From positions 1 to 64,000 of the IMG/VR virus record IMGVR_UViG_3300021407_000013: a stretch of DNA of 64,000 bases. The stretch is one strand, 5' to 3'. Numbering within the stretch: the first letter of the stretch is position 1; each line of letters begins with the position of its first letter. This document shows positions 1 through 64,000 of the stretch, one piece after another. Under the pieces are notes generated by a model. The model was not told the origin of the DNA, did not search any database, and saw nothing but the letters and a program-made list of their open reading frames with translations. The translations under genes and the position numbers were made by a program. This stretch comes from a virus.

Positions 1-991
1 AAGTAGTTCCATCTACTGGAATAGAAAGAGTATTTGGACTAAGAATATCAACAACAAATTGTTGGCCATTCAATACTGACATGCCACCTGTAATACCAGT
101 AATTGTTTCTAACATTCCATTAGCTAAATTATGATTAGCTACTGTAGTAACCAAAATTGGATTAGTATTTGTCATATTAAATATTTGAATAGGTGTGCGC
201 TCTAATGTTTGAATATCAAATAGAGCATAATAAATACACCAAGCAACCTGATAAGGGTCTCCGCCTCCACAAAGAACAACCCAACGTCCTGTATCAAGAT
301 TTTGTCTAACTGACACGAGGCGCTGCACCACTCCTGGAATATTCCAAAGCAACGTCTTTAAGTATCGGTCCATTCCTGTTGAGGCAGCAAGACCTGCTGT
401 CAACGTTCGACTTCTAAATGAAGATACATCTTCAGTTCCAATAGAAGGAATACCATCTGTTGGATTAATAACGGATAATGGAATATTAAGCGGAACTGAT
501 GTTATAATAGTATTAACGCTGCCAGCAGGAACAGCCCAAGTTCCTACAGTAGTTGAAATAGCATGAATAGGAAGTGATTGACCATTAGTGTTTATAACGC
601 CTCCATCTGAGCAAATATATTGATAAATTTGATCGCCTATAACAAATCCAGGAATAATAATAAATCCTGGCGTTCCAAAAAATATAACATCAACTGCTGT
701 ATTGGTAGCACTCTCTGGCTGTATGCCATATATTTCAATACCTAGTTGATTTAAAATGAATTGATTCGCTCCGTATGGTGTAATGCTATTAATCAGATCT
801 ATCATAAATTGATTAGAGATAACAAGCGCACCAACGTCTGTTGAGGAAATATCTTCAATAAGAGCAGCTGGCAAGTTTGCTGTATATCCAGGATTTGTAG
901 ACGTAACTAAAGTAATCAATTGTTGGCGCAACGTAGCTGGAGACGTAGGGATTGGACCCTGCGGACCCATAATGATAGGAAGTTGAGCCAT
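1..991 (-). CDS. Baseplate J-like protein (runs off window edge)
   Basis: ATG at 991 overlaps upstream TAA; reads MAQLPIIMGPQGPIPTSPATLRQQLITLVTSTNPGYTANLPAALIEDISSTDVGAL, a baseplate-J-type N-terminus; position after spike/wedge genes. Confidence 0.75.
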   Translation of the reverse strand, partial: MAQLPIIMGPQGPIPTSPATLRQQLITLVTSTNPGYTANLPAALIEDISSTDVGALVISNQFMIDLINSITPYGANQFILNQLGIEIYGIQPESATNTAVDVIFFGTPGFIIIPGFVIGDQIYQYICSDGGVINTNGQSLPIHAISTTVGTWAVPAGSVNTIITSVPLNIPLSVINPTDGIPSIGTEDVSSFRSRTLTAGLAASTGMDRYLKTLLWNIPGVVQRLVSVRQNLDTGRWVVLCGGGDPYQVAWCIYYALFDIQTLERTPIQIFNMTNTNPILVTTVANHNLANGMLETITGITGGMSVLNGQQFVVDILSPNTLSIPVDGTT

Positions 992-1365
992 TAGTAAGGA
1001 ACCACTGTAGACAAATATGCACCATATTTAGTTATGCAGGTGACTGTATAACCAGGCGAAGGAACACCATCGTCATCTAAAGTATTAGGTTGACTCGTTA
1101 TAGACAAGAACATGAAATAACCAGCAAATGTTTGTTGAATATAATTCATATAATAATCTGGAGCAAGTTGAGATACAACAGAAGGATGCGCTGGAATACC
1201 ATAATTGGAATAAAAAGGGCTCTCTCCTAGATTCAATTTTATAACTTGGATTAAAGTAGTTAACCAAACCATATCATCAAAACCATTCGCATCAGTATCC
1301 ACCTCTACCCATTTCTTAACACTTGGGAAGAGTGGATCTGGTACGATGCGCCCCCAAGTTCTCAT
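991..1365 (-). CDS. Putative baseplate wedge subunit
   Basis: 124 aa, coupled between spike and baseplate J; synteny only. Confidence 0.5.
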   Translation of the reverse strand: MRTWGRIVPDPLFPSVKKWVEVDTDANGFDDMVWLTTLIQVIKLNLGESPFYSNYGIPAHPSVVSQLAPDYYMNYIQQTFAGYFMFLSITSQPNTLDDDGVPSPGYTVTCITKYGAYLSTVVPY

Positions 1366-2693
1366 ATTCTAACTGCCCATATATTGCCAGTAACAGTACA
1401 AGCGCCGCCAAATGCTGCTTGACAAATTAAGTAATAATTGGTATTGACTGTTATATTTACATAACAAGGACGCAATGATAAAACCTCTACATTTGTCGAT
1501 GGAGTAGCAGACGGAAAAACAACTTGAGTTCTAGCTGTATTAATTCCTGATAGAGTAGGAAAGGTGGCGCTTGTTAAACCAATTGCTGAATATATGGCAG
1601 TAACACCTGCTGTTGGAGCAAACCAAACTTCTCCTTGAACTTGCCAAATACCAGGTGTTAATGGGATAAATGTAACATTTGCTGGTACACCAGTAGTAAT
1701 AGTTTCTCCAACAGTAATATTGCTGGAGATAACTTGCCCAGACATACCTGCGCCTGGAAAAAATCCTCCTTGTGATCCACCAAATGCACCAGCACTCATT
1801 ACACCGCCAGCAGAGATATTTCCACTAGCAGATATACTTCCAATTACATCAAGCAATGTTTGAGCAGAAGGAACAGGTAAATTTGGTAAAGGAGGTATTG
1901 GAAGTAAAGTATCATCAAGAGTATCTGGCGCATCTAAGAGATCAAAAGTAGACGTTTCTACATCATCACTACTAGACCCTGCTGCGCCAAATTTAAAACT
2001 TGACGCTACCATATTAAATACGCCACTTCCGCTAATAGCGTGAGTTATAGTATTTTGAGCAACTTGCTGTATACTTTGAGCATTACCAGATATAATACCA
2101 GAAAGAGCAGTATGGATAATATTGCTACCGGCAGTATGTGCTATAACGCCTTCAAGAGCTTTATGAATCATATCCTTAATAGAAAGATGATTTATAGCTG
2201 CTGAAGAATTATGTATTATGTTATTGAGCGCATCTAAAAGATGATATGTCGTAGTATCTTGTGTTTGAGTTTTATGACCTGTTGGTCCTCCTGTAACTAG
2301 GAATTGATTTTGATCGCGCTTAGGATTGTTGGTATTGCTAATAGGATGAAATACGCCAGTTGTTAGGTTTGCTCTTTGAAATAAATTGGCTACTCCACCA
2401 CCTAATCCACTTTCACCACCTAAGTTAACATCATTCGGAACCACGTATCCTTTATCACCGACCTGTGTAGGTTCGCGTGAATATTTAGAATACGCCTGAG
2501 GAACAGTCATATTTGGTAAAGTAAATGTAGGATCAGTAATATCGTATGCGATTACAACGGTATCATCATTATTAACTGTTACAACGTGACAAGGTAATTT
2601 CTTAGCTTGATTTTGAAAATTGTCAGCAGTCTTTGTAGCAGTGAAATTATGCTGTTGAACAGCAAGAGAAAATTTTTGGCCGCTCGCGCTCAA
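1362..2693 (-). CDS. Putative baseplate spike (gpV-like) with C-terminal extension
   Basis: N-terminal OB-fold-like LPCHVV..VPQAYSKY.REPTQVGDKG segment followed by beta-helix-like IxH repeats; synteny. Confidence 0.55.
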   Translation of the reverse strand: MSASGQKFSLAVQQHNFTATKTADNFQNQAKKLPCHVVTVNNDDTVVIAYDITDPTFTLPNMTVPQAYSKYSREPTQVGDKGYVVPNDVNLGGESGLGGGVANLFQRANLTTGVFHPISNTNNPKRDQNQFLVTGGPTGHKTQTQDTTTYHLLDALNNIIHNSSAAINHLSIKDMIHKALEGVIAHTAGSNIIHTALSGIISGNAQSIQQVAQNTITHAISGSGVFNMVASSFKFGAAGSSSDDVETSTFDLLDAPDTLDDTLLPIPPLPNLPVPSAQTLLDVIGSISASGNISAGGVMSAGAFGGSQGGFFPGAGMSGQVISSNITVGETITTGVPANVTFIPLTPGIWQVQGEVWFAPTAGVTAIYSAIGLTSATFPTLSGINTARTQVVFPSATPSTNVEVLSLRPCYVNITVNTNYYLICQAAFGGACTVTGNIWAVRI

Positions 2694-3178
2694 GGATTAA
2701 CCTCGAAATAACCATTTCTATAAATCATAGTAGATTGAAAATATCCTTTTGTCAAACTTATATAATATTCAATTACTCCCAAAACAGAAGCTGGACCTGG
2801 GTCTGTAGCCATTGGATAAAATATATAATCTTTACTCAATATATAAAGAAAACCACTACCATTATATTGTGATGGAACACAATTAATCACATTCGCCTGT
2901 ATAACTCTTCCAATTCTCATGTAATATTGTATATCAACTTCTGCTAAAACTCTCTGATTAAACTCATCATATTCTAAAGATATAATTTGAAAAGGCTTCA
3001 TATTTCCTACTAACGGAACCATAAAAATTAAATTACCAGATATATCCTTGCAATTGACATAATAGCGTTGTGCGGATATATTCCAATAAATAGTCACATT
3101 ATATAATGCTCCATCAAATGTAGGCATAAATGATTGTGCTTGCCTATTATTTGGAAGAAATTGAAAATAAGTAGTCAT
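2690..3178 (-). CDS. Putative baseplate protein
   Basis: 162 aa, YNVTIYWN..AQRYY motif typical of small myovirus baseplate proteins; synteny. Confidence 0.45.
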   Translation of the reverse strand: MTTYFQFLPNNRQAQSFMPTFDGALYNVTIYWNISAQRYYVNCKDISGNLIFMVPLVGNMKPFQIISLEYDEFNQRVLAEVDIQYYMRIGRVIQANVINCVPSQYNGSGFLYILSKDYIFYPMATDPGPASVLGVIEYYISLTKGYFQSTMIYRNGYFEVNP

Positions 3179-3900
3179 AAAAGAATAGTCGGATTATTGC
3201 CACCGATATTAACCTGTGGCGCCAAAGGTGCAGTGCCACCGGCACCTGCGGCTTGATTAACACTAGATGCTGGCAACCCTAGAGCAGTCAATGCAGAAGT
3301 CCATTCTGCCGAAGTTTGAACACCGCCTGTTATTTTGGCATACAAATTGTTCTCAGCAAACACTAAATCTTGTTGAGCAATAAGAGGTTTTCTAAAATCC
3401 CATTTCCAAGTATTCTGCGGAAGTGCAATTTGAGGATTAGACATATCACTCAAACCGAGCATAACCATATTGTAATAAGTATATGCTGGCGTAAATACAG
3501 TATAGGTTCCACCCATATTATTATGCGTATCTAATGCTGACTTAAGAGCAGTCATTGTAGCATTTTTAACTGCCCACGCATACTGCGTTTTCATAGGCGT
3601 AACCATAATCATAGAAACTTCAATAGGACTCCTTACCATTGCGTTTGCAGCAACACTCAAATTAGCGAAAGGATACTCAGCAATTTGTTGTTGAATTAAT
3701 GAACCACCAGATGCAGGTTGGAATATACCAAAATAGCTATCCATATTAAAAGTATCACTACCGCCAGAAAACAAAACATTATAAGCATTTGGATTAAGTA
3801 AAGCCATTACAGGAAGTATGCTTCCACCAATATTAGTGGCAATACCATTATTTAAAAATATTGGCGTAATTTGATATAATAGTTGGTACATACTAAGCAT
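3175..3900 (-). CDS. Putative tail-tube initiator/distal tail protein
   Basis: 241 aa in tail module; synteny. Confidence 0.4.
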   Translation of the reverse strand: MLSMYQLLYQITPIFLNNGIATNIGGSILPVMALLNPNAYNVLFSGGSDTFNMDSYFGIFQPASGGSLIQQQIAEYPFANLSVAANAMVRSPIEVSMIMVTPMKTQYAWAVKNATMTALKSALDTHNNMGGTYTVFTPAYTYYNMVMLGLSDMSNPQIALPQNTWKWDFRKPLIAQQDLVFAENNLYAKITGGVQTSAEWTSALTALGLPASSVNQAAGAGGTAPLAPQVNIGGNNPTILL

Positions 3901-5114
3901 TAGTTATGCCCAATGCCTCCGCTAGCACCACCGCTAGGCGTAAAAGTCTGTTCACCAGATACATTTGGAACAGGTATAATATTTCCCTCACTATCACTAC
4001 CTGGAGTTACAGCTTCAATAACTGTTATCCAATTCTGCTCAGCATTTGCGTTTCGGAAGCGCCCCATGTGCCTGACACTAACTACAGTAAATTGTCCTTG
4101 AAATGTAAGAACATTACCATGTTGATATGTATTAAAAACTAAACCTGGCATAAAAGTAAGACCACCAGATTGCGAAGCAGTAGTCAAAATATTGTTCGGC
4201 AATGTTATCTGATTATTAGGAGAAATATCAGATCTGAGAGCAACCTTAAATTGAATCTTGTTCGGGCCTATCCAACATGGCTGTCCTATTAAATCTTGAA
4301 ATTGTATCTGTATTAATGAACTAGGTGCAGTTCCGTCAAATATGTTAAAATTTCCTTTTGATGAATCTGCTTGAACTCCTTGATAACCAGAAGTATAAGG
4401 TGTCCCAAGAACACTATGGCTTAATGTCTTAGCATAATCCATATACTGTTCGAGAGACTGATAAAATCCCTTATCATCATAATTAAGAGTTATATTTGGA
4501 CTAATATTTAAATTAATGCCAATTCCCGGAAATGCTGTACTCAACGCTTGTTGAATTGCTTGTCCTAATGGAGTACCTTTAGGCATATTATGAATAATAT
4601 TTACAGGCTTAGTTGGTCCTCCAGAATTACCCATATTAGGTTTCAAAAAGAACGTAAGACTTAGCTCAGTGCCTGTCCATTCGCTTACACCTGGGAAAAT
4701 CAAAGCGTTACATAATAGACCTTGGTGCGCTACTTGCATGTTGGCTAATGGTAGACCTTCCGTAAATCCTCCATATATAGAAACTTGACAACCTGTAAAG
4801 TAAGAAGATTGAGAAACTAGATTTTGTTGAACTCCATAAATTTTAACATATCCACTTAAAAGCTGGCTACCAGGAGCAATTTGAAGATCTAATTCTATAT
4901 CTAATGCACCAGGATCATTTTCTGCATCAACAATACTGCACCATTGCGCTCCTGAAATACCTGCACCAGATATAGCAGCAAGTGCTGCTGGTACAGGTTG
5001 CCCTGCAATTGATGTTAAACTTTGAATAGTAGTATTGACACTAGCAAGACCAGGTATTTGTGCTAAAGTGGTATAGCCAACTCCTCCAGAAACTGTAAGC
5101 GCATAGAAACGCAT
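3900..5114 (-). CDS. Putative baseplate hub protein
   Basis: 404 aa directly after tape measure; C-terminal G.F.VVSVRH.G.FR...W.T motif. Confidence 0.55.
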   Translation of the reverse strand: MRFYALTVSGGVGYTTLAQIPGLASVNTTIQSLTSIAGQPVPAALAAISGAGISGAQWCSIVDAENDPGALDIELDLQIAPGSQLLSGYVKIYGVQQNLVSQSSYFTGCQVSIYGGFTEGLPLANMQVAHQGLLCNALIFPGVSEWTGTELSLTFFLKPNMGNSGGPTKPVNIIHNMPKGTPLGQAIQQALSTAFPGIGINLNISPNITLNYDDKGFYQSLEQYMDYAKTLSHSVLGTPYTSGYQGVQADSSKGNFNIFDGTAPSSLIQIQFQDLIGQPCWIGPNKIQFKVALRSDISPNNQITLPNNILTTASQSGGLTFMPGLVFNTYQHGNVLTFQGQFTVVSVRHMGRFRNANAEQNWITVIEAVTPGSDSEGNIIPVPNVSGEQTFTPSGGASGGIGHN

Positions 5115-8100
5115 TAACCAAAATTGCCTTGTGAAGAGCCAATCATAGCAGTTTGTGTAGCTACATCAGCACCTGCCGGATTGTGAACATTCACTCTAAT
5201 TGCTTGATTATTATGATATTGAGACATATCACCAATATGCGGATGTGGTCCTGTTCGTGATGCAGTTCTTGTTGAACTAGCTCTAGCTGCATCACGTTGT
5301 GTCAAAGGATTGTTTTCGCCGCCAAGGTGTCCACCGCCTGCTACATCAATTGCAGAGTAGTTAGCGGCATCAAGTTCTCCTCTACCACCACCTATCATAT
5401 ATTGATGTTGATTATGTATTCCACGACTATTTTTCCATTGATCTGCAACATTCATACCAATAATTTTACCATTCCTATCCTTAATATAACTTTCAAAGAC
5501 AGCAGCATGATCTTGACCAATACCTGCTCTACCACCAGTACCTCCTGCATAAATGTCCTGGTTTTGTTCTCCATGCAAACCAGCAAATGTAGCAATGGGA
5601 GTTCCTTTAACTAAACCACCTTCTGTTGCTGATTCTCCTTTTCGCCAACTGCTAGTCCAAGCACCTTTTTGTCCACTACCTAATTTGATTCCAACAGAAG
5701 CTGTAGCTAATGAAACACACTGTTCGTTGGTAATCAAACCTTTATTACGAGCAGACTTCAAATGATCTAAAACATCGTCACTGTCTTTAATACCAAAATT
5801 TGCCTCTGGTGCGCCACCAGTTCCTCCAGCACTGGAAGATCCACCACCGCCTCCAGGATTGAATCCTTTTAAATAACCTAGTCGTTGGCTTGTAGCTTGC
5901 GCCACATTACCAGGTCTTTCAAAATCAGAAACAAGAGTACCTGTCATAGATTCAGCACTTCCTCCACCAGAAAGTGCTTGCCAAGTTTTCGGATAAAAAT
6001 TCTTTTGTTCCCAAATCATAGCCTTTGTTTGTTCTGCCACAGTCATATCCTGTGGCATCTTACCAAATTGCTTCATAATACGTGCAGAGCGCGCATCATC
6101 CCAAGATGCAATACCGTGTGCCATTTGGTTAGGATTAGAGCGGCTAGGATCATGATGAACGTCGGCAGGATTTCTTAACGATTCACCAGATGTATTGGCA
6201 ACTAATGCGCGTGCTGCTGTTGGGCTTAATCCTTCTGCAATGGCAGCATTATACATTTCTTGTTGATTTTTTGCCAATGCTCCTTTGGCTATATTGGTAA
6301 CTCCACTTACAACTCCGCCAGTACGACTTACTTCTTTTGGTTGACCAGCTTCATCTAATCCTCCGGAATGATAAACTCCTGCTCCGCCACCAGTGCCGAA
6401 ACCGCCGCCGCCACCTATATTGACGCCATCACCTGCACCACCACCTGCTCCTGCGCCTCCGCCACCGCCGCTAGTGCCGTCACCTTGTCCAAATTTATTA
6501 GCTAAATATTTACCAGAACCTCCTACAAGTATTTGAGAACCTTGCAAAAGCTGTTTATTGAATTCAGCTAAACTCCTAGATGTATCAGTAACATCTTTAT
6601 TCAATTTTCCGATTTTTGGACTAAATATACTAACTCTACTTACACCACCAGTAACACCACCGCCTCCTTCATCTACAACACCGCTGCCATAAATCTCGCT
6701 CTCTAATGGAGGATTGTTCTTTGGAGAACGCAATGTGCGAGCGCCTGGGCTAGCCCTTGTAGAACCAGATGAACGCGCTTTTGGATTAGCTGTAGGACCA
6801 GGCACTGCTGGAGAGCCACCTAAAATAGGGCCACCCCAACCCCAATTGTCTGAATTAAATATACCACCAGGCTTAAGTCCTGGCGCAGCTTCTGGTCCTT
6901 CATTAATCTTATTCATTTGATTTTTAATAAAGTTATCAATAGCAGGAGCAATATCTGCCAATTTATTAATAAAATGAGTTTGTATCTCAGAACTTGCTAG
7001 ATTAAGTGTGGTGCTAAGATTTGTCAACGCTTTCTGTTGTTCTTGAGTAGTTTCTAAATATTTGGCATTTGCTTCAACAGCTTCTGCCGCTTGCCTAGTT
7101 TCATCACCAGACATTCCTACCAATCGAGTAGCTTGTCCAATACCTCCTGGCAAAATTGAACCCAGGTGTTGCGCCTCAAATAAATTACCCATAGATTGTG
7201 GATTATAACCTTTTAATTTCTTTTGCGCTCTTATCATCAACTGTGCGTACATAGTTGATGGATCCATATTCTTAATTTCTTCTGGGGAAAATCCCATAAA
7301 AGTATATGCAGAGAATTCATCTCCAATCATACTTTTGGCCCTATTTGCGGCCTCTAATCCAGGCTGCACAGGGCCAAATCTTGCAAGCTCGACTTGAGCA
7401 GATTTCATTCTGCCAATATCACCACCAATTCCTGTTGCTTGAAGTCTCTGTTGCGCCCCAGTATTTGCTCCTTCAGCAACAGCGTAACCAATCGCGGCGG
7501 CAGTTCCGCCAATTCCAAGCATCTTAAGAAGATTGCCACTAAACATATTTCTCAATATGTTCTGGCTCATTCTACCAGTAGAAAACATCTGGTAGAAGGA
7601 TTCATTCCATTTATCGTTGCCCTTAGCAAATTTTTCAAAAGTAGCTTTAAACTGTCCAGAACCTGTACGGTCGTTTCCTGGACCCCAAGGTAGTCTGTCT
7701 AAATCAGATAGAGCACCTGGCTTAGGAGCTTTTGCCCATCCTCCTGTAAATTGTCCAGAACCTGTATTACTGCGCCCAGGTCCCCAACGCAATCTGTCCA
7801 TATCAGACAGAGAACCTGAAGCAGGAGGCTTTTCCCAACCTGCACTAAATTGACTGCCTGTTCCAGTTTCACTAGGCTGCGACCAAGTTGGGCGCTTGGT
7901 AAACGTACCTTGAGCGTTTCTGTATCGCTTACCTTCTGGGAATATATCCTCTTCTTGAGCTTGTTTTCTTCGCTCTCTTCTGGATTTAGAACCTTCGTTG
8001 GCTAATCTGTTTAAGTCTCTCTGTGCGCCACTGGCTTGTTTTGTAATATCAACATTAGCTCTTAGTAGCGTATTGGATTCAGCAAGAATGGAACGATACT

Positions 8101-8179
8101 TTTCTGCCAACTCAACAAGCGCGTTGAGAGCAGAAGTATCAACTTCTACGTCAATCGTTGATTTGCCTTTAGAAGCCAA
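5114..8179 (-). CDS. Tape measure protein with phage-tail-lysozyme and Tae2/BPSL0067-like amidase domains
   Basis: 1021 aa after tail chaperone; lysozyme-like ALVANTSGES...HGIASW...DFERPG; amidase-like QCVSL...WRKG...GTPIATF...HAAVF...DQW. Confidence 0.8.
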   Translation of the reverse strand: MASKGKSTIDVEVDTSALNALVELAEKYRSILAESNTLLRANVDITKQASGAQRDLNRLANEGSKSRRERRKQAQEEDIFPEGKRYRNAQGTFTKRPTWSQPSETGTGSQFSAGWEKPPASGSLSDMDRLRWGPGRSNTGSGQFTGGWAKAPKPGALSDLDRLPWGPGNDRTGSGQFKATFEKFAKGNDKWNESFYQMFSTGRMSQNILRNMFSGNLLKMLGIGGTAAAIGYAVAEGANTGAQQRLQATGIGGDIGRMKSAQVELARFGPVQPGLEAANRAKSMIGDEFSAYTFMGFSPEEIKNMDPSTMYAQLMIRAQKKLKGYNPQSMGNLFEAQHLGSILPGGIGQATRLVGMSGDETRQAAEAVEANAKYLETTQEQQKALTNLSTTLNLASSEIQTHFINKLADIAPAIDNFIKNQMNKINEGPEAAPGLKPGGIFNSDNWGWGGPILGGSPAVPGPTANPKARSSGSTRASPGARTLRSPKNNPPLESEIYGSGVVDEGGGGVTGGVSRVSIFSPKIGKLNKDVTDTSRSLAEFNKQLLQGSQILVGGSGKYLANKFGQGDGTSGGGGGAGAGGGAGDGVNIGGGGGFGTGGGAGVYHSGGLDEAGQPKEVSRTGGVVSGVTNIAKGALAKNQQEMYNAAIAEGLSPTAARALVANTSGESLRNPADVHHDPSRSNPNQMAHGIASWDDARSARIMKQFGKMPQDMTVAEQTKAMIWEQKNFYPKTWQALSGGGSAESMTGTLVSDFERPGNVAQATSQRLGYLKGFNPGGGGGSSSAGGTGGAPEANFGIKDSDDVLDHLKSARNKGLITNEQCVSLATASVGIKLGSGQKGAWTSSWRKGESATEGGLVKGTPIATFAGLHGEQNQDIYAGGTGGRAGIGQDHAAVFESYIKDRNGKIIGMNVADQWKNSRGIHNQHQYMIGGGRGELDAANYSAIDVAGGGHLGGENNPLTQRDAARASSTRTASRTGPHPHIGDMSQYHNNQAIRVNVHNPAGADVATQTAMIGSSQGNFG

Positions 8180-8181
8180 TA

Positions 8182-8412
8182 TTATCTCCGGTTTCTAAAA
8201 TCATAAATCGTTCTATATTCTCCATTATATTGCCACATAAACTCCCTAAAGCCTTCTCCAATTATCCAATTTAGGATGGAATGGACAATGCTCTCGGAGC
8301 CGAAGTTTTCTGGATCGGTTCTGGGCTCTCTCCAGTATTCTCTTCCTGATTCGAGATCGTCAACGAATTGCAGTAATCCATAGCAGTTAATGATGTAGTT
8401 TGCGCCTCCCAA
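8182..8412 (-). CDS. Possible -1 frame extension of tail assembly chaperone (gpGT-like)
   Basis: Overlaps 3' end of chaperone gene in -1 frame and ends 2 nt before tape measure start; no canonical slippery heptamer found. Confidence 0.35.
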   Translation of the reverse strand: MGGANYIINCYGLLQFVDDLESGREYWREPRTDPENFGSESIVHSILNWIIGEGFREFMWQYNGEYRTIYDFRNRR

Positions 8413-8879
8413 ATTGAACTCAAACCTATCATTATGCTCGGCAGTTCGCTTTTTAAATGAATTGCCGAGGCTACAGTAAAATAAACCAGAGCGTTTTCAA
8501 CCTCTCTGATCACTTCCTCGTCCAACATATTTTTCATTTTTATTTCTAAAAATGGCTTTGCTGTCCATTTGTTTGTAACAGGATCAATCATCAATACGAA
8601 TGTAAGACGATATATTTCCTGAATGACAGGCATACTGAGATCAGTTGTACTATCAATTTCCTTAGCCATATCCCTCAACGCAAGGGCGGCAACACGCGGT
8701 GCCATGCCTGGGCCTATACCATTAAAATAAAGGTTTGACAATGTCTTGACGAAAAGCATATAACTTGCTTCAAATACTTCTCTCGATATGGGTGTAGAAT
8801 GAACCCACATCTTTTTGTTTTCGTCAATATCTAACGGAATGACTAGGTTTAGTTTCTTGTTGATCGTTACGCTTGCCAT
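8271..8879 (-). CDS. Tail assembly chaperone
   Basis: Between tube and tape measure genes. Confidence 0.6.
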   Translation of the reverse strand: MASVTINKKLNLVIPLDIDENKKMWVHSTPISREVFEASYMLFVKTLSNLYFNGIGPGMAPRVAALALRDMAKEIDSTTDLSMPVIQEIYRLTFVLMIDPVTNKWTAKPFLEIKMKNMLDEEVIREVENALVYFTVASAIHLKSELPSIMIGLSSIWEAQTTSLTAMDYCNSLTISNQEENTGESPEPIQKTSAPRALSIPS

Positions 8880-8903
8880 TTGCTACCTGCTACCTTTTGG
8901 CGA

Positions 8904-9383
8904 TTATGTATTGAACATAAACGCGTTGACCTCGTAGTAACCCTTAATCGTCACAACCCAGGTAGGTTCCTCACCTGCGAACGACATTGCATTCACGCTT
9001 TCGAGAACGCAGTTTTGAAGGGTATAAGAACCCAAAACGCCTGCGCCATTAACGAAAGAATTGGCAATTGCCGAAACGTCAGGTTGAACCGTAATCATGC
9101 CAAGAAGTGTATTATCTTCAAACTGCGCCTTAACTTGATTGGATTGCGGTTGTGACTTAAGCAACGCAATCGTCAAAGTAGCAATCTGGAACGGCGCTGG
9201 GGAAGGGACAGCGCCTGTCATTGTCGGGAAATAATCTGTGGCATTTCCCTCAAGAGTCAGTCTTATCCCCTCTCTTCCCAAGAGGTAAGGCGTGATTTGA
9301 AATAGGGTTCCACTTTGAAAAGTGACGAGGGCCGCTACTCTATTGAGTACGCCCTGAGGGACATTAAGATTACCAGCGGCCAT
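8904..9383 (-). CDS. Tail tube protein
   Basis: 159 aa beta-rich protein immediately after sheath; QGVLNR and T.TG.V.S motifs. Confidence 0.7.
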   Translation of the reverse strand: MAAGNLNVPQGVLNRVAALVTFQSGTLFQITPYLLGREGIRLTLEGNATDYFPTMTGAVPSPAPFQIATLTIALLKSQPQSNQVKAQFEDNTLLGMITVQPDVSAIANSFVNGAGVLGSYTLQNCVLESVNAMSFAGEEPTWVVTIKGYYEVNAFMFNT

Positions 9384-9413
9384 CGTTCTCTCCTATCTCA
9401 AAAACCTTCTTAT

Positions 9414-10865
9414 TTACAGTGTAACGATATTGGTCGCTACGACTGTTACCAAAATGTGGACAAAGCCACGAGCGGGGATGAACAACGTGCTGAGTCCATC
9501 GTATTCGCCGGTGCCATAGTCGGCAGGGTTCAATGCAGTATAGGTGGCGAAAGGCACCGCATTGACATTGCAGACCGTCGCATAAGTGCCAGAATCAATT
9601 GCATCTGACAAATCCGACGGGCCTAGTGAAGTCTGCACAACTGGACCGTTAACCATTCCGTACTGGTTTCCGGTAGTCATCGTGCTCGCCAACACCTGCG
9701 ACAGTTGCGAGACACCATTTTGGTTGTAGTACAAAGGTGAAGTCGGATCATTCGATCCGTTTAACACGGCGTTCGAGATATTCAAATTGATGTTGATCTG
9801 GACCCAGTCGATAGTCCACCACCAATTGAAATAATCGAAGCCATCCGCCGTAACACCCTTGTAGACATTGGTATAAGCAATGCCACCTTGCGCGCCAGTT
9901 TGAATGTAATTCACATTGTTATTTTTGAATCCAACAAGAGTAGGTCCATTGTTCGGAACTGGGTAGGGTGTAACTCCATAGATGTACTTGAAGCACATCG
10001 GCGACACTCTCGTCACCGCAGTCGCCTTGAAGCGCATGGCCCAGTAGAACATACCGGCGATAGTAAATTCAGCGAACTGCCCAGGCACGGAGGCATTTCT
10101 GGCAGCTTGCACGCCTGGCGCTTCCATAAGCTGAATAACAGACTTATTTGTGTTGTCGATCAAACCGACAGCAGCAAGATCATCGAGCGTAACCCAGAAG
10201 TAAGTCATAGCTTCTGGATTGACATATTGCTGGAATAGCTCGATAACTGGGCTATCAGGTCCAAGATTGGCAACATCTGCCCAATAATCAGGCAACAGAT
10301 ACCCATAGTAAGAACCTGGGCTTTGCAGCAGCCAAGTCTCTAGAGCTGAAACCTCATTCGCAAATAGCGGCTGGTAACCAAGCTCCAGGATATTGACGCC
10401 GACCGCAGTTCCCTGTCTGAAGAAGGTAGCAACTTGAGCATTAAGTTGCAGAGCGGAAGTCAACTGCCAAGTGCCAGGAGTAAGGATAGCACCAGGATCT
10501 GCTGTGGCAGGAACAGTAAAGCTTGTTGGGCTTACAACAGAAGCATCAAAAGTTCCATTATATCCAATAGGATTCATACCAGCAATTGAAATCTTCAAAA
10601 GAGAACCAGTAGTTGCATATGAAGGCAACTCACCAGTAATAACAAATGTGATAGTGTCAGTACCGAAAGTGGCACTCGTAATACCTCCAGAGCCTTGCAA
10701 TATTGGCTTTAGATCAGTAAATTGGGTTAAAAACGTCGTAGAATTGGGAGGAACGGTTGTACCTCCAAAAGATAGAATGGCGCCAGTTTGCTGAAGCGTC
10801 GAAGGATAGGGCGCAAGAATGGTAGAAACTTGCACACTAACGATAGCATTTGGATCTTGATACAT
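9414..10865 (-). CDS. Tail sheath protein (DUF3383-like)
   Basis: 483 aa; C-terminal IDWVQINI...LYYNQNG sheath motif. Confidence 0.75.
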   Translation of the reverse strand: MYQDPNAIVSVQVSTILAPYPSTLQQTGAILSFGGTTVPPNSTTFLTQFTDLKPILQGSGGITSATFGTDTITFVITGELPSYATTGSLLKISIAGMNPIGYNGTFDASVVSPTSFTVPATADPGAILTPGTWQLTSALQLNAQVATFFRQGTAVGVNILELGYQPLFANEVSALETWLLQSPGSYYGYLLPDYWADVANLGPDSPVIELFQQYVNPEAMTYFWVTLDDLAAVGLIDNTNKSVIQLMEAPGVQAARNASVPGQFAEFTIAGMFYWAMRFKATAVTRVSPMCFKYIYGVTPYPVPNNGPTLVGFKNNNVNYIQTGAQGGIAYTNVYKGVTADGFDYFNWWWTIDWVQININLNISNAVLNGSNDPTSPLYYNQNGVSQLSQVLASTMTTGNQYGMVNGPVVQTSLGPSDLSDAIDSGTYATVCNVNAVPFATYTALNPADYGTGEYDGLSTLFIPARGFVHILVTVVATNIVTL

Positions 10866-10886
10866 AACTTGGCTCCTTAGAACGGA

Positions 10887-11954
10887 TTAAGGCAGAGGTG
10901 AAGACGCTCCTTGAATACAGGCTTTATCTGACGGCGCCACATGCGCTCTCTTATTTCCAACTGTTTCGGTCGTTGCCCAAACATCAATGTCAACTAGCGC
11001 ATGTTTAATAAGCTGGCGTGTTAATCCTGGATCGGCTGATAATGTCTGAATATAAGACACTTTAAACTCAATTACTTTCCTCTGGGCTATCGTCTGTATC
11101 TCTGCCTGAGGTTGTTTCTCATCAACTATGCTAGGCATATTCATAATGCCTATTAGGCTTACATCCAAACTATATTGAACAACAAAATTCAAAAAACCAA
11201 TAATATCATTATTATCTACACCATATGTAGTTACTCTAACAGTATCACAAGCTAATTGGGTGCTTAGAGCAGTTTGACTAAGAAATGGAAAAGCCTGTAA
11301 TGCTTTGGTTTCTTCTATATGAATCGAAGCATACGGAGGCGGCTCATTCTCAGGAACAAGAAATGAAGGAAACATATTCTTAATTGGACAAACAAGCCCG
11401 CCATTAAAATCTGGCAAATAATTTGGAAAAGATAACCAAATTGGTAAAGAATTTGTAACAATCAATGCATTTGCTAAATTATTTAAAACATCAATATCAT
11501 CTACAATCTGTGTACTCATTACAGAAGTAACAGCTACACCAAGATAATGCCATAAATCTGCTTGTTGAAAATACTTGCCTTGTGAACTAAATGTGAAACG
11601 AATACCCTTATATTCAGCTAAATAAAGAAATTGCGGCTCAATTTTATTAAATACATCGCATTGTGTCAATGCAGTAAACACAATAGTATTCATAGAAATA
11701 GTTGATTCTTCTTCTTGCTCAACTTCTACTGAGTAATGAAGCGCCCCTTTAATTTGAAGACTCGCTGGAGGATCACCTGCTACTGGCATTACCAGATTGT
11801 AATTTACCCAAAAAAGAAAGCCATCTAGCGGAAGAACCATCCTCTTATAAAGTGTAAAAGTAATAGTTTGGTTAGCATCAAGTGTATTTACACCTGCTTC
11901 AAGAATAGCTCCTAATGGAGGTTTTCCACCTACAGCTTCATTAACTGTGGGCAT
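10887..11954 (-). CDS. Putative neck/tail-completion protein
   Basis: 355 aa before sheath; LPLDGFLFWV motif; synteny. Confidence 0.5.
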   Translation of the reverse strand: MPTVNEAVGGKPPLGAILEAGVNTLDANQTITFTLYKRMVLPLDGFLFWVNYNLVMPVAGDPPASLQIKGALHYSVEVEQEEESTISMNTIVFTALTQCDVFNKIEPQFLYLAEYKGIRFTFSSQGKYFQQADLWHYLGVAVTSVMSTQIVDDIDVLNNLANALIVTNSLPIWLSFPNYLPDFNGGLVCPIKNMFPSFLVPENEPPPYASIHIEETKALQAFPFLSQTALSTQLACDTVRVTTYGVDNNDIIGFLNFVVQYSLDVSLIGIMNMPSIVDEKQPQAEIQTIAQRKVIEFKVSYIQTLSADPGLTRQLIKHALVDIDVWATTETVGNKRAHVAPSDKACIQGASSPLP

Positions 11955-12460
11955 TATTTAATATCCGCCCAACATCTAAATGATACTCGATAGATACCAG
12001 ATCGTTCAAACGATGGGCGCTGCCGAGTGCTTATGCCACGTTTGCGCTTCTTGCCTCTTGAAACTTTCGTAGGAACACCAGACACCATTCCGTTCATTTC
12101 TTCTTGGTCAAGAAAGCCTCTAAACAGCTTTTCAATTTTATTCGTTTTAGAAGCCATAAACTTAACCATACGCGCGCTGGTAGGTTTTCGCACCTCAGAT
12201 AGCGCATCTACCACAAAATTTTCAAATGTTTCTGTAACAATATCGGAAATTTCTTCATCATAAATATCTGTAAATGTACCAAGAATACCATATTTACTTT
12301 CTAAAATGTCACCTACATCTTCAGCAGTTCGTCTCGGACCTGAGTAACGACGACGCATTTTTGCTTCATGCGCTTTAACAGCAGCCACAGGTGCTGCCAT
12401 ATTCTTCAATGTATATGGAGTATTTAGAAACCCCATATGTATGACAATATCTCTTGCCAC
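11954..12460 (-). CDS. Putative neck protein
   Basis: Basic 168 aa with RPSF..SG.YR.SF C-terminus; synteny. Confidence 0.45.
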   Translation of the reverse strand: MARDIVIHMGFLNTPYTLKNMAAPVAAVKAHEAKMRRRYSGPRRTAEDVGDILESKYGILGTFTDIYDEEISDIVTETFENFVVDALSEVRKPTSARMVKFMASKTNKIEKLFRGFLDQEEMNGMVSGVPTKVSRGKKRKRGISTRQRPSFERSGIYRVSFRCWADIK

Positions 12461-12687
12461 TAGAACAAATCCGCTCCGTTTTGTGGAGGAGGTTCTTCAT
12501 TAACACGTTTTATAGTTGTTGATTGAGAATTTTCTGTTTCTTTATGAGTTATCTCAAAATTGCCCCTGCCTTGAGGAGCAGGCATAGTGGAATTTTCATC
12601 AGATAAAGGCGGCGGATTATCAGCAATAACTACACCAAATCGTAATTTGGCATTTGCTGCGCTAACATTTAGAAGGTGTTGTGGCAT
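12460..12687 (-). CDS. Hypothetical protein
   Basis: SD GAGG, coupled to next gene. Confidence 0.5.
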   Translation of the reverse strand: MPQHLLNVSAANAKLRFGVVIADNPPPLSDENSTMPAPQGRGNFEITHKETENSQSTTIKRVNEEPPPQNGADLF

Positions 12688-12696
12688 AGTATCCTC

Positions 12697-12921
12697 TCAT
12701 ATTGCCCACTCATAGTCGTCAGCAAGTAAATCAGATTGCGTTGGCATCCAAGCAACAAGTTTTTTACCCATTGTAATATAAATATATGGTTCTGTCATCT
12801 TAGAATTAGCATCTGGTTTTTGAATTGCAATACTCCAATCGGCGGGCCATGATATACGACGACATGGTTTACCAGCGCCGATAGTTGATTGCATATGAGC
12901 AATTGCCCAGCCTATATTCAT
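12697..12921 (-). CDS. DUF2829 / Tad2-like signalling-nucleotide sponge
   Basis: MNIGWAI...RR.SW...[15 protein letters not shown]...[11 protein letters not shown] matches DUF2829 pattern. Confidence 0.7.
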
Positions 12922-13352
12922 GGTATAGTAACCGTATTGGTATTTACTGGAGGATACTGTCTACCTTGAGCATTACTAACAATAACTTGGCAGAAGACTT
13001 CCGCTCCAGAATTTCCTGTTCCAAATAACCAAGTAGATCCTGTTGCGCCAATGGCTGCACCACCATTTAAGAACCATTGATAAGCATAGGCAGTAGGATA
13101 ACCATTCCATAATCCACCAGTGCAAAGAACATAATTTGGATTAAGAGTGCATTGTGGTGGAATCATATTATATAATGGCATATTTAATGGCGGATTAGGC
13201 GTATTGCCTTGCGATAGCCAAACTTGATAAGCCTGCCAATCTGTATTGGCAGGATCATTTGGAATAAACGCACCATCTGAGTTCCGAATAATTACATTCG
13301 GATCAATGGAGTTAGTCATATAACTCCAAACCTGCGTATAGCCTTGGTTCAT
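12918..13352 (-). CDS. Virion accessory protein with Ig-like C-terminal domain
   Basis: [18 protein letters not shown]-terminus; G.W...P..Y.YQW..G Ig-like motif. Confidence 0.6.
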
Positions 13353-13720
13353 GGAATAACTATCCCGTTAGATGGAGGCGCGGCTGTAGTACCAATAGTA
13401 TTTGTCGCTGAAACAATACAAGTCAATGTCGTTCCACTATCACCTGCTTGAATAGTGCGATCACCATTAGTTTGAGGCGCCCCAACATTAACACCATTTC
13501 GTTGCCATTGCCAAGCATAGGTGTCAACTAAATCGCCCATATTTTGCCAATTGCCATGCGTACAAAGAACTGTATCTCCAACTTCACCTGTTCCGCTTGT
13601 AACAGACAAATACGGAACATCAATATTAACAGGAGGATCTGTCTCTGGCGGAGGCGCAACATTAATATGCCACAACAATGCTGCTCTTTTTTGAGTCATT
13701 ACCTGCGGATATTGCGGCAT
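13349..13720 (-). CDS. Ig-like domain protein
   Basis: PPVN...P...VGD...G.W...YAWQW.RNG...D.G..LTC.V.A.N motif. Confidence 0.65.
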
Positions 13721-13729
13721 TTGAAACTC

Positions 13730-14089
13730 CTATGGGGTAGGAACGACTACCCACGCGCCAGCTTGTCGCGCGTACATTTGCCCATCATTGGGCGCATCTT
13801 CAAGTCCGTCAGCTCCAGCTGGACCTGTAGCGCCCGGATCGCCAACTGGACCCTGAGGCCCTTGTGATCCTGTAGCGCCTGTATTGCCAGGTGGACCCTG
13901 AGGACCCTCAGGTCCTTCAGGTCCTTCCGGTCCTTCAGGTCCTGGATCACCCTGGGGTCCTTGTGGACCGGGAGGGCCTGCTGGACCTGCTGGACCGGGA
14001 ACTCCAGGCGCTGCTGCCATTTGGAAGTGCTCCATACTTTCAGCATATGCGATGCCGCCTCTGCTGCCGGGTCCTGGGCCATATGGCAT
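13730..14089 (-). CDS. Collagen-like fibre with fibritin-foldon-like C-terminus
   Basis: Long Gly-Pro-X run then [19 protein letters not shown] (cf. foldon IPEAPRDGQAYVRKDGEWV). Confidence 0.8.
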
Positions 14090-14098
14090 CTAAGGCTC

Positions 14099-15202
14099 CT
14101 ACGTCACATTAATAGTACAAGTGCTTGGAACACCTATACCTACAGAATTTTGAGCATAAAGGGTATAAGTATAAGTACCAACTTCTACGAAACTTGCATT
14201 AGCCACCGTAACTACACCTGAACCATCTATAGTAAATATACCATCTGGTGTACTACCAGTAGGAACAATAGCCCAAGCATCTGGACTATCTGTTCCAAAA
14301 CATTGCCCAACAAAATCACCGTTAGATACTGGAAGAGCAATATCAAAATTTGCAGGATCAATAACAGGTTCAGTAGGAGGATTCACATAAACTTGATTAG
14401 ATGTTGCTGTAGCAATACCACCACCTACGGCATTTGCTGCCTGTGCTACTCCACCAATATATGTTCCTTCATCAGCAGTTGTAGTAATATATGAATTGCT
14501 TGCTTGTCCACTAATAGACGAACCATTTCGTGTCCATCCATAATAGTAACCTGTCGGATTACCAGTCCAATTTCCGTTATTTAAACTTAATGTATCACCA
14601 ACATTTACAGGTCCAACAGGAGTAATTGTTGGCGCAATGATATTAACAGGCGGTCCAGCAATGGATACAGTGTTACTTGTAGGTTCTGCTGAACTTCTAC
14701 CACCATCATTATCAGCTGCTACAGTCGCGCCAATTGTATTGTTTCTATCAGCAATAGTAGTCATATAAGTAATATTATTCGCACCAACAATAGGATTATT
14801 ATTTCTAGTCCATTGAATATCAAATCCTACAGGATTATTAGTCCAAACACCTGTATTGAGTGTTAACAATGTTCCTGAATTTAATGTTCCAGTAGGGGTA
14901 ATAGATGGCGGTGTTGTATTAACAGGAACAGGCGGAGGTCCAGGTGCTGTGTCCCATACAGGCATTGCATTGGGCGCCCCAGATATAACTACTGGAACAG
15001 CATTATTTGCATTTCCTTGGTCAGTACCAAATGGAGGCGTTCCTGCTCCAGCAGCGAAATATACTGGAATTGGACCTGAATAAACACCTGTTGGTCCTGA
15101 TTCTATAGTAATTGGCATTGCTTTAGGTGACGAAGATAGAAAAACTGGTATAGCACCAGCAGGATTTGTCCTGTCATTAGGGTATCTAATGGCAGAAGGC
15201 AT
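14099..15202 (-). CDS. Head decoration/fibre protein with two Ig-like repeats and cadherin-like domain
   Basis: Start re-assigned to ATG 15202 (TGATG overlap); tandem PVN..PP.ITP.G...G.WT.NP repeats; FTID.SG.VTV cadherin-like motif. Confidence 0.65.
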   Translation of the reverse strand: MPSAIRYPNDRTNPAGAIPVFLSSSPKAMPITIESGPTGVYSGPIPVYFAAGAGTPPFGTDQGNANNAVPVVISGAPNAMPVWDTAPGPPPVPVNTTPPSITPTGTLNSGTLLTLNTGVWTNNPVGFDIQWTRNNNPIVGANNITYMTTIADRNNTIGATVAADNDGGRSSAEPTSNTVSIAGPPVNIIAPTITPVGPVNVGDTLSLNNGNWTGNPTGYYYGWTRNGSSISGQASNSYITTTADEGTYIGGVAQAANAVGGGIATATSNQVYVNPPTEPVIDPANFDIALPVSNGDFVGQCFGTDSPDAWAIVPTGSTPDGIFTIDGSGVVTVANASFVEVGTYTYTLYAQNSVGIGVPSTCTINVT

Positions 15203-15687
15203 CAGGGTGTCCAACCCCACATAGAGCCGACGCTTTGGGCAATGCCCATATAGATGCGCCCCCAAGGAGTTTTCAACGTCTGCAAGTCCCCAAGCGTTAA
15301 ATTCTCCATACTCTTTAGCAATTGCAATCCAGCACTCGTTCCTTGATCTGCTGCATTATTCACAAGACCTGGAACAAAGCTATTAAGATTCAAACTGCCT
15401 CGTAAATCTGCCCAATATGTAGCCGCGTTATCAGGAGGCGGAACTGCATTTGGATCATCTTGTGCTATATTGACTAAGTAATCTCCAGCTAAATTATAGA
15501 CTGCGACCGTAAAAACACCAGGATTTGCGCACCAAATGTATCTGTTAACAATTTCAAAAGCTATGTCATACGACATTTGAATATAAATACTATCCTCAGG
15601 GAGTACGTTATCTGGTACTCCCATCACAGAATAAACCCAAGCTGTATAGCCCTCTATTGTTGGAGGAGCTAAGTCTTGGAGAGACAT
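15202..15687 (-). CDS. Putative head-tail adaptor
   Basis: AVYNLAG..L and TPWGR.Y motifs typical of adaptor proteins. Confidence 0.6.
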   Translation of the reverse strand: MSLQDLAPPTIEGYTAWVYSVMGVPDNVLPEDSIYIQMSYDIAFEIVNRYIWCANPGVFTVAVYNLAGDYLVNIAQDDPNAVPPPDNAATYWADLRGSLNLNSFVPGLVNNAADQGTSAGLQLLKSMENLTLGDLQTLKTPWGRIYMGIAQSVGSMWGWTP

Positions 15688-16247
15688 TAGAATACTGACC
15701 TCTTAGCTTGTCCTGTTTTGAATAGGTCAGTAACAATACCTAACGGACCCCTTTCACTAGGGTCTTGAGGCGCACCGCGTTCTTTGGATCGGGTGATTGT
15801 GATTTTTTCGGCGATCTCAGGGTCGCGGTCTTTAGTTGGTTTCTCTGTGATCTCCATTTCAAAACTTGTAAGCTTCTCACCAGCATTTTCCTCGATCTGT
15901 GCATTGACAGCAATAGCTGCCTCAGCGCGAAGTCTTTCACCAGTTTTCTTGCTGACTTCTCGATTGCTGACAACAAGCTCAACAATCTTCTCAGCAGGGA
16001 TAGGTTTATCAATTGAATACATATATGGGATAAAGTATCCTTTAAATTGATCCAATTCCGTAACACGAACCATTCCATATTTTACGTGGAATTGTGCAAT
16101 AATGTCAATCTGCTTCTGGTCTAATTCTCCAGAAAGCTTAATTTGACCTCCAATAGGAATCATTTGTCTGCGATAATTTTTGAAATCAGGCAAACGATAT
16201 TGGAAGTCTATATTTTGATGTGTGCCGTTAGCAACAAACATTTGCAT
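15687..16247 (-). CDS. Hypothetical virion-module protein
   Basis: 186 aa directly after capsid gene. Confidence 0.55.
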   Translation of the reverse strand: MQMFVANGTHQNIDFQYRLPDFKNYRRQMIPIGGQIKLSGELDQKQIDIIAQFHVKYGMVRVTELDQFKGYFIPYMYSIDKPIPAEKIVELVVSNREVSKKTGERLRAEAAIAVNAQIEENAGEKLTSFEMEITEKPTKDRDPEIAEKITITRSKERGAPQDPSERGPLGIVTDLFKTGQAKRSVF

Positions 16248-16345
16248 TTGGATTAATCCTTGCTACCAAGGGACGGCCGTGGGGTAGCAATCCACGACCG
16301 CCCAGGATCGTCCAGTTTCGAGAAAAAGATCCCTACAGCTGGAGA

Positions 16346-17374
16346 TTACTCGTACTGCATCGTGGCGATAACAATGCACTCAGGACGGACACCCCATCCC
16401 GAAGTGATGCGCCACTCGGACAGCACATCAATGGCGCCGCCGGCGAGCGGAGTGGGAATTTCACGAGGCGCTGCCATATCCGCGTACATCAAAGTGCAAG
16501 CCTCGATGCCAGGCGCAATTTTGGCAATTTCGTTCGTGTTGATCTTGCTGCCGACCGGCTTTTTGACTTCAGGCATAACGATTAGGACAACGTCATTGTT
16601 GCCACCGCCGACGCCCTTGCCGATCAAAGTATCATCATAAACCCAGGAAATAGTATCGCCGTTATTTCCCAGAACCGTCTCGAACATCCCCTTGGTTGAC
16701 ACAGAACCTGCGCCTTCGCGCTGGAACTGGACAACCTGGACGATGTTTTGATATTCCATCGCCGCTAGGGTTCTCTGCGGACCAAGAATTGTAAAGTGCC
16801 GCCCGATACCGAGTTGATTTGTCAAGGTCTTCAGCGCGCTGATCTGTGTGATAAGCCACACACCCAACTCGCCGTTGTCGTATGTCACAACGGTGTCATT
16901 TCCGTTGCTATCAGGCGGCAGCGATACGGCTGTGGCGCCCTGTGCGTTGAGAAGCCCTTCGCCGTTAATGGGATTCATCCCATATAGAAGAGCATTGCGA
17001 GCGAGTTGGAAATGGCCCTGTCTCATGCCGAGGCGTTGCGCCTCAACCATGTTAAGGCCCCAATTGCCCATTGCCGCGGTGTCGTGATGATCATATTCCG
17101 CGCGCACCCTCAGAAGATAGCTGGCGGTAGAGATCATCGAGAGAGCGATGCTGACGCTCGGCAGCTGGTTGTAGGCAGCTTGCCCAGCAGCCATGCGCGT
17201 GCGAACGTCGAGACGCTTCATGTAAACATAAAGGTCTCCATCACTCAATCTGACAAGCGGTTCCTCGCCGGCCAAAGTGCTAAAAGCCCCTGATGCCTGG
17301 ACATAAGGGAGAATGATCCCGGGTTCAACGAACGAAGGATTAACAATGGCATATGACGGATTGACGCTACCCAT
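16346..17374 (-). CDS. Major capsid protein
   Basis: 342 aa, high-expression codon bias, LYG....GEGLLN and C-terminal SGWGVRPE motifs; position. Confidence 0.8.
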   Translation of the reverse strand: MGSVNPSYAIVNPSFVEPGIILPYVQASGAFSTLAGEEPLVRLSDGDLYVYMKRLDVRTRMAAGQAAYNQLPSVSIALSMISTASYLLRVRAEYDHHDTAAMGNWGLNMVEAQRLGMRQGHFQLARNALLYGMNPINGEGLLNAQGATAVSLPPDSNGNDTVVTYDNGELGVWLITQISALKTLTNQLGIGRHFTILGPQRTLAAMEYQNIVQVVQFQREGAGSVSTKGMFETVLGNNGDTISWVYDDTLIGKGVGGGNNDVVLIVMPEVKKPVGSKINTNEIAKIAPGIEACTLMYADMAAPREIPTPLAGGAIDVLSEWRITSGWGVRPECIVIATMQYE

Positions 17375-17430
17375 GGAAGTTCACCTCATATTTTGAGAGG
17401 CGGGTTGCGCCTCAGTTGCACCGTTTTCGA

Positions 17431-18069
17431 TCAGATTTCGAGTAGAATTGTGTCACCTGAGCGGTTCCAAGTTGCGAAACCAGTCGTCGAATTGTAAACG
17501 ACTGTCATCGAGTTTCCAAGATTGTACCCGATAACATTCATGCCAGCCGGCGGCAGAGCAATACCGCCAGCAGCAGTTGCCGTAACCCACTGGTTCGTAA
17601 TATTGAAATACAGTGGGGCAGGTGCCAGTCCAACAGGAACTGGATAACCTGGAGGCGCCAATTGTAGCAAGAGCGCCGGATCCATCGCCATAGGAATACG
17701 CGCACGGCTTCCAAAGCGATAGAAGTTCACAAGCATACCAACATTCGCTTGCGGAACTGGACTCGAAACGCTGTTGATCATAGCGTGATTCTGGTTGAAC
17801 ACGCTGATTCCGGTCGGTGCCACCGCCGCAGTCGCTCTCATGATAGAGTTCTGCAACGCTGGGTCCCAAAGGCTGCCAGTCGGCGGCAGATGCTCAGCAA
17901 TTGGAACGCCGCCAAACATCGGCAGCGTTTCAGTCGGCGCCAATTGACCACCGGTCAACTGATACCGGATTGCGGGATCATCCATTGCCATACCCTGCAT
18001 CATCCCGTCGAGCGAGATTTTGAAGGTACCACTGGCATTTGTGGTAAGAACAGGATTAATATTGATCAT
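17431..18069 (-). CDS. Putative capsid decoration/cement protein
   Basis: 212 aa between protease/scaffold and capsid; same codon bias. Confidence 0.55.
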   Translation of the reverse strand: MININPVLTTNASGTFKISLDGMMQGMAMDDPAIRYQLTGGQLAPTETLPMFGGVPIAEHLPPTGSLWDPALQNSIMRATAAVAPTGISVFNQNHAMINSVSSPVPQANVGMLVNFYRFGSRARIPMAMDPALLLQLAPPGYPVPVGLAPAPLYFNITNQWVTATAAGGIALPPAGMNVIGYNLGNSMTVVYNSTTGFATWNRSGDTILLEI

Positions 18070-18107
18070 GACCCAAAAGCTCCTTAATGGTTAAGCCGAC
18101 GACTCCC

Positions 18108-19907
18108 TCAGTTGTTGCTGTTTCGTATGCCAACAAGTTGGCGCTTCGGCGCAGCAAACTGACTCATCCACGCAGACGGTCTGCCGACGAAAGTGGAAAT
18201 CGTGCGACCTGTGGAATCTTGGCTCTTGATCTCCCGTAGGAAGTCCTCACCCATATCTGCTGGGTGCAGACCGGCTTGTTCAGCATCGGAATAGATCGTA
18301 TTCTCGATGTTGGCGAAGGCAGCATCATCCGCAATGACCTTAAGGTCAATATCCTTCCAGGCAGTGGAATGTTGCTTGAGGCCTGTGGCAAGACGACGGC
18401 GATACGCAATCAAGGTCTCCCCATCGAGCGGGCGCGGAGCTTTGCCTCCATGCATCAAATAGACGCGATCCGCCTTGACCTGCGAATCAGCCATTGCTGC
18501 ATAGTCAGCGTCGGTCATCTGGCGCGGCAGTTTAGAGGCCACGTCAGCAACGCTTTTACGGAGCGTTTCAAGCTCGGCCGCATCAGCCTTTGCCTTGGCA
18601 TCGGCCTTTTCTTTTTCCTCGGCATCCGTCTTGGCTTTGGCTTCCGCGTCCGCCTTGGCCTTGGCTTCTGCATCAGCTTTTTCGCGCTCGGCGGCGTCCA
18701 TTTTGGCACGGGCGTCAGCCTTCTCCTTTTCGTCGGCGTCTGCCTTGGCTTTGTCAGCCTTCTCTTTCTCCTTCGCGTCCCAAGCATCGCTTACGGTCTG
18801 CTTGACTGAATCCTTGATAGAATCAGCGAAAGATGCAAAATAAGAATCAAATCGGGCCTTGTCAGCCTTTTCCTTTTCTTCTGCATCAGCCTTTGCCTTG
18901 GCCTCATCTGTCTTGCGAGCGGCTTCAAGAGCCGCAGCTTTATCGTCGTCTGCCATAACAAGTTCCTTTTCTGCGGTTGACACGCCACTCGGCGATAGTC
19001 CTTTATCCCAAACACCCACAAAGCAAACCGCTATGTGGTCTAGCAACCTTGGCTTACCTTCAATAAGTAATTTGTTACCATTCCTCAGTTTAATCTTTTG
19101 ATCTTCGCCGGTAAGAACCACACAAGGCGAAGTGCTTAATTGATTTTCTGCCATTATCTTGGCAGCATGTTCATCCCAAACTTTGACAATAGCCCAAACT
19201 TCATCATCTTTAATATATGGAATAAACACAGAACCAATATTTCTATCAAGATATTCTTTGGTATCTAAAGTTTTCGTACCTGGATGTTCAAAAATAACAG
19301 GAAGCCCATTGCAACGCTCAAGAAACTCTTGATTCAAATAAATCGACTTGTCGCGCCACACATGCTCTTTAATACCACTTCGATACGATAATCCAGTGCC
19401 AGTAATACGAATATTGAACATCGTAAGGTTGGCATAACGCTGCGGTGATACTAGATCACCTGCTGCCATTAATTTGGCAATACCTAATTCGTCAGCATGT
19501 AATTTCTTTAAAGTAACAACCAAACCAGGATGTAATGGCTCGGGCGGCATTTCGAGTGGCGCCCACTTAAATCCTGTATGCTCTTCATCTAGTCTTGGAG
19601 GTACAAATTCGTCATCTACTTCTTGAATATAGGTCGTATAATCAACTATTAAGCTTGGTCTATCACCGTTTCCTTCGTTTGTGGAGATGCGGCGAGAGAG
19701 TTCAAGTAATTCTCCAGAAGGGTAAAATCCAATTTCTTCAGAACATTCTCTAATGGCTGCATCGACTGATGTTTCGTTTGCTTCCCGTTTTCCACCAGGT
19801 AGATCGTAAAATCCAGAATAATCTCCTGATTCTGAACGCTTAAGAAATAATGCCCTCTTGTCAGGTGTGACAAAGAGGATGCCGGAAGCATTGATTGTCT
19901 CCGTCAT
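18108..19907 (-). CDS. NUDIX hydrolase fused to DUF2213-like prohead protease and scaffold
   Basis: Nudix box GGKREANETSVDAAIRECSEEIG; CNGLPVIFEHP and LDHIAV protease-like motifs; KADA repeat scaffold. Confidence 0.8.
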   Translation of the reverse strand: MTETINASGILFVTPDKRALFLKRSESGDYSGFYDLPGGKREANETSVDAAIRECSEEIGFYPSGELLELSRRISTNEGNGDRPSLIVDYTTYIQEVDDEFVPPRLDEEHTGFKWAPLEMPPEPLHPGLVVTLKKLHADELGIAKLMAAGDLVSPQRYANLTMFNIRITGTGLSYRSGIKEHVWRDKSIYLNQEFLERCNGLPVIFEHPGTKTLDTKEYLDRNIGSVFIPYIKDDEVWAIVKVWDEHAAKIMAENQLSTSPCVVLTGEDQKIKLRNGNKLLIEGKPRLLDHIAVCFVGVWDKGLSPSGVSTAEKELVMADDDKAAALEAARKTDEAKAKADAEEKEKADKARFDSYFASFADSIKDSVKQTVSDAWDAKEKEKADKAKADADEKEKADARAKMDAAEREKADAEAKAKADAEAKAKTDAEEKEKADAKAKADAAELETLRKSVADVASKLPRQMTDADYAAMADSQVKADRVYLMHGGKAPRPLDGETLIAYRRRLATGLKQHSTAWKDIDLKVIADDAAFANIENTIYSDAEQAGLHPADMGEDFLREIKSQDSTGRTISTFVGRPSAWMSQFAAPKRQLVGIRNSNN

Positions 19908-20080
19908 TCTTTCTTACTCAAAGCACCAGTTCTTAGTTCTGAACGCTCGCTTTTATCTGAAAATGGTGCACAATTTTCCTTTTTGGCAGGATTTACAGTC
20001 ACTGCTGCATCTTTTTTGGGCGCAAACAACGCATCCATCATTGAGTCCAATTTTGCCATATGTTCTTTGCTGCACGGCAT
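19904..20080 (-). CDS. 58-aa hypothetical protein (not in ORF track)
   Basis: MPCSKEHMAKLDSMMDALFAPKK...; TAATG overlap with portal stop and ATGA overlap with next start. Confidence 0.55.
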   Translation of the reverse strand: MPCSKEHMAKLDSMMDALFAPKKDAAVTVNPAKKENCAPFSDKSERSELRTGALSKKE

Positions 20081-21663
20081 TATTGAGCCTCAGTCGTTTG
20101 TTGTGACGGTAAACGCTGTCTTTCCTTGCGATGTTCAACTTCTTGAAGGTAATCTACCACCGCGCTTTCGAGTGCATCCACGCGCGTGGAACCTGAACGG
20201 CTTAATTCACCAAGTTTATAGTGTGGTTTTCCAGGTTGTCCTGCTGCGCCACCTTCTCCGCCTGGAGTTTCAATTGGAGGCTTAAATTTAGCCATTTTCT
20301 TGTAATCTAGGATCAACGGAGACGGGAACATAGCCTTCAAATCATTAAAATTATCAGATGCCCACTCATAAAGTGTCTCTTTATTTTCATCATCTGCGAG
20401 TGGAAGTAGCAATTCAAGCATAGAAATCACACTTCTTAGCTTGACATTCGCTACTTTTATCTTTTCAGAGTCAGGTTCAGTCAACAAAGATGGCCAAACC
20501 GCAATAAAGTGGTCTGACCATTCTGTAAACGCCTGATTGTAGCTCTTTTTCTTGTATTCGTCAGGAAAATCGTTTTGAACTGTTTCGTAAAATTCCAAAT
20601 TCCAGGCCCGATATTGCACAATTCGAGTGAAAAAATCATATAAAGGCTGCATTGACTCACGTAATTTATCAATATAGCGCGCTATCGCTTTGGCATCCTC
20701 CTCACCCTCAGCAAAGGCAACCGCCAATGTTTCTGAATTTACTAATTTTGCTGGCATTCCAGCTGCTGCTGCTATATTTTCAAGTATGTTTTTTCGTGCT
20801 GTGCGTGATGAGTTGTCTATATTCTGTAGGTTTAAAGATTCAATACTCTCATCGATTGAAATATTCATCACCGAGCCGGTCATTGCCTCCTTAAGCATAC
20901 CACGCTTGATGCCAGCTATCTGTTGCATCACATTATTTATGATGCTGCCAGGTGCTTTCAATTTTGCTACGATGATTCCGGCCTTTTTAGTAACCAAATC
21001 ATCTGTAATCATCGACTGTAGGAATGATTTAAGTGGATAAAGTGCGCGCTGATATACAGAGCGGCCAACATAACCCCAAGCTGAAGTAGTATAATCAAGA
21101 TAAATTGGATCTTCATTCTGATAAATGCTAGTTCGCGTAAAATGATACGATTGTCCTTGGACAGCAATCGTAATTGGCTTCAAAAATACAGGAGAATTTG
21201 GATTTTGGTTTAAAACCAAGCTTCCTGCGGTATTTAATGGATCAAAAACATTAAAAGTCATCGGTTTGTTGGCTAAAGTTGCAAAATCTAATGGTTTTGT
21301 AGGATCTTCTTTTGGAATCATCACCGCTACAGAGGAAATTCCATAAATTCTTGCTAATCTTACCACATTTGCAATGATTCTATCTGCATCTATGTTTTGC
21401 CACTCATCCGTAAACGCTTTTCTGACCCGATCTTCTGGTGATCCAGGGATGTTTATGGTGCGCCCCTGAGATTGCGCCAATTGAACCGGGGTATCTACCA
21501 GTTTTGCGCCGTAAGGATGGTAAGAATAGATGAGTTTGCAGAGTTCATACGACGCTGAAGATCCTAGCTCGATATTATCGGCCATTAGGATTTTCATAAG
21601 CGGCGTACCTAGTGGAGAGCCCCCAAACAAGCCTCCACCAGGTTCTATGACTGCTTCTGCCAT
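20080..21663 (-). CDS. Portal protein (DUF1073-like)
   Basis: 527 aa between terminase and protease; YELCK.IY..HP, GYVGRSVYQR, IAAAAGMPA..L motifs. Confidence 0.8.
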   Translation of the reverse strand: MAEAVIEPGGGLFGGSPLGTPLMKILMADNIELGSSASYELCKLIYSYHPYGAKLVDTPVQLAQSQGRTINIPGSPEDRVRKAFTDEWQNIDADRIIANVVRLARIYGISSVAVMIPKEDPTKPLDFATLANKPMTFNVFDPLNTAGSLVLNQNPNSPVFLKPITIAVQGQSYHFTRTSIYQNEDPIYLDYTTSAWGYVGRSVYQRALYPLKSFLQSMITDDLVTKKAGIIVAKLKAPGSIINNVMQQIAGIKRGMLKEAMTGSVMNISIDESIESLNLQNIDNSSRTARKNILENIAAAAGMPAKLVNSETLAVAFAEGEEDAKAIARYIDKLRESMQPLYDFFTRIVQYRAWNLEFYETVQNDFPDEYKKKSYNQAFTEWSDHFIAVWPSLLTEPDSEKIKVANVKLRSVISMLELLLPLADDENKETLYEWASDNFNDLKAMFPSPLILDYKKMAKFKPPIETPGGEGGAAGQPGKPHYKLGELSRSGSTRVDALESAVVDYLQEVEHRKERQRLPSQQTTEAQ

Positions 21664-21760
21664 TTTCTTCTTTTATTTGAAAATAGACTGCGGAGGGGGC
21701 TGTCAGTCCCCCTTGCCAGTTCACAGAGTGTTAATTCACCCCGCCGCAATCATCCCAATA

Positions 21761-22669
21761 TTAACGCTTCGGTTGAGCAGGAGGCGTTCCAGGCGCAATC
21801 GGCTGGGTAGGCTGGCCGGCGCCAATCGGCGGCCGCGGAAGTGGCTGTCCAGGCTGCGGAGGACGCGCTGCTGAACCAGGAGGCCGTGGCTGAGTTGCTA
21901 CAGGCGGACGCCCACCAGGAAGTCCCTGATCAGGATGCTCGCCACCGGCGCCAGCGCCTTCATCGACACCGTAGTCAGGATCGGTTTCATGTTCCGGAAT
22001 GGTGAACTTGCCATAACGGAGGCCGACGCCTTGGATCCAAACGAGGAACATATGCTCGCCAGTAGGTGCATCTGGCGGAAGCGGAGGCCAGATAGAGCCT
22101 GGAGGAAGATCCGGTGGTAGAGGATGACCAGCAACTGGCGGGATTGGATGCTCGGGATGCTCGCCTGGATCACCAGGAAGCGCGTTGTCTGGCTGCCCAG
22201 GAATGTGAATCGGATGCTCCGGCGTGTCGATTGGCGCATCAACACCCCAATCCGGATCGGTCGGTCCCGGAGGCCATTCCGGCTTCGGCGGCTTGGGTTT
22301 GCCAGCCCACGGAGGACGATGACCAGGATGAAGATCGCCCTGTCCAAAGCCAGGATCGACAGGACGCCCAGGACGGGCAGGACCGCCGCCAACATGTGGA
22401 GGCCGCTCAGGACGATTGGGACCGCCAGGAAGACCCTGATCAGGACGACCGCCTTCACCTACGCCCCAACCTGGATCGACAGGACGCCCAGGACGCGCAG
22501 GACCGCCGCCAACATGCGGAGGACGACCAGGAACGCCATATCCAGGATCGACAGGTAGACGACTTCCGCCAGGAAGACCCTGATCAGGATGCGCGCCTTC
22601 ATCGACGCCGTAGTCAGGATCAGTCGGACGACCGCTCCTATCGAGGAATTGAATATATGCGAGAGGCAT
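21761..22669 (-). CDS. Pro/Gly-rich repeat protein of unknown function
   Basis: Strong SD AAGGAG; repeats DPxYGV, PDQGLPGG, RPPHVGGGPARPGRPVDPG. Confidence 0.7.
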   Translation of the reverse strand: MPLAYIQFLDRSGRPTDPDYGVDEGAHPDQGLPGGSRLPVDPGYGVPGRPPHVGGGPARPGRPVDPGWGVGEGGRPDQGLPGGPNRPERPPHVGGGPARPGRPVDPGFGQGDLHPGHRPPWAGKPKPPKPEWPPGPTDPDWGVDAPIDTPEHPIHIPGQPDNALPGDPGEHPEHPIPPVAGHPLPPDLPPGSIWPPLPPDAPTGEHMFLVWIQGVGLRYGKFTIPEHETDPDYGVDEGAGAGGEHPDQGLPGGRPPVATQPRPPGSAARPPQPGQPLPRPPIGAGQPTQPIAPGTPPAQPKR

Positions 22670-22834
22670 CAGTTTCTCCTTAGACGGTTAGGTTTCTTCG
22701 TGGTCTGGCTATTTATACGCGTGGCGTCCCAGACAAAAGTGCAGGGTGGAATCCAATCGACGGGAGGCCGAGACCGCTCAATTGCCGCGAGTTGGGAGGT
22801 ATTCTGCGACAATTTCACCCCTGCTGAAGTTTAT

Positions 22835-24340
22835 TTACCAAAGCTCTGAATCACCCAGAGAAGTACATACTCCGTAGCAAAAGCAATCAACCAAATCGTC
22901 TTCTTGGTCTGGCACGCCAACATTAAAACTATGAACTTGCTTAATGAGATGATTAGCGTGTCTTTGTTTAAAATCCACAGTCTTGTTATAAGCTTGAGCA
23001 GAGTATTTCACCTTGCCAACGGAAACATATCCACTAGCATTGAGAGCACGCGGTTGTTTGCCAAGTTGTACCAACTTAGCGTCAATACCAGTTGCCAAAA
23101 AGTTGCGTCGATTACATTGTTGCAAAAGGACAATTCCAGAGCCCTTTTCTTCAATCAATGTTCCGATTGACCCTCGCCGCGCCCTACAAGTTCTGGCATA
23201 TTCTTCAAGTTTCAAATAAATATTGGGTATCCAATCTATCAACAAATCAGCAGGAACTTGCAATATATCATAATCAAGTATTGTTAAAGGATGCTCAAAA
23301 CGCTCATTAATGGCCCAATAAATTACTGCGGTAGCATCATGTTTCGCGTCAGCTTTAATGCCAGTATCAATAGTGGCAAAGACGCAATCAGTCCACTCAG
23401 GAAAGTTGACAGGATGTCCGTCAATAAGTAAGTCTTTTTCGAGGAAAAACGTACCACCAGGCGGCTGCGGATTTTGCTGATAAAGCGATTCAAAATCTCT
23501 GATTCCCAGGATTGTTCGCTTTCGTTCCAAAGCCTGTGCGTCTTCCCATTTAGGCCAAAGTGCCTCTCCAACGGGGCGTTCCAAAGGATCATCAGCGGTT
23601 GCAAAGGCTGGAAGATTTATAACCGTCCATTGATCTCCGCCCTTTTCTGCTTCGTGAAGAAGCATCCCACCCAGATCTTCTAAATGCCATCTAGTCTGGA
23701 TAAGGATAATTCTAGCATCTGGCTTAAGGCGCGTGACCAAATCCGATTTGTACCATTCATAAGTTTTGGTGCGCACCGTTTCGGATTCAGCGTCCTCTCT
23801 GGACTTAACGGGATCATCAATAATTGCGAGATCAGCGCGTCTTCCAGTAATTGCGCCTCCCACTCCCGCCGCGTAATATTCACCTCCGTTTGTGGTTTCC
23901 CATCGAGAAGCGGCTCTGTTTGATTCATCTAGCGAATAGCCTAAAATTGGTGCCTTCAGAAGTATTCTGTTACGCACCTTACGGCCAAAACGCTCAGCAA
24001 GCTCTCCTGTATGTGAACAACCAATTACGGAAGAACGTGGAAATTTTTTAAACCAATAAGGTGGTAGTAACTCTGATGTATAAGTAGACTTGGCGCTCCC
24101 AGGAGGAGCAAATATCATTAAGCGATCAATTTCTCCGGATATGACCTTTTCGAGGGCTTTGATAATATGTTTATGATGACGTGCTGGTTCAAAACCAAAA
24201 TCGTGTACGCACTCTTCACACCAAGAAAGTAAATCGCTCTGACAAGAACGACGCCAAGCTTCAGCACGGTATTTGTAAATTTGACGCTTTCGTATTGTGT
24301 CAAATTGGGATGGTTGTGAAGGTTCAAATCCCATTGACAC
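22835..24340 (-). CDS. terL: Terminase large subunit
   Basis: Walker A APPGSAKST, GAITGRRADLAIIDDP, QTRWH..DL, YQQ.P; nuclease IDTG...DDLVD. Confidence 0.92.
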   Translation of the reverse strand: MSMGFEPSQPSQFDTIRKRQIYKYRAEAWRRSCQSDLLSWCEECVHDFGFEPARHHKHIIKALEKVISGEIDRLMIFAPPGSAKSTYTSELLPPYWFKKFPRSSVIGCSHTGELAERFGRKVRNRILLKAPILGYSLDESNRAASRWETTNGGEYYAAGVGGAITGRRADLAIIDDPVKSREDAESETVRTKTYEWYKSDLVTRLKPDARIILIQTRWHLEDLGGMLLHEAEKGGDQWTVINLPAFATADDPLERPVGEALWPKWEDAQALERKRTILGIRDFESLYQQNPQPPGGTFFLEKDLLIDGHPVNFPEWTDCVFATIDTGIKADAKHDATAVIYWAINERFEHPLTILDYDILQVPADLLIDWIPNIYLKLEEYARTCRARRGSIGTLIEEKGSGIVLLQQCNRRNFLATGIDAKLVQLGKQPRALNASGYVSVGKVKYSAQAYNKTVDFKQRHANHLIKQVHSFNVGVPDQEDDLVDCFCYGVCTSLGDSELW

Positions 24341-24343
24341 AAT

Positions 24344-24691
24344 TTAGAAACCTGAGCGAGAACCGCTTTCCTTGCGCTCTGTGGCGCTATCACTGGAAGG
24401 ATTGCTGTCGCGATAGCGAGTCTGTTCAGACTCAGGATCGTCGACCAAACCAGGTTCAACCTCGCCAATCGCCGCGGCAATAGCAGTTCGATACTTTTCA
24501 AATTGTGCTTGAGCTTGTCCCTGATTGCCCATATCGGAAGCTGGCAACATGCCAATAGATTGCGTCCCGATCAAATCGAGAGCATTGGCAAATGCAGGTT
24601 CATTGGGGAAACGAGACGAAAAATTCCTCAAAATAGAAATTTGTTCCTCAGTAACGAGGTAGACACGTAGGGCTCTTTGAGCTTCAGCCAT
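24344..24691 (-). CDS. Hypothetical protein, first gene of late operon
   Basis: 115 aa, SD AAGGA. Confidence 0.55.
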   Translation of the reverse strand: MAEAQRALRVYLVTEEQISILRNFSSRFPNEPAFANALDLIGTQSIGMLPASDMGNQGQAQAQFEKYRTAIAAAIGEVEPGLVDDPESEQTRYRDSNPSSDSATERKESGSRSGF

Positions 24692-24981
24692 TTATTCAAA
24701 ATCCTTTATAGAGACACTTCGTCCAATCTGATTTTACAGTTTTGGGCCCTTATTTTGGCCTCGTTCCCTGCTTTAGCAGGACTGACTTAACTGGCGCAGT
24801 AGGCCAATGATAGAGCGCCTGGGCCCCACGGAGGGCGTCTGGGAGGCCCAGGCATTACTAAACCCCGTCACTAGGGGGACTGGAAACGGGGTTCGAGGCG
24901 GCCTCAAAGCACGCGACATGAGGAAAAGACGCGCTGAGAGACCTTTGAGCATGGGTGGTAATTGCGGTTTTTGTAGGGCAT

Positions 24982-24997
24982 AGCAAGAATCGTGCCG
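24982..24997 (-). promoter_or_regulatory. Sigma54-type (-24/-12) promoter facing the structural operon
   Basis: Minus strand CGGCACGATTCTTGCT vs consensus TGGCACG-N4-TTGCW. Confidence 0.55.
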
Positions 24998-25030
24998 CAT
25001 TAAATTTTGTTAATGTTTACTCTGTTACCG

Positions 25031-25059
25031 TAGACTTCACAATCATTTTGTGCTATACT
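25031..25059 (+). promoter_or_regulatory. Sigma70-type promoter
   Basis: TAGACT-N13-GTGC-TATACT; same spacing as other phage promoters. Confidence 0.6.
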
Positions 25060-25080
25060 ATTTATTAAGAAAAGCAAGTT

Positions 25081-25620
25081 TTGGAGGTACCATTGCAAGA
25101 CCTGTTCACGCCGCAAGCCCAAAATGACTTTAAGTGGGTAGTGGCAGTTTTCGCTAATACTGGAGCAACAGAAGCCATTAGAAAGGCTAATGAAGTACCA
25201 CTTAAAACATTCTATCCAATACGATTTAATCACAAAGGACTACCAGTGCCTTTGTGGCGCCACTACTTATTCATTGAGTTCCGCAATTCCATAACAGCTC
25301 AAGTATGTCGGAGCACTACTAAATTCATTAAAGTCCTCACAATGCGCGATGAGGAAGGTATAGAATATCCAGTAATGGTACGTAAAAATGCTATTGATGA
25401 ACATATGGGATTATTATTAGCTGGTAGATTCAATAGTAGATCAACTGTTAGACGCTATTATGGAAGAGGATCATTAGTTAGAGTATTGGAAGGTAATTTT
25501 ATTGACAAGAAAGTACGATTAGAATCAGCTGTAACACCAGATATGCCTGGTACCCGTAAGGTAGCCATAGATATAAATGGTTGGAAGGGTAGCATAGAAA
25601 TCTGGAAGTTGGCGCTGTAA
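25081..25620 (+). CDS. NusG/RfaH-family transcription antiterminator
   Basis: NGN motif PLWRHYLFIEF and KOW motif GSLVRVLEGNF. Confidence 0.8.
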   Translation: MEVPLQDLFTPQAQNDFKWVVAVFANTGATEAIRKANEVPLKTFYPIRFNHKGLPVPLWRHYLFIEFRNSITAQVCRSTTKFIKVLTMRDEEGIEYPVMVRKNAIDEHMGLLLAGRFNSRSTVRRYYGRGSLVRVLEGNFIDKKVRLESAVTPDMPGTRKVAIDINGWKGSIEIWKLAL

Positions 25621-25749
25621 AATGTACGATCATAACGACGAAGATGAAGATTTTCACGAATATCCTCCATTCACGCATCCTTGGCGTGAATTCTTTACTT
25701 TCATGTGTTTCCTAATAGCAATAATCTGGGTGCTATGGAAGGCTATATC

Positions 25750-25959
25750 ATGGCTAATACAAGCACTATAATCAAAGAGATCAGAGATAATATCAACTCT
25801 GCACTAGAGGGAGGGTTCACATTTGACGATTATACGGATGAAGACCTTGCGGGTGATCTTATCGCGTATGCTGAGGACATGGAGAATAAGACGTTTGAAC
25901 AAGTTCTTCAAGCAGTCAAAGCAGTCCGCGCTGAAGGAATAGCTTGTCAAAAGAGGTAG
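25750..25959 (+). CDS. Small acidic hypothetical protein
   Basis: Start re-assigned to ATG 25750. Confidence 0.55.
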   Translation: MANTSTIIKEIRDNINSALEGGFTFDDYTDEDLAGDLIAYAEDMENKTFEQVLQAVKAVRAEGIACQKR

Positions 25960-25962
25960 CAA

Positions 25963-26481
25963 ATGGATGACTCTTGGGAATACTGGGAGAAGAATCACTT
26001 CTTTATTTTAGTGGGAAAAATTGCAGTTCCATCTAATATGGAAGGTTGGTCTGCTTGGTTTGAAAAAGCCTACGGCACTAATGAAACCCAAGTAGCATTT
26101 ACCAAAACAGATATTGTTGAAGTTTCAACTGTATTCCTAGGAATCAATCATAACTTCCGCTTCGATGGGAGCGCACCAATTCTGTTTGAGACTATGGCGT
26201 TCCATAAGCTCGATACTCCCAAGAATGTTCTAGGTCACGAAATAGAATGGGATGGTGAAGAATGTATGCGTTGTGGTACTTGGGAAGAAGCTGAGCTACA
26301 ACATAAGATAATGGTAGCAGAAGTTATCAGTAATCATTATCTTGGTACTCCAGAACAGCTTAAAGAAATGGTAGAAAAAATCTTCAAGGAGAGCACAGAA
26401 TGGCAAACGATCTCGGACCAATCGGACCCACCAACGACTATCCCAAAGGGAAACTCAACAATGAAGACGAAGGAGGATTGA
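25963..26481 (+). CDS. Hypothetical phage protein
   Basis: VSTVFLGINHNF...PILFETM motif recurrent in phage hypotheticals. Confidence 0.6.
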   Translation: MDDSWEYWEKNHFFILVGKIAVPSNMEGWSAWFEKAYGTNETQVAFTKTDIVEVSTVFLGINHNFRFDGSAPILFETMAFHKLDTPKNVLGHEIEWDGEECMRCGTWEEAELQHKIMVAEVISNHYLGTPEQLKEMVEKIFKESTEWQTISDQSDPPTTIPKGNSTMKTKED

Positions 26482-26654
26482 TCACAGGCGTTAGTCATGA
26501 TAAAGGAAATGTCATTATTAACTTCGGTAAACCAGTAGCATGGGTAGCATTTCCTCCAGAAATGGCATTTCAATTCGCTCGATCAATTGCCACACACGCC
26601 CATGCTGCTATGACTGATATTACGGAGACTACTGATGGGAACGAAAAAGGATGA
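26400..26654 (+). CDS. Hypothetical protein
   Basis: SD AAGGAG; GKLNNEDEG...VIINFGKPVAWV. Confidence 0.6.
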   Translation: MANDLGPIGPTNDYPKGKLNNEDEGGLITGVSHDKGNVIINFGKPVAWVAFPPEMAFQFARSIATHAHAAMTDITETTDGNEKG

Positions 26655-26883
26655 GACTGTAATATGCTGTATGAGGGCCTCGCCAAAAGGCCCAAATACT
26701 GACAGCATCTTATCCAGTTGCAACAAATGTGGCCATCCTATCTGGATCGCCAAAAGCACTCCAATCATTGAAGGTGCGCGCTTTCTGTGTATGCAATGCG
26801 TTCCATGGAACGAAGTGACAGATGTAGCACCGCCGACGATGGATCAAATGTCTGACGTTCTGAGATCCAAAAATAGCAGGTAA
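26635..26883 (+). CDS. Zn-finger hypothetical protein
   Basis: CxxC...CxxC. Confidence 0.55.
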   Translation: MGTKKDETVICCMRASPKGPNTDSILSSCNKCGHPIWIAKSTPIIEGARFLCMQCVPWNEVTDVAPPTMDQMSDVLRSKNSR

Positions 26884-26887
26884 CGAA

Positions 26888-27361
26888 ATGAAACTCTTAG
26901 AGGTAGCAAGCGAAGGTGACTTACGTTACTGGATCCAAGAATGGATATTTGAATGTGAAGGGAGGCTTTCGTTAGAGTGGGTTGAACCTATGATGTATGG
27001 GAGCACTGTTGGCGCTCCAGATTGCAAAATCAAATTTGCCAATCATACCATAGGATTAGAACTCAAATATCTATTGAGTACGAAGAAGGGCATAAAATGG
27101 ACAGTGCGTCCAGCTCAAAGGCGCTACCATCATATGAACGTAAGAAATGGTGGTCGAAGTGCGTTATTAGCATGGATAGCAGCCAAAGAAGAACTTGTGC
27201 TAGTACGTGGCGATCATATACCACTACGAGACTACGCCTCAGATAAGGAGTCTGGTTGCGCCCACGGATTAGTCAAATTGGACTCATTTGGTATGTCAGA
27301 TAAACAAGCCATATTTAGTTTAGAAAAATTGATCTTCAACGACGAGTATTGGGAGAGATAG
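26888..27361 (+). CDS. PD-(D/E)xK nuclease, Holliday-junction-resolvase/VRR-NUC-like
   Basis: GAPD...LELK...RPAQ...GG motif. Confidence 0.7.
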   Translation: MKLLEVASEGDLRYWIQEWIFECEGRLSLEWVEPMMYGSTVGAPDCKIKFANHTIGLELKYLLSTKKGIKWTVRPAQRRYHHMNVRNGGRSALLAWIAAKEELVLVRGDHIPLRDYASDKESGCAHGLVKLDSFGMSDKQAIFSLEKLIFNDEYWER

Positions 27362-27409
27362 ATGGTTAAGATGATTCCGCCACAATACAAAAGAGGAGGA
27401 TCACACGCC

Positions 27410-27607
27410 ATGCCACCAAATGACAAGATCGCTCATCATACTCTGCACCAGAAGGTCCAGAAGCTCGATGGCTACAAATATCCAGGCATTATTGTGGCTA
27501 TATTCACTACCACAGAAGGTCGAGTCCGTTACGTGGTGGAAGCTGACCATCCCGATTTTCGTGGTATGCTTCATATATTCTCTGATTCTCAACTTGAGGA
27601 AAGGTAA
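27410..27607 (+). CDS. Hypothetical protein
   Basis: SD GGAGGA; start re-assigned. Confidence 0.55.
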   Translation: MPPNDKIAHHTLHQKVQKLDGYKYPGIIVAIFTTTEGRVRYVVEADHPDFRGMLHIFSDSQLEER

Positions 27608-27853
27608 ATGAAGTGCCAAGTTTGCCAAGGCAAAACATATCTTGAAAGATGGGCTTGCCCAGAATGTCTTGGCAGCGGCATAACGTCATGTTGTGAAGGA
27701 AACCCAAATACAAATAAGTGGTTTGAAGCGCCCATCTCAGACCGATTAAAAGAAGCTGAAATATTGATTGTCAGTACAAAATTTGATAAAGATGGTAATT
27801 TAGTAAAAATCAAAACTCTCGTAGATCAAAAACAGGATGATAAAAATGAATGA
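27608..27853 (+). CDS. Small DnaJ-type Zn-finger protein
   Basis: CxxCxG...CPECxGxG. Confidence 0.55.
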   Translation: MKCQVCQGKTYLERWACPECLGSGITSCCEGNPNTNKWFEAPISDRLKEAEILIVSTKFDKDGNLVKIKTLVDQKQDDKNE

Positions 27854-28058
27854 GCCAGAACGCCCGATGTTTGAGTGTGACGCAGAAGTCTATACATGCC
27901 CATATTGTATGAAAGCTGTTGTGGTATATGTAGAATTAGATGGCAGTGGTATCATTTCCAGACCTGAATATGATTTAATTGCTAATTGGGTTTATCATTC
28001 CGCGTGTTGGGATAAACAGATGAGAGAGCATCCGCCAGGAGAACCAAATGTCAAATGA
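27846..28058 (+). CDS. Hypothetical protein
   Basis: CPYC...HxxC; coupled. Confidence 0.5.
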   Translation: MNEPERPMFECDAEVYTCPYCMKAVVVYVELDGSGIISRPEYDLIANWVYHSACWDKQMREHPPGEPNVK

Positions 28059-28368
28059 TAAAGCAGAGCTCAGAGCGTTTCTCAAAGAGCGCGATGATTT
28101 ATTCAAAAATCCAACACTAGAAGCAGCGCAATCTTGGTGGCTCAAGGCTGGTCATCCGCAATGGGCAAGAGAAGATGTACCACTAGCCGCGGTCCACAAG
28201 GCACGATTACAGTGGTTAGAATCCACAGATGCTATGATAGAAGAATCTATCAAATGGCTACAAGAGCATGATTATTCAATCGAATGGCAAGGAGCGCCAC
28301 CACTCACGCCAGAACGCCGCGATGCTGATAGAGTGTCTTTGGGCAAGAAACCGCTAGGTCAAACATGA
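28048..28368 (+). CDS. Hypothetical protein
   Basis: SD AGGAG. Confidence 0.55.
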   Translation: MSNDKAELRAFLKERDDLFKNPTLEAAQSWWLKAGHPQWAREDVPLAAVHKARLQWLESTDAMIEESIKWLQEHDYSIEWQGAPPLTPERRDADRVSLGKKPLGQT

Positions 28369-28541
28369 AGAGACTCATCATAGCTCTATTCACAGTGTGG
28401 TTTTTATTTGTCGCAGCAATGGTCTACTCAGTTTTGGCTTATGGACCATCAGACCATTCTAATAGTGCTATGGACTATGATGAGTCACAATTCCTATTCT
28501 GGCACGTAATCATGCCAGTTCTGCACTCAAATATGAACTAG
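28365..28541 (+). CDS. 58-aa membrane protein (not in ORF track)
   Basis: ATGA overlap; MKRLIIALFTVWFLFVAAMVYSVLAY. Confidence 0.5.
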   Translation: MKRLIIALFTVWFLFVAAMVYSVLAYGPSDHSNSAMDYDESQFLFWHVIMPVLHSNMN

Positions 28542-28550
28542 GAGGTCGCT

Positions 28551-28973
28551 ATGGGAGAAGCCAAACGTAAATATCTTCTTGTCAAAGTTGTATCCAAAAA
28601 ACCTGAATTCCAAACGACAAGGCTCAGCACAGGCTGCAATTGTCTGAACTGTGGCATCTTGATTGACGCCGCCACCAGCGTTAACCATAAGCATACACCA
28701 TACCCAGGTGCCATAGCCATCTGTATGATCTGCTCTCATATAATGGCATATGACGAGAGAATTCATCTGCGAGAGCTCAATGATGAAGAAATATTGTTAA
28801 TAGCTGGTGACAAAGATATACTCTTCTTGATCAACGGCCTTGGTGGCGCCAAGAAAGAGTGGGAATCAAAACATGGCGAAGGATCGTGGGGTAAAACCAG
28901 CAGGGACCGGCTCGCACAAGCGCAAGCCAGAGTTGAAGCTAAACAGGAAGCGGCCAGGACTAAGGGAGAATGA
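28551..28973 (+). CDS. Zn-binding hypothetical protein
   Basis: SD GGAGG; CxxC pairs. Confidence 0.55.
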   Translation: MGEAKRKYLLVKVVSKKPEFQTTRLSTGCNCLNCGILIDAATSVNHKHTPYPGAIAICMICSHIMAYDERIHLRELNDEEILLIAGDKDILFLINGLGGAKKEWESKHGEGSWGKTSRDRLAQAQARVEAKQEAARTKGE

Positions 28974-29172
28974 ATATGAATGCGCCGCCTGCCATAAGGT
29001 CTTCACCAAAGGAGTGTCGGATGAAGAAGCTCTGGCGGAAGCTGCGGTATTATTTCCTACTGTACCAATTGAAGAAACCAGTCTAGTCTGCGAGGACTGT
29101 TTTCAGGAAATGATGGCAGACATCAAAGCCAGGCCATGGGCCTACCCACCTTTACCAGATGAGGATAAATAA
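28840..29172 (+). CDS. Zn-binding hypothetical protein (start uncertain)
   Basis: CAAC...CEDC. Confidence 0.5.
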   Translation: MVAPRKSGNQNMAKDRGVKPAGTGSHKRKPELKLNRKRPGLRENEYECAACHKVFTKGVSDEEALAEAAVLFPTVPIEETSLVCEDCFQEMMADIKARPWAYPPLPDEDK

Positions 29173-29810
29173 TGGCATATGACCTGTTTGATAAGGATGG
29201 CAAGCGCAAACGGCGTGAGGGCTCTGGGGTAGCGCCCAGACCACTCGATGAAGTAGAGCGTGAAATCGTCAGAGCCGACATGGCTGAGTTAATCGCCAGA
29301 GAAAAAGAAAATGGTGATTGGGCTAAGTGGGAGGAATCGCAGCGCCCAATTTCGCAACTGCGATCCCTTGACCGCGATATAGTACATATCACTGTTACAC
29401 TGACAATTGACGGCCACATCATCCCAAACCCACCAGACACAGAAGATGTAGTCAGACGTGAGATGGAATCACGCTTCCTCCGCTATGAGCGCCAAGAAAT
29501 GCCCAGTCGCATTATGGCCCTCGAACATGACAGGAGGTTACATCGACCTGCACCAGAGGTTGGTGATAGAGGAATATTCAATGGTTATATCGCACCAAGT
29601 TCTCCACGTTTCTATACGGGTCAGATTACTCCTGAGATCTGGGAACTCTTTGTAGGGCGCGCTCCAGTCAATGATGACATAGAGCGCGCCAACTGCTACC
29701 AAGAAGGTATGCTTGGCCATCAAAGCTGCGGTTGGTGCCACGACTGCATGAAGCCACGCTATGCTTGCGGCCATCTATGTTTCCCAAGTAGTTCCACACC
29801 AAGTAGGTGA
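29172..29810 (+). CDS. Hypothetical protein with Cys-rich C-terminus
   Basis: Coupled ORF; RANC...GH..CGWC..C. Confidence 0.55.
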   Translation: MAYDLFDKDGKRKRREGSGVAPRPLDEVEREIVRADMAELIAREKENGDWAKWEESQRPISQLRSLDRDIVHITVTLTIDGHIIPNPPDTEDVVRREMESRFLRYERQEMPSRIMALEHDRRLHRPAPEVGDRGIFNGYIAPSSPRFYTGQITPEIWELFVGRAPVNDDIERANCYQEGMLGHQSCGWCHDCMKPRYACGHLCFPSSSTPSR

Positions 29811-29813
29811 CTC

Positions 29814-30116
29814 ATGAAAAAGAAAACCAAGAAAATAATCAAACTCAGAAAACTCATCCGCGAAACCATTAGTGAGTCTATGGACTACAACTTCCACGGC
29901 CCTAGAGGCGCCACTGGTCCGCAAGGTCCAATGGGTCCTCAAGGTCCGCCAGGCCCACCAAACACTTCAATTCATGGCCTAGCCGAAGAACTGGCATGGT
30001 TGAAGAATGAAGTAGCTCTGATGAAGTCAGAGATTGACGATCGCGCACCACGCCCATCCAAACGTAAAGTCAGGGAGTTTACACATGAAAATAAAGGACT
30101 ACCACCCAAAAACTGA
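29814..30116 (+). CDS. Protein with short collagen-like repeat
   Basis: GPRGATGPQGPMGPQGPPGPP. Confidence 0.55.
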   Translation: MKKKTKKIIKLRKLIRETISESMDYNFHGPRGATGPQGPMGPQGPPGPPNTSIHGLAEELAWLKNEVALMKSEIDDRAPRPSKRKVREFTHENKGLPPKN

Positions 30117-30300
30117 AGAAGAGGCCGTCGGTTGGTTGATGGAAGAATCATGCGAAGTGGTTCTCACTATAGGTCGCTGCATGAGGTTTGGAATTGAAAC
30201 TGTGCATGAGGGCCGCACCAATCGTCAGATTCTCCTCGATGAGATGAATGACCTTCGCAATGCCCTGTTTGAGGCTGAGACATGGATAGCGAGGAAGTGA
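30085..30300 (+). CDS. MazG-like NTP pyrophosphohydrolase-fold protein
   Basis: LMEESCEV...LDEMNDL (EExxE..ExxD). Confidence 0.5.
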   Translation: MKIKDYHPKTEEEAVGWLMEESCEVVLTIGRCMRFGIETVHEGRTNRQILLDEMNDLRNALFEAETWIARK

Positions 30301-30479
30301 TGACTAAGGAGCAAATCAAAATGACTAGTTGCGCCCAGTGCAAGAAAGAGTTCCAGCCTAAGACACCACAGCATAGGTTTTGTTCAATGGACTGTTCCAA
30401 ACGGTTCTATCGCCAACTACGAATGTTAAAGCGAGATGAAAGATGGCAGAAGATTAATGGATTGAATTTACGTGAATAA
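30300..30479 (+). CDS. Small Zn-finger protein
   Basis: CAQC.KEF...RFCS.DC; similar to 34072..34260. Confidence 0.55.
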   Translation: MTKEQIKMTSCAQCKKEFQPKTPQHRFCSMDCSKRFYRQLRMLKRDERWQKINGLNLRE

Positions 30480-30888
30480 TCTGTAGTAATGAGGGTGAGT
30501 GAATTTTTGAGGGATAAATTCTGACGGTCACCACCAAAGGTGGCCCTGAAACAGGTAAAACAGTAGACGGCCCCGACCTTTCGGCTGACCAGAAAACGCG
30601 CATAAACGACCGTACACGGGCGCGGACGCGCGGACGCATATTCCCTAGCGCGAATAGTCCGAGGGCAATGGGCCAGCCTCTAATGCGATTTAAACGCATA
30701 TCGCAAACGAGCGCATAGGCGACACATAGGCGACAAGCCTGTCAGTACATTACAAAAAATTAATGTTCGCAAACGTCGTTTGCGCTTGTATCGCACAAGC
30801 TAACGTGCTTTATAGGCGTTGCACCGCAAAACGCGGTGCGGGCGGCAGCTATGCGCTCCGGCCCTTTTCTAGCAAAAGGTCTAGTACA

Positions 30889-31383
30889 ATGCAAAACGAC
30901 AAGGTTAAGACTGCGGACGCTATCGCGCAAGTTAGCGCGGAAAACGCGGAATTGCGCGCTAGCGTTATTGCGCTCGTTAGTGCAATGCCTGCCGCTATCG
31001 CGGACGCCGTTAAGGCGGCAATCCCTGCCCCGACAACGCGCGCGCCTCGCACGGCTCGCGTTGCGGTGCAAATGTCCCCTGCGGACGCGGACGCCGCTAT
31101 GTGCGGTTTCGTTAAGAAAGGGCCGCGTCGCGATTTCTTTCTTGCGTTGCGCGGTCTCGCGGACGGCGTATATCCTTTGTCCGATTTCGCGGGCGTTTCG
31201 CTCGCGGACGCACAAGTTGTGTATCGTCGCCTTAGCGGCAATCGGACGGGCGGGCGCGTTACGGAAAGCTTTTTCGACCGATTAGGCTTTTCGCTCGCAA
31301 TCGACAACGAAACGCGCGGCAAGGCGGACGTTATCGTTACGCGCAAGGCGGACGAAAAGGCGGCTGACGAGGTCGTCGCCTAA
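30889..31383 (+). CDS. Hypothetical protein in compositionally anomalous (CpG-rich, TGR/YCA-free) DNA
   Basis: Start re-assigned to ATG 30889; own terminator downstream. Confidence 0.7.
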   Translation: MQNDKVKTADAIAQVSAENAELRASVIALVSAMPAAIADAVKAAIPAPTTRAPRTARVAVQMSPADADAAMCGFVKKGPRRDFFLALRGLADGVYPLSDFAGVSLADAQVVYRRLSGNRTGGRVTESFFDRLGFSLAIDNETRGKADVIVTRKADEKAADEVVA

Positions 31384-31391
31384 CGCGAAAC

Positions 31392-31421
31392 GGGCGGGCG
31401 CGCAAGCGCCCGCTCTTTTCT
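31392..31421 (+). terminator. Intrinsic terminator
   Basis: GGGCGGGCGC-GCAA-GCGCCCGCTC then TTTTCT. Confidence 0.75.
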
Positions 31422-31448
31422 TGCCCTCTAACTTCAGGACCAACAAAC

Positions 31449-31724
31449 ATGTCACGATCATTCTTCATAGGCGTCGCTGTGGTAGGCTCACTGATGGCGC
31501 ACCAAGTGGACCGAGCTCATGCTCAACTCACTCACATTCAACCGAGCGAACTGGTTGACGACTCAGTAGCTCAAGGCCATTTCAGGGAATGTTTGAGAAC
31601 CAGAAAGGACATTCACGGAAACGTGGACGCTTTTGGATGCAATCAGATACTCAAAACTGAGACCAGGAATCCCACCTGGAGTTGCTCCAACAATCTGTCC
31701 ATCCAGACCTGCGATCAGGACTAA
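31449..31724 (+). CDS. Small secreted protein
   Basis: Signal-peptide-like N-terminus ending AHA-Q; four Cys. Confidence 0.55.
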   Translation: MSRSFFIGVAVVGSLMAHQVDRAHAQLTHIQPSELVDDSVAQGHFRECLRTRKDIHGNVDAFGCNQILKTETRNPTWSCSNNLSIQTCDQD

Positions 31725-31727
31725 CTG

Positions 31728-31750
31728 ATGGGGCGCAAGCCCCATTTTTC
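31728..31750 (+). terminator. Intrinsic terminator
   Basis: ATGGGGC-GCAA-GCCCCAT then TTTT. Confidence 0.75.
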
Positions 31751-31769
31751 ATGCCCAGTTCGTTCAAAC

Positions 31770-32010
31770 CATGACTTGAGTTTGATGATGATGAGTCCAT
31801 GACTGTCAACCCATGATTTGAATTTGATTCAAAGATCATTCACCATGGTCATTTTCATCCATTGACTGGTGATATCATGAGTGTCATTGGCTGATGGCTG
31901 TGCACCAACGTAGATTGATGATGATGATTTCATGGTGACCATTGGCTGATGGGAGCGCCAAATCATGGTCTGAAAATGTCACCGACGTCGTCACTACCAT
32001 TGATCTACTG
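31770..32010. repeat. Non-coding degenerate TGA/TCA/TGG-rich repeat tract
   Basis: TTGATGATGATGA x2, CATTGGCTGATGG x2, CCATGAYTTGARTTTGAT x2. Confidence 0.7.
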
Positions 32011-32049
32011 AAATTCCGAAATTGACCAGAAGCGCCCCATACTATCCTA

Positions 32050-32215
32050 TTTGTCCTGTTTGTCTTATTTCAATAAAAATAAACAGGACACGAAAAGCGC
32101 AACGATTACAAGGGGTTACCACTGATTGTCCGGTTTGTCCGGTTTGTCCGTTTATTTTTCATACCTTTCGCGCGAAGCCTGATATACAGCTAACTGCCCC
32201 ACGCAAACAGGACTC
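32050..32215. repeat. Iteron-like TGTCC repeats, possible replication origin
   Basis: TGTCCGGTT-TGTCCGGTT-TGTCCGTT, TGTCCTGTT and inverted AACAGGAC copies downstream of helicase gene. Confidence 0.5.
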
Positions 32216-32298
32216 AATTGGTGAGCCCGAAAACCCTTATATCCCAGTAACTTACGCTCGTCTGTTAATGTAAAACATTAACCGTACAATTCTACTGA

Positions 32299-33855
32299 TC
32301 AGAAACGTACATGGCCACTCATGATACTGGTCTCTGTAAAAGTAGGATATTCCCACTCTTGGCTACCATTACCATAATCATATTCTGTTTTGATTCTAAA
32401 ATTCATCAATTCTCTACAGACTACCAATTTCGGAATAACATGCACATTCATTCGCTCGCTATTACCTGGGCTACCACTGGTATATTTATCACTACCAACA
32501 ATATTGAGTGGTCTACCATTTTTAGAATATTGTATCAAACCATTAACTACTAATGGCATCAATTCTTTAAATTGGATACCAAATTCACGCTCATTTAATT
32601 TATGTCTGAATTGGGCAGTAGCATTATAATCCATCAATAGTTTCTCCTTGATAACCAAATAGCCCTTGTCCTCGTAATATTTGACAAATGGTAATTTACC
32701 TGAACATAGAATATCAAACCACCATCGCTCTACACCAGCCATGGACGCTGTTTTTTGGTCAATTTGCGCCTCAGTAACGAGGGCAGTTCTGAGATTGACA
32801 TCAATTTTATAATTCAATAGATAATGCATGAGCGCTTCAAGACCGTCATTATTGAGCATTTCATATTCTAATGAATCAAAATACTCTTTCATATCTTTCT
32901 GGGCACTACTGACATTCAATACAAAGAACCTACGCTCATCATGAGATGCTGGTACTATCCAATCAGCATTACCTATAATGATAGATCTGATATAATTTAT
33001 GACACTGCGACCTGGCAAGTTCTTTGGATTGATAAATAGACTATCTCCAGTAATAATATGTTTCAATGTGGACTCATGGGCTTTATCACCAGCCCAAATG
33101 GCTTCTTCCAGACATAACAATATGACCTTCTCAAGATGATCATTATGATTGCCAAATATGCTATTCTTATTATCAATTGGGAGATATAATTTTGTCTTAC
33201 GCTCATTATTCTTTCCATTCATCAACCTGCCTAATATGAGGGCGAAATATGATTTGCCAATACCTTTGAGACCTTTCAACACAACTGATGTGCCGAGTTT
33301 ATTCCACGGCTCTTGTATTAACTGGGCGCACCAACACATAAGCCAATGATAATGGGTTTCGTTACCGCTGCATATGATATTCTTCACATAATCCAAAAAT
33401 AATACACATGAACCTTCTTTTGGATCAATTGCAAATCCTGGCCATGTATTATATACACCAGATCGCATTGTTTTGGAATCAAATTTATATTTGGGATCGA
33501 ATACTATTCCACGCTCATACGTGCGCCTCATGTGGTATTCCAACCACAATTTGCTTACTGGAAATGGCTTTGCATTTCCTTCATCATCTTTGGTAACAAT
33601 CTTAACATTTTCCAATGAATCTATAAAATCCTTCTTGGTCATTAAATAGTATTCACCATCTATCCTCTCATTTAGAATCATAAATTTGCCTAATACCAAT
33701 ATGATAGCGTAATGTTGATCTACCCAATCAATAGCTCCTTGTTTGGAATCTAATTTGGGCGCGCCATGACTGGTTGTTTGGCTCGTTTGAAATCTAGGAT
33801 CATCAACGATCTTTTTGATGCGTTCTGAATTTGGGAATAGGTCTTCATCAGCCAT
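32299..33855 (-). CDS. SF3 (D5/DUF5906-like) DNA helicase
   Basis: Walker A GLKGIGKS, Walker B LCLEEA, N..W.VP...DERRF. Confidence 0.85.
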   Translation of the reverse strand: MADEDLFPNSERIKKIVDDPRFQTSQTTSHGAPKLDSKQGAIDWVDQHYAIILVLGKFMILNERIDGEYYLMTKKDFIDSLENVKIVTKDDEGNAKPFPVSKLWLEYHMRRTYERGIVFDPKYKFDSKTMRSGVYNTWPGFAIDPKEGSCVLFLDYVKNIICSGNETHYHWLMCWCAQLIQEPWNKLGTSVVLKGLKGIGKSYFALILGRLMNGKNNERKTKLYLPIDNKNSIFGNHNDHLEKVILLCLEEAIWAGDKAHESTLKHIITGDSLFINPKNLPGRSVINYIRSIIIGNADWIVPASHDERRFFVLNVSSAQKDMKEYFDSLEYEMLNNDGLEALMHYLLNYKIDVNLRTALVTEAQIDQKTASMAGVERWWFDILCSGKLPFVKYYEDKGYLVIKEKLLMDYNATAQFRHKLNEREFGIQFKELMPLVVNGLIQYSKNGRPLNIVGSDKYTSGSPGNSERMNVHVIPKLVVCRELMNFRIKTEYDYGNGSQEWEYPTFTETSIMSGHVRF

Positions 33856-33876
33856 GGTGCGCCCGCCCATACGTGA

Positions 33877-34056
33877 TTAGTTATTGGTTATATTAACTTT
33901 CACATTCTTAAGTTTTTCTCTCAAATCATCTTTTGTTATTATTTTATTATGCTTCATATCAATAACACATTCTTTGCCTTTGATAATAACAGTGGCGTAA
34001 CGCTCATTCATCCATTCCATAGCTTCTTTTTGTGATTTGAAGATGATATCTGGCAT
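33877..34056 (-). CDS. 59-aa stand-alone paralog of the helicase N-terminal region (not in ORF track)
   Basis: SD GGGAGG; MPDIIFKSQKEAMEWMNERYATVIIKGK...TKDDLREKLKNVKV. Confidence 0.65.
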   Translation of the reverse strand: MPDIIFKSQKEAMEWMNERYATVIIKGKECVIDMKHNKIITKDDLREKLKNVKVNITNN

Positions 34057-34071
34057 TGCTACCTCCCATTA

Positions 34072-34260
34072 TTATGCTGCGAATAGGTCACGCTTCTTGG
34101 GCGCCTCAGCCTCTTTTTTAGCTTTTTTGGCCTTCCAATAGAAGCGCCCTCTGCATGGATCTGAACAAAATCTTTGTGTTGGTTGAACTTTAACAAATTC
34201 AGTGCCACAATAGGCACATTTAACGATGAATTTGCTCATATCTAAATCTGACATCATCAC
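34072..34260 (-). CDS. Small Zn-finger protein
   Basis: CAYC..EF...RFCS..C; SD GGAGG. Confidence 0.6.
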   Translation of the reverse strand: MMMSDLDMSKFIVKCAYCGTEFVKVQPTQRFCSDPCRGRFYWKAKKAKKEAEAPKKRDLFAA

Positions 34261-34281
34261 CTCCTGCTACCGGGAACGGAC

Positions 34282-34310
34282 AGAATAGCGCAATTCGCGA
34301 CGTTAGGCAA
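34282..34310 (-). promoter_or_regulatory. Phage promoter
   Basis: TTGCCT-N13-GCGC-TATTCT. Confidence 0.6.
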
Positions 34311-34386
34311 GAAGAATCGTATTTACGTCTTAATTATGTTGATTATCAGCCTTAATTTCGCCGCAATTCTCAGATATAATATTGAT

Positions 34387-34677
34387 ATGTCCGAAGATTC
34401 ACCCGAGACAGCCAGACAGCGCGCCACAAGGATCTGGCGGAATGCGTGGATTCAAGGCCGTACTGAGACTCAAGATCAGGAAGAAGAATTAGCCAAAGTA
34501 ATTGAGCAAGAGAGGTTACTCAATCAGGGGCGGACTGCTCTCATTAGAGCTATTACAAAGGTGATATCTGAGCAGAGGCACTCATTCAATTTGGTACATT
34601 ATAAGTCAATGATTAGTAGGCGGAAGCGGAAATTATTGGAAGAGAAATTGAGGCGGTTGGAGGCTGAGAATGACTAA
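34387..34677 (+). CDS. Hypothetical protein
   Basis: Downstream of TTAATT-N17-TATAAT; start re-assigned. Confidence 0.5.
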   Translation: MSEDSPETARQRATRIWRNAWIQGRTETQDQEEELAKVIEQERLLNQGRTALIRAITKVISEQRHSFNLVHYKSMISRRKRKLLEEKLRRLEAEND

Positions 34678-35314
34678 TCCAATACATGACATAGATCCAG
34701 AACCTACTGTCATGTGGGAAGAGGACTATGAACGCCTCAAGAAACGACAGAAAATGGACGCTGCAATTGAGCGCTCCAATAAGGAGAAAGCTGACGCTAT
34801 TGCTCGTGAATTATATAAAGAGCAATTGAAGATCAAAGATAAGATTGAATATACAGAAGAGTTGGCGACAGAGATTTGTGAGAGGATCAGTGCTGGTGAG
34901 CTATTGATCAACATATGTCGTGATTCACATATGCCAACCGTGCGCCGCTGTTCAGCATGGCTCAAATCTGAAGCTGATTTCCAAGCACTCTATAATATGG
35001 CTATTGCAGATAGATTGACTATATTTGAAGAGGAAGTGATCTCAATTGCTGATGATGCAGCACGTGATATGAAAGAAATACAGAAATCTGGGAAAACGAT
35101 TAGAGTTCAAGATGCTGAGGTCATTGCGCGAGCGAAGCTCAGAGTTGAGGTGCGCTTCAGGCATTTGAAAGCTGGGCGACCTGGTAAATGGGGTGATAGC
35201 ACCACTCTCATCACTAAATCAGAAGATGAAAATATTGCTGAGATGCCATTGTCTGAGCTGGAAAAGAAGATTGCTGAACTTGAACACAAGGATCGGGTGG
35301 TCAAGGCAGTGTGA
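34670..35314 (+). CDS. Terminase small subunit-like protein
   Basis: YTEELATEICERISAGE.L..IC...HMP....W...F...Y HTH pattern and RAKLRV..R of Sf6/P22-like TerS. Confidence 0.7.
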   Translation: MTNPIHDIDPEPTVMWEEDYERLKKRQKMDAAIERSNKEKADAIARELYKEQLKIKDKIEYTEELATEICERISAGELLINICRDSHMPTVRRCSAWLKSEADFQALYNMAIADRLTIFEEEVISIADDAARDMKEIQKSGKTIRVQDAEVIARAKLRVEVRFRHLKAGRPGKWGDSTTLITKSEDENIAEMPLSELEKKIAELEHKDRVVKAV

Positions 35315-35340
35315 TGGGGGCGCCACAAGCGCCCCCTGTT
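35315..35340. terminator. Hairpin between convergent genes
   Basis: GGGGGCGC-CACAA-GCGCCCCC. Confidence 0.55.
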
Positions 35341-35341
35341 A

Positions 35342-35581
35342 TTATAGTGATTTTGCCTTTTCAACAAAATCTGATAGTAATTTTTTGCCAGATATATCTT
35401 CTTTGATATAATTCTCCTTTAGCTCTTGGAGAATATCAGATGCCCATTTGAGATGTCTCTCTGCATTATTCAATGCAGCTACATCTAATGGTTCTGATTT
35501 TGAAAATCTAAGAGCATTTCTCAGATTTTCCCTTAGTTCAGTAGTATAATATTGAGTATCACGCACTGTTTTGGTTGCCAT
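35342..35581 (-). CDS. Hypothetical protein
   Basis: SD GGAG. Confidence 0.55.
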   Translation of the reverse strand: MATKTVRDTQYYTTELRENLRNALRFSKSEPLDVAALNNAERHLKWASDILQELKENYIKEDISGKKLLSDFVEKAKSL

Positions 35582-35635
35582 ATTATTCTCCGTTCATTTG
35601 GCAAAATTGCCTATCAAATGAATTGAGTATCATGG

Positions 35636-35656
35636 TGTTACACTTGTACACTTTTT
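35636..35656. repeat. 21-bp inverted repeat, left copy
   Basis: TGTTACACTTGTACACTTTTT. Confidence 0.85.
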
Positions 35657-35668
35657 CGGTCGATTTTC

Positions 35669-36670
35669 TTATGCATATCTCTCCCACATCTCAGCAAAGT
35701 CTTCTTTAAAATACCATCTTGCTAATTTTCCTTCGTGTCTTTGAACTCTATTCTCGATCTCAAAATCTCTGAGTATTCGAGCAAGTTTGCCTGTTGACAA
35801 TTTATAGTCTGACCAATTTACATCGCTAAAATCTGAATTTATCAAAAACTCTACTAATTGATTATTGGTAATTGCGTCTTTCTTGCTATTGGTGAATATC
35901 TCTTGAACATCAGATAGCAACGACTCTCTGACATCTGGAATAACTCTTTCTTTATAGAAATCAGCCATTGCCTCATATGCAGTCTTCGCACGATCTACGG
36001 CATGGCCTATCGCAATGAGTGGGCGCCACTTGTCTGCGTAGCGCCCTATAATTTGTGGAGGCATTAATGGATTTGGATTGAGATTTACACCTTCTGCCCA
36101 TCGCGCAACCTCTGCGTGATAAAAAGCCTCTCTTGGATTAAATATCTCCATTTGTTTATTTGAGCGATGCATTTTAACCATTATGGATCTACTCATAAGC
36201 GATACTGGTAAATGGCCTATACTTGCAAGAGCGAGTGGGCCATATACAGGAGTTAATATGACTTCTTTACCTATTTTCCTGGGTACACTTCCTCCAATTT
36301 CGTGTCCTGCATTTAGAATGGCTTTCATACTTCTTACTATGGACATATTATCTACTTCATCAATTAGCAATGTATGACTATTAGCTAGAGCAAATGCAGT
36401 AGCTGGAGTTGGATCTATTACTTTCTCTGGGCGCCACACAATTGAGTTTAAAATATTGAGTACAGAACTTTTACCGCAGTTTGGTAATGGGCTGAAAATT
36501 AGCAGTCTAGGTGATTTATCATATCTTCTATGTATGTGGGTATGTAGCGCCCAGAGACCTAGACCTACAATATGATGTGGTTTTGCGTCTATACATCTGG
36601 CAAAAGCACCGCATACTTGGTCAAGAATGTTAGTATCAGCGTGCAATTTGGTTGATGATAACGTGGGCAT
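35669..36670 (-). CDS. DUF3631-like P-loop replication protein
   Basis: PRL.I.SP.PNCGKS, TLLIDEVD, ILNAGH, R.AD.WRPLIAI, LARILRDF.I. Confidence 0.75.
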   Translation of the reverse strand: MPTLSSTKLHADTNILDQVCGAFARCIDAKPHHIVGLGLWALHTHIHRRYDKSPRLLIFSPLPNCGKSSVLNILNSIVWRPEKVIDPTPATAFALANSHTLLIDEVDNMSIVRSMKAILNAGHEIGGSVPRKIGKEVILTPVYGPLALASIGHLPVSLMSRSIMVKMHRSNKQMEIFNPREAFYHAEVARWAEGVNLNPNPLMPPQIIGRYADKWRPLIAIGHAVDRAKTAYEAMADFYKERVIPDVRESLLSDVQEIFTNSKKDAITNNQLVEFLINSDFSDVNWSDYKLSTGKLARILRDFEIENRVQRHEGKLARWYFKEDFAEMWERYA

Positions 36671-36688
36671 TAGCCTTCTCCTTGTCGA

Positions 36689-36709
36689 AAAAAGTGTACA
36701 AGTGTAACA
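36689..36709. repeat. 21-bp inverted repeat, right copy
   Basis: AAAAAGTGTACAAGTGTAACA. Confidence 0.85.
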
Positions 36710-36725
36710 TTCATCTTTCTTCTCC

Positions 36726-36959
36726 TCAATTCATTCGTTTCTGCATGTATAATGAAGCTTCTTCCTTGGTTAAATCTTGCGCTACTATTCCAACCAAAGG
36801 TTTATTTTCTTCAGCTATATCTTTTGCAAGAACTTCAATTGCTTTTTCTCCCATATGCATATTGAAATGCAAGCCTTCTTCAATTTCTCCTTCTCTCATA
36901 CCTGTAAATACAGGTGTACCATTATATCGTAGTACCTCGTAAATAAACCATTTGGACAT
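36726..36959 (-). CDS. Hypothetical protein downstream of hammerhead HH6
   Basis: SD AGGAGA. Confidence 0.6.
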   Translation of the reverse strand: MSKWFIYEVLRYNGTPVFTGMREGEIEEGLHFNMHMGEKAIEVLAKDIAEENKPLVGIVAQDLTKEEASLYMQKRMN

Positions 36960-36974
36960 TTTTCTCTCCTAGTT

Positions 36975-37045
36975 GATCTCGTCAGGTAGTGTATTACACT
37001 ACTATTATCAGCTCATAATTATAGCGTAAGCTGATAATTTCGATC
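36975..37045 (-). ncRNA. Type II hammerhead ribozyme HH6 (AUA; predicted cut between 37003 and 37002)
   Basis: GAUC-GAAA-UUAUCAGCU..AGCUGAUAA-UA/GUAGUG-UAAUA-CACUAC-CUGACGA-GAUC. Confidence 0.9.
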
Positions 37046-37049
37046 TCAG

Positions 37050-37155
37050 GAAACGACGCAACCATTTTGGTAGTTACTTAACCGCATGGCATTCTTCTAA
37101 TACCAGGTTTGTGTCGCTTTTCGTCGAAATGACTGCGCCCGAGTTTTCTCTCGGG
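37050..37155 (-). ncRNA. Conserved structured leader RNA, copy A (unknown class)
   Basis: Homologous to 37805..37957 with covarying stems. Confidence 0.7.
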
Positions 37156-37176
37156 TGAAATTCCTGCTTACAACCT

Positions 37177-37205
37177 ATAGTAGCACATTTTCGTTGCCAA
37201 AGCAA
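37177..37205 (-). promoter_or_regulatory. Phage early promoter (leftward)
   Basis: TTGCTT-N13-GTGC-TACTAT. Confidence 0.7.
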
Positions 37206-37279
37206 GTCTTTTTTATTATTGAATGAGATGATACGTTGAAACCCTTGCAGCACTGGGTGGCGCTGCAAGGGGATTATGG

Positions 37280-37573
37280 TTAGTTGGTCATACCCGGCTG
37301 TTCGCGCCGTTCCATATTGTAGTATGCCTTGAGAGAGCTATATGGAGACCTGTTAAGTTCCTTGATCAAATAACGATCCGAGGCGTCTTGACTTTCTAGC
37401 ATCATGCGCTCGCCTCTGGCAGATTGCTCTTCTCTGATAAGCTCGATCTTTCTATGAAAACGTGATGCAATGCGCTCCCGAGCTTGAGCAATCTCGTCTA
37501 TTCTATAGTTGATGTCGTTGACTTTATCGTAATTTTCTGTCTTGACCATATCTAACTCCTTCTGTATGGGCAC
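37280..37573 (-). CDS. Hypothetical protein
   Basis: Downstream of promoter 37589..37617; probable start at internal ATG with SD AGGAG. Confidence 0.55.
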   Translation of the reverse strand: MPIQKELDMVKTENYDKVNDINYRIDEIAQARERIASRFHRKIELIREEQSARGERMMLESQDASDRYLIKELNRSPYSSLKAYYNMERREQPGMTN

Positions 37574-37588
37574 TCGCCCTTACCTGCT

Positions 37589-37617
37589 ACCCTAGCACTT
37601 TTTCCGAAAGAAAGCAA
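37589..37617 (-). promoter_or_regulatory. Phage promoter (leftward)
   Basis: TTGCTT-N13-GTGC-TAGGGT. Confidence 0.65.
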
Positions 37618-37768
37618 GCATTTTCTTTTTATCAAAATCACCATTCCTCATTCATTGGCTGAATAATGGCTGATGAAATCATTTCATTCAACATTTGAAG
37701 CTTCATGGGTCAGTGATAATCATGGTATTTTCCCCTTTTGTTCCCTTAAAGTTCTGCTTTTGTTCCCC

Positions 37769-37797
37769 TTGCTTTCTTTTCCGGGACGTGCTACGGT
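37769..37797 (+). promoter_or_regulatory. Phage early promoter (rightward)
   Basis: TTGCTT-N13-GTGC-TACGGT. Confidence 0.7.
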
Positions 37798-37804
37798 TTT
37801 CTTT

Positions 37805-37957
37805 CCGCGGAGGAAACCGCGGCGCAGCCTGAGACTTGGCGAAAAGCGAAACAAACCCGGCAAGATGACTCGCCGAGCGGTTAAGTAAGTGGTTAGGCAG
37901 TCTCTCCCCAAAGGGCAATAAGCACCAGGGAGAAAAACCGGCCATTTGCGTCGTTTC
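37805..37957 (+). ncRNA. Conserved structured leader RNA, copy B (unknown class)
   Basis: Shares CGCAG, CGAAAAGCGA.ACAAACC, GCGGTTAAGTAA, TTGCGTCGTTTC with copy A. Confidence 0.7.
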
Positions 37958-38052
37958 GGCGGACGGAAATATCCGCCTGAGATAACAACACAGAGCACAG
38001 CGCCCTGAGAAGGGTGCTGTGTTCGCTGGAGTTATTTCTAGCAAGGAAAAGT

Positions 38053-38436
38053 ATGATGTCTAGTAAAAAACGCGCATTGATAAGGCATATGAAGGCAAAT
38101 CCGTTAGATAGTGTGAGATCTGCACATAAAAATATGGACATTACTCCGAAGCGGATGACATATCGAATTGATCCGAATAAAGAATTGAAGGAACGGGACG
38201 AAAAACCGCTTGAAGAAGTAAAGATTAATCAGAATTACGATATTTGGAGAGTAGACGTAAAAATATTAAAAAGATCTGGTAAGAAAGTTATAAAATATGT
38301 GAAGAATAATCCGCCTGGAAAGCGGTATTATCCTCTATCTGAGTCTAAAATAGCGAAAGGTGATCAGATAGAAGGCAAAACGGTGACAGGAACTACGTTT
38401 GCTGATTACAACAACAAGCGTAAAAGTGAGGAGTAA
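38053..38436 (+). CDS. Basic hypothetical protein
   Basis: SD AAGGA; start re-assigned. Confidence 0.55.
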   Translation: MMSSKKRALIRHMKANPLDSVRSAHKNMDITPKRMTYRIDPNKELKERDEKPLEEVKINQNYDIWRVDVKILKRSGKKVIKYVKNNPPGKRYYPLSESKIAKGDQIEGKTVTGTTFADYNNKRKSEE

Positions 38437-38441
38437 GGGTT

Positions 38442-38621
38442 ATGTCAGAGCGTAAATTGAAAGATAGGAGCATTTTCAGGAAACAGCCAAAAATGCCGCC
38501 ACTACAGCGATTGTTTGTCAGCGCAGCAACTGGACATGCCAATCGCAGCAAAAAACTAAAAGTCTCAGTTGCACCTATGCAATTCACCAAACAGGAGAAG
38601 AAAAATGACGAAGATGTTTAA
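38442..38621 (+). CDS. 59-aa basic protein (not in ORF track)
   Basis: MSERKLKDRSIFRKQPKMPPLQRLF..., fills the gap between genes. Confidence 0.45.
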   Translation: MSERKLKDRSIFRKQPKMPPLQRLFVSAATGHANRSKKLKVSVAPMQFTKQEKKNDEDV

Positions 38622-38937
38622 CCAGGAAGTACATGACAACCTCATTGCTCTCGGATACACGTATCTATTCAGATACAAGAATAGATACGATGAGTATAAC
38701 CATCCTATTAACGACGACTGGATTAGCATAGACAAAGTTGGGCGTGTAGATTTCCCAGATATATGCTCCTATATTGATACTCCAAAGCATAAAGCTAAAA
38801 TCCAGAGGGATATGACACCTGCTATGGCATTAAGAATAGCAGTTAATATGAAGAAAATATTTGAACAAAAGAATTTGCCATACCAATTAGATATAGATGG
38901 TCATAAAATAAAATTAGGAATAATGACTCAACATTAG
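38605..38937 (+). CDS. Hypothetical protein (N-terminus resembles 47887..48096)
   Basis: SD AGGAG; stop TAG overlaps HH1. Confidence 0.6.
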   Translation: MTKMFNQEVHDNLIALGYTYLFRYKNRYDEYNHPINDDWISIDKVGRVDFPDICSYIDTPKHKAKIQRDMTPAMALRIAVNMKKIFEQKNLPYQLDIDGHKIKLGIMTQH

Positions 38938-39000
38938 ACCGAAACTGGTGCGCCATATAGGGCGTTCCAGTCCTAGCGTGAGGCGCTAGCTGACGAGGTC
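38937..39000 (+). ncRNA. Type II hammerhead ribozyme HH1 (GUC; cut after 38972)
   Basis: GACC-GAAA-CUGG..CCAG-UC/CUAGCG-UGAGG-CGCUAG-CUGACGA-GGUC. Confidence 0.95.
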
Positions 39001-39019
39001 AGTAACAGGAGAAAGTACA

Positions 39020-39241
39020 ATGGCACGGGTAATTGTTCAGGTTAAGCTTGCAGACATCAATGGAAACGAATACACGGAAGGTGAGTTGCTTCGTGAATTT
39101 ACAGTAGTAACCAAAGGTCGCGGTGCAATAAATATACAGTCGATGGCATCAATTATACAAGGTACAATCGAAGCTTATGAGGACAAATTTAGGGTTGAAA
39201 ATACCAAAACATATTCAGTAACAAATCGCCGAACTGGTTAA
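39020..39241 (+). CDS. Hypothetical protein between HH1 and HH2
   Basis: SD AGGAGA. Confidence 0.65.
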   Translation: MARVIVQVKLADINGNEYTEGELLREFTVVTKGRGAINIQSMASIIQGTIEAYEDKFRVENTKTYSVTNRRTG

Positions 39242-39244
39242 CCA

Positions 39245-39303
39245 GGCCGAAACTGGCAGGTGCGATCTGCCAGTCCTAGCGTAAATCGCTAGCTGACGAG
39301 GTC
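39245..39303 (+). ncRNA. Type II hammerhead ribozyme HH2 (GUC; cut after 39275)
   Basis: GGCC-GAAA-CUGGCAG..CUGCCAG-UC/CUAGCG-UAAAU-CGCUAG-CUGACGA-GGUC. Confidence 0.95.
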
Positions 39304-39322
39304 AGTAACCAGGAGAACTAAA

Positions 39323-39610
39323 ATGGCACAGATAGAAGATGAGCAATTACTCGCGATGTATTCGCGGGATTTTACCACTGATAAGTCCTATGGACAGCTC
39401 AGTGTTGTCTCCATACTCACAGAGAGTGTGGAGCAACTAACAGATCTCATACCAGAGATCGCTACGCTCCCAGTTGAGCGTAAGGCACAGATTGAAGAGC
39501 AGATTGTGCTCTTCACTCTTTCGCTCTACCACGAAGGTAGATTGCGCGGTGAAGCTGCGGAGCGTTCCACACAAGAGGCTGATTCTGATCGCCTCTCAAA
39601 TTACGAGTGA
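39323..39610 (+). CDS. Hypothetical protein
   Basis: SD AGGAGA right after HH2. Confidence 0.6.
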   Translation: MAQIEDEQLLAMYSRDFTTDKSYGQLSVVSILTESVEQLTDLIPEIATLPVERKAQIEEQIVLFTLSLYHEGRLRGEAAERSTQEADSDRLSNYE

Positions 39611-39618
39611 GGTAGCAA

Positions 39619-39858
39619 ATGACAACCATTACAATCGAACTAGAGATAGTTCAGGCCCAAGAACTTGCCGCAGTAGCACGTGGCAAAGCTAAGGGCATCG
39701 ACTGGGTTCTGGAGAATAAACCTCCAATTCCCAAGAAGGCGTTAGAGCTTGATGAGCGAGCTAAGGTGCTCATACAAGCAGCCACTACCATTGAGACAGC
39801 GCTCCATGCAAGGGCGCTCTCCAATGTCGTTCCGTTGGGAGGTAAAAATGCCGGCTGA
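39619..39858 (+). CDS. Hypothetical protein
   Basis: SD GAGG. Confidence 0.55.
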   Translation: MTTITIELEIVQAQELAAVARGKAKGIDWVLENKPPIPKKALELDERAKVLIQAATTIETALHARALSNVVPLGGKNAG

Positions 39859-40144
39859 TCCCTGGATCGTATGCCCAGTCTGCGATGGCGAAGGCAAGAC
39901 TGTCAATCCGAACATTGATTCGAACGGATTGACCAGAGAAGACTTCGATGAAGACCCAGACTTCAGAGAAGATTATATGAGCGGCGTATATGATATTACG
40001 TGCGCTGCTTGCTCTGGGAAGCGTGTTGTGAAAGCAGCACGTATCGAGGAGCTTCAACAAAATGCTGAAGATCGACGCCTCGCCGCTCGTGAGAACGGTG
40101 ATTATGAATCATACTGCGGTGCAGGCGACTGGAGGTATGGGTAA
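39848..40144 (+). CDS. Zn-finger hypothetical protein
   Basis: CPVCDGEG...GVYD..CxxCxG; SD GGAGG. Confidence 0.6.
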   Translation: MPADPWIVCPVCDGEGKTVNPNIDSNGLTREDFDEDPDFREDYMSGVYDITCAACSGKRVVKAARIEELQQNAEDRRLAARENGDYESYCGAGDWRYG

Positions 40145-40383
40145 TGGACAAGCAAATAGAAAATCGCGCCAAGTACCCATACATCTGCGCTTGGGGTATG
40201 CGACTTGGTTCTTTTCAATATTATATCGACGGAGAAATTAAAAGAGCCATCGAGGACGGCGCTCCTGAGCGTGCCATTTACAAGAGCGGTTCAGGAGAGT
40301 GGCGCACCATTGATGATTGTGCGAACCCCAATGCTAAAGAAGAATGTGAGGCGTGGGTAGCTAAAAAATACCCTGGCAAATAG
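40144..40383 (+). CDS. Hypothetical protein
   Basis: Coupled; stop TAG overlaps HH3. Confidence 0.6.
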   Translation: MDKQIENRAKYPYICAWGMRLGSFQYYIDGEIKRAIEDGAPERAIYKSGSGEWRTIDDCANPNAKEECEAWVAKKYPGK

Positions 40384-40439
40384 ATCGAAACTGGCAGTGC
40401 GATTGCCAGTCGCGTTGTAATGCAACGCCTGACGAGGTC
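40383..40439 (+). ncRNA. Type II hammerhead ribozyme HH3 (GUC; cut after 40411)
   Basis: GAUC-GAAA-CUGGCAG..UUGCCAG-UC/GCGUUG-UAAUG-CAACGC-CUGACGA-GGUC. Confidence 0.95.
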
Positions 40440-40464
40440 AGTTACCCAAACCAGGACTACGAAA

Positions 40465-40677
40465 ATGGCTATCCAAAATACAACATTATATGAGGATAAC
40501 TATGGCTTCTACTGTGTAGAGGAGCCAGATGAAGAAGCCTTCTACGTCCACATCGTAAAGCAGAGTGTGGCGAAGAAGTGCTCGCGTTGCCAAAAGAAGG
40601 TGCGCTTGTTGAAGCATATCAAAATGTGCGCTTCGTGTTCTAATGCCATCGAGTTTGGCGCATCGGAGTCAATATAA
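40465..40677 (+). CDS. Zn-finger hypothetical protein
   Basis: SD AGGA after HH3; CSRC...CASC. Confidence 0.6.
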   Translation: MAIQNTTLYEDNYGFYCVEEPDEEAFYVHIVKQSVAKKCSRCQKKVRLLKHIKMCASCSNAIEFGASESI

Positions 40678-40961
40678 TGTCAAACGAAATTTTAGAAGCT
40701 GTGCCAGACACAGAAGCCAAGCCGCGTATGGTTAAGATACAGGTGTGGTGTTGGAAGACCTATACCAAAAAATACAAAGATGAAGTTGTTAGCTTCATGT
40801 CAGAAGAATACAGCGCTGATGCTTACAAGTCGGAAGGTGACATTATAAATCATCATCTTACAAACGGCCACTACCAATTGCATCGTATTGATTGCTTCTA
40901 CACTTTAATACATGAAGGTGGTTCTACTGATATACTGCAATGGAGGTTCGAGCAGTCATGA
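40677..40961 (+). CDS. Hypothetical protein
   Basis: Coupled ORF. Confidence 0.55.
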   Translation: MSNEILEAVPDTEAKPRMVKIQVWCWKTYTKKYKDEVVSFMSEEYSADAYKSEGDIINHHLTNGHYQLHRIDCFYTLIHEGGSTDILQWRFEQS

Positions 40962-41260
40962 AAGAAGGTAATCACATCATTACCATTGAAGAGCTATTTT
41001 TATTATCTGTCATGCTTCGACAGTTCCAAGAAAAAGTAGAAGCAATTGACAAAGACAAAACAATTTCATCTTTCGTTGCCTTGTTTCCATTGGAGCAAGA
41101 CAAGTCAGAAGATCCACATGAAATTGCTAAAGTTTCTCTCCAGAATTTATTGGAGGGATTCGAGAAAACCGAGCGTCAAATTCGCGATACAAACTACCAG
41201 TTGTTCAAAGTTAGAACATTTCTGGAAGCCCTAAAGGATGGCGCCTCAGATTGGAAATAG
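40958..41260 (+). CDS. Hypothetical protein
   Basis: ATGA coupling; stop TAG overlaps HH4. Confidence 0.55.
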   Translation: MKEGNHIITIEELFLLSVMLRQFQEKVEAIDKDKTISSFVALFPLEQDKSEDPHEIAKVSLQNLLEGFEKTERQIRDTNYQLFKVRTFLEALKDGASDWK

Positions 41261-41326
41261 ATCGAAACTATGGGGCGCACCAAAAGCGTTCCATAGTCGC
41301 GGCGTTACTCGCCGCCTGACGAGATC
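41260..41326 (+). ncRNA. Type II hammerhead ribozyme HH4 (GUC; cut after 41298)
   Basis: GAUC-GAAA-CUAUGGGGCGC..GCGUUCCAUAG-UC/GCGGCG-UUACU-CGCCGC-CUGACGA-GAUC. Confidence 0.95.
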
Positions 41327-41345
41327 AGAAAAAGGAGTAGGTAGC

Positions 41346-41555
41346 ATGACGAAAGTAGATCCAAAATCTGCCTTTGAAGGGGACACCATTACTCCCATCG
41401 AAAAGCCCAAAACAAGGCAACAGAAAATTGTTGAGTATAGAGCAGCTCACGAAGCTGAGTATCGTAAGGCGTGCCACGAAGAGCAATGCACCTGCACACC
41501 AACGCGGGCGCAAATGCTCATTATGGAGAATTACAACCATCCACCGATCGACTAA
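41346..41555 (+). CDS. Hypothetical protein
   Basis: SD AAGGAG after HH4; start re-assigned. Confidence 0.6.
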   Translation: MTKVDPKSAFEGDTITPIEKPKTRQQKIVEYRAAHEAEYRKACHEEQCTCTPTRAQMLIMENYNHPPID

Positions 41556-41573
41556 GAAAATTTATTGAACTTA

Positions 41574-41597
41574 GTGGGGCTTCGGCCCCATTCTTTT
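41574..41597 (+). terminator. Intrinsic terminator
   Basis: GTGGGGC-TTCG-GCCCCAT then TCTTTT. Confidence 0.75.
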
Positions 41598-41631
41598 AGG
41601 TCATTTAAGGCCACTAACCAGGAGAGTAAAA

Positions 41632-41928
41632 ATGGAAATCCACGACAATCTTCACTATACTGATTCTACATACGGAAACCCAGAACGTAAATGGCAGATG
41701 CGTTCTGATCACATTCTCAAGCTGTTCGATCTACCACCGAATGGTCCAATTCCTCCTGATCATTTCGATTCTAGGGTTATTGGCAATGTGCAGGTTATGA
41801 TCGTTCCGCGCGGTTATTTCAAAATCAAGCGTCGTGTGGTCGCGTATTGCCCCAAGTGCAAGAAAATTGTGTGCGCTGGTCATTTAATGCAGCACATGAA
41901 GGTCCACAAGAAGGACCAGGAGATTTAA
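41632..41928 (+). CDS. C2H2-type Zn-finger protein
   Basis: CPKC.K......L.QHMKVH. Confidence 0.6.
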   Translation: MEIHDNLHYTDSTYGNPERKWQMRSDHILKLFDLPPNGPIPPDHFDSRVIGNVQVMIVPRGYFKIKRRVVAYCPKCKKIVCAGHLMQHMKVHKKDQEI

Positions 41929-41929
41929 G

Positions 41930-42073
41930 ATGACTCAATTAGATTTTCATTCCGCCTGTATTTTGGTCCTCGGTCTTGGAGGCTTCGCCAATACCGTTGC
42001 CAATTATCTGCTATCAAAACGAGTCCGCTATTTGGAGCATAAACGCAAGGTTATGTTCTGGGAAAGGGAGTAA
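41930..42073 (+). CDS. 47-aa membrane protein (not in ORF track)
   Basis: SD AGGAG; hydrophobic ACILVLGLGGFANTVANYLL. Confidence 0.45.
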   Translation: MTQLDFHSACILVLGLGGFANTVANYLLSKRVRYLEHKRKVMFWERE

Positions 42074-42301
42074 ATGACCGAACAGGAAGAAGCATTTGAT
42101 CTATGGAAATCCAGAGTAGACGTTTATCTGGAGCAGATGGTTAAAAAGCTAAGTGGAGATTTTCGTTACGATTTTTTGAAAGACTTCAACGATAAGGTTC
42201 CACCTAGCGTAACAGCAACCAGAGTTGTTAAAAGTCAATACAAAGGAGCTAGAAATGGCAGAGTACGAAGTCAAATCAAACGGGAAGAAGCTCCTCGATG
42301 A
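42074..42301 (+). CDS. Hypothetical protein
   Basis: Coupled ORF. Confidence 0.5.
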   Translation: MTEQEEAFDLWKSRVDVYLEQMVKKLSGDFRYDFLKDFNDKVPPSVTATRVVKSQYKGARNGRVRSQIKREEAPR

Positions 42302-42485
42302 GTATCGAGGAGACCGCGTTTTTGGAGATTGTTATGTCATTCTTAAGGATGGAAAGGAATCGTATGAAGTCGTCCTTTCTACCATAGTTGACAGTTGCAA
42401 TTGCCCAGGATTTACACATCACGGGCATTGTAAGCATATTGATATGACTTACGAGAAAGCATTTGTTTCTGAAGTAGATCAATAG
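42255..42485 (+). CDS. SWIM Zn-finger protein
   Basis: CNCPGF...CKHI; stop TAG overlaps HH5. Confidence 0.65.
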   Translation: MAEYEVKSNGKKLLDEYRGDRVFGDCYVILKDGKESYEVVLSTIVDSCNCPGFTHHGHCKHIDMTYEKAFVSEVDQ

Positions 42486-42549
42486 ACCGAAACTTGGTGC
42501 GCCACAAAGGCGTTCCAAGTCGTGCTGTTAGGCAGCACCTGACGAGGTC
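42485..42549 (+). ncRNA. Type II hammerhead ribozyme HH5 (GUC; cut after 42521)
   Basis: GACC-GAAA-CUUGG..CCAAG-UC/GUGCUG-UUAGG-CAGCAC-CUGACGA-GGUC. Confidence 0.95.
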
Positions 42550-42573
42550 AGAAATGCCAAGGAGGTAGCACGT

Positions 42574-42720
42574 ATGGGTGACCCAGAAGAGCATAAAGAC
42601 GAAGAGTTGAGCGTAAAGGCTGATACTCCTGCTCCAAAGGAGGAAGGTCCGTCTGAACCAAAAGAACCAGAAGCGGATCCAATCCGTAAAGGTGAAGGCG
42701 ATCAGCCTGAAGTAGCGTAA
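42574..42720 (+). CDS. 48-aa acidic disordered protein (not in ORF track)
   Basis: SD AAGGAGG after HH5; MGDPEEHKDEELSVKADTPAPKEEGP... Confidence 0.6.
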   Translation: MGDPEEHKDEELSVKADTPAPKEEGPSEPKEPEADPIRKGEGDQPEVA

Positions 42721-42725
42721 GCATA

Positions 42726-42762
42726 GGCCGCTCCCATTTGGGAGGATGGGAGCGGTTTCTTT
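42726..42762 (+). terminator. Intrinsic terminator
   Basis: GGCCGCTCCCAT..ATGGGAGCGGTT then TCTTT. Confidence 0.7.
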
Positions 42763-42777
42763 AACCAGGAGAACAAA

Positions 42778-42966
42778 ATGCCTAAAAGTGAAGCGTTAAA
42801 ATATATATCAGTACCTCGTAACGAATATCAAATTCTTACAAGCGCCATGCGTATCTATGTGGCTCTTCTCACAGAGGAATACGGCAATCAGCCTTCTTCT
42901 GAGAGGAAAACCGCTATGGAAGATGCGATCTCTTTATTGACAAGGATGAAAAATGGCAAACTTTAA
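42778..42966 (+). CDS. Hypothetical protein
   Basis: SD AGGAGA. Confidence 0.55.
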   Translation: MPKSEALKYISVPRNEYQILTSAMRIYVALLTEEYGNQPSSERKTAMEDAISLLTRMKNGKL

Positions 42967-43153
42967 AGACCATCCTCCGTTAAAGCCGTGCCATTGCGGC
43001 TCTGGTCTGGAGCGCCACGCAGAAAAAGATGCTCGTGGTATCTTTCTTTGCTATGTCTGTGAGAAATGCAGAGATGAGAAGCTCTCTCATTATCGACCAG
43101 ACGTTCTTACTGACCCAAACTATTGGCACGACGAGCCAATCGACGAGCCATAA
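42953..43153 (+). CDS. Zn-binding hypothetical protein
   Basis: CHCGSG...DARGI...VC.KC. Confidence 0.6.
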   Translation: MANFKDHPPLKPCHCGSGLERHAEKDARGIFLCYVCEKCRDEKLSHYRPDVLTDPNYWHDEPIDEP

Positions 43154-43154
43154 A

Positions 43155-43298
43155 ATGCAAACAATCCTCTTGTTTCTCATTCTTATGGCACTTTCGCCTA
43201 GATTGGCGCGAGCGTTCGGCAAGTTCATCGTCATGCTTGTGTTGTTTTTCATCGGCATACTGGTTTTAGCAGCATGGCCGCATGTAGGGCATCCGTAA
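43155..43298 (+). CDS. 47-aa two-helix membrane protein
   Basis: Start re-assigned; hydrophobic. Confidence 0.5.
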   Translation: MQTILLFLILMALSPRLARAFGKFIVMLVLFFIGILVLAAWPHVGHP

Positions 43299-43357
43299 TG
43301 CATGGCTTCATTGTCTTTTTGCTCGTGATCATTATTCTAATGCTCATGTGCAAATGA
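43298..43357 (+). CDS. 19-aa hydrophobic peptide
   Basis: TAATG coupling; MHGFIVFLLVIIILMLMCK. Confidence 0.45.
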   Translation: MHGFIVFLLVIIILMLMCK

Positions 43358-43362
43358 GTTAA

Positions 43363-43531
43363 GGCGCGGTAACAGCGCCAGCCGCCAAAGACTAGCCATC
43401 CACAGCCCCCCGTTCGGATGGCATTTTTATCAATTTAGCGAACCCTCTGGTCATTTAGAATCGCCCCCCGGTTCCTATGGGCCAGAGGTAGACTTGCCGC
43501 TCCACTCCCCACAAGAGTGGAGCGGCCCTTT
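43363..43531 (+). ncRNA. Candidate sRNA of tandem hairpins with C-rich loops ending in a terminator
   Basis: GCCATCC/GGATGGC, CCTCTGGTC/GGCCAGAGG, GCCGCTCCACTC/GAGTGGAGCGGC stems. Confidence 0.5.
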
Positions 43532-43567
43532 TAGGCAATTTAGCCACAAACTAGGATTTAAAATGTC

Positions 43568-44581
43568 ATGTACCTTATGGATCACATCGTAGAAACAGTT
43601 CATCAAGCGAAGAAACGAAAGTTGATGCAACATCCTGTTGTCAGAATCTTTCCAGAATTGGAAGAGAAACTGAAAGGATGCCCGCGTTTCTTGTTTGACG
43701 AGAACGCAATCAGAACGGCTGTGGAACTTACTCTGGGGCGCCCCAAGGTGCTTAGGGAAGCCATGGCACATCTTACCATTCCATACACTAAGTTGTGGGT
43801 AGAATGGCCAGAAAGCGGCAGAGAAAAATTGAGACAGACGTTCTCAATCGACTCTTACGAGTATCCTGAGCGCCCATTACCAACTCGTTTGGGCTTTCTG
43901 CTAGAGACAGATGAGTCTGGTAGAAAAGGTCAGGTTACTTGGGTTTGGAGTAATCATTTTATCAAGAAAGGTGAGCCTCCGAATGTTGGTCCAATATCTG
44001 CGTTCTTTGATTTGGATTTTAACTATAGCAAGTTGGTAAGCCCGAGCTTTGTGAAAAGTTTTTTGGATGCTAACCTAGCGCATATCTGGAAGGACAACAA
44101 AATCCAACTGGAGGCGCTCCTTAGTATTTGGGATACATCTTATCATCAACCGTCCGAATGGGGACAGAAGTTTCTGAAAATTCCTGTTCCAGGATCGCCG
44201 TATGGTAACGATGATCAACGTGTAGCCAATTTCTATGCGGACGTTTATGGCGAATACATTATGGTTTGGTCTTGCTTGTTACTGTTGACATCTTCCAAGA
44301 AGATTGTAAATTTGGAAGAAGTTGATATGTCTCCGCTCAATAAAATACGCAGGCGGATGGATAAGCCTCAAAAACTAGATCATACCATTGTTAGCATGTA
44401 TATAAATGAAGAAACTCGTATGCACCAACAAGGTATGCCTCTTGGGTATACCAGAAAGAGTCCACGTATCCATATGGTTGGGTCATATCTTAACAGACGT
44501 GGCGATAAACATTGGATAGTTCAGCCTTTCTGGCGAGGCGAAGGCGAAGTTATCAGCAGACACGTAAAAGTGAAAGGATAG
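43568..44581 (+). CDS. Phage protein of unknown function
   Basis: 337 aa; PY..LWVEW and C-terminal SPR.H.V..Y..RRG...W...FWRG. Confidence 0.7.
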   Translation: MYLMDHIVETVHQAKKRKLMQHPVVRIFPELEEKLKGCPRFLFDENAIRTAVELTLGRPKVLREAMAHLTIPYTKLWVEWPESGREKLRQTFSIDSYEYPERPLPTRLGFLLETDESGRKGQVTWVWSNHFIKKGEPPNVGPISAFFDLDFNYSKLVSPSFVKSFLDANLAHIWKDNKIQLEALLSIWDTSYHQPSEWGQKFLKIPVPGSPYGNDDQRVANFYADVYGEYIMVWSCLLLLTSSKKIVNLEEVDMSPLNKIRRRMDKPQKLDHTIVSMYINEETRMHQQGMPLGYTRKSPRIHMVGSYLNRRGDKHWIVQPFWRGEGEVISRHVKVKG

Positions 44582-44584
44582 CAC

Positions 44585-44800
44585 ATGCCATCACATTACT
44601 ATTCACTTCTCGGAATAGTAAGAGCTACTCCAATAAAGCACGGATGGAACGTCGAAGTATCCTACAAGGATGAAGATGTCCATTCCGGTCCTTACAAGAC
44701 TACCACTAAATGGCATCCTGTAAAGGAAGTCACTACTGTTGACGAGTTAAATGATCTTGTTCTAAAACTATGCAGTGAGGAGACTAAACGTGAAACGTAG
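44585..44800 (+). CDS. Hypothetical protein
   Basis: ORF with SD. Confidence 0.5.
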   Translation: MPSHYYSLLGIVRATPIKHGWNVEVSYKDEDVHSGPYKTTTKWHPVKEVTTVDELNDLVLKLCSEETKRET

Positions 44801-45164
44801 CCTAATCATAATGGCGCTGCTCATATCAGGTAGCGCCCAAGCAGAGATGTGTGACTTTGAGCACAAATGTTACCCAGATCAGCCTTATTACGATCTGCAA
44901 GGAAAAAGAATTCCACCACCAGCACCGCAATATCCACAGCCTAAGCCATTACCAACACCATCTGCACAAGTTACCATTAATTCAAACATTTGCAAGTTGG
45001 CGAAGATCAGAGTTTCCCCTGAGGCGCCACAAACGATAATTGAAATCTGTACCATGTCAGATGACGAAGAAAGAATGTATCGTCAGCGGCAGAGAGATCA
45101 TCAAATCTCAATTCCACAGATGTATATGAAGAACTATCTCGTACCACCGGAAGGGAACTACTAA
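44790..45164 (+). CDS. Secreted Pro-rich protein
   Basis: Signal peptide ending AQA-E; SD GAGGAG. Confidence 0.55.
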   Translation: MKRSLIIMALLISGSAQAEMCDFEHKCYPDQPYYDLQGKRIPPPAPQYPQPKPLPTPSAQVTINSNICKLAKIRVSPEAPQTIIEICTMSDDEERMYRQRQRDHQISIPQMYMKNYLVPPEGNY

Positions 45165-45448
45165 TGGGTAAGTTTGAACCGTCTATTGATGAAACGGAAA
45201 GGCTTACGTTCTTTCCAGACGGAACCGCTATGGTTATACGTTACTCAGTGTTAACTGGCAAATTCAACAAATGTACGTTGAATCTTACCCAACAGCAATA
45301 CGACGATTGGAAAATTAGGCGTCGTCTAATCCAAGATGTCATGCCTCATTTGGATAAAGATGAACGCGAGTTTCTTATGACAGGCTATACGCCAGAAGAT
45401 TGGGCTAAAATGTTCCCTCCAGAGAAAGGGGATGAAGATGCCATCTGA
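45164..45448 (+). CDS. Hypothetical protein
   Basis: LIQDVMPHL..DEREFLMTG.TPE.W motif. Confidence 0.6.
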   Translation: MGKFEPSIDETERLTFFPDGTAMVIRYSVLTGKFNKCTLNLTQQQYDDWKIRRRLIQDVMPHLDKDEREFLMTGYTPEDWAKMFPPEKGDEDAI

Positions 45449-45815
45449 GCATAAGCTACCAAAAAAGTCTAAGATGGAGTTCCCGAAAGCGCCAGCTACT
45501 GGCAGTTATATGTATATCATTAAACCTACTGATACTACATATGCTGAAGGTAAGGTGCTCACAACATTACCAACACTCGATATGTTGGTTTTTGGTGTCG
45601 AAGGTCATATAGAGATCGTACCACGCTTTCATAAATTTGGCGGCCGTACTTGTGTGGCTTTTTGTAATGAAGAAGGCAAAATGCAAGGCAAACTCCCAAA
45701 TCATCTAGCCCAGATTTTATGGGAAGAGAATGTGGGGCGCATCATAAACGAGGATCAACTCGTTGGTAACATAGTAATCATCGTTGCTGATCCCAGCTTT
45801 CTAGCGAGGATGTGA
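45438..45815 (+). CDS. DUF3846-like protein
   Basis: VEG.IE.V...NEEGK...LPN..A...D.LVGNIVI. Confidence 0.6.
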   Translation: MPSEHKLPKKSKMEFPKAPATGSYMYIIKPTDTTYAEGKVLTTLPTLDMLVFGVEGHIEIVPRFHKFGGRTCVAFCNEEGKMQGKLPNHLAQILWEENVGRIINEDQLVGNIVIIVADPSFLARM

Positions 45816-46102
45816 TGAAGACTCTCTCAGTTGTAGCACTAACCATAGGTATGATAAATGCAGCGGACGCTCACTGTTATTCTCGCTGGTACTATCCGTA
45901 TCCTCAGAAATGTGGAGGAGTTTATTCTCGTCAAAGTAACAGACCTCCAATTGTACGTAGCGTTAATTTCAATCCTCCTCTTCCTCCTGATCCTAGCGAT
46001 ATTCCACTCCCGGATCTAAGTGCGAATTGGGGAGGCACACTTGACACGCAATTGGAACTCCAGTTGCGCCTCAGAGCATTAGGCTACCAAACTGATCGTT
46101 AG
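45812..46102 (+). CDS. Secreted hypothetical protein
   Basis: Signal peptide; CYSRWYYPYPQKC. Confidence 0.55.
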   Translation: MMKTLSVVALTIGMINAADAHCYSRWYYPYPQKCGGVYSRQSNRPPIVRSVNFNPPLPPDPSDIPLPDLSANWGGTLDTQLELQLRLRALGYQTDR

Positions 46103-46124
46103 GCACTTTGCCAAGGAGACTATT

Positions 46125-46454
46125 ATGAAAAAAGAGAACCTGAAAATTCTCAAGGATGCTATCCAAGTCCTTACTGATCAAAATCACAAGTTCGACACTC
46201 TTGTTGCTGATACCATAGGTATCATTGACAAGGAGCTAGAGAACATTGGAAATCTAGCGGACAATCTTCAATCTGAATTCGACGATATGTCTGAGAAGCA
46301 GCAGGAGAGTGATAAGGGTTCTGAACTTGAGGAAGCTATCAGCAAGGTAGATGAAATCAAGACGGAACTTGAAGAGCTTAAGGATGAACTCGACGATGCA
46401 CCATTCGACGATCTCATTACTAAGCTAGAGGAATTGGATCCAGGGTCCAAGTAA
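46125..46454 (+). CDS. Acidic coiled-coil protein
   Basis: SD AAGGAG; very high D/E content. Confidence 0.6.
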   Translation: MKKENLKILKDAIQVLTDQNHKFDTLVADTIGIIDKELENIGNLADNLQSEFDDMSEKQQESDKGSELEEAISKVDEIKTELEELKDELDDAPFDDLITKLEELDPGSK

Positions 46455-46504
46455 AAAATTTTGGGCGCTGCTTTCTGTGGCGCCCAATCTCTCAGGAGTG
46501 TACA

Positions 46505-46705
46505 ATGGCTAATAGAGAGATATCAGTCGATAGTAAATCTTGGGATCTTGCAGAATATTTTTTGGAAGAAGAACCTATTAAAGATGAAGATAGAAAAAGA
46601 GTCACAGATATGTTAGCTCAAGAAATACAACAATGCGTTGAAGACTTTATCTATTTAACTATGCCACATCTAGGAGTGTTGAAAGATGCCGACAGGTCCA
46701 GGTAA
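46505..46705 (+). CDS. Hypothetical protein
   Basis: SD AGGAG. Confidence 0.55.
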   Translation: MANREISVDSKSWDLAEYFLEEEPIKDEDRKRVTDMLAQEIQQCVEDFIYLTMPHLGVLKDADRSR

Positions 46706-46919
46706 ATATGACGCAGAAGCCTCATTCGTGCAGGCACGCACTCAAGCACAAGGCGTATTATTGATAATATTAGAAGGAACTAAAGGTAATGGTTTTTCAA
46801 TAGCTACTTTCGATATTCAAGCAACTCTTGAAATTACATTATCTTTGCCAAAATTACTTAGAGAAATGGCAAATCAAATAGATGCTGATATAAAGGAACA
46901 AGGTCTTGGCCAAACCTAG
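46686..46919 (+). CDS. Hypothetical protein
   Basis: GPGKYD motif; SD. Confidence 0.55.
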   Translation: MPTGPGKYDAEASFVQARTQAQGVLLIILEGTKGNGFSIATFDIQATLEITLSLPKLLREMANQIDADIKEQGLGQT

Positions 46920-47139
46920 TAATCAAGAAGTACAATTCAGATTATTGCAAATGCCATGTTGCGGCATATTGATCTGCTGGGTCAACCCGAGGCGTCCAAT
47001 GCGCTGTCCTGAGTGCGGAGAGCGCGTTTTTCATGCTTTCCCTAAAGCTAGATGGGAAGAGCAATATTCAAAAGCTTGGTTGCGCGTCGAAGATTATGAC
47101 AAAGCAACCTGGGTGAATTTGCCTGACGTACCAGCCTGA
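46906..47139 (+). CDS. Zn-ribbon protein
   Basis: PCC...CWVNPR.P..CPECG. Confidence 0.55.
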   Translation: MAKPSNQEVQFRLLQMPCCGILICWVNPRRPMRCPECGERVFHAFPKARWEEQYSKAWLRVEDYDKATWVNLPDVPA

Positions 47140-47211
47140 GGGGGCGACCCCCGCCCAGCACACCAGGAACTGGCGTCTATTGGAAGCAGCTAGACGAAAG
47201 TCAAGGCAAGG

Positions 47212-47249
47212 GTGGGAGGGTGAGTCCGCAAAGTCACTCTCCCACTTTC
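47212..47249 (+). terminator. Probable terminator hairpin
   Basis: GTGGGAGGGTGA..TCACTCTCCCAC then TTT. Confidence 0.6.
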
Positions 47250-47267
47250 CTCTAAATAGGAACGGAT

Positions 47268-47525
47268 ATGAAAAGGTCTAAGCAGTCAAAAGAAGAGCAT
47301 GAAAAAACCTGCTTTCGTTGCAGACTTCATGCATTAGTTGAAGAATTGTATCCCAACGGAGTAACTGACGAATCTGAGGGGCGCTTCATTTTAGTCGCAC
47401 TAGCTGAAGCAGCAGGTCAGATGTTAGCTGATTATGATGTGCAAGAATTCATGCTATTTATGACAGCTGTATCGAAATTTCACAACGATAAATGTGAAGA
47501 AGACGCGTCTGAAACTAAACACTAA
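47268..47525 (+). CDS. Hypothetical protein
   Basis: ORF with SD. Confidence 0.55.
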   Translation: MKRSKQSKEEHEKTCFRCRLHALVEELYPNGVTDESEGRFILVALAEAAGQMLADYDVQEFMLFMTAVSKFHNDKCEEDASETKH

Positions 47526-47543
47526 CCAGGAGAGGTAGCACTC

Positions 47544-47885
47544 ATGGAATTTTCAGAAGAGAAAATCGAAAACGCCCTTCAACTAAAACGCATACCAGAA
47601 CGTATGCACCCTGGTATAATTAAATGGATTCTAGTAGGACAAATGCCAGGACATTTTTTAAGCGCAGTCATTAAAAATGATTTGCGAGAATGTATTGAGA
47701 AAGCAGATGATGAAAATATACTATTGCTTTCGGCATATATTCAATTCTTTTATAATCATTCTCCAACAGGTTGTTGGGGATCGAAAGAGAAAGTCTTGCA
47801 ATGGGAGCAAGCTGGAGGTCTGAGAAAAGTAAAGTCAGTACCTCTAAGATTAGTTGACGGAGACATATTTGACGACGGAGAATAA
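47544..47885 (+). CDS. Hypothetical phage protein
   Basis: PG.FL.AV..NDL...AD..N...YN..P.GCWGS motif. Confidence 0.6.
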   Translation: MEFSEEKIENALQLKRIPERMHPGIIKWILVGQMPGHFLSAVIKNDLRECIEKADDENILLLSAYIQFFYNHSPTGCWGSKEKVLQWEQAGGLRKVKSVPLRLVDGDIFDDGE

Positions 47886-47886
47886 A

Positions 47887-48096
47887 ATGAAATCTTCTCC
47901 GTACAATGCAAAACTTCATTCCTTTTTATTGAAGAAGGGATATAAATATACTGAGAATATACGTTATGATAGATACGATCACGCTGGGGATGGCGTAACA
48001 GTATTCTACTATATCAATAGTTATATAATGATATTGGACCGCAATGGGGAACCCGCGTCTAAACATGTGACTCGTGAAATCGAGAAAGCTCTTTAG
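47887..48096 (+). CDS. Hypothetical protein
   Basis: Start re-assigned; resembles 38605..38937. Confidence 0.55.
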   Translation: MKSSPYNAKLHSFLLKKGYKYTENIRYDRYDHAGDGVTVFYYINSYIMILDRNGEPASKHVTREIEKAL

Positions 48097-48105
48097 GAGA
48101 ACCAG

Positions 48106-48309
48106 ATGCCGCGTATGACAATAAACATCAATCAGCCGAATGTTGAAGTTCTCGAATATTCGGCCGAAGTGATTAACAAATGGATAGAGAGAGAAAATTT
48201 CCAAGACGAGATACAGACTAAGTTTGAACATGCTATGGACGAAGCGCAAGCAGACATAGCGAATGGTAGCACGGACGTTCAATATGTCATAATAAAAATC
48301 ACAAAATAG
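48106..48309 (+). CDS. Hypothetical protein
   Basis: SD AGGAG. Confidence 0.55.
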   Translation: MPRMTININQPNVEVLEYSAEVINKWIERENFQDEIQTKFEHAMDEAQADIANGSTDVQYVIIKITK

Positions 48310-48318
48310 GGGCGCTCC

Positions 48319-48594
48319 ATGTACGGTATCATAACATTCGTGGGAGACTTTCCGGTGGAAGGTCAACCGGAATGGACAACAGAATATCTCTCAATAGTAG
48401 AAGCAATTGGTGCTGCCTCAAAGCAGCACCAAGAGCTAAAAGATTCGGAAAATGATCAACACTATACCGTAGTTTTGGACTTAGATCCTAACGTAGATGA
48501 TGACGTAAAATGGATCATCTATCAAGACAAGGAAACGGTAGGTGAAGAAGCGCAAATGCTAGCTGACAAGTTAGCATACGGAGAGGTGCCATGA
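48319..48594 (+). CDS. Hypothetical protein
   Basis: ORF in operon. Confidence 0.55.
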   Translation: MYGIITFVGDFPVEGQPEWTTEYLSIVEAIGAASKQHQELKDSENDQHYTVVLDLDPNVDDDVKWIIYQDKETVGEEAQMLADKLAYGEVP

Positions 48595-48791
48595 AAGAAG
48601 ACTATGAATACTATCCACACCAGATCGACGAAGATCACTGGGTAGTATTCAAAGTCAATACATATCATTATAAGGAACCTGAGAAAGTGTATGTAATAAA
48701 ACGTTGGGGAGGCGAGATGCACTGTGATTGCCCAGCAGGAGGGCGCTGCAAGCATTTAAGTATGATACAACCAAAGAAAGAACTATTCTGA
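48591..48791 (+). CDS. SWIM Zn-finger protein
   Basis: CDCPA..RCKHL. Confidence 0.6.
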   Translation: MKEDYEYYPHQIDEDHWVVFKVNTYHYKEPEKVYVIKRWGGEMHCDCPAGGRCKHLSMIQPKKELF

Positions 48792-49297
48792 TGCGCAAGT
48801 GTGGTGAATGTACTTTATGTTGTAAGCTAGTTCCAGTTAAGGAGATTGATAAGCCTGCTAATACACGTTGTAAGCATCAACGTCAAATTAAGGGCTGTCT
48901 AGTTTATCATACTAAACAAATGCCATTTTCTTGTCATGTTTGGAATTGTCGTTGGCTAGTTAATAATGACACAGCCAATATGGCGCGCCCAGATAGGTCG
49001 CATTTCGTCATCGACGTTATGCCTGACTTTGTTATTGCTTTGGAAGGCGATAAGAAAATCCAAATTCAAGTTGTGCAGATTTGGTGCGACGCTAATTATC
49101 GTGATGCTTGGAAGACTCCTAGTATGCACGATTATATGATGCGTCGTGGTTCAGAAGGCATTGCATCTATGATTCGTTATAGTTCGGATGATGCCATAAT
49201 TGTTTTTCCGCCTAATATGACACTTGAAAAGCAGTGGATTATTAGGTCAGGAAATATGAAAGAAAAAGAGGAGCTTTATAAAATTCTGGAGGAGTAA
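48791..49297 (+). CDS. YkgJ-like CxxCxxCC cluster protein
   Basis: CGECTLCCK...C.H...GC.VY...P.SC..W.C.WL. Confidence 0.7.
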   Translation: MRKCGECTLCCKLVPVKEIDKPANTRCKHQRQIKGCLVYHTKQMPFSCHVWNCRWLVNNDTANMARPDRSHFVIDVMPDFVIALEGDKKIQIQVVQIWCDANYRDAWKTPSMHDYMMRRGSEGIASMIRYSSDDAIIVFPPNMTLEKQWIIRSGNMKEKEELYKILEE

Positions 49298-49300
49298 ACT

Positions 49301-49501
49301 ATGGATGTTAGCGAGCGTGAGAAACGTATTTGGGATATTGCAGAGAAATTGAATCTTTATATCATTGATTTAGATGAGTGGCCAAATCCTGTATCAGAAG
49401 GATATTGCGCCTCATTCAGTTCATTAGACGTAACAGGAAATGGAGCAACTCCAGAATTAGCTCTTGAAGATTTAATTGTTAAATTGGAACAAAGGGATTA
49501 G
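49301..49501 (+). CDS. Hypothetical protein
   Basis: G.GATPE.A..DL motif. Confidence 0.55.
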   Translation: MDVSEREKRIWDIAEKLNLYIIDLDEWPNPVSEGYCASFSSLDVTGNGATPELALEDLIVKLEQRD

Positions 49502-49554
49502 TGGTGTAACCCCTCGCCACTAATAAAACTCTCACAGGGGTCTTGGAGTACACA

Positions 49555-49944
49555 ATGGAAAGCACTGAGCTTACTTGGCACTTGCCGAGGGTACTTCCCG
49601 AGGTGAGTAATCCACGGAGTTTTCTGGATCATGTTCACTCGATCTTGAAGAAACTGTGGTCAAACGACGAATTTTATCAGTACATCGATGGTGTGACTAA
49701 CAAGCTGTCGGTTACTGGTAACTTTCTTGTTGATCGAGGGTTTGCTGCAAGGCAGATTCAAGATGTAGCCAAGGAGGATGGCATTGCTGATGTTGCGACA
49801 TGCAAATTGTCGAAGATCATGCGTGCCATCGAGACCATCCTGCGCCGCCCTGAGTATGCCATGGGCAGAAAGGAGCGCCTCGTTAACCTCAAGTTGTTGG
49901 AGGCGCAGCAGGCGACGCAAGAAGCTCAAGTTGCTGCTGAGTAA
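49555..49944 (+). CDS. Hypothetical protein
   Basis: SD GGAG; start re-assigned; preceded by pseudoknot. Confidence 0.6.
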   Translation: MESTELTWHLPRVLPEVSNPRSFLDHVHSILKKLWSNDEFYQYIDGVTNKLSVTGNFLVDRGFAARQIQDVAKEDGIADVATCKLSKIMRAIETILRRPEYAMGRKERLVNLKLLEAQQATQEAQVAAE

Positions 49945-50004
49945 GGCGTAGCGTAAACGGGGGCCAGGGTAAAACCTGGCCCCCACCCAACTAGGAGAAT
50001 AAAA

Positions 50005-50538
50005 ATGGATGTCACTGTTGTGGAAAAGAACACAAACGTGAAGATTTATGATGCACTTATATTTATTCAGGCTTATGAGACAGATAAAAATGAACTGCCT
50101 ACAATAAATCAAATCGCTAAAGCTGTAGGTTGTTCCAAAAGCACAGCATCAGAAGCATTACATGAAAATAAAAGTTTGCAAGCTGGATTGCTAGGTCCAG
50201 TCAAATTAAGCAAAGCACAAGAATATCATATCAATGCGATAATAGCTAGAAGAAAAAGGGAATTTGAAACAGAATTTAATGAGCGTGTCAGACTAGCTAT
50301 GTTGGAGCATAACGAAAGTTATAGGGCTGGATTAGAAAAGCTCAAAATAGAGGCGCAAAAGAAATTTGATCTGTACGAAAAATTGGTTAACAAGCATAAG
50401 CCATTATTTACGGAGGCAGAATTTACGATGATTATCACGTGTTTACATCCAGATAATGTAGCATCAAAAGAGAAGCGTGACGAAGCATTTAAGCTCGTCA
50501 ATCTTAACAAACTCGCACTAATGGGAAAGGGAAAGTGA
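50005..50538 (+). CDS. HTH-containing protein
   Basis: PTINQIAKAVGCSKSTASEAL. Confidence 0.6.
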   Translation: MDVTVVEKNTNVKIYDALIFIQAYETDKNELPTINQIAKAVGCSKSTASEALHENKSLQAGLLGPVKLSKAQEYHINAIIARRKREFETEFNERVRLAMLEHNESYRAGLEKLKIEAQKKFDLYEKLVNKHKPLFTEAEFTMIITCLHPDNVASKEKRDEAFKLVNLNKLALMGKGK

Positions 50539-50539
50539 A

Positions 50540-51130
50540 ATGGAAACAACCAGATTTTATACAACTGCTGACGGAGTAAAATTTCCGCTATATGAAGCAA
50601 TGTATGACTATCACTTTACTGTCCATAAAGTTGATTGTGTAAAAGCCAAAATCGCAGACCCTGAGGGTTGTTTATTGGCTTTAGGTATCAAACATGATAA
50701 GAAAGTTTTGGCAGCATATATTGGCAGTGGCAGAGATGCTTATATTATCTTCAAGGCCAGACCTGGTGCTCCACATTCTTTTCAACATGTGGCACATGCT
50801 GTGCATTTTATGATACCAACTACTTCTGGTAGAGTACGTGACTATTTCGATGCCCATGAAGGTAAAGAAATTTTAGCATTGAAACTAACTCCACCTACTG
50901 CTACTCAAACAAAAGACGCAAAAGCAACTTATGATAAAGTTCGTGCTGAAAGAATTAAAAATGGAGAAATTGTACCTGTTCCAAGAAGACAACCTAGAAG
51001 TACAAGAATTACCAGATTAGGTGTTCCGCATCGGCCAAAGGCAATAATTTCAAGAGAAGGAGTAACTGTTCCTGAAAGAGCAGATACTCTAAGAGACAGT
51101 GACATTGTAGACAATGTTATGAATAACTAA
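50540..51130 (+). CDS. Hypothetical protein
   Basis: 196-aa ORF. Confidence 0.6.
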   Translation: METTRFYTTADGVKFPLYEAMYDYHFTVHKVDCVKAKIADPEGCLLALGIKHDKKVLAAYIGSGRDAYIIFKARPGAPHSFQHVAHAVHFMIPTTSGRVRDYFDAHEGKEILALKLTPPTATQTKDAKATYDKVRAERIKNGEIVPVPRRQPRSTRITRLGVPHRPKAIISREGVTVPERADTLRDSDIVDNVMNN

Positions 51131-52365
51131 CCAAATAAATCCTTATCAGTTTGAGAGATAGATGTTTTCTGTCTCTCAAGTTCTTCTTTCATTTTGATGT
51201 AGTCTTCTTCCCACATGACTTCACCTATCCACGGCGGCTTAAATCCATTTTCCTTTGCTGCCCAAATAAGACCTCCAAGACTTTTAGTCCCATTTCTAGG
51301 AAATTCTGGGCGATGCGATTTCCACTGTCGCATGAAGTAGCCCTGTCCGCGACCCAATACACCGTATCTGGCGCCGCCAGAAACTGCTTCAAGAAATAGC
51401 TCTGTGGCTTCATCTATCGTTAGATTATTTGCCTCGTTTTCATCATGTATTGCACCTATTAATGGTAACATTACATGAAGTGTATACCATTCGTTTGTAT
51501 CTGCCAACCCTTCGTCTCTAATGAACTCTATACATGCCAACGCTTTCTTATACGCTGTCCACTTAGAATCTTTGCGAGGTATAAATGGTTGTCTCTGCGA
51601 CTGTGCGCGAGTTGGCGTTATATGTGGCACTATTGATCTCAATACATCAATGCTATATTTACAACAATAATTTTTGGCTATGTATGCTAACGCTACTTGC
51701 TGGCCTTTGGTTTGCTTCTCTAGTTTTGGATAATTTACCGTTCCTGGAAGACGCATCACTCGGTCTACGTTGGACATATTATCAACTTTAACTGGAAGGT
51801 GCGCTACCTTGGAGCGCAAGAACGTCTCGAAATCATGCCCAAGATTAGTAACGAATGAGCGCATCTTAATGGCCCATTGGTTTTCTTCTTTCTTCTTCTC
51901 AGTATCTGCTGGAAGATGTAATCTGATTCCTTCCCTTCTATCAAGTAGATAGATAAGATGGAAACCACCGCCTGTGTTAATGACTAGCGATGGTTTTAAT
52001 CCAAGTTCTTTATCTATAAAATCCAAAACTTTTTCTTGATCTCTTTCAAAAGATGTAAAATCTATATCAAACGCTAAGGCTCTAATGCCTATGATATCAT
52101 CTATGTTATTTTTGCCACCTTTGCCTTGTCTGTCATAAATATGACAAGGTATGTTGACACTATAATATACATTGGATTTGCGAGCTTGGCGCTTCTTGAT
52201 GTCTGCTATGAGCAAGTCTCTTTGTTGCGCCTCAAAAGTGCGTCCAGCTTCCCAAACGGGTCCGTTATCAGGCCCTCCGAATGGTGCTTCAGAAGCAATC
52301 GTGTGGCGCCCATTAGGTTCTAGGATGTCAAGAAACTGAAGAGCTTGTTCTATTTTGAGTTCCAT
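51127..52365 (-). CDS. AEP-family primase (RepB-like) with helical C-terminal domain
   Basis: NVYYSVN, AFDID, PSLVINTGGGFHLIYLL, RVMRLPGTVN motifs. Confidence 0.85.
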   Translation of the reverse strand: MELKIEQALQFLDILEPNGRHTIASEAPFGGPDNGPVWEAGRTFEAQQRDLLIADIKKRQARKSNVYYSVNIPCHIYDRQGKGGKNNIDDIIGIRALAFDIDFTSFERDQEKVLDFIDKELGLKPSLVINTGGGFHLIYLLDRREGIRLHLPADTEKKKEENQWAIKMRSFVTNLGHDFETFLRSKVAHLPVKVDNMSNVDRVMRLPGTVNYPKLEKQTKGQQVALAYIAKNYCCKYSIDVLRSIVPHITPTRAQSQRQPFIPRKDSKWTAYKKALACIEFIRDEGLADTNEWYTLHVMLPLIGAIHDENEANNLTIDEATELFLEAVSGGARYGVLGRGQGYFMRQWKSHRPEFPRNGTKSLGGLIWAAKENGFKPPWIGEVMWEEDYIKMKEELERQKTSISQTDKDLFG

Positions 52366-52366
52366 T

Positions 52367-52600
52367 TTATTCTCCTTTCTTTACGGATTTGATTTGTATT
52401 GATCTTAGGTTCTTGGCTGTTTTAATTGTCTTAGATTGTTGATCGCTAAATTCTTTATATGATTCAGTAAGTTCCGAAAATTGATGCTTTAACATGATGT
52501 AAATTGCATCATATAAACGAATAGTCTCATCGTAATTTTCCTTAGCTTTCTCCCATCTATTTTTAGCGCGTTCGTATTCATCCGTAAACAGATCTGGCAT
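52367..52600 (-). CDS. Hypothetical protein
   Basis: SD GGGAG downstream of promoter. Confidence 0.55.
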   Translation of the reverse strand: MPDLFTDEYERAKNRWEKAKENYDETIRLYDAIYIMLKHQFSELTESYKEFSDQQSKTIKTAKNLRSIQIKSVKKGE

Positions 52601-52629
52601 AATTTCTATTTCTCCCTATTACTTGCGTA

Positions 52630-52658
52630 AGCATAGCATAAACCGGAAAAGAAAGCAA
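52630..52658 (-). promoter_or_regulatory. Phage promoter
   Basis: TTGCTT-N13-ATGC-TATGCT. Confidence 0.7.
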
Positions 52659-52709
52659 CACACGAAAATGTTACCTGCTAAATCATCCAAACCCAAGAGG
52701 AACGTATAA

Positions 52710-53048
52710 ATGGCGAGCTTCACTTACAAATCCTACAATTTTGTGGATAAAGATCCTATAATTGATGAAATCCGAACTGTCTATCAAGACAGCGGAGTCA
52801 ATTATAAATGGATAGAAGATAACAGTGGCGTAGGCGCAAAGACGCTATCGAATTGGTTTAGCGGCAAGACTAAAAAGCCACAAGCTGCAACTATCAATGC
52901 TGTACTTAGATCATTAGGTTACAAGCTAGGCATTGTTGAATATGGTAAACAAGTTAAAGTATTTCCAATAATGGAACAACCTAAGCCAGTTAAAACATCT
53001 GTACGCCATGTCGTGCAGATGAGCAAATACAAAAAGAGACACAAGTGA
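52710..53048 (+). CDS. XRE-like HTH regulator
   Basis: SGVGAKTLSNWFSGKTKKPQAATINAV. Confidence 0.7.
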   Translation: MASFTYKSYNFVDKDPIIDEIRTVYQDSGVNYKWIEDNSGVGAKTLSNWFSGKTKKPQAATINAVLRSLGYKLGIVEYGKQVKVFPIMEQPKPVKTSVRHVVQMSKYKKRHK

Positions 53049-53225
53049 ATCCCACGGAGGATACAACCCCAGCAGCGGTCGCGTGACAACCGGCTAGTGA
53101 TGGACCCTTAGTAAATGGCCTGCAAGCAAGGCTATATTGAACGGGAGTTTTGGCACTACAAGACATGATTCAGGTCCTCTCGTGGGGTTAGACATTGCCT
53201 GTGAAATCATGTAACGTCGCGTATT

Positions 53226-53266
53226 GAGGCTGTCGCCGGAATGGGCCGGTGGCAGCCTCTCTTATT
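53226..53266 (+). terminator. Probable terminator hairpin
   Basis: GAGGCTGTCGCCGG..CCGGTGGCAGCCTC then TCTTATT. Confidence 0.6.
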
Positions 53267-53286
53267 ACTCAAACAGGAGAAGAAAG

Positions 53287-53712
53287 ATGAAGTACAAAGT
53301 AGAGTTTTCAGGTAACGCAGAAATCATGTTTGCTATGATGGCAAAGCTTTTGCCAGACGAACTTAATGTTCATGTCGAAGAACTGCCTGAACCCAAAGAA
53401 GAACATTTCTCTAAAGTGGCGCAACTCGTATCTAATAACCAAAAACTAATGGCTCCTCCAAAGATAAAGCCAAAACGTATGGAGCATTATAAACATCCAA
53501 GCGGCAAGACTGTTCAAGATTTTGTCATTGAGTTTCTTAAGACCCGCCCATCAGCAACATGGGCAGAAATGAGCAAATATACTGTAGAGATTGGTTATAA
53601 TAAAAGCTCAATCAATAATGCAGTAACTAGATTGATGTACAAAAAGGTTCTTGAGAAGGTGGCACCTGGAGTATATAGACTCACAAAGAAATCACACGAT
53701 AAACAAGTATAA
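53287..53712 (+). CDS. Winged-helix DNA-binding protein
   Basis: Start re-assigned; KSSINNAVTRL.....EKVAPGVYRL. Confidence 0.6.
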   Translation: MKYKVEFSGNAEIMFAMMAKLLPDELNVHVEELPEPKEEHFSKVAQLVSNNQKLMAPPKIKPKRMEHYKHPSGKTVQDFVIEFLKTRPSATWAEMSKYTVEIGYNKSSINNAVTRLMYKKVLEKVAPGVYRLTKKSHDKQV

Positions 53713-53721
53713 ATTTTTCGT

Positions 53722-53750
53722 TTGCTTTCGTGCCGAAAATGTGCTATGCT
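53722..53750 (+). promoter_or_regulatory. Phage promoter
   Basis: TTGCTT-N13-GTGC-TATGCT. Confidence 0.7.
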
Positions 53751-53762
53751 TAACAGTAGAGG

Positions 53763-54917
53763 ATGAATTTGATGTTGCTAGACTGGATATACAAAAAAGA
53801 TGTCTCAGGTAATACAAGAATATGGCAAGCAGAGGTTGGGGAAGGAGAATGGGAAGGTTGCTGGAGATCGCATTACGGTACTTTGGGTGGTCAAATAATA
53901 ACAACAGAATGGACCCAAGTAGAGTTGAAATCACAATCATCTATAATGGAGCAAGCTATATTTTATGCCAATGCGGAAATGAAAAAGAAATTGAAAATAG
54001 ATTATAAGCTCAATATAGCAGATATAAATGAAGCTCGTCAAAGTTTTATTAAGCCGATGCTTGCCCAAAAATATGTAGGCTGGCAGCGCCCTTGTTTTGC
54101 TCAACCTAAGTTAGATGGTGTGCGCTGTTTGGCGAACGTAGATGGACTATGGACGCGCACCAATAAACAAATCATTTCTACGCCTCATATCGAAGCAGAA
54201 TTGAAGGCGTTCTTTGAAGAACATCCGCACATTATTTTGGACGGAGAATTGTATAATCACGATCTAAGTGATAATTTCAATAAGATAATTTCTTTGGCTA
54301 GGAAAACTAAGCCAGAATTTGCTGACCTAGAAGAATCAGCAGAACTTATCGAATATTGGATTTACGATATGTTTGATTTAGATAATCCAGAAACTATATA
54401 TGAAGAAAGATGGGATTATATACATGATAATTTATTCAATATAGATCATAATATAAATATGACAAAGGCAGTTCCAACCAAATTTGTTACAACCGAAGAT
54501 GAATTGGATATATACAATCAAGAACTCTTATTGGCAGGATATGAAGGGCAAATGGTACGCCACAATGTCGCGTATCAACAGAAGCGCACAGATAAACTTC
54601 TCAAGCGCAAAGAGTTCGTTGACGAAGAATATGAGCTTAAGTCGATTGAGGAAGGAGCAGGACAGTGGAGCGGCTATGCCAAAATAGCTGTTTGCCAACT
54701 ACCTGATGGCAGAGAGTTTAGAGCAGGCATTTCTGGAACACAAGAGTTCACATTACAGCTTTTGGAGGAAAGAGAGCAATATCATTCTGTTACGATTAAG
54801 TATCAAGCGTTAACACCGGATGGAATTCCTCGTTTCCCAATCGCTATAAAATTTTGGGAAGAAATGTTCGATAGACTAGACGAAGTGATCAAACCAAAAC
54901 GCGATCTTTTCGCATAG
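53763..54917 (+). CDS. ATP-dependent DNA ligase
   Basis: PMLA, QPKLDGVRC, LDGELY, GYEG.MVR, LLKRK, PRFP. Confidence 0.92.
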   Translation: MNLMLLDWIYKKDVSGNTRIWQAEVGEGEWEGCWRSHYGTLGGQIITTEWTQVELKSQSSIMEQAIFYANAEMKKKLKIDYKLNIADINEARQSFIKPMLAQKYVGWQRPCFAQPKLDGVRCLANVDGLWTRTNKQIISTPHIEAELKAFFEEHPHIILDGELYNHDLSDNFNKIISLARKTKPEFADLEESAELIEYWIYDMFDLDNPETIYEERWDYIHDNLFNIDHNINMTKAVPTKFVTTEDELDIYNQELLLAGYEGQMVRHNVAYQQKRTDKLLKRKEFVDEEYELKSIEEGAGQWSGYAKIAVCQLPDGREFRAGISGTQEFTLQLLEEREQYHSVTIKYQALTPDGIPRFPIAIKFWEEMFDRLDEVIKPKRDLFA

Positions 54918-54926
54918 GAGCGCCAA

Positions 54927-55745
54927 ATGAACGAAGTGCAAACAACACCCCAACGTAGTCTAGCACTAGATGATGAACTCTTGTCACTTGGCGGCATGGG
55001 TACTGAGAACGTAAAATCCAAAGACGTTCTTATTCCACGCCTAGTTATTCTTCAAGCTCTGTCTCCTCAATTGAATAAGAAAAAAGCAGAATATATTGAG
55101 GGTGCAGAGATTGGTGATTTCTGCAATGTGGCAACAGGTGACATCTATAAGGAATCAGTTGTTGTTGTTCCTTGCCATTTTGCGACAGACTATATTGAGT
55201 GGACAAAGAACCGTGGTGGTCTAGCGCAGAACTACGGAGATGACGCAACTATCCTGAAGCAGACTGTTAAGAATGACAAGAACGAAAACATCTTGCCAAA
55301 TGGAAATAGCGTCCAAGAGACGGCACAGTGGTATTGCCTTCTGCAAGATGGCGCTTCTTGGTCAAGAATTTTCTTTCCGCTAAAATCAACTAACCTAAAG
55401 CACTCACGTAAATGGCTTACGTTGTGTAGAGCTGAAGTAGTGCAACTTCCGAATAACGAGCTTTGGAAGCCACCTCTTTTTTGGCGTTCTTGGAAATTGG
55501 ATATTGTCAGCGATGGCAATGACCAAGGCGACTGGTACACTTTTAGACCAGTTAAGGGTGAACTCATCATGGATGTCGATCCAAGTAAGCAACTAATTAG
55601 ACTATGCAAATCATTCCACGAAGATATTCGTACCAATGTTGTTCGTCCTGATATTGAAACAACTCAGGATGAAAGTCAAGGCCCCATAATTGAAGGGAGG
55701 GTTAATCGGAAAACAGATCCAAATGATAAGGATATACCATTCTAA
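54927..55745 (+). CDS. Single-stranded DNA-binding protein (phage type)
   Basis: IPRL.ILQ.LSPQ N-terminus; acidic DKDIPF tail. Confidence 0.7.
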   Translation: MNEVQTTPQRSLALDDELLSLGGMGTENVKSKDVLIPRLVILQALSPQLNKKKAEYIEGAEIGDFCNVATGDIYKESVVVVPCHFATDYIEWTKNRGGLAQNYGDDATILKQTVKNDKNENILPNGNSVQETAQWYCLLQDGASWSRIFFPLKSTNLKHSRKWLTLCRAEVVQLPNNELWKPPLFWRSWKLDIVSDGNDQGDWYTFRPVKGELIMDVDPSKQLIRLCKSFHEDIRTNVVRPDIETTQDESQGPIIEGRVNRKTDPNDKDIPF

Positions 55746-55754
55746 GGAGAAGAC

Positions 55755-56204
55755 ATGAGCTTTATTGAAAACGATCCGCATGATCCACATGGCGCAACTC
55801 GTGCTATTGAAGAGAAATTGCGTGAAGATGTTAGGCCAAGGTTGTTGAGGCCAGTAATGCCTCGACAACCGGAACCTGAACCGGAACCTGTTGTGGAACA
55901 AACTCCATTGCCAGAACCAGTTAAAATAGATCATACATTAATTCCTATCGACGCACTTGAAGAAGTGAGTCGGGCTCTTATGTATGGAAGAGAAAAGCAT
56001 GGCGCTTGGGGTTGGGTTGAAAATCCAAAGACCTATACTGAGCTGTTAGCTAAAACGCAGCGCCACATCTTCGAGTTTCAACGCGGAGTAACGGTTGATC
56101 CTACTACGCAGTTGTCACATATAGCTTGCGCTATTTGTGACCTCATGTTCCTACAGTCCAATATCTTAAAGGGACGTGGAACAGACGACAGATTGAAGAG
56201 TTAA
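55755..56204 (+). CDS. dATP/dGTP diphosphohydrolase-domain (DUF5664-like) protein
   Basis: LIP.DALEEV..AL.YG..KHG...W...RH...G...D....L.HIA.A..L.FL. Confidence 0.75.
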   Translation: MSFIENDPHDPHGATRAIEEKLREDVRPRLLRPVMPRQPEPEPEPVVEQTPLPEPVKIDHTLIPIDALEEVSRALMYGREKHGAWGWVENPKTYTELLAKTQRHIFEFQRGVTVDPTTQLSHIACAICDLMFLQSNILKGRGTDDRLKS

Positions 56205-56402
56205 TAGCTTGGCGCGATCCAGCACAGAGCTTGGGTACAATGGCTTTTCCATCGAAGCTAATATCTGATGGTGCATGTGATGGCATCCCTGATGACGCGC
56301 CAATTTAGACCCTGGGCAAAGGGAAGGTTCAAGTGGTCCGGTAGAAGTCCGGTGAAAGGCCCTGCATCGAGCCCCGCCACATTTATTGAAAAGGAAGAAG
56401 TT

Positions 56403-56678
56403 GTGGACGCTAGAGAATTTGATTGTATAGATTGCAATTCCCATGTTTATACTTGGTCAGATGACACAAGAGAACGCTGTGCCGTTTGCACATGGATTCA
56501 TAATTTGCCAGATTTAACACAGGCAGAAATTGACGAAATACGTGTATTGACTGCCACTCCTATACTTCAAAAATATAGGGATGATAGTTTCCCAGAAAGA
56601 AATTGTGACTACTGCGGGAACCTATACAAAGGTCCAGCAGTTTATTGCAGTCATGTATGTGCTCTGAAGGACGCATAA
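56403..56678 (+). CDS. Zn-finger protein
   Basis: Probable GTG start 56403; CIDC, CAVC, CDYC, CSHVC. Confidence 0.55.
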   Translation: MDAREFDCIDCNSHVYTWSDDTRERCAVCTWIHNLPDLTQAEIDEIRVLTATPILQKYRDDSFPERNCDYCGNLYKGPAVYCSHVCALKDA

Positions 56679-56679
56679 G

Positions 56680-57234
56680 ATGAATGAAGATGTCCGTGAT
56701 ATGTTTGGTTTTGTAGCGCCATCGCAAGAGCAATTGACGTCCATATCGAAATGGGCGAGCAAGGCTTTAGAGCTACAAGCTGAGATTGAGCAAGTTGAGG
56801 CGCACCTAAAAGAATTGAATAGAGAATTAGCTCAAATCGAAGAAGTCGATTTACCCAGAGCTATGATGTCTGCTGGCTCCGAAGAATTTACTATGACCGG
56901 AGGCGGTAAGATTTCAATAGACGATGTTATCCAGGGCAGTCTCGCTAAAGGTGAAGAAAAGCGGGAATATGCGATCCAGTGGGTGGCAGAAAATGACGGC
57001 CAAGAAATTATAAAAAGGCATTTCGAGATAGACTACACCAGAGGTCAACATAGCTACGCTATGGCTTTGCGTAAACTGCTAGAAGAAAATCAAGTACACT
57101 TCGACGAATTTGAGAGTATTCATACAAGTACCTTCAAAGCATTCTTACGTGAGAAGTTGCGTAAGAATATCATGCCTCCGTTTGATAAGATGGGCTTTAG
57201 GTTCTTCAAAAAAGCCATCATTAAGCCGAAGTAA
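56680..57234 (+). CDS. Replication-module hypothetical protein
   Basis: Coiled coil, LP..M...G...F, IH.STFKAF.RE. Confidence 0.6.
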   Translation: MNEDVRDMFGFVAPSQEQLTSISKWASKALELQAEIEQVEAHLKELNRELAQIEEVDLPRAMMSAGSEEFTMTGGGKISIDDVIQGSLAKGEEKREYAIQWVAENDGQEIIKRHFEIDYTRGQHSYAMALRKLLEENQVHFDEFESIHTSTFKAFLREKLRKNIMPPFDKMGFRFFKKAIIKPK

Positions 57235-57238
57235 GAAC

Positions 57239-58120
57239 ATGACAGAGATTCAAATCATAGGCGCTGGTATGGCAGGATTATTGGCTGCCAATATCTTGAG
57301 GCGCCACAGAGTAACGGTCTTTGAAAAGCAGGCAGAACTGCCAAATAATCATCACGCAGTCTTGCGATTTAAAAACCCAGAAATAGGCAATCTTTTGGGT
57401 ATTCCTTTTAAAAAAGTTAATATGATTAAAACTTACATGCCATCTATGAATGTAGTAGCTGACAGTCTTACATATTCAAAGAAAGTAACTGGTAAGTATC
57501 TATCAAATAGATCCATTATAGAAGGTACTGTTCAAGCAGAACGGTATATTGCGCCAACAAATCTAATTGAACAAATGGCACAGAACGTGCTAGTTAGTTA
57601 TGGCACAGATTTCAAACCATTGCAAAATAAAGCGAATATTCCAATCAAAGTTATTTCAACTATACCTATGCCAACATTAATGGCACTGCTAGAATACGAA
57701 CATGAGATTGATTTCGAGAGCAGACCTGGAATAGTATTCACAGGTAGAGTGTTGAACTGTGATGCTTATGTTTCTGTTTTATTTCCAGGTGGAGAACCTT
57801 ATAGTCGCGCCACTATAACAGGCGACCAGCTAATGATAGAGTTTCCAAATACGACAGAACTTCCTGAAACTATTGATATAGCTCGCGCCTATTGGGCATT
57901 AGGTCTTTCAGATTCAGTTGTTTTAGACGCTGATTTTAAAAAACAAGGCTACTTCAAAATCAGCGAGATAGATGAAGCTGAACGCAAGGCGTTTATGCGT
58001 TGGGCAACTGTCACGCACGGTATCTATTCTCTGGGGCGCTACGCGACTTGGCGACCAAAACTGTTATTGGACGATCTAGTCCACGATATTCGCAAGATAG
58101 AAGGATGGATCTGTAAATGA
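57239..58120 (+). CDS. FAD/NAD(P)-binding oxidoreductase (UDP-galactopyranose-mutase-like fold)
   Basis: IIGAGMAGLLAA...VFEK; C-terminal IYSLGRYATW. Confidence 0.75.
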   Translation: MTEIQIIGAGMAGLLAANILRRHRVTVFEKQAELPNNHHAVLRFKNPEIGNLLGIPFKKVNMIKTYMPSMNVVADSLTYSKKVTGKYLSNRSIIEGTVQAERYIAPTNLIEQMAQNVLVSYGTDFKPLQNKANIPIKVISTIPMPTLMALLEYEHEIDFESRPGIVFTGRVLNCDAYVSVLFPGGEPYSRATITGDQLMIEFPNTTELPETIDIARAYWALGLSDSVVLDADFKKQGYFKISEIDEAERKAFMRWATVTHGIYSLGRYATWRPKLLLDDLVHDIRKIEGWICK

Positions 58121-58392
58121 AAAAGCCACCGCCTTTAGGTGATCAAGCAATACAACCAGAATACAAAGAGAAGATGATAGCTCTAGCGCAAGCTGTCGAT
58201 GAACTCTTTAATGGAGAAGCCAAAGGCAAAGACAAAAAAGTTGGCTTTGTATTGCTCGTATTTCCATTTGGAAACGAAGATGGGCGCTGCAATTATATCA
58301 GCAACGGTGCTGATAGAAAAGACATTGTTGTTATGATGAAAGAGCAGATTAAACGATTTGAAGGCCAAAAAGAAGAAGTTGGGAGAGCATAA
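58117..58392 (+). CDS. Hypothetical protein
   Basis: GFVLLVFPFG...CNYISNG. Confidence 0.6.
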   Translation: MKKPPPLGDQAIQPEYKEKMIALAQAVDELFNGEAKGKDKKVGFVLLVFPFGNEDGRCNYISNGADRKDIVVMMKEQIKRFEGQKEEVGRA

Positions 58393-59135
58393 TGAAAGTC
58401 ACACTAATCGACGGAACAGGTTTTGGATCTCCAAATCCAAGTCGTTATGCTGCAAATATGATCGCATATACTCGATCAACAAGACTCAATATGTCTCCAG
58501 GATTACTTGCTGAAATACAAGCCAAAGAGGATTATGAAGTCCTTAAAGAACTAGAATTGGCAGCAGGTACTATTCCATCTAGTTGGGAGTTCGTGCAATT
58601 TACATTCGTCATAGAGAAGGTGACGCGAGCATTCACCCATCAATTGGTGCGTACCAGACACGCCTCATATGCCCAACAAGCTATGCGTATTGTTGAGATG
58701 AAAGATTTTGAGTACGCAACAGGTCCAACATTAACTGGACATTATAAAGGCATGTATGAAGATACTATGAAGAAAATAGCAGAGACATATGAATTTCTTG
58801 TTGATACAGAAGGAGTAGCTGCTGAAGACGCTCGTGGATTATTGCCAACAAATATTCTCACCAATATCTGTATGCACATCAACATGCGTAATTTTGTTAA
58901 TTTGACAAGAAAGCGTGTCAGCAAACGAGTGCAAGATGAGTACAGGAATGTGCTTGATGCCTCAATAATGGAGGTCGAGAAAGTATATCCGTGGTTCTAT
59001 CTTTTTTATAAGAACGACGGTTTCAAAGCCAGAGTAGATCTGCAAAATATGATCTATGACAACAAGAAACTATCTTCTGAAGAAAAGGTTGACATGGTTA
59101 AGAAATTGGATATAATAGGAGGGCAAGAACTATAA
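58392..59135 (+). CDS. Divergent ThyX (flavin-dependent thymidylate synthase)-like protein
   Basis: EF..FTF.I..VTRAFTHQLVRTR..SYAQQAMR; EDARGLLP. Confidence 0.8.
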   Translation: MKVTLIDGTGFGSPNPSRYAANMIAYTRSTRLNMSPGLLAEIQAKEDYEVLKELELAAGTIPSSWEFVQFTFVIEKVTRAFTHQLVRTRHASYAQQAMRIVEMKDFEYATGPTLTGHYKGMYEDTMKKIAETYEFLVDTEGVAAEDARGLLPTNILTNICMHINMRNFVNLTRKRVSKRVQDEYRNVLDASIMEVEKVYPWFYLFYKNDGFKARVDLQNMIYDNKKLSSEEKVDMVKKLDIIGGQEL

Positions 59136-59320
59136 TGGAACTCAAACTTAGCTGGGCAGAAGAAATAGCCCTAGATGTCTCAATGTGTTATCAACAAGGT
59201 AAAACTGCGCGACAGAGAGGTGAGAGTAGATTTACCAATCCCTATACCAAAGTAAAGTTCACTTACGAGCAAGCTTGGGATACAGGTTGGACTGACGAGG
59301 ACGGCCTTATAAACCAATGA
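59135..59320 (+). CDS. Rmf/CrpP-like small protein
   Basis: YQQG..A...G.....NPY.......AW..GW. Confidence 0.55.
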   Translation: MELKLSWAEEIALDVSMCYQQGKTARQRGESRFTNPYTKVKFTYEQAWDTGWTDEDGLINQ

Positions 59321-59763
59321 TTGTAGTAGTTGATCTCGATCATACTGTGTCTGACGCGTTTTGGCGCGACAGTATGATTGGCATCAATCCTTGGGATGAA
59401 TATTACGAAAATGCTAAGTATGATAAGCCATTTAAGAATGTAGCCAATTTAATTAATTCTCTTTCTGCTATGAATTATGAGATTATAGCATTTACTGGAA
59501 GGCCGGAAAAATTCAGAACACTAACTGTTAGTTGGTTAGTGCGGAATAGAATTGACATAGACACTATCTTGATGCGCCCAGACGAGGATTATACCAAAAA
59601 CAGCGAATTGAAACTTAGAATGATCAAAGATCATTTTAAGGGTATTTATCATCAAATTCATTTTATTATAGATGATAACGAAGAATCAGTATTAGAGTTT
59701 TACAAATTGGGAATACCTACTCTGCAAATCAGAAATGTAAGACCAAAGGATCTGTTTGCATGA
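59317..59763 (+). CDS. HAD phosphatase (PNKP-phosphatase-like)
   Basis: DLDHT, TGRPE, MRP..D, K, IDD motifs. Confidence 0.75.
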   Translation: MIVVVDLDHTVSDAFWRDSMIGINPWDEYYENAKYDKPFKNVANLINSLSAMNYEIIAFTGRPEKFRTLTVSWLVRNRIDIDTILMRPDEDYTKNSELKLRMIKDHFKGIYHQIHFIIDDNEESVLEFYKLGIPTLQIRNVRPKDLFA

Positions 59764-60047
59764 CAACAGAAACAGAACGCGCCATAATGTTAGCTGAGAC
59801 ATTAATAGGAATTATGAAAGAGCGCGAAAAGAAATATGGTAGCAATGAAAGTAAAACAGCCCAGATATTGATGATATTATTTCCAGATGGATTCAAAATT
59901 GAACATGAGGAGGCAGCGGCAAAATTCAAACTCTTAATCTATGTCATAGATAAACTTAGTAGATATTCAAAAGAAGGAGACGTAGATTCATTATTAGATT
60001 TAGCTGGTTATGCGTTAAGACTAGCAGCGTTTGATCCACGGGAGTAG
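59760..60047 (+). CDS. Nucleotide-modification-associated helical domain (DUF6378-like)
   Basis: R...YG...KLSRY....DS..DLAGYA. Confidence 0.6.
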   Translation: MTTETERAIMLAETLIGIMKEREKKYGSNESKTAQILMILFPDGFKIEHEEAAAKFKLLIYVIDKLSRYSKEGDVDSLLDLAGYALRLAAFDPRE

Positions 60048-60052
60048 TAGCC

Positions 60053-60328
60053 ATGCCTGTAGCTGATAAGACACTAGCATACGTCAAATCTCTTCCGAAT
60101 ATGGAAGATGTGGAACTCATCGATCAATTTTTTAAAAAGAAAGGCCCAATTTCTAGGGCTGAAGTAGCTCTTCAAGTTGAAAGAAAAGCTAGCATCCAAA
60201 GCAAAAAACATTTAATTTGGATGCGTGATGCATTATTGGCAGCGTTTCCTTTACAACCGCCTCGATCCATACAACTACATGAACGAAATCAAGCACCAAT
60301 ATACAAAGCATTTGATACAAATAAATGA
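60053..60328 (+). CDS. Hypothetical protein
   Basis: SD GGAG. Confidence 0.5.
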   Translation: MPVADKTLAYVKSLPNMEDVELIDQFFKKKGPISRAEVALQVERKASIQSKKHLIWMRDALLAAFPLQPPRSIQLHERNQAPIYKAFDTNK

Positions 60329-60858
60329 TAGCTACAGTCTTTGACACAGAAACAACGGGGTTAATCATTAACCCCGCTCGTAAATTGGATACGCAGCCAG
60401 AAATTATATCGCTGGCTATGCAATCATTAATTGTGCCTAGTGGTGAATTACAAGTATCATATTATAAAGTCTTCAAACCAAAGAAGCCTATCCCTGAAGA
60501 GATTACGAAAATAACTGGATTCACTAATGACTCCGTCTCTGAGGCGCCACCAATTAAAGATCACTTGGATGATATAATTGTTTTCTTAGAAACATCAGAA
60601 TTAATTATTGGCCAAAACCTCGGCTTCGATATGAGTATGATAGAATTAGAATGCCAAAGAGAAAACAGAAAAATTAAATGGCCAAGAAAACTTGATCTTG
60701 TTGCCAGCACTATACACCTCAAAGGTTATCGTTTGAGTCTTAAGAACCTTCATACAGAATTGTTTGGAGTTGCGTTTGAAGATTCACATACCGCAGATGC
60801 AGACGTTGCAGCAACCGTGAGATGCACTGTGGAATTATATAAGCGCGGCTTGTTATGA
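60325..60858 (+). CDS. DnaQ-like 3'-5' exonuclease (DEDDh)
   Basis: FDTETTG, N..FD, H.A..DV. Confidence 0.88.
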   Translation: MIATVFDTETTGLIINPARKLDTQPEIISLAMQSLIVPSGELQVSYYKVFKPKKPIPEEITKITGFTNDSVSEAPPIKDHLDDIIVFLETSELIIGQNLGFDMSMIELECQRENRKIKWPRKLDLVASTIHLKGYRLSLKNLHTELFGVAFEDSHTADADVAATVRCTVELYKRGLL

Positions 60859-61121
60859 AGAAGGTGAAGTATTACGTGTCCAGATACAACAAGCAGGAAG
60901 CTGAAATCCCAGAGACATGGGAAGAGGCACATGAAATGCTAGAGCACGTAATGAGAAATTATAATAGCCATCGAGGCGGCAATAATGAGCGCCTCTCAGT
61001 TGCATGTCGTGTTGCATTTGGTATGTTTAATAGAGATAATTTAATACCAGATCCAACACATGCCTTAATGTTTTTGATGTTAAAGATTTGTGAACGCAAA
61101 GGAGCAGGGCTTGACAAATGA
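60855..61121 (+). CDS. Hypothetical protein
   Basis: Coupled on both sides. Confidence 0.55.
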   Translation: MKKVKYYVSRYNKQEAEIPETWEEAHEMLEHVMRNYNSHRGGNNERLSVACRVAFGMFNRDNLIPDPTHALMFLMLKICERKGAGLDK

Positions 61122-64000
61122 GAATCAAGTCAGAATATAGCTTTCGTCACGCATACGGAAAGATTGAAGACGTTCATAATCGGGTGCTTCAATGCGACTG
61201 GCTAGCAGCGCCCATCTCAGATCGTTTAAGCACATTTGGGTTTACAGATTGGGAAAAACTGTGCGACGAAGTTAAAGTTAAACCAGTGTTTGGTGTAGAG
61301 CTTGGAGTGACACCAATTCTAGGCCAGAAGAAACCGCCAGTGTCTTACTGGACCTTTTTCGCCACGAGCAAGCTCCGCACCATTAATGAATTAGTTCTCA
61401 AAGCTACATCCAAGACAGGCTATTATCCAGTCCTATCTTATGAAGAAGCTACTTCTACTCCAATAGAAGATGTCATAATAATTGTTGACAATAAAGTATT
61501 GCTAGAACAATTGGCTTTTTGTAATCATCCAAATAATCTATATATAGCATTATCTCCATCTACTCCAATTGGATTATTTAGAGAGGCAAAGAAATGGGGC
61601 TATAGATTTATTGCATCTTCAGATAATGTTTTTACATACCCAGATGACAAGCTGCCATATCATACGTTAATAGGAAAGAATTCTGAAACATCTTTGTTTC
61701 CTCAATACATTCTAACAGATGATGAATGGCGTGAGGCGCTACCATATGTAGTAACTGACGAAGATGCCCAAATGGCTATTATCAATAGAGATTTTGCATT
61801 GGACGTATGCAATGCAAAATTGCTTAAGGCTGACATATTCCGATCTACTCATAACTATTCATTAAGACAGATGTGCGAAGATGGCGCAGCAAAGTTGGGA
61901 ATAGATCTAAACGATCCAGTCTATGCAGAACGATTGGATAGAGAAATTCAATTAATTGAAGAAAAGAAATTCCAAGACTATTTCTTTATTGTGGCAGATT
62001 TGGTTGCTTATGCCAAAGAACACATGATAGTGGGGCCTGGTCGTGGATCTTCATCTGGTTCTCTGCTCTGTTACCTTTGTGGTATTACAAACGTCAATCC
62101 TATTAAATTTGGCTTACTCTTCGAGAGATTTATCGACGTCACAAGGGCGGACCTTCCTGACATTGATCTTGACTTTAGCGACGCTAAACGGCATTTGGTA
62201 TTTGATTATATCAAAGATAAATATGGGATAGAACATGTGGCGCGTCTAGGCTCAGTAATGAGCTATAAGCCAAGATCAATTCTCAATACGGCAGGACAGT
62301 CTTTGGGTATACCAAAATGGCTGTGCGACAAAGTAGCTGACACACTTATTGAGCGATCATCAAAAGATTCTCGGGCGCTACAATCATTTGAGGAGACTTT
62401 CTCTGACACAGAAATCGGAAGGAAACTACTCACGGAATATCCAGAGATTTCAGCAGTTTTTGAAGCTGAAGATCATGCAACTAATGCTGGCCAGCATGCA
62501 GCCGGTATCGCCATTACTAGTGGTGAAGTATTGGACTATGTTGCTATTGATGGTCGGACTGGCGGAATCATGGCAGATAAATATGATGCAGAAGTTCTCA
62601 ACATTCTTAAAATTGATATTTTGGGCCTATCTCAATTATCCGTTTTTGAACGAGCTTTAGAACTAATAGGTGAGGAACCCAAGAACGGCTTTCTTGAGGC
62701 GCTCCCATTAGATGATCAAAAGGCGTTCGATGTATTGAATAAGAAACAGTTCTCAGGTATCTTCCAGGCGAATGGAAAGAGCTTGCAGATTTTGTTTCAA
62801 TCTATTCATACGGATAGATTAGGAGATTTGGTAGCTATCACTTCTTTGTCGCGCCCAGGTCCAGTTGCTGCTGGTGGGGCAGTCCGTTGGACACGTAAGA
62901 GGATGGGAACAGAGCCAGCTACATATCATCATCCTATGTTAATTCCATTTTTGGAAGTTACATATGGCGAAGTAGTTTATCAAGAGCAGGTTATGAGTAT
63001 TTGTCGCGATGTTGGTAAGATGGATTTTCGCGGCGTTACTAAAATCAGAAAAGCTATGTCCAAATCTTTGGGCGTAGAAGAAATGAAGACTTTAGGCGAA
63101 CCTTTTATGAAGGGTGCGCTTGAGAATGGATTAGATCAAAAAACGGCAGATACTATTTGGGCAGAACTAATCCAAATGGGTGCTTGGTCGTTTAATCTAT
63201 CACATGCGCTTTCATATTCACTTATAACGTATTGGTGTTGCTGGCTTAAGGCATATCATCCTGTCGAGTTCGCAGCAGCCACTTTAGATAATGAGTACGA
63301 GCCTATGAAGCAACTCAGATTGCTTCGAGAGCTAGACATGGAAGGTATCAAATATAAGCCGTTAGATATTGAGGCATCTACCGATAGATGGAACATTAAA
63401 GTAGAGAATGACAAAAAGATCCTAGTTGGTCCTCTTACGAATATCAAAGGTGTCGGTCCAGTTACGGTGCGGAAGATATTAGAATCACGCAAACCTGGTG
63501 GCGCACCATTAACTCCTGCCATAATGGCTAAGCTAGAAACTGCGTCAACTAAGATAGATTCACTCACTCCGATTAGGGATGCAATCAATAAGATACATCC
63601 AGATTTGAGCAAGATCAATATTATATCAGAGCCTACTCCTATATGTGATCTCTATGCAGGGTTGAATGATCAATATACAATACTTGGGCTTGTCAAAAAG
63701 ATACAGCCTCGGGATGAGAATGATCTTCATTCGTTAGCAAAGAGAGATGGCAGAAGAATAGAAGGTCCATCTTGGAGTCTCAATCTGTTCGTGCATGACG
63801 ATACAGATGAGATATTATGTAAGATTGATAGATATGATTATTCAACTTCCGGTAAGAAAATTGAAGAGATTGCTGGTGCAGGCGACTCTTTGTATGCCAT
63901 TCGAGGGCGCATCCCAAGAGGCTTTAGAATGATTTTAATTTCAAATATAAGATATTTGGGTAAAATGTCTGATCTTGAAATTAAGGCGCAACCAAAACTG
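61118..64000 (+). CDS. dnaE: DNA polymerase III alpha-like (family C), runs off window edge
   Basis: GPGRGSSSGSL..Y, LLFERF, PDIDLDF, HAAG, KIDILGL, YQEQVM, FNLSHA motifs read from sequence. Confidence 0.93.
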   Translation, partial: MRIKSEYSFRHAYGKIEDVHNRVLQCDWLAAPISDRLSTFGFTDWEKLCDEVKVKPVFGVELGVTPILGQKKPPVSYWTFFATSKLRTINELVLKATSKTGYYPVLSYEEATSTPIEDVIIIVDNKVLLEQLAFCNHPNNLYIALSPSTPIGLFREAKKWGYRFIASSDNVFTYPDDKLPYHTLIGKNSETSLFPQYILTDDEWREALPYVVTDEDAQMAIINRDFALDVCNAKLLKADIFRSTHNYSLRQMCEDGAAKLGIDLNDPVYAERLDREIQLIEEKKFQDYFFIVADLVAYAKEHMIVGPGRGSSSGSLLCYLCGITNVNPIKFGLLFERFIDVTRADLPDIDLDFSDAKRHLVFDYIKDKYGIEHVARLGSVMSYKPRSILNTAGQSLGIPKWLCDKVADTLIERSSKDSRALQSFEETFSDTEIGRKLLTEYPEISAVFEAEDHATNAGQHAAGIAITSGEVLDYVAIDGRTGGIMADKYDAEVLNILKIDILGLSQLSVFERALELIGEEPKNGFLEALPLDDQKAFDVLNKKQFSGIFQANGKSLQILFQSIHTDRLGDLVAITSLSRPGPVAAGGAVRWTRKRMGTEPATYHHPMLIPFLEVTYGEVVYQEQVMSICRDVGKMDFRGVTKIRKAMSKSLGVEEMKTLGEPFMKGALENGLDQKTADTIWAELIQMGAWSFNLSHALSYSLITYWCCWLKAYHPVEFAAATLDNEYEPMKQLRLLRELDMEGIKYKPLDIEASTDRWNIKVENDKKILVGPLTNIKGVGPVTVRKILESRKPGGAPLTPAIMAKLETASTKIDSLTPIRDAINKIHPDLSKINIISEPTPICDLYAGLNDQYTILGLVKKIQPRDENDLHSLAKRDGRRIEGPSWSLNLFVHDDTDEILCKIDRYDYSTSGKKIEEIAGAGDSLYAIRGRIPRGFRMILISNIRYLGKMSDLEIKAQPKL

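Follow-up and report, generated by a model that had tools for sequence, protein, structure and literature searches.

A phage expression cassette kept nearly free of a three-base word beside a tract dense in the same word

In the 64,000-nucleotide stretch of viral DNA that was analysed (the window), the trinucleotides TGA, TGG, TCA and CCA (TGR/YCA) are almost wholly missing from one transcription unit at positions 30676-31433, and comparison with related sequences shows that purifying selection keeps this cassette free of 5'-YCA-3' on both strands, the avoided word being 5'-TCA-3' only in a sister lineage. It is noted that motif avoidance by phages is known for restriction sites of 4-8 bp and genome-wide; here a 3-bp word is nearly absent from a single transcription unit, and selection has long maintained this absence. 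As read from the sequences, the pattern implies a DNA reader with three-base specificity in the infected cell.

Extent and conservation of the TGR/YCA void

The sequence-only reading had reported two TGR/YCA trinucleotides in 30676-31433, at 30742 and 31365, and about 50 in the 240 bp of 31741-31980, and both counts are borne out, with 2 sites found in the former and 51 in the latter. At the genome-wide density of 0.0767 per base about 58 sites would be predicted for the 758 bp of the void, and the two that are present stand each in the context CTGAC/GTCAG. The gap between them (623 bp) is the longest in the genome, with the runner-up being 107 bp, and in sliding windows of 240 bp (mean 18.4, sd 3.9) both the genome minimum of 0 and the genome maximum of 52 fall here, about 1 kb apart. 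On the sense strand of the void all four trinucleotides are depleted (TGA 1, TCA 1, TGG 0, CCA 0). Set against the remaining genome, CCA/TGG is at 0.01 and TCA/TGA at 0.06, whereas the next most depleted pair, ACT/AGT, is at 0.33; RCA/TGY is kept or enriched (GCA/TGC 1.9-fold) while YCA/TGR is nearly absent. The word is asymmetric, three nucleotides long and avoided on either strand, as is expected of a short-word target of the Ssp/Dnd type. When 178 strand-symmetric words were scanned without bias over the 75-kb genome, TGR/YCA ranked first and also had the largest gap of any word, the score of that gap being 47.8 expected sites as compared with a best of 29 over 42 unrelated phage loci.

The depletion holds up under a codon-aware null, failure of which had been named as a refutation. 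With the void's own composition, a first-order Markov model gives 21.2 TGR/YCA expected (Poisson P = 1.5e-7), and with the protein fixed and codons drawn from the genome usage, 26.1 sites (sd 3.8) are expected in the gene and 1 is observed. When the gene's own synonymous codons are permuted, 13.4 sites (sd 2.5) are expected, and the observed 1 is reached in none of 5000 simulations; across four lineages the same codon-order null gives 13-18 sites expected and 0-3 observed.

The elements of the cassette and the small ORF that follows it are as follows (L002, L003 and L017 are related sequences).

30676-31433, no strand assigned: TGR/YCA-free cassette (site counts, null models)
30683-30699, no strand assigned: conserved palindrome ATGCG-A-TTTAAACGCAT, located at the void's 5' edge; a probable operator/promoter element
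30747-30766, no strand assigned: leader inverted repeat ACATTA-N8-TAATGT, conserved in the window, L002 and L003
30821-30839, plus strand: leader hairpin GCACCGC-loop-GCGGTGC, read off the sequence; L002 and L003 keep the stem, and the loop differs
30889-31383, plus strand: gene of 164 aa, coding by the codon-position pattern of differences
31392-31415, plus strand: intrinsic terminator, lying at the void's 3' edge; the next TGR/YCA downstream is at 31434
31449-31724, plus strand: small ORF of 91 aa with a hydrophobic N-terminus, in a variable slot where L002 and L017 carry other small ORFs

The void thus defined covers promoter/leader, coding sequence and terminator and is strand-symmetric. 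It begins just upstream of the palindrome in every relative, the palindrome core TTTAAACGC is identical in all five aligned sequences, including the sister lineage, with no other close match to the palindrome within the window, and palindrome and terminator are the boundaries of the unit in all lineages. Comparison of these sequences shows 30676-31433 to be one self-contained expression unit, composed of the conserved palindrome, a structured leader, the 164-aa gene and the terminator. The unit is located at the end, not the head, of a rightward small-gene block, and its GC content is 58%, as compared with 43% for the genome, with a CpG observed/expected ratio of 1.8; its DNA is rich in CGGAC. 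A scan for sigma-70 promoters upstream of the 164-aa gene found none, and Rfam covariance models run on 30000-32600 with E up to 1, hammerhead ribozymes included, gave nothing relevant. A hammerhead at the 3' end of the cassette, where CTGACGAG and GAAA precede the terminator hairpin, was rejected, with the stems misfitting by eye and no Rfam match. A proposed sharing of the leader inverted repeat with the start of the late operon (24997-25016) was also dropped, there being one look-alike with 17/20 matches, which is not significant. Downstream of the unit, the region of the 91-aa ORF ranks second in the genome for TGR/YCA density (32 per 240 bp), and 3' of this ORF a hairpin GGGGC-GCAA-GCCCC with a T-run lies at 31730-31749.

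Relatives with 72-88% protein identity keep the void, with 0-4 sites. Between the window and L002 the gene has 123 nucleotide differences, split 37/24/62 by codon position as for coding sequence; a random substitution would introduce a TGR/YCA in about 18% of cases, and 0-1 is present after the 123 differences, for which the probability would be 0.82^123 = 2.5e-11. The void survives 25% nucleotide divergence, and the cassettes of two further relatives, L082 and L083, have 3 and 2 sites versus about 34 expected. Five of the six TGA remaining in the cassettes are TGAC. In the sister lineage (L017 and L018) the 727 bp of a syntenic cassette, which encodes a different protein, hold 0 TGA/TCA, as compared with 14 TGG and 4 CCA. 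No comparable void occurs in the 42 loci of more distant phages whose helicase is related (26-40% identity), and blastn against the phage collection gave no match. Because the void is strand-symmetric, passes the codon-aware null and is kept in diverged relatives, the selection is shown, by sequence comparison, to act at the DNA level.

The product of the cassette

The 164-aa protein is without Trp, as had been pointed out before, and this extends to its whole family. Its homologues are nine close and three distant ones (P0010, P0011 and P0013), with no others found, and the 12 proteins of the family (2000 aa) contain zero Trp, while 49/49 of the residues following Met can take a C- or T-starting codon. 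By contrast, the family of the sister lineage contains 48 Trp, and after Met G-starting codons are allowed and A-starting ones are rare. These sequences show that the selection extends past synonymous codons into the protein, where Trp is excluded and Met never precedes an A- or G-starting codon.

In structure prediction by AlphaFold (pLDDT 71.5) the protein has a long N-terminal helix (residues 5-44) and a C-terminal winged-helix-like domain (61-153). The best fold match of the model is weak, being the OmpR/PhoB effector domain with Z 5.4 and rmsd 3.5 A over 75 residues, and in Foldseek the Fur/MarR-type matches are all weak (Fur at E 0.097), so that the models support the winged-helix-like assignment weakly. 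The Pfam search gave no family and the protein atlas search no usable match, and no anti-defence fold or family was found with Pfam, PHROG profiles or fold comparison. Judged from the predicted model, the product is probably a dimeric DNA-binding protein.

The dense tract, the iterons and the helicase gene

Downstream of the cassette, three features lie next to one another.

31741-32020, no strand assigned: TGR/YCA-dense tract with the words ATGAT, TGATGA, TGGTGA, CATGA and CATTGGCTGATGG in both orientations (word counts; repeats D3, I8, I11)
32045-32154, no strand assigned: 9-bp iterons, type GTTTGTCCG, forming two clusters, plus a copy in inverted orientation, AAACAGGACA (repeat families D1, D2, I12; conserved in relatives)
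32299-33870, minus strand: D5/P4-type helicase gene (DUF5906), converging on the tract (Pfam PF19263, E 7.7e-14)

The tract had been described as non-coding, and this is confirmed because relatives, which keep it, show indels there whose lengths are not divisible by three. Its repeats are of 6-13 bp and include TGATAT, and it is rich in TGAT. Over the genome, TCA/TGA is enriched 3.6-fold, ATG/CAT 3.5-fold and CCA/TGG 2-fold, and the z-score of TGA/TCA is 8.0, as compared with at most 4.4 in unrelated loci. In the lineage that avoids CCA/TGG in the cassette, the tracts are enriched in CCA/TGG 1.7-2.0-fold; in the sister lineage, whose cassette keeps this pair, the enrichment is 1.25-fold. The iteron repeats are spaced 9 bp apart and adjoin the replication gene, which is the layout of an iteron-type origin, and the helicase matches the C-terminal part of PHROG 'DNA primase' profiles. 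Judging from the arrangement, the tract is most likely an origin or packaging control region, in which words of the TGAT type would bind protein beside the iterons and the helicase gene. It is noted that contig ends were rejected as genome ends and are uninformative on the termini, because the contigs G000 and G001 are circular permutations of one another, with breaks about 640 bp apart.

What may read the word

We propose, as a real but tentative possibility, that the cassette escapes an enzyme acting one strand at a time at the word YCA, of about three bases, and so stays expressible while the genome is hit. In this model the word would be recognised by an enzyme working on DNA strand by strand with about three bases' specificity, either a nickase or an enzyme chemically marking the DNA, and possibly part of host immunity or of a competing element. 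All other parts of the genome, in which the word has its normal density, would be hit, while the cassette would remain intact and transcribable on both strands, so that its product could be made during the damage or marking of the remaining genome. Nicks and such marks would be reversible, and the phage has its own DNA ligase (gene at 53763-54917) at hand. If a frequent cutter destroyed the rest, sparing one gene would help only with reversible damage or with cooperating infections, which are assumed here. It should be mentioned that the model leaves the word-saturated tract without a necessary role.

Several known systems resemble this arrangement in part. In phage T5, a pre-early function protects the EcoRI or CRISPR targets of the remaining genome, whereas those within the first-step-transfer DNA are attacked, and next to this DNA lies a long non-coding sequence rich in repeats, palindromes and stop codons (bioRxiv 10.1101/866236). 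As in T5 pre-early DNA, one region would here be set apart from the genome as to restriction, and it has a repeat-rich non-coding neighbour; unlike in T5, the word is of 3 bp rather than a 6-bp site, and the unit is of 760 bp rather than about 10 kb and lies at the end of the early block. The host system Ssp (SspABCD-SspE) uses an asymmetric 3-nt word, 5'-CCA-3', on single strands and nicks foreign DNA, with SspE nicking in vitro not strictly limited to CCA (PMC9646914). CCA/TGG is indeed one of the two word pairs avoided in this lineage. Ssp is known for CCA, however, whereas TCA is the word common to both lineages: TCA/TGA is avoided too, and alone in the sister lineage, which keeps CCA/TGG; also, no ssp genes are linked. 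DarT places a reversible mark at a 3-4-nt word of single-stranded DNA, on either strand, by which replication and transcription are blocked (PMC5179494, PMC7003065), but the known DarT words are T-rich (TNTC, TTT, TCT), and no DarG-like eraser was seen in the phage.

The sequence-only reading had attributed the pattern to a context-specific modification of, or binding to, the DNA. A context-specific cause at the DNA level stands, with the void strand-symmetric, its null passed, its conservation in relatives, and the tract being the same word's genome extreme; as to covalent modification, no gene for it was recognised among the about 50 ORFs scanned. In its fuller form, which we consider unlikely, the phage would mark its own DNA covalently, at base or backbone, at TGR/YCA, the cassette alone would enter unmarked, and the tract would be a mark-saturated origin or packaging signal. 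Such a signal would be comparable to the GATC clusters found in oriC of E. coli and to the Dam sites at the pac site of P1. One agent would then explain both extremes, the void and the tract, and context-specific thymidine hypermodification is established in other phages, a phage enzyme marking the base only in certain contexts in M6, ViI, SP10 and PhiW-14 (PMC8989533). Also in its favour is an atypical nucleotide-metabolism cluster here, comprising a ThyX-type protein, a dATP/dGTP diphosphohydrolase domain, a flavoprotein and an HAD phosphatase. However, the pathway enzymes of those four phages are unrecognised here, and no unmodified 'island' is reported for them (PMC8989533). Pfam or PHROGs revealed no methyltransferase, DpdA, dUMP hydroxymethylase, 5-hmdU kinase or Mom in the about 50 ORFs scanned, which comprise almost all non-structural ORFs of at least 200 aa, with the minus-strand structural block (855-19907) and small ORFs lying outside the scan and novel enzymes liable to escape it. 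Hexamer palindromes that hold the word are slightly better kept than others (ratio 0.80 vs 0.64), with 0/4 strongly avoided in five genomes, but the difference is small and not significant, since 13/60 of the others are strongly avoided and the chance of 0/4 is about 0.37. CTGCAG is absent from the genome against 16 expected, and such heavy restriction pressure argues against a blanket protective modification. Moreover, since the partial modifications that are known leave host transcription unblocked, it would go unexplained why a single gene must be unmarked, and the word is at normal density in all other early genes. A different reading of the tract, that a protein, having nucleated on it, spreads across weak half-sites of the TGA type, which have been cleared from the cassette so that this is never coated or silenced, appears quite unlikely. 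Candidate binders would be the replication initiator, the small terminase or possibly the winged-helix-like protein of the cassette itself, predicted to be a coiled coil with such a domain and closest in fold to DNA binders of the OmpR/PhoB, Fur and RepE types. The conserved array of repeats in both orientations beside the iterons and the helicase gene, the TGAC context of the residual cassette TGA against the TGAT of the tract, and the stronger CCA/TGG enrichment of the tract in the avoiding lineage are all consistent with it. Yet ordinary DNA-binding proteins need at least 6 bp, so that clearing a 3-bp word almost entirely from both strands over 760 bp goes far beyond the need. The word is as dense as usual in the remaining genome, which is presumably expressed, and the support from fold comparison is weak (Z about 5; Foldseek E at least 0.1).

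Primases start at triplets, which they read on single strands and which depend on the phage, as with those of T7, T4 and SP6 and E. coli DnaG. It could accordingly be supposed that 5'-YCA-3' is the template triplet of the phage primase, with the tract as the priming place and the cassette as a primer-free zone; the variability of such triplets among phages, the vicinity of the iterons and helicase gene and an asymmetric word read on both strands would fit. We regard this as improbable, as the sole primase candidate matches AEP prim-pol weakly (E 1e-6) and is not of the zinc-finger DnaG/T7 type, a 760-bp unprimed zone coinciding with a transcription unit has no evident benefit, and the YCA versus TGR skew of the genome tracks gene orientation, not distance from the tract. 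Escape at the RNA level has a precedent in ACA-less mRNAs, which resist MazF, a whole gene written without a 3-nt word thereby escaping a sequence-specific nuclease. The void does closely match one presumed transcription unit from leader to terminator, as would be expected of a transcript lacking the cleavage words of an mRNA-cutting toxin. We consider this very improbable: unlike in the MazF case, which concerns single-stranded RNA, the avoided set here is strand-symmetric, includes non-coding DNA, is not confined to the transcribed strand and is closed under reverse complement in both lineages (YCA with TGR; TCA with TGA), where a one-strand RNA reader predicts otherwise. RNA structure was also rejected: the folding z of the unit was -7.6 in one calculation with 20 shuffles and, in another, -5.3 sense and -3.3 antisense (L002 -5.8, L017 -3.6), which is not exceptional beside 12 control windows (0 to -5.0). 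That the void has no function, being foreign GC-rich DNA that lacks the words by composition or codon usage, has an almost negligible probability. Its GC content, strong CGC/GCG enrichment and Ala/Arg-rich protein would agree, but composition as the sole cause is rejected by the codon-order null and by the conservation at 25% divergence, and the void includes non-coding DNA and has a counterpart in another lineage, whose protein and word set are different. C-to-T deaminase hypermutation was likewise rejected, the void being GC- and CpG-rich with no clear YTA/TAR excess.

Returning to the escape from a one-strand reader, a more general form of it may be put forward, although we hold it to be doubtful: each lineage would write one cassette without the 2-3-base word of a DNA-marking or -nicking immune enzyme of the host or of its own modification enzyme, so that the gene would be expressible when the genome is hit, the protein would be the antidote, and at the tract the phage would exploit or sense the same agent so as to time replication or packaging. 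Whatever its nature, the reader would be important enough to shape a protein sequence, the cost of avoidance being that tryptophan and many dipeptides are banned, with another word set in the sister lineage. In the case of an immune enzyme or modification system, the specificity could be read directly from the missing word, and the cassette protein would be a candidate counter-measure. As to the host, a PEP-CTERM protein in the genome is the sole clue.

Trinucleotide void at one expression unit

In the source record, a 75,145-bp IMG/VR phage (94% complete by CheckV) whose first 64 kb make up the window, TGA, TGG, TCA and CCA (together TGR/YCA) occur with a density of 0.0767 per base. In 30676-31433 there are exactly two of them (30742 and 31365), as the sequence-only reading had claimed, and the 623 bp between these two sites form the widest gap in the record, the runner-up being 107 bp. 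The saturated tract that the same reading had put at about 50 sites is likewise confirmed, with 51 in 31741-31980. Over the whole genome the 240-bp windows contain 18.4 sites on average (sd 3.9), with both the genome minimum (0) and the genome maximum (52) being located at this locus, about 1 kb apart.

With a first-order Markov model of the stretch's own composition, 21.2 sites are expected in the void, giving a Poisson P of 1.5e-7. The depletion also withstood the codon-aware null on which the sequence-only reading had made its claim depend, with 1 site observed in the gene and 0 of 5000 simulations as low: 26.1 sites (sd 3.8) are expected when the protein is fixed and codons are drawn from genome usage, and 13.4 (sd 2.5) when the gene's own synonymous codons are permuted among positions. 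CCA/TGG is 0.01 times, and TCA/TGA 0.06 times, as frequent in the void as elsewhere in the genome; the next most depleted word, ACT/AGT, is at 0.33, and the RCA/TGY words are retained or enriched. As a guard against post-hoc word choice, we compared gap scores over 178 strand-symmetric sets of di- and trinucleotides, among which TGR/YCA gave the top score in the genome (47.8 expected sites within the gap), compared with a best any-word score of 29 across 42 unrelated phage loci.

The void is coextensive with one unit, the cassette, extending from a palindrome to a terminator, with the region being arranged as follows.

About 25000 leftwards, minus strand: late genes, including portal
22835-24340, minus strand: large terminase
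25081-31724, plus strand: block of small genes
30683-30699: palindrome ATGCG-A-TTTAAACGCAT, with the void starting just upstream
Between palindrome and gene: leader with conserved hairpins, inside the void
30889-31383: 164-aa gene, inside the void
31392-31415: intrinsic terminator, 3' end of the void
31449-31724: variable small ORF, between terminator and dense tract
31741-32020: dense tract, rich in TGR/YCA
32045-32154: 9-bp iterons, after the dense tract
32299-33870: D5/P4-type helicase gene, converging
34670-35314, plus strand: Sf6-like small terminase gene

The cassette is the last self-contained unit of the plus-strand block, and the first TGR/YCA past its terminator is at 31434. Its GC content is 58% versus 43% for the genome, its CpG observed/expected ratio is 1.8, and the palindrome core TTTAAACGC is invariant in 5/5 aligned sequences. 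The 164-aa protein matches no Pfam family. Its structure prediction, a check proposed with the original observation, gave a model (pLDDT 71.5) in which a long helix at the N-terminus is followed by a C-terminal domain; this domain matches weakly the OmpR/PhoB effector (Z 5.4) and Fur (Foldseek E 0.097), and would weakly resemble winged-helix DNA-binding domains.

It is also noted that CGGAC(G) is strongly over-represented and oriented in the cassettes (window 30620-31420; 5760-6520 in the relative L002), with 9-11 sense versus 1-2 antisense copies in those of the window, L002 and L005. Some of the copies are read as Ala-Asp codons, and L002 has further ones in non-coding DNA (leader and terminator); GTCCG, the complement of CGGAC, is the core of the iterons at 32125-32154. 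Since the relative L003 has 3 copies and the sister locus L017 has 1, the excess is lineage-specific.

Conservation and the word of the sister lineage

A search of 5.8 billion proteins gave just nine close homologues of the 164-aa protein, and a full profile search three further, distant ones. All loci with a protein 72-88% identical, which come from viral and metagenome contigs, retain the void and the dense tract: the void has 0 sites in 766 bp in L002, 4 sites in about 750 bp in L003, and the window's two exceptions in L005-L008. The differences between the window and L002 genes, 37/24/62 by codon position, indicate that the gene is coding. Of all random single substitutions in the void, about 18% would give rise to a site, yet 0-1 sites resulted from the 123 differences between the window and L002 (0.82^123 = 2.5e-11); purifying selection thus continues to act on the void.

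In the sister lineage (L017/L018), where the helicase is 62% identical, the cassette position is occupied by a GC-rich unit that shares the palindrome, has a terminator and encodes a different protein of 153 aa, with only weak similarity to the 164-aa protein (E 0.009). This unit has 0 TGA/TCA in 727 bp, together with 14 TGG and 4 CCA, and its relatives L082 and L083 (77-80% identity) have 3 and 2 TGA/TCA versus about 34 expected. The proteins carry matching footprints. The family of the 164-aa protein (2000 aa in 12 proteins, the three distant homologues among them) has no Trp, and 49/49 residues after Met can be encoded by a codon starting with C or T; the sister family (18 proteins) has 48 Trp, with G-starting codons allowed after Met and A-starting ones rare. 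Thus, the avoided word is lineage-dependent and selection on the DNA has shaped the proteins.

Candidate readers of the avoided word

The selection on this one expression unit is at the DNA level, strand-symmetric and of three bases; a limited literature search turned up no account of phage trinucleotide voids on the scale of a gene. The idea raised from the sequence, that the phage modifies its own DNA at TGR/YCA, gains little. Palindromes holding the word are retained only slightly better than others (0.80 versus 0.64), no modification enzymes were found among roughly 50 ORFs scanned with Pfam/PHROGs (nearly all non-structural ORFs of at least 200 aa outside the minus-strand block 855-19907), and the strong avoidance of many hexamer palindromes argues against blanket protective modification. 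In the whole genome, observed/expected counts are 0/16 for CTGCAG, 0/8 for CTCGAG, 1/13.5 for TCTAGA and 3/21 for ATCGAT, with CTGCAG being absent from five related genomes (G000, the whole record, and G001, G002, G005 and G006). Such avoidance points to strong pressure from type II restriction.

We favour an enzyme that would act at YCA on one strand at a time, for three reasons: an asymmetric word is avoided on either strand, an ordinary DNA-binding protein would need more than three bases, and the word differs by lineage, as enzyme specificities do. Damage elsewhere in the genome would have to be reversible, as only then would sparing a single gene make sense; a phage-encoded ligase is present. 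Such an enzyme has precedents in DarT (PMC5179494, PMC7003065) and in the Ssp system, where the word is 5'-CpsCA-3' and the nickase is SspE (PMC9646914).

Dense tract and genome context

The dense tract is non-coding and kept in relatives, with indels. Its excess over the genome is 3.6-fold for TCA/TGA, 3.5-fold for ATG/CAT and 2-fold for CCA/TGG, and its TGA/TCA density has z = 8.0 versus at most 4.4 in unrelated loci. ATGAT, TGATGA, TGATAT and TGGTGA are the most frequent tract words in four lineages, and CATTGGCTGATGG is present in two copies. Together with the iterons and the helicase gene, the tract resembles a region controlling origin function or packaging, composed of repeats to which proteins bind. 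Two features link it weakly to the void: 5/6 of the TGA surviving in cassettes are TGAC, not TGAT, and CCA/TGG is 1.7-2.0-fold in the tract of the lineage avoiding CCA/TGG versus 1.25-fold in the sister lineage. The tract of L007 holds roughly 100 bp or more of additional sequence, at about 5150-5330 (window 31790-31850 in the alignment).

Between the terminator and the tract, each lineage has a different small ORF (window 31449-31724; L002 6569-6793; L017, reverse strand, about 9280-9460), some with hydrophobic N-termini; the place looks like a moron-type variable slot. The plus-strand small terminase gene is separated by 10 kb from the large terminase gene and by 2.7 kb from the dense tract. 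In the window 1-3000 region, the breakpoints of three independent assemblies fall within about 1.1 kb (G001 position 1 = window 644; G001 end = window 634; G002 position 448 = window 1). The cause may be a feature that breaks assemblies or a genuine terminus region; the cassette is about 31 kb away.

The phage protein at 68060-68635 of the whole record (L016 4060-4635) has a PEP-CTERM sorting motif at its C-terminus (E 1.3e-6), a hint that the host is Gram-negative and has an exosortase system. The ending (K/R)DLF(A/G) is shared by several replication proteins that are otherwise unrelated: ligase (53763-54917), HAD phosphatase (59317-59763), DnaE (61118-64024), primase-like (51127-52365) and zinc-finger (34072-34260). 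Finally, homologues of cyanophage Pam3 gp34 and gp33 (54927-55745 and 56680-57234) flank a protein with a dATP/dGTP diphosphohydrolase domain, with a flavoprotein and a ThyX-type protein encoded further downstream.

Follow-up and report, generated by a model that had tools for sequence, protein, structure and literature searches.

Paired copies of an uncatalogued structured leader RNA behind the divergent early promoters of a phage

The control region of a phage contains two paralogous copies of a single structured RNA that is uncatalogued and under purifying selection. This leader RNA is strand-specific and non-coding and, judged from the predicted transcription starts, forms the 5' end of both divergent early transcripts. 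The DNA analysed (the window) is a 64,000-nucleotide part of the virus record IMGVR_UViG_3300021407_000013, which is 75 kb long with an estimated completeness of 94%. The capsid protein shares 55–60% identity with its counterparts in phages of Pantoea, Yersinia and Klebsiella, and the host is therefore probably a gammaproteobacterium; for the replication proteins, no close cultured relative was found. Genomic coordinates of all features can be found in Table 1.

The two copies, their promoters and their fold

The region between 37.0 and 38.0 kb is a control region from which genes point outwards on both sides. To its left are the gene of a 77-aa protein, which has one near-identical relative (96%, on an ENA contig of 1.2 kb), and that of a DUF3631 protein; the primase gene lies beyond, past two plus-strand genes. 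To its right, small genes are arranged in a long array. The motif TTGCTT-N13-GTGCTA, a sigma-70-type -35 element with an extended -10, is present five times in the window where 0.58 occurrences are expected. Two of these motifs point outwards (37205-37181, minus strand, and 37769-37793, plus strand), and one leader copy is located behind each of them, 0–15 nt past the predicted start site. An earlier note on this DNA had claimed matching promoters ahead of both copies and a location of the copies at the 5' ends of the two divergent early transcripts, and both claims were borne out. At the remaining three promoters of this class, the leaders are short and do not contain the RNA: one drives the single 89-aa gene, which ends at a terminator-like hairpin, and the promoters at 52.6 and 53.7 kb drive two long operons.

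Table 1. Positions of the leader copies, their parts and the neighbouring elements in the window
Feature	Coordinates	Strand	Description
Leader copy A	37050..37155	-	Blocks and helices by alignment; R1 model 131.6 bits
Copy A P1	37155-37138	-	CCCGAG/CUCGGG
Copy A CGCAG	37137-37133	-	Invariant block
Copy A P2	37133-37123	-	Mini hairpin
Copy A A-rich block	37122-37106	-	GAAAAGCGA.ACAAACC
Copy A P3	37109-37080	-	Variable hairpin UGGUAUU/AAUGCCA
Copy A GGUUAAGUAA	37083-37074	-	Shared block
Copy A P4	37078-37056	-	Hairpin
Copy A UUGCGUCGUUUC	37061-37050	-	3' block
Leader copy B	37805..37957	+	Blocks and helices by alignment; R1 model 197.5 bits
Copy B P1	37805-37822	+	CCGCGG/CCGCGG
Copy B CGCAG	37823-37827	+	Invariant block
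Copy B P2	37827-37840	+	Mini hairpin
Copy B A-rich block	37841-37857	+	GAAAAGCGA.ACAAACC
Copy B P3	37854-37882	+	Variable hairpin CGGC/GCCG
Copy B GGUUAAGUAA	37879-37888	+	Shared block
Copy B P4 and 45-nt inserted hairpin domain	37889-37945	+	Fold/alignment
Copy B UUGCGUCGUUUC	37946-37957	+	3' block
Promoter P_A	37177..37205	-	-35 TTGCTT 37205-37200; extended -10 TGC-TACTAT 37182-37177; predicted start ~37170-37168
Promoter P_B	37769..37797	+	-35 TTGCTT 37769-37774; -10 TACGGT 37792-37797; predicted start ~37804, first bases of P1
Third promoter, same class	37593..37617	-	Motif match; drives 89-aa gene 37549-37280; short leader without the RNA
Terminator-like hairpin behind 89-aa gene	37271-37242	-	Follows the 89-aa gene
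Type II hammerhead (HH6)	36975..37045	-	Read from sequence; core 37041-36979
Short hairpin GGCGGA/UCCGCC	37958..37977	+	Directly behind copy B; read from sequence, no U tract after
Long interrupted hairpin	37981..38040	+	Between copy B and first rightward gene
Intrinsic-terminator-like hairpin	41573..41592	+	8 bp, tail CUUUUAGG; inside rightward gene array
Intrinsic-terminator-like hairpin	43496..43526	+	12 bp, 9 G-C pairs, tail CCUUUUAGG; inside rightward gene array

The two copies have about 46 invariant bases in common, distributed in five blocks. CGCAG, GAAAAGCGA.ACAAACC, GCGGUUAAGUAA and UUGCGUCGUUUC are identical in A and B, and each long shared block is found at only these two places in the window; for GAAAAGCGA.ACAAACC, the two matches compare with 0.03 expected in the window. 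Each copy is composed of a 6-bp 5'-terminal helix (P1) that abuts CGCA and carries a 6-nt purine loop, a 3-bp P2, the A-rich strand, a P3 closed by AACC/GGUU, an invariant UAAGUAA, P4 and the invariant 3' strand UUGCGUCGUUUC. Our alignment recovered the P1 hairpins with their 6-nt loop, the shared blocks CGCAG, GAAAAGCGA.ACAAACC, GCGGTTAAGTAA and TTGCGTCGTTTC, and the variable hairpin, all as the earlier note had described them, and the extra domain that it had assigned to copy B was found as an insertion of 45 nt.

Counting of pairs over the two copies showed that 29 of 29 are standard in both (all 58 cells paired), and that seven of them are changed on both sides. These compensatory double changes are located in P1 (three), P2 (one) and the inner part of P3 (three). 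As a control, the 3' partners were slid by 1–3 columns; only 31–40% of the cells were then paired, with 0–1 double changes. Pairing of P4 is also kept with different sequences, CUA/UGG in A as opposed to GUGGUU/GGCCAU in B. All reading frames hold stops, and the indels between A and B measure 3, 1 and 45 nt; a coding repeat was therefore rejected, the indels not all being multiples of three. A plain DNA inverted repeat was rejected as well, because the shared fold is present on the sense strands only and the changes are compensatory. The invariant blocks, the compensated helices, the closed frames and the sense-only fold together show that the two stretches encode a structured RNA maintained by purifying selection.

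At minimum energy, the sense strands of both copies fold into a 5' hairpin followed by a three-way junction, with AAGCGA/UCGUUU closing the junction, AACC/GGUU closing P3 and GUAA/UUGC closing P4, whereas the antisense strands fold otherwise. RNAalifold pairs CGCA with UGCG instead, while single-sequence folds prefer GUAA:UUGC together with AAGCGA:UCGUUU; forcing CGCA:UGCG in a nested model costs ~5 kcal/mol in A and ~4 kcal/mol in B. The pseudoknot proposed in the earlier note (CGCAG:UUGCG combined with AAGCGA:UCGUUU) is sterically conceivable, and the minimum-energy nested fold uses UUGC differently. Both of its helices are made of invariant pairs only, and the central helices never vary between the copies, so that the A/B comparison speaks neither for nor against them or the pseudoknot. 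The invariant strands could thus form either the centre of a three-way junction or a long-range CGCA:UGCG helix with a pseudoknot.

Other candidate features were considered and dropped. Strand asymmetry of folding energy was abandoned as a criterion, since the antisense strand of B folds more stably but with another architecture. Kissing between P1 loops and 3' tails is inconsistent between A and B, and a CsrA site would depend on a GGA found in the P1 loop of copy B only. Likeness to the TPP riboswitch is confined to P3 of copy A, being absent from B, and no Rfam match accompanies it. Finally, GGUUAAGU is, we assume, also present in 16S rRNA; mimicry of rRNA through this sequence was dropped because chance alone would produce a match this long and because the blocks follow another order.

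Distribution of the leader RNA

A scan of the 64-kb window with Rfam 15 at the gathering score produced no match for the leader, and at E<=10 the interval 36800-38200 produced only four sub-threshold matches, at chance level, to unrelated eukaryotic families; neither scan reported the neighbouring type II hammerhead (HH6). The ribozyme models (hammerhead, twister, twister-sister, pistol, hatchet, HDV-like) left the leader unmatched at E<=10 and likewise missed that hammerhead, and the riboswitch aptamer models of Rfam 15 did not match the leader at E<=10 either. The earlier note, which could not match the leader to the hammerhead, twister, pistol, hatchet or GEMM consensus, agrees with these scans.

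We built a covariance model (R1) from copies A and B. It recovers both copies with the scores given in Table 1 and nothing else in the genome. No match to R1 was found in four phages with related capsids (Pantoea PdC23, Yersinia vB_YenM_29.18, Klebsiella Chronis and Shewanella QDWS), in HK578, or in the HK022 genome at E<=10, the latter being a one-way test of the leader model against the genome. BLAST of the 1.2-kb region against 50,697 phage records was also without a match.

When the DUF3631 protein and the primase were used as queries, the only relatives reached were G001 and G002, in which the DUF3631 protein is 50% and the primase 62% identical. Both keep the gene order, and the leader RNA is present in neither, R1 finding no match in them. 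G001 shares the promoter motif and type II hammerheads with our phage. Since these syntenic relatives, with operons punctuated by hammerheads, manage without the leader, it is a swappable accessory module.

Large collections of viral contigs, metagenomes and genomes were scanned by exact pattern. In viral contigs, the scans with exact blocks were empty or returned chance matches in coding DNA, as judged by reading and by R1, with the exception of one contig, L095. The metagenome scan returned a single chance-like match (L007), and the scans of genome contigs returned 0 and 38 chance matches, the 38 being used as a control set.

L095 is a 57-kb viral contig of 65% GC, in which the block lies within a gene-free region of ~700 nt between divergent genes. 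A 6-bp hairpin abuts CGCAG there, a GGG/CCC mini hairpin occupies the place of P2, and the exact 16-mer CGAAAAGCGAAACAAA is followed by a 7-bp hairpin; P1, P2 and P3 are all kept, with new sequences. On its own, the pattern match does not exceed what chance would give. Of the 38 control matches in bacterial genomes, one shows a hairpin of 6 bp or more directly adjoining CGCAG and one shows a hairpin of 7 bp or more behind the block, and none of the 38 combines the two; we estimate the joint probability of the L095 features by chance at ~1e-3. The UAAGUAA and UCGUUUC blocks are absent from L095, its CGCAGGG can pair with a downstream CCCUGCG, and it has no neighbouring protein in common with our phage. 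We regard L095 as a candidate, and a probable albeit uncertain one, for a distant homologue of the 5' half of the leader in an unrelated phage.

The L095 phage has no DNA match among the phage records. Its helicase led, in a search of viral contigs, to one relative (L136, 32% identical) that does not contain the block, and the A-rich block is likewise missing from phages with L095-like helicases, namely a Pbunavirus, Xanthomonas phage Carpasina and Luteibacter phage Pluto. With two certain copies and one candidate, the leader family thus appears nearly orphan in the sequences searched, which limits both certainty and immediate value. It would be a bold proposal, and we consider it rather unlikely, that the leader represents a new class of promoter-proximal functional RNA moving between unrelated phages (one of enterobacteria type and the 65%-GC phage L095), either as a second type of RNA, structurally unrelated to the first, that reprogrammes the host polymerase unaided, or as an immediate-early decoy released by a ribozyme and directed at a conserved host factor or a defence system.

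Downstream elements and possible modes of action

The earlier note was correct in placing the end of copy A 4 nt before HH6: the four bases CUGA separate it from the GAUC-GAAA start of the hammerhead, and ~47 nt separate it from the predicted cut, after A37003. HH6 contains, in order, GAUC, GAAA, a stem III hairpin, a stem I hairpin, CUGACGA and GAUC. Six type II hammerheads are present in these early operons, of which this one is directly behind copy A. Cleavage of HH6 at the predicted site would free an RNA of ~170 nt, made of copy A and the 5' portion of the ribozyme, from the mRNA of the 77-aa gene. On the other side, the 3' boundary of copy B falls just ahead of the long interrupted hairpin. 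The latter is kept in G001 (L002 5104-5161, minus strand) with four compensatory pairs, and is a plausible candidate for a double-strand-specific (RNase III-type) processing site.

We tentatively propose that the leader acts co-transcriptionally on RNA polymerase, in the manner of put. Made at a promoter-proximal position, it would act on the polymerase that made it, like putL and putR or a nut-type site. Early transcription would then become resistant to pausing and termination, for example at the hairpins at 41.6 and 43.5 kb, after which the leader would be severed from the message by the hammerhead in the case of A and at the conserved long hairpin in the case of B. If copy A is cut from its message 4 to ~47 nt downstream, as predicted, it could exert no post-transcriptional control in cis on that message, and only co-transcriptional action or action in trans would remain. 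The activity of put requires no protein factors and is independent of a transcript tether (PMC9378689), so that a ribozyme behind the leader is compatible with a put-like mechanism.

Two observations on the genes around the leader are in favour of put-like action. The hairpins at 41.6 and 43.5 kb lie inside the rightward array, where same-strand genes go on behind them and no promoter of the phage class follows; and the single terminated 89-aa gene has a promoter of the same class without a leader. On the other hand, the two long operons behind same-class promoters also have no leader, and a recognisable intrinsic terminator is absent from the leftward unit behind copy A down to 32.2 kb. Four terminators had been listed in the earlier note for the rightward unit (~41.6, 42.7, 43.5 and 47.2 kb); the first and the third were retained, whereas the other two are not intrinsic-terminator-like.

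The suggestion of an antiterminator RNA, also made in that note, hence keeps the put- or nut-like position, the two copies and the terminators at 41.6 and 43.5 kb, but not the phage NusG paralog that was to accompany it: no protein of the NGN family (PF02357) was detected anywhere in the 75-kb record. Also counting against it are the lack of a leftward terminator, the absence of the leader from the relatives, and the absence of boxA, since no YGCUCUUUAA-like sequence with up to 2 mismatches occurs in 36234-38345 and thus in either leader. No family was found for the neighbouring small proteins; atlas scores of 0.83-0.84 give a weak hint of HTH or Mor-like proteins, and N proteins are too short and divergent to exclude. 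Should put-like action be true, the leader would offer a compact new handle on bacterial RNA polymerase.

Alternatively, the leader, as the first product of both strong early promoters, could be a released non-coding RNA that acts in trans: it might sponge up or regulate a conserved host factor or defence component, or serve as its decoy, with the two copies raising the dose. This is possible, if somewhat doubtful. A processing element stands behind both copies (the hammerhead, and the long hairpin, where cleavage is presumed), the leader is accessory in being absent from the syntenic relatives, and a 5'-terminal hairpin with a compact fold would favour stability. The L095 candidate for the 5' half, which shares no neighbouring protein, would fit a partner supplied by the host, or none. 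However, no target can be identified, the homology of L095 is uncertain and we can only infer cleavage behind copy B; nor does action in trans require the exact placement of the leader at the start of both outward operons. Put-like action is favoured over this alternative, which, if true, would make the leader an example of a ribozyme-released immediate-early phage RNA.

We consider it unlikely that the leader is an operator through which a phage RNA-binding protein would shut off both early operons post-transcriptionally, or a 5' stabiliser that would protect the transcript end. The hairpin of copy B is at the very 5' end of the predicted transcript, the single-stranded blocks, being strictly conserved, have the look of a site for protein binding, and joint swapping of the RNA and its protein would account for the lack of the leader in the relatives. 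Yet the hammerhead separates copy A, so that stability and translation of the message would be independent of the leader after the cut, and the neighbouring small proteins belong to no recognisable RNA-binding family.

Quite unlikely, too, is a conformational switch (a riboswitch or a factor-sensing element) in which a ligand or protein would select GUAA:UUGC or CGCA(G):UUGC(G). These pairings are mutually exclusive and both made of invariant bases, the arrangement of variable outer helices around a junction of invariant strands is reminiscent of an aptamer, and L095 offers the pairable CGCAGGG and CCCUGCG. Against this stand the missing riboswitch family match, even at E<=10, and the lack of a visible expression platform: the 3' strand of the leader is overlapped neither by a terminator nor by a helix that would sequester a ribosome-binding site, and the first start codons are ~90 nt away from it, behind the ribozyme (A) or the long hairpin (B).

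Pistol, hatchet and twister-sister were found next to hammerheads. The location of the leader within an array of type II hammerheads and its conserved junction core with variable helices could accordingly suggest a new self-cleaving ribozyme class, but we regard this as very improbable in view of the lack of any Rfam 15 ribozyme match even at E<=10, the hammerhead already present 4 nt behind copy A, the extreme rarity of the family and the absence of an inferable cleavage site.

An element working at the DNA level or on the antisense strand is just as improbable: the copies form an inverted pair on either side of a 650-bp control region beside replication genes (DUF3631, primase), as single-strand initiation signals of an origin might be, and P3 with the A-rich block reads in antisense as a hairpin with a U-rich tract, a terminator against inward transcription that the terminator scan lists at 37878-37855 (minus strand), but the architecture exists on the sense strands only, its G-U pairs being A-C mismatches on the other strand, both copies point the same way as the promoters at which they begin, and a terminator would need neither P1, P2 and P4 nor 46 invariant bases.

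Comparison with known systems

To our knowledge, put, described so far only in lambdoid phages of the HK022 type, is the one family of factor-independent antiterminator RNAs that has received thorough study. It binds the zinc-binding domain of the beta' subunit. The put RNAs of HK022 are cis-acting antitermination and antipausing RNAs of ~70 nt with two stem-loops, present as two similar copies behind PL and PR, with putL starting at ~+3 (PMC9378689). The leader resembles them in several ways: it occurs as two similar, covarying copies behind divergent early promoters and near the transcript start (0–15 nt here), it would be made by the host sigma-70 polymerase, and it appears to be a module swapped between related phages. 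It differs from put in size and shape (106–153 nt, with four helices and a junction), in showing no homology of sequence or structure in the one-way comparison of R1 with the HK022 genome, and in having no visible terminator to overcome in its leftward unit.

The nutL and nutR sites of lambda occupy the equivalent position behind PL and PR, and P1 of the leader is, like boxB, a short G+C-rich hairpin with a purine-rich loop. This loop is nevertheless 6 nt long and not a GNRA-like pentaloop, the leaders contain no boxA and are far larger than a nut site, and no N-like or NusG-like protein was identified here. Lambda has an RNase III site between nutL and N, to which the long hairpin behind copy B is comparable.

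Type II hammerheads are known to occur in phage operons (Perreault et al. 2011, PMC3088659). They are genomic neighbours of the leader, which itself contains no hammerhead core and matches no ribozyme model. The relatives of our phage have different modules at the leader position, much as lambda differs from HK022. If the leader does act like put, a second RNA, unrelated to put, would be present in the same position, and phages would have found this solution more than once.

Antisense reading of the leader elements

When read in the antisense direction, the P3 helix of the leader and the invariant A-rich block common to both leader copies resemble a hairpin that runs into a U-rich tract. This arrangement was seen in 3/3 elements, namely copies A and B and the candidate homologue of the leader's 5' half carried by L095, a 65%-GC viral contig, and the three elements could therefore additionally halt transcription entering the control region. 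Within the rightward gene array, two terminator-like hairpins share the tail C(C)UUUUAGG.

Coordinates of hairpins, repeats, hammerheads and the first rightward gene
Feature	Sequence	Position	Strand
Antisense hairpin and U-rich tract	window	37878-37855	-
Antisense hairpin and U-rich tract	window	37087-37122	+
Antisense hairpin and U-rich tract	L095	about 2880-2932	-
Terminator-like hairpins	window	41573-41592; 43496-43526	+
Promoter spacer	window	37618-37768	
Direct repeat in spacer	window	37730-37745; 37752-37767	
Control region	L002	5300-5880	
Gene-free region	L095	2640-2990	
Long hairpin	window	37981-38040	+
Long hairpin counterpart	L002	5104-5161	-
First rightward gene	window	38053-38436	+
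Type II hammerheads (core-motif search)	window	36975-37045	-
Type II hammerheads (core-motif search)	window	38937-42549	+

Control regions and the first rightward gene

An interrupted long hairpin, a candidate RNase III-type processing site, lies directly 5' of the first rightward gene. The hairpin is conserved in the relative L002, its counterpart there showing four compensatory pairs. The leader upstream of it is wholly different in the two phages; where leader B would lie, L002 has another stretch, about 550 nt long. The gene encodes a basic protein of 127 aa, for which the sole lead, a weak one with scores of 0.83-0.84, pointed to small DNA-binding proteins of the HTH or Mor type. BLAST gave no match between this protein and its positional counterpart in L002, with which it shares a short RIDP/VIDPEN stretch.

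The spacer separating the back-to-back promoters is TGA/TCA-rich and contains the imperfect direct repeat TTC(C/T)(C/G)CTTTTGTTCCC. Numerous TTTGACA repeats occur on both strands of the L002 control region. Around the candidate homologue in L095, the motif GCCCTGGCG recurs in the gene-free region and may represent iterons or operators.

Type II hammerheads

None of the six type II hammerheads was reported by an Rfam gathering-score scan of the window, and the one adjoining copy A was also undetected by Rfam at E<=10 in a scan of 36800-38200 only. All six, recovered by core-motif search, are well formed, and type II hammerheads are also present in the syntenic relative G001.

Follow-up and report, generated by a model that had tools for sequence, protein, structure and literature searches.

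Type II hammerhead ribozymes that may punctuate the early transcript of an uncultivated tailed phage

Ribozyme arrays, gene cassettes and RNA circles described so far

Clustered hammerhead ribozymes flanking prophage and phage genes have been described (Perreault et al. 2011, PMC3088659; reviewed in PMC6765202), and the array layout reported here is thus known in phages since 2011. In those arrays, several hammerheads on one strand, type II included, flank single genes or short gene blocks of varying identity, as in our locus, and processing of phage polycistronic RNAs was proposed (PMC3088659, PMC6765202). The putative role is also the same, namely cutting long phage transcripts into gene-length mRNAs.

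A second precedent is that of the PeSL, mobile regulatory cassettes of T4-type phages, where a variable region has its orphan genes bordered by short regulatory repeats (Arbiol et al. 2010, PMC2839356; Comeau et al. 2014, PMC4122927). As with PeSL, differences between close relatives at our locus are bounded by repeats in two of three cases (see below). However, a PeSL consists of an early promoter and a terminator stem-loop acting on transcription, whereas the repeated element here is a self-cleaving ribozyme acting on RNA.

In retrozymes and viroid-like hammerhead RNAs (de la Pena et al. 2020, PMC7761336; PMC7229834), tandem hammerheads free unit-length RNAs that terminate in a 5'-OH and a 2',3'-cyclic phosphate; the two ends of such an RNA jointly contain a full ribozyme, a feature shared by the phage units. 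Those circles nevertheless involve type III or type I ribozymes and non-coding, rod-like units with ends held by long helices, and they need a tRNA ligase or RtcB as well as a reverse transcriptase acting in trans, while the phage encodes neither ligase nor reverse transcriptase. The phage units also differ in being presumptive translated mRNAs, with a joining helix of 4 bp and end compatibility that is not kept.

Finally, the RiboJ-type insulator of synthetic biology, reportedly described by Lou et al. in 2012, is an engineered single element. The phage elements resemble it in that a hammerhead immediately preceding a ribosome-binding site would strip the upstream RNA context and leave a 5' hairpin; they are natural elements, unlike RiboJ, and insulation by them is putative.

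We estimate at about 0.7 the probability that the five + strand hammerheads of our phage are active type II ribozymes that cut its early transcript into separate messages. To these precedents the locus adds clade-level evidence that cassettes are gained and lost as units, together with a test that found no selection for end-to-end compatibility.

Six type II hammerheads and their conservation

The source is an uncultivated tailed dsDNA phage of 75,145 bp (IMG/VR record IMGVR_UViG_3300021407_000013), of which positions 1 to 64,000 constitute the window analysed here. The ribozyme array is part of the early region; structural genes (1-24.7 kb) and replication genes (43-64 kb) flank the region of orphan genes in which it is found. 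A strict type II descriptor (4-bp stem II, GAAA, stem III hairpin, U-H, stem I hairpin and CUGANGA) retrieved 6 sites over the 75,145-bp genome and 0 in 50 shuffles. The window harbours exactly six complete type II hammerheads, five on the + strand and one on the - strand, with loop-capped stems I and III and an open stem II, as in the type II topology. With R1, a covariance model built from copies of the clade, they score 52-85 bits, against 12.8 bits for the next best match in the window.

The descriptor places the + strand copies at 38937..39000 (HH1, cut after C38972, i.e. 38972/38973; R1 85.1 bits; fold z -3.7), 39245..39303 (HH2, after C39275, 39275/39276; 67.9 bits), 40383..40439 (HH3, after C40411, 40411/40412; 70.8 bits), 41260..41326 (HH4, after C41298, 41298/41299; 76.8 bits) and 42485..42549 (HH5, after C42521, 42521/42522; 81.6 bits). 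A preliminary description of the array had given exactly these cut sites, and its grouping of stem III types (HH1/4/5 versus HH2/3) agrees with our alignment A1. The three-way junction is the MFE fold of HH1, HH2, HH4 and HH5, and the MFE structure of HH3 is an alternative hairpin (see below) instead of the native fold. Stem II is GAUC/GGUC with one G.U in HH3 and GAUC/GAUC in HH4.

The - strand copy, HH6 (36975..37045; 52 bits; fold z -5.4), also found with the descriptor, has an AUA cut site, with cleavage predicted after 37003. It lies upstream of the - strand ORFs 36959..36726 and 36670..35669, and it would play the same role as the other five for this operon of opposite orientation. HH6 was absent from the preliminary description, the text of which covered the five + strand ribozymes only.

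The core (C3 U4 G5 A6 N7 G8 A9, G12 A13 A14, A15.1-U16.1 and H17) is intact in all six copies, and its columns are invariant in clade alignments of 34 and of 39 distinct copies. For 13 modelled pairs in the 39 distinct copies, covering the three helices including G10.1-C11.1, 100% of the 507 cells pair, compared with only 18-44% in slid controls. Double-sided changes, carried by 8 pairs, account for 102 cells versus 28 in shuffles. Stem II, 4 bp long and closed by an invariant A.A, is fully paired in 39/39 copies, with 16 C-G to U-A double changes. That the motifs represent chance matches or relics without activity, as their escape from Rfam could suggest, is highly improbable in view of a core intact in 6 window copies and 39 distinct clade copies, the retention of every modelled pair with many compensating changes and the lack of any motif in shuffled sequence.

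Several features do argue against the reading of the five copies as active ribozymes. Rfam Hammerhead_II (RF02276, gathering threshold 37 bits) gives these copies no match even at E <= 10, although it scores other phage arrays at 26-46 bits. As the clade shows, the Rfam type II model overlooks a whole hammerhead subclass, and annotation pipelines therefore undercount phage ribozymes. Stem II has a low predicted probability, 4e-4 to 4e-2 in a nearest-neighbour model with +/-150-nt flanks. In addition, the tertiary contact of type II hammerheads, required for fast cleavage, is a pseudoknot that joins loop I to the nucleotides immediately 3' of stem II (Perreault et al. 2011, PMC3088659). The clade differs from those type II ribozymes by its long stem III, and no such loop I/3'-tail pseudoknot is visible in alignment A1, read by eye. 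As the same 3' flank AGUAACCA accompanies six different loops (UAAAU, UAAGU, UUUCU, UUCCU, UGUGG and UUGGG), loop I and the flank show neither complementarity nor covariation. Another tertiary contact, for instance with the conserved A.A and AG beside stem II, is possible.

Placement of the ribozymes and putative processing of the transcript

Each ribozyme is preceded by the stop codon of one small orphan gene and followed by the ribosome-binding site of the next. Among the distinct clade copies, the stop codon of an ORF of at least 40 codons overlaps stem II or is at most 7 nt away from it in 37/38 cases, a Shine-Dalgarno-like sequence is present within 30 nt downstream of the ribozyme in 36/38, and start codons are found 15-25 nt past stem II. 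Of the 119 IMG/VR loci retrieved with the core pattern, 45 have 2-8 such ribozymes arrayed on one strand. No promoter-like sites were found inside the ribozymes.

Because the cuts fall between gene blocks, they would split the transcript into defined messages of 303, 1136, 887 and 1223 nt, the lengths given in the preliminary description. The first (38973..39275, +) contains one ORF (39020-39241, 73 aa). The second (39276..40411, +) has four, at 39323-39610, 39619-39858, 39848-40144 and 40144-40383, for which no Pfam family passes the cut-off, and the third (40412..41298, +) has three, at 40465-40677, 40677-40961 and 40958-41260. The fourth (41299..42521, +) encompasses ORFs 41346-41555, 41632-41928, 41930-42073, 42074-42301 and 42255-42485, and a terminator-like hairpin (41573..41592, +) made of an 8-bp stem followed by CUUUUAGG, a weak T tract.

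We propose that the ribozyme folds as it is transcribed and that the cut separates the stop codon of one gene block from the next ribosome-binding site. Each message would then start with a 5'-OH and a GC-rich stem I hairpin, followed by a leader with the Shine-Dalgarno sequence in single-stranded RNA and the start codon 19-25 nt past stem II, and at its 3' end it would carry the stem III hairpin (-11 to -17 kcal/mol), with a terminal 2',3'-cyclic phosphate. The likely gain would be that message stability and translation become independent of the neighbours, in which case the array would be, by analogy, a naturally occurring version of the synthetic RiboJ insulator.

A second structure may contribute to this process. 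The core, the 3' half of stem II and the conserved AG tail can form a 5-bp hairpin, CUGAC-GAG-GUCAG, at 38990..39002 (+), with further + strand copies at 39293-39305, 40429-40441, 41316-41328 (4 bp) and 42539-42551. The two arms of this CUGAN/NUCAG hairpin can pair in 93% of cells. N7 covaries with position 10.2, although this covariation could come from the descent of two alleles and not from selection. Its predicted probability is 0.85-0.93 at the 5' ends of released 3' products. After cleavage, the 4-bp stem II would melt and CUGAN pair with NUCAG, providing a second 5' hairpin that would make the cut effectively irreversible.

The overlap of stop codons with stem II presents a difficulty for simple punctuation, since ribosomes that terminate there would unfold the ribozyme; either cleavage outpaces translation, or translation regulates it. 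In the latter case, the cut would report translation of the upstream gene, and the CUGAN/NUCAG hairpin would represent an off-state before cleavage rather than a trap after it. Such regulation, already suggested for phage hammerheads (PMC3088659), is consistent with the stop codon position in 37/38 copies and with the conservation of the alternative hairpin, which is the MFE structure of HH3. We nevertheless consider it rather unlikely: the native fold is the MFE structure in 4/5 + strand copies, no ligand-binding or sensor element is visible, and the close spacing could be no more than a result of the compactness of phage genomes.

Proposed joining of message ends and exchange of ribozyme-bounded units

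The preliminary description proposed that the two ends of one piece could re-form a hammerhead and yield circular mRNAs. The topology that it invoked holds, since these ends are the two halves of a hammerhead, and so does the reported compatibility of the stem II halves, which pair with one G.U in piece 1 (GGCC x GGUC) and in pieces 2 and 3 (GAUC x GGUC); piece 4 has one C x A mismatch (GACC x GAUC) and the internal terminator-like hairpin. After double cleavage, the ends would build a hybrid hammerhead across stem II, and either reversal of the hammerhead reaction or a host RtcB would then join them into circular or spliced mRNAs. The end chemistry is suitable, as 5'-OH and 2',3'-cyclic phosphate are the substrate ends of RtcB. 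The predicted probability of the cross-end stem II (1e-4 to 3e-2, nearest-neighbour) is in the same range as that of the native stem II in a long context, and thermodynamics alone is therefore no bar to circles.

However, whereas the two stem II halves within one ribozyme pair fully in 175 of 188 copies, cassette-end halves do so in 44/85 cassettes (52%), which equals the 50 +/- 3% obtained when the order is shuffled within arrays. In this clade, own halves fail in 0/39 cases and cross halves in 8/29 (Fisher p 6e-4), and each of the relatives contains one or more cassettes with a mismatch. Selection for end-to-end compatibility is absent, and the compatibility seen in the window is a by-product of the existence of only two stem II alleles. 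Furthermore, the joining stem II has just 4 bp with an invariant A.A closure, and refolding of the released 5' end is predicted to mask the stem II half GGUC. As the pieces are presumably translated mRNAs, ribosomes would also separate their ends. No RtcB, RNA_ligase or RVT_1 (reverse transcriptase) is encoded in the phage genome, though its host may have RtcB. Junction patterns were absent from metagenomic contigs, as was the native control pattern. Perreault et al. (2011) had already published the circle idea, considering spliced or circular products that they could not detect, and reported this outcome as 'data not shown' (PMC3088659). Attractive and formally possible as it is, the circular-mRNA proposal gains no support here. 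We regard end joining by this route as improbable, and slightly more so a version in which ribozyme-bounded units are re-ligated in infected cells, either by the hammerhead or by RtcB of the host, to give translatable mRNA circles; if real, these would be the equivalent of retrozyme circles in a bacterial virus and would shield early messages from exonucleases.

Punctuation of the transcript is compatible with a role at the DNA level. Because each unit has its own processing signals, units could be gained, lost or swapped without disturbing expression, and this exchange would proceed by DNA recombination in or at the ~60-bp ribozyme repeats. With its approximately eight sequenced relatives, the locus forms a compact natural series, in which a single homologous early region contains from 0 to 7 ribozymes and the same small genes occur with and without flanking ribozymes. 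Roles as mRNA insulators or stabilisers, cassette-exchange joints or RNA-circle makers are therefore directly testable.

The preliminary description viewed the ribozymes as recombination points whose traces should be sought as breakpoints in related genomes. More specifically, crossovers or gene conversion inside the repeats or at their edges would delete, insert and reassort cassettes in a PeSL-like manner (precedent in PMC2839356), possibly via excised DNA mini-circles. We see this as a tentative reading, with slightly less than an even chance, that can hold alongside transcript punctuation. Ends of homology blocks fall within ribozymes in 28% of cases, versus 10% expected for uniform positions, which is in its favour; however, a ribozyme is present at 37% of gene junctions within the arrays, so that ribozyme junctions are not more prone to breakage than other gene borders. 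Relatives L127-L129 shuffle the same gene families without intervening ribozymes, and only 2-3 recent independent events were found among all near-identical locus pairs.

Real support for the proposal comes from whole units. Relative L016/L120, ~97% identical to the window, lacks exactly piece 1 (303 bp), which is present in L121, and has at this site one chimeric ribozyme made of HH1 stem III and HH2 loop I and flank. Any deletion between direct repeats necessarily matches their spacing, so that this loss is uninformative on the mechanism. L120 also contains an extra 1675-bp two-gene unit extending from the 5' edge of one ribozyme to the next ribozyme. Two of the three gene-content differences between the window and L120 thus correspond to whole ribozyme-to-ribozyme units, while the third (40676-40966), where unrelated DNA in L120 replaces the middle ORF of piece 3, breaks at ORF borders and counts against a special role of the repeats. 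Two single-gene cassettes, HH-F117-HH and HH-F26-HH, move with both ribozymes and recur as blocks after different upstream genes in L121, L122, L127 and L129. Stem I and stem III arm types reassort as well, with all four combinations found for two pairs of types, and HH3 appears to be a chimera, in which the left half matches the L122_7410 type and the right half the L120_5115 type.

Divergent type II hammerheads between phage gene modules

The IMG/VR record belongs to a tailed dsDNA phage and spans 75,145 bp, with an estimated completeness of 94%; its first 64 kb make up the window. A PHROGs analysis of 10 large window proteins located terminase, portal and tape-measure genes on the minus strand (1-24.7 kb) and DNA ligase and DNA polymerase genes on the plus strand from 43 kb on. 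The ribozyme array sits between these structural and replication modules, amid small orphan genes. By blastn, the phage collection yielded no match. The best sigma-70-like promoter match of the region, on the plus strand at 35385-35412 (TTGCCA, a 16-nt spacer and TATAAT with an extended TG), closely follows a GC-rich terminator-like hairpin (35316-35336).

A strict type II descriptor (4-bp stem II, GAAA, stem III hairpin, U-H, stem I hairpin, CUGANGA) identified six sites in the 75,145-bp genome and none in 50 shuffles. Five of them, hereafter HH1 to HH5, are on the plus strand, with cuts after positions 38972, 39275, 40411, 41298 and 42521, exactly those proposed in the preliminary description. 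A covariance model generated from 34 clade copies scored the six ribozymes at 52-85 bits, the next-best match in the window reaching 12.8 bits. For HH1, HH2, HH4 and HH5, the minimum-energy fold is the three-way junction, with z-scores of -3 to -5.4. The elements satisfy the definition of type II hammerheads by both sequence and structure. The pseudoknot between loop I and the 3' tail published for type II was not found by eye in the clade ribozyme alignment.

Rfam scans of 64-kb, 5.5-kb, 401-nt and 86-nt segments, at the gathering threshold and at E <= 10, returned no hammerhead and just weak chance matches (NmsRb, speF and freshwater-2). The type II profile RF02276 (Hammerhead_II) had no match in the whole genome, nor at E <= 10 among all six window ribozymes or in the genome of the related contig L121. 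It scored other phage arrays (L058, L005, L032 and L014) with 26-46 bits, in most cases short of its cut-off of 37 bits. Rfam-based annotation thus undercounts phage type II hammerheads, and the ribozymes of this clade represent a divergent type II subclass. Two of the other arrays, both from uncultivated phages, are denser: L058 packs eight type II hammerheads into 3.2 kb (3063-6261), adjacent copies alternating in stem II type, and G004 (the genome of L032) has at least eight RF02276 matches in 4.4 kb (25353-29715).

The sixth hammerhead (HH6), on the minus strand at 37045..36975, has AUA as its cut site, and its AU-rich stem III is 12 bp long. Its module (35400-37640) is inverted and diverged relative to the related contigs L120, L121 and L122, in which the DUF3631 gene is on the plus strand (66% nucleotide identity) and the ribozyme is absent. 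The stem III loop GUGCGAU (39263-39269 and 40400-40406) recurs unchanged in 14 of 34 distinct copies tabulated for the clade, and the stem beneath it covaries (CUGGCA, CAGCCA, CGGCCA, CUGGGA, CUGGUA); this loop looks selected.

Conserved placement at gene borders and a predicted second hairpin

A search by core pattern yielded at least 119 viral contigs, 45 of which harbour same-strand arrays of 2-8 such ribozymes. Using the 337-aa protein encoded directly downstream of the array (43568-44581), we collected twelve syntenic relatives, whose homologous early regions contain 0 to 7 ribozymes each. For the 13 modelled pairs in 39 distinct copies, standard pairs were found in 507/507 cells, with double-sided changes in 102 cells vs 28 in shuffles; slid controls gave 18-44% pairing only. 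In 37 of 38 distinct copies, the stop codon of an ORF of 40 or more codons overlaps stem II or lies at most 7 nt away, and in 36 of the 38 a Shine-Dalgarno-like sequence is present within 30 nt downstream, with start codons 15-25 nt past stem II. At window positions 38935-38940, 40381-40386, 41258-41263 and 42483-42488, the upstream gene ends in a stop codon that takes in the first base of stem II (UAG|ACC or UAG|AUC). With the two so close, ribosomes terminating there would unfold the ribozyme. Judging from these sequence patterns, the elements are genuine ribozymes exactly positioned at gene borders.

The core CUGAN can also pair with NUCAG, made up of the 3' half of stem II and a conserved AG tail: 93% of cells allow the pairing, and N7, a free position of the core, covaries with 10.2. 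In the window, CUGAC and GUCAG form a hairpin (5 bp, GAG loop) at 38990-39002, 39293-39305, 40429-40441 and 42539-42551, which for HH3 is the minimum-energy fold even before cleavage. Such a hairpin accounts for the conservation of the AG after stem II and for the link between N7 and 10.2. Its predicted probability in released 5' ends is 0.85-0.93.

Most likely, co-transcriptional self-cleavage would cut the early transcript at the ribozyme-bearing borders. Each message would then start with a 5'-OH and stem I; melting of the short stem II would give rise to the second hairpin beside stem I, followed by the ribosome-binding site in single-stranded RNA. At the 3' end there would be a cyclic phosphate in addition to stem III, a stable hairpin of -11 to -17 kcal/mol. 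Given what is known about how bacterial mRNAs decay, such termini would be expected to withstand both 3' exonucleases and RNases that depend on the 5' end. Cutting would also free each unit from its upstream context, and units so freed could move between genomes without losing expression. This proposed mechanism comprises cleavage in vivo, stabilization and insulation. Hammerhead arrays flanking phage genes, their interpretation as mRNA-processing elements and the speculation about circles all date from 2011 (PMC3088659); the present work adds a comparison of own and cross stem II pairing, a hairpin predicted to form after cleavage, and cassette gain and loss resolved in detail for one case.

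Compatibility of the cassette ends with circular RNAs

The preliminary description had proposed that the four plus-strand pieces delimited by the ribozymes (38973-39275, 39276-40411, 40412-41298 and 41299-42521) could circularize across their own ends. Its account of these ends was accurate: each piece starts with stem I, CUGACGA and the 3' half of stem II and finishes with the 5' half of stem II, GAAA, stem III and GUC, and the end halves of pieces 1-3 pair, with a C x A mismatch in piece 4. Nevertheless, this compatibility is not maintained across arrays. Stem II has two alleles in the clade, GACC/GGUC and GAUC/GAUC, and the halves of each ribozyme covary (C-G in 22 copies, U-A in 16, U-G in 1, none unpaired). 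In 101 non-redundant arrays, 175 of 188 copies have a completely paired stem II of their own, whereas the halves at cassette ends pair completely in 44 of 85 cassettes only, similar to the 50 +/- 3% obtained by shuffling their order within arrays. In the clade, pairing fails in 8/29 cassettes vs 0/39 ribozymes (Fisher p 6e-4), and no relative is free of mismatched cassettes. What selection maintains is therefore the cis ribozyme rather than a hybrid across the ends.

Stem II is just 4 bp long and cannot extend, as it is closed by two facing As, of which one is invariant and the other nearly so. The CUGAN/NUCAG hairpin would hide the released stem II half, which would also count against circles. 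Piece 4 holds a terminator-like hairpin, and the phage genome lacks genes for RtcB, RNA ligase and reverse transcriptase. Nearest-neighbour calculations, in a model that ignores long-range entropy and ribosomes, gave stem II probabilities of 1e-4 to 3e-2 across piece ends, overlapping those of native stem II with +/-150 nt of context, and such thermodynamics would favour neither the presence nor the absence of the hybrid. Exact patterns for the circle junctions of pieces 1 and 2 had no match in metagenome contigs, nor did the native HH2 control in the second pattern, so that this absence says nothing for or against circles. Perreault et al. (2011; PMC3088659) had raised the possibility of circles and did not detect them. 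Altogether, we consider it very improbable that these pieces form circular RNAs.

Gain, loss and exchange of cassettes

The other proposal, that the ribozyme repeats serve as DNA recombination points for cassettes, is supported in part. The related contig L120 (also L016) is ~97% identical to window positions 35000-45322, with three differences within the array. First, piece 1 (303 bp, with one gene for a 73-aa protein) is missing, and its site harbours a single ribozyme with stem III of HH1 and loop I and 3' flank of HH2, indicating a crossover in the common CCAGUC|CUAGCGU segment around the cut site. Second, L120 has an additional 1675-bp two-gene unit that extends from the exact 5' edge of one ribozyme to the next; a distant homologue (29-35% protein identity) is found at the equivalent place in L124, another relative. 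Third, the ORF at 40677-40961 is swapped for unrelated DNA, with breaks at the ORF borders, where there is no ribozyme. This swap sits inside a ribozyme-bounded piece; the 94-aa ORF is unique to the window, and its L120 counterpart is an unrelated 117-aa ORF.

Single-gene blocks coding for proteins of the F117 or F26 families, each flanked by hammerheads, recur behind different upstream genes in L121, L122, L127 and L129; searches with both proteins revealed no context beyond this phage clade. For two pairs of arm types, all four combinations of stem I and stem III occur, and in HH3 the left and right halves belong to two different ribozyme types, amid otherwise 97%-identical DNA. The 60-bp ribozymes have thus been repeated sites of internal recombination or gene conversion. 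Other near-identical locus pairs yielded one further ribozyme-touching indel only.

The region is mosaic throughout, and in L127-L129 shared genes are shuffled without ribozymes between them. Ends of homology blocks fall in ribozymes in 28% of cases, where uniform positions would give 10%; yet the share of gene junctions in these arrays that have a ribozyme is 37%, and relative to this share there is no excess. The ribozymes are therefore one kind of joint, not a privileged one. Ribozyme adjacencies were broken more often than others (odds ratio 2.3), which we did not accept as proof, as the test is pseudo-replicated. The closest precedent for cassette exchange at repeats comes from T4-type phages, whose PeSL cassettes yield DNA mini-circles as well (PMC2839356).

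Pfam searches with 19 window ORFs and 8 ORFs of relatives assigned a single family, DUF3631 (ORF 35669-36670), besides two sub-threshold zinc-ribbon hints. Several cassette genes (42255-42485, 39848-40144, 40465-40677 and 41632-41928) code for small Cys/His-rich proteins, none of which reached the Pfam cut-off; among them are one SWIM-like CxC...CxH motif identified by eye and sub-threshold matches to the DnaJ CXXCXGXG motif and to a zinc ribbon, one of each.
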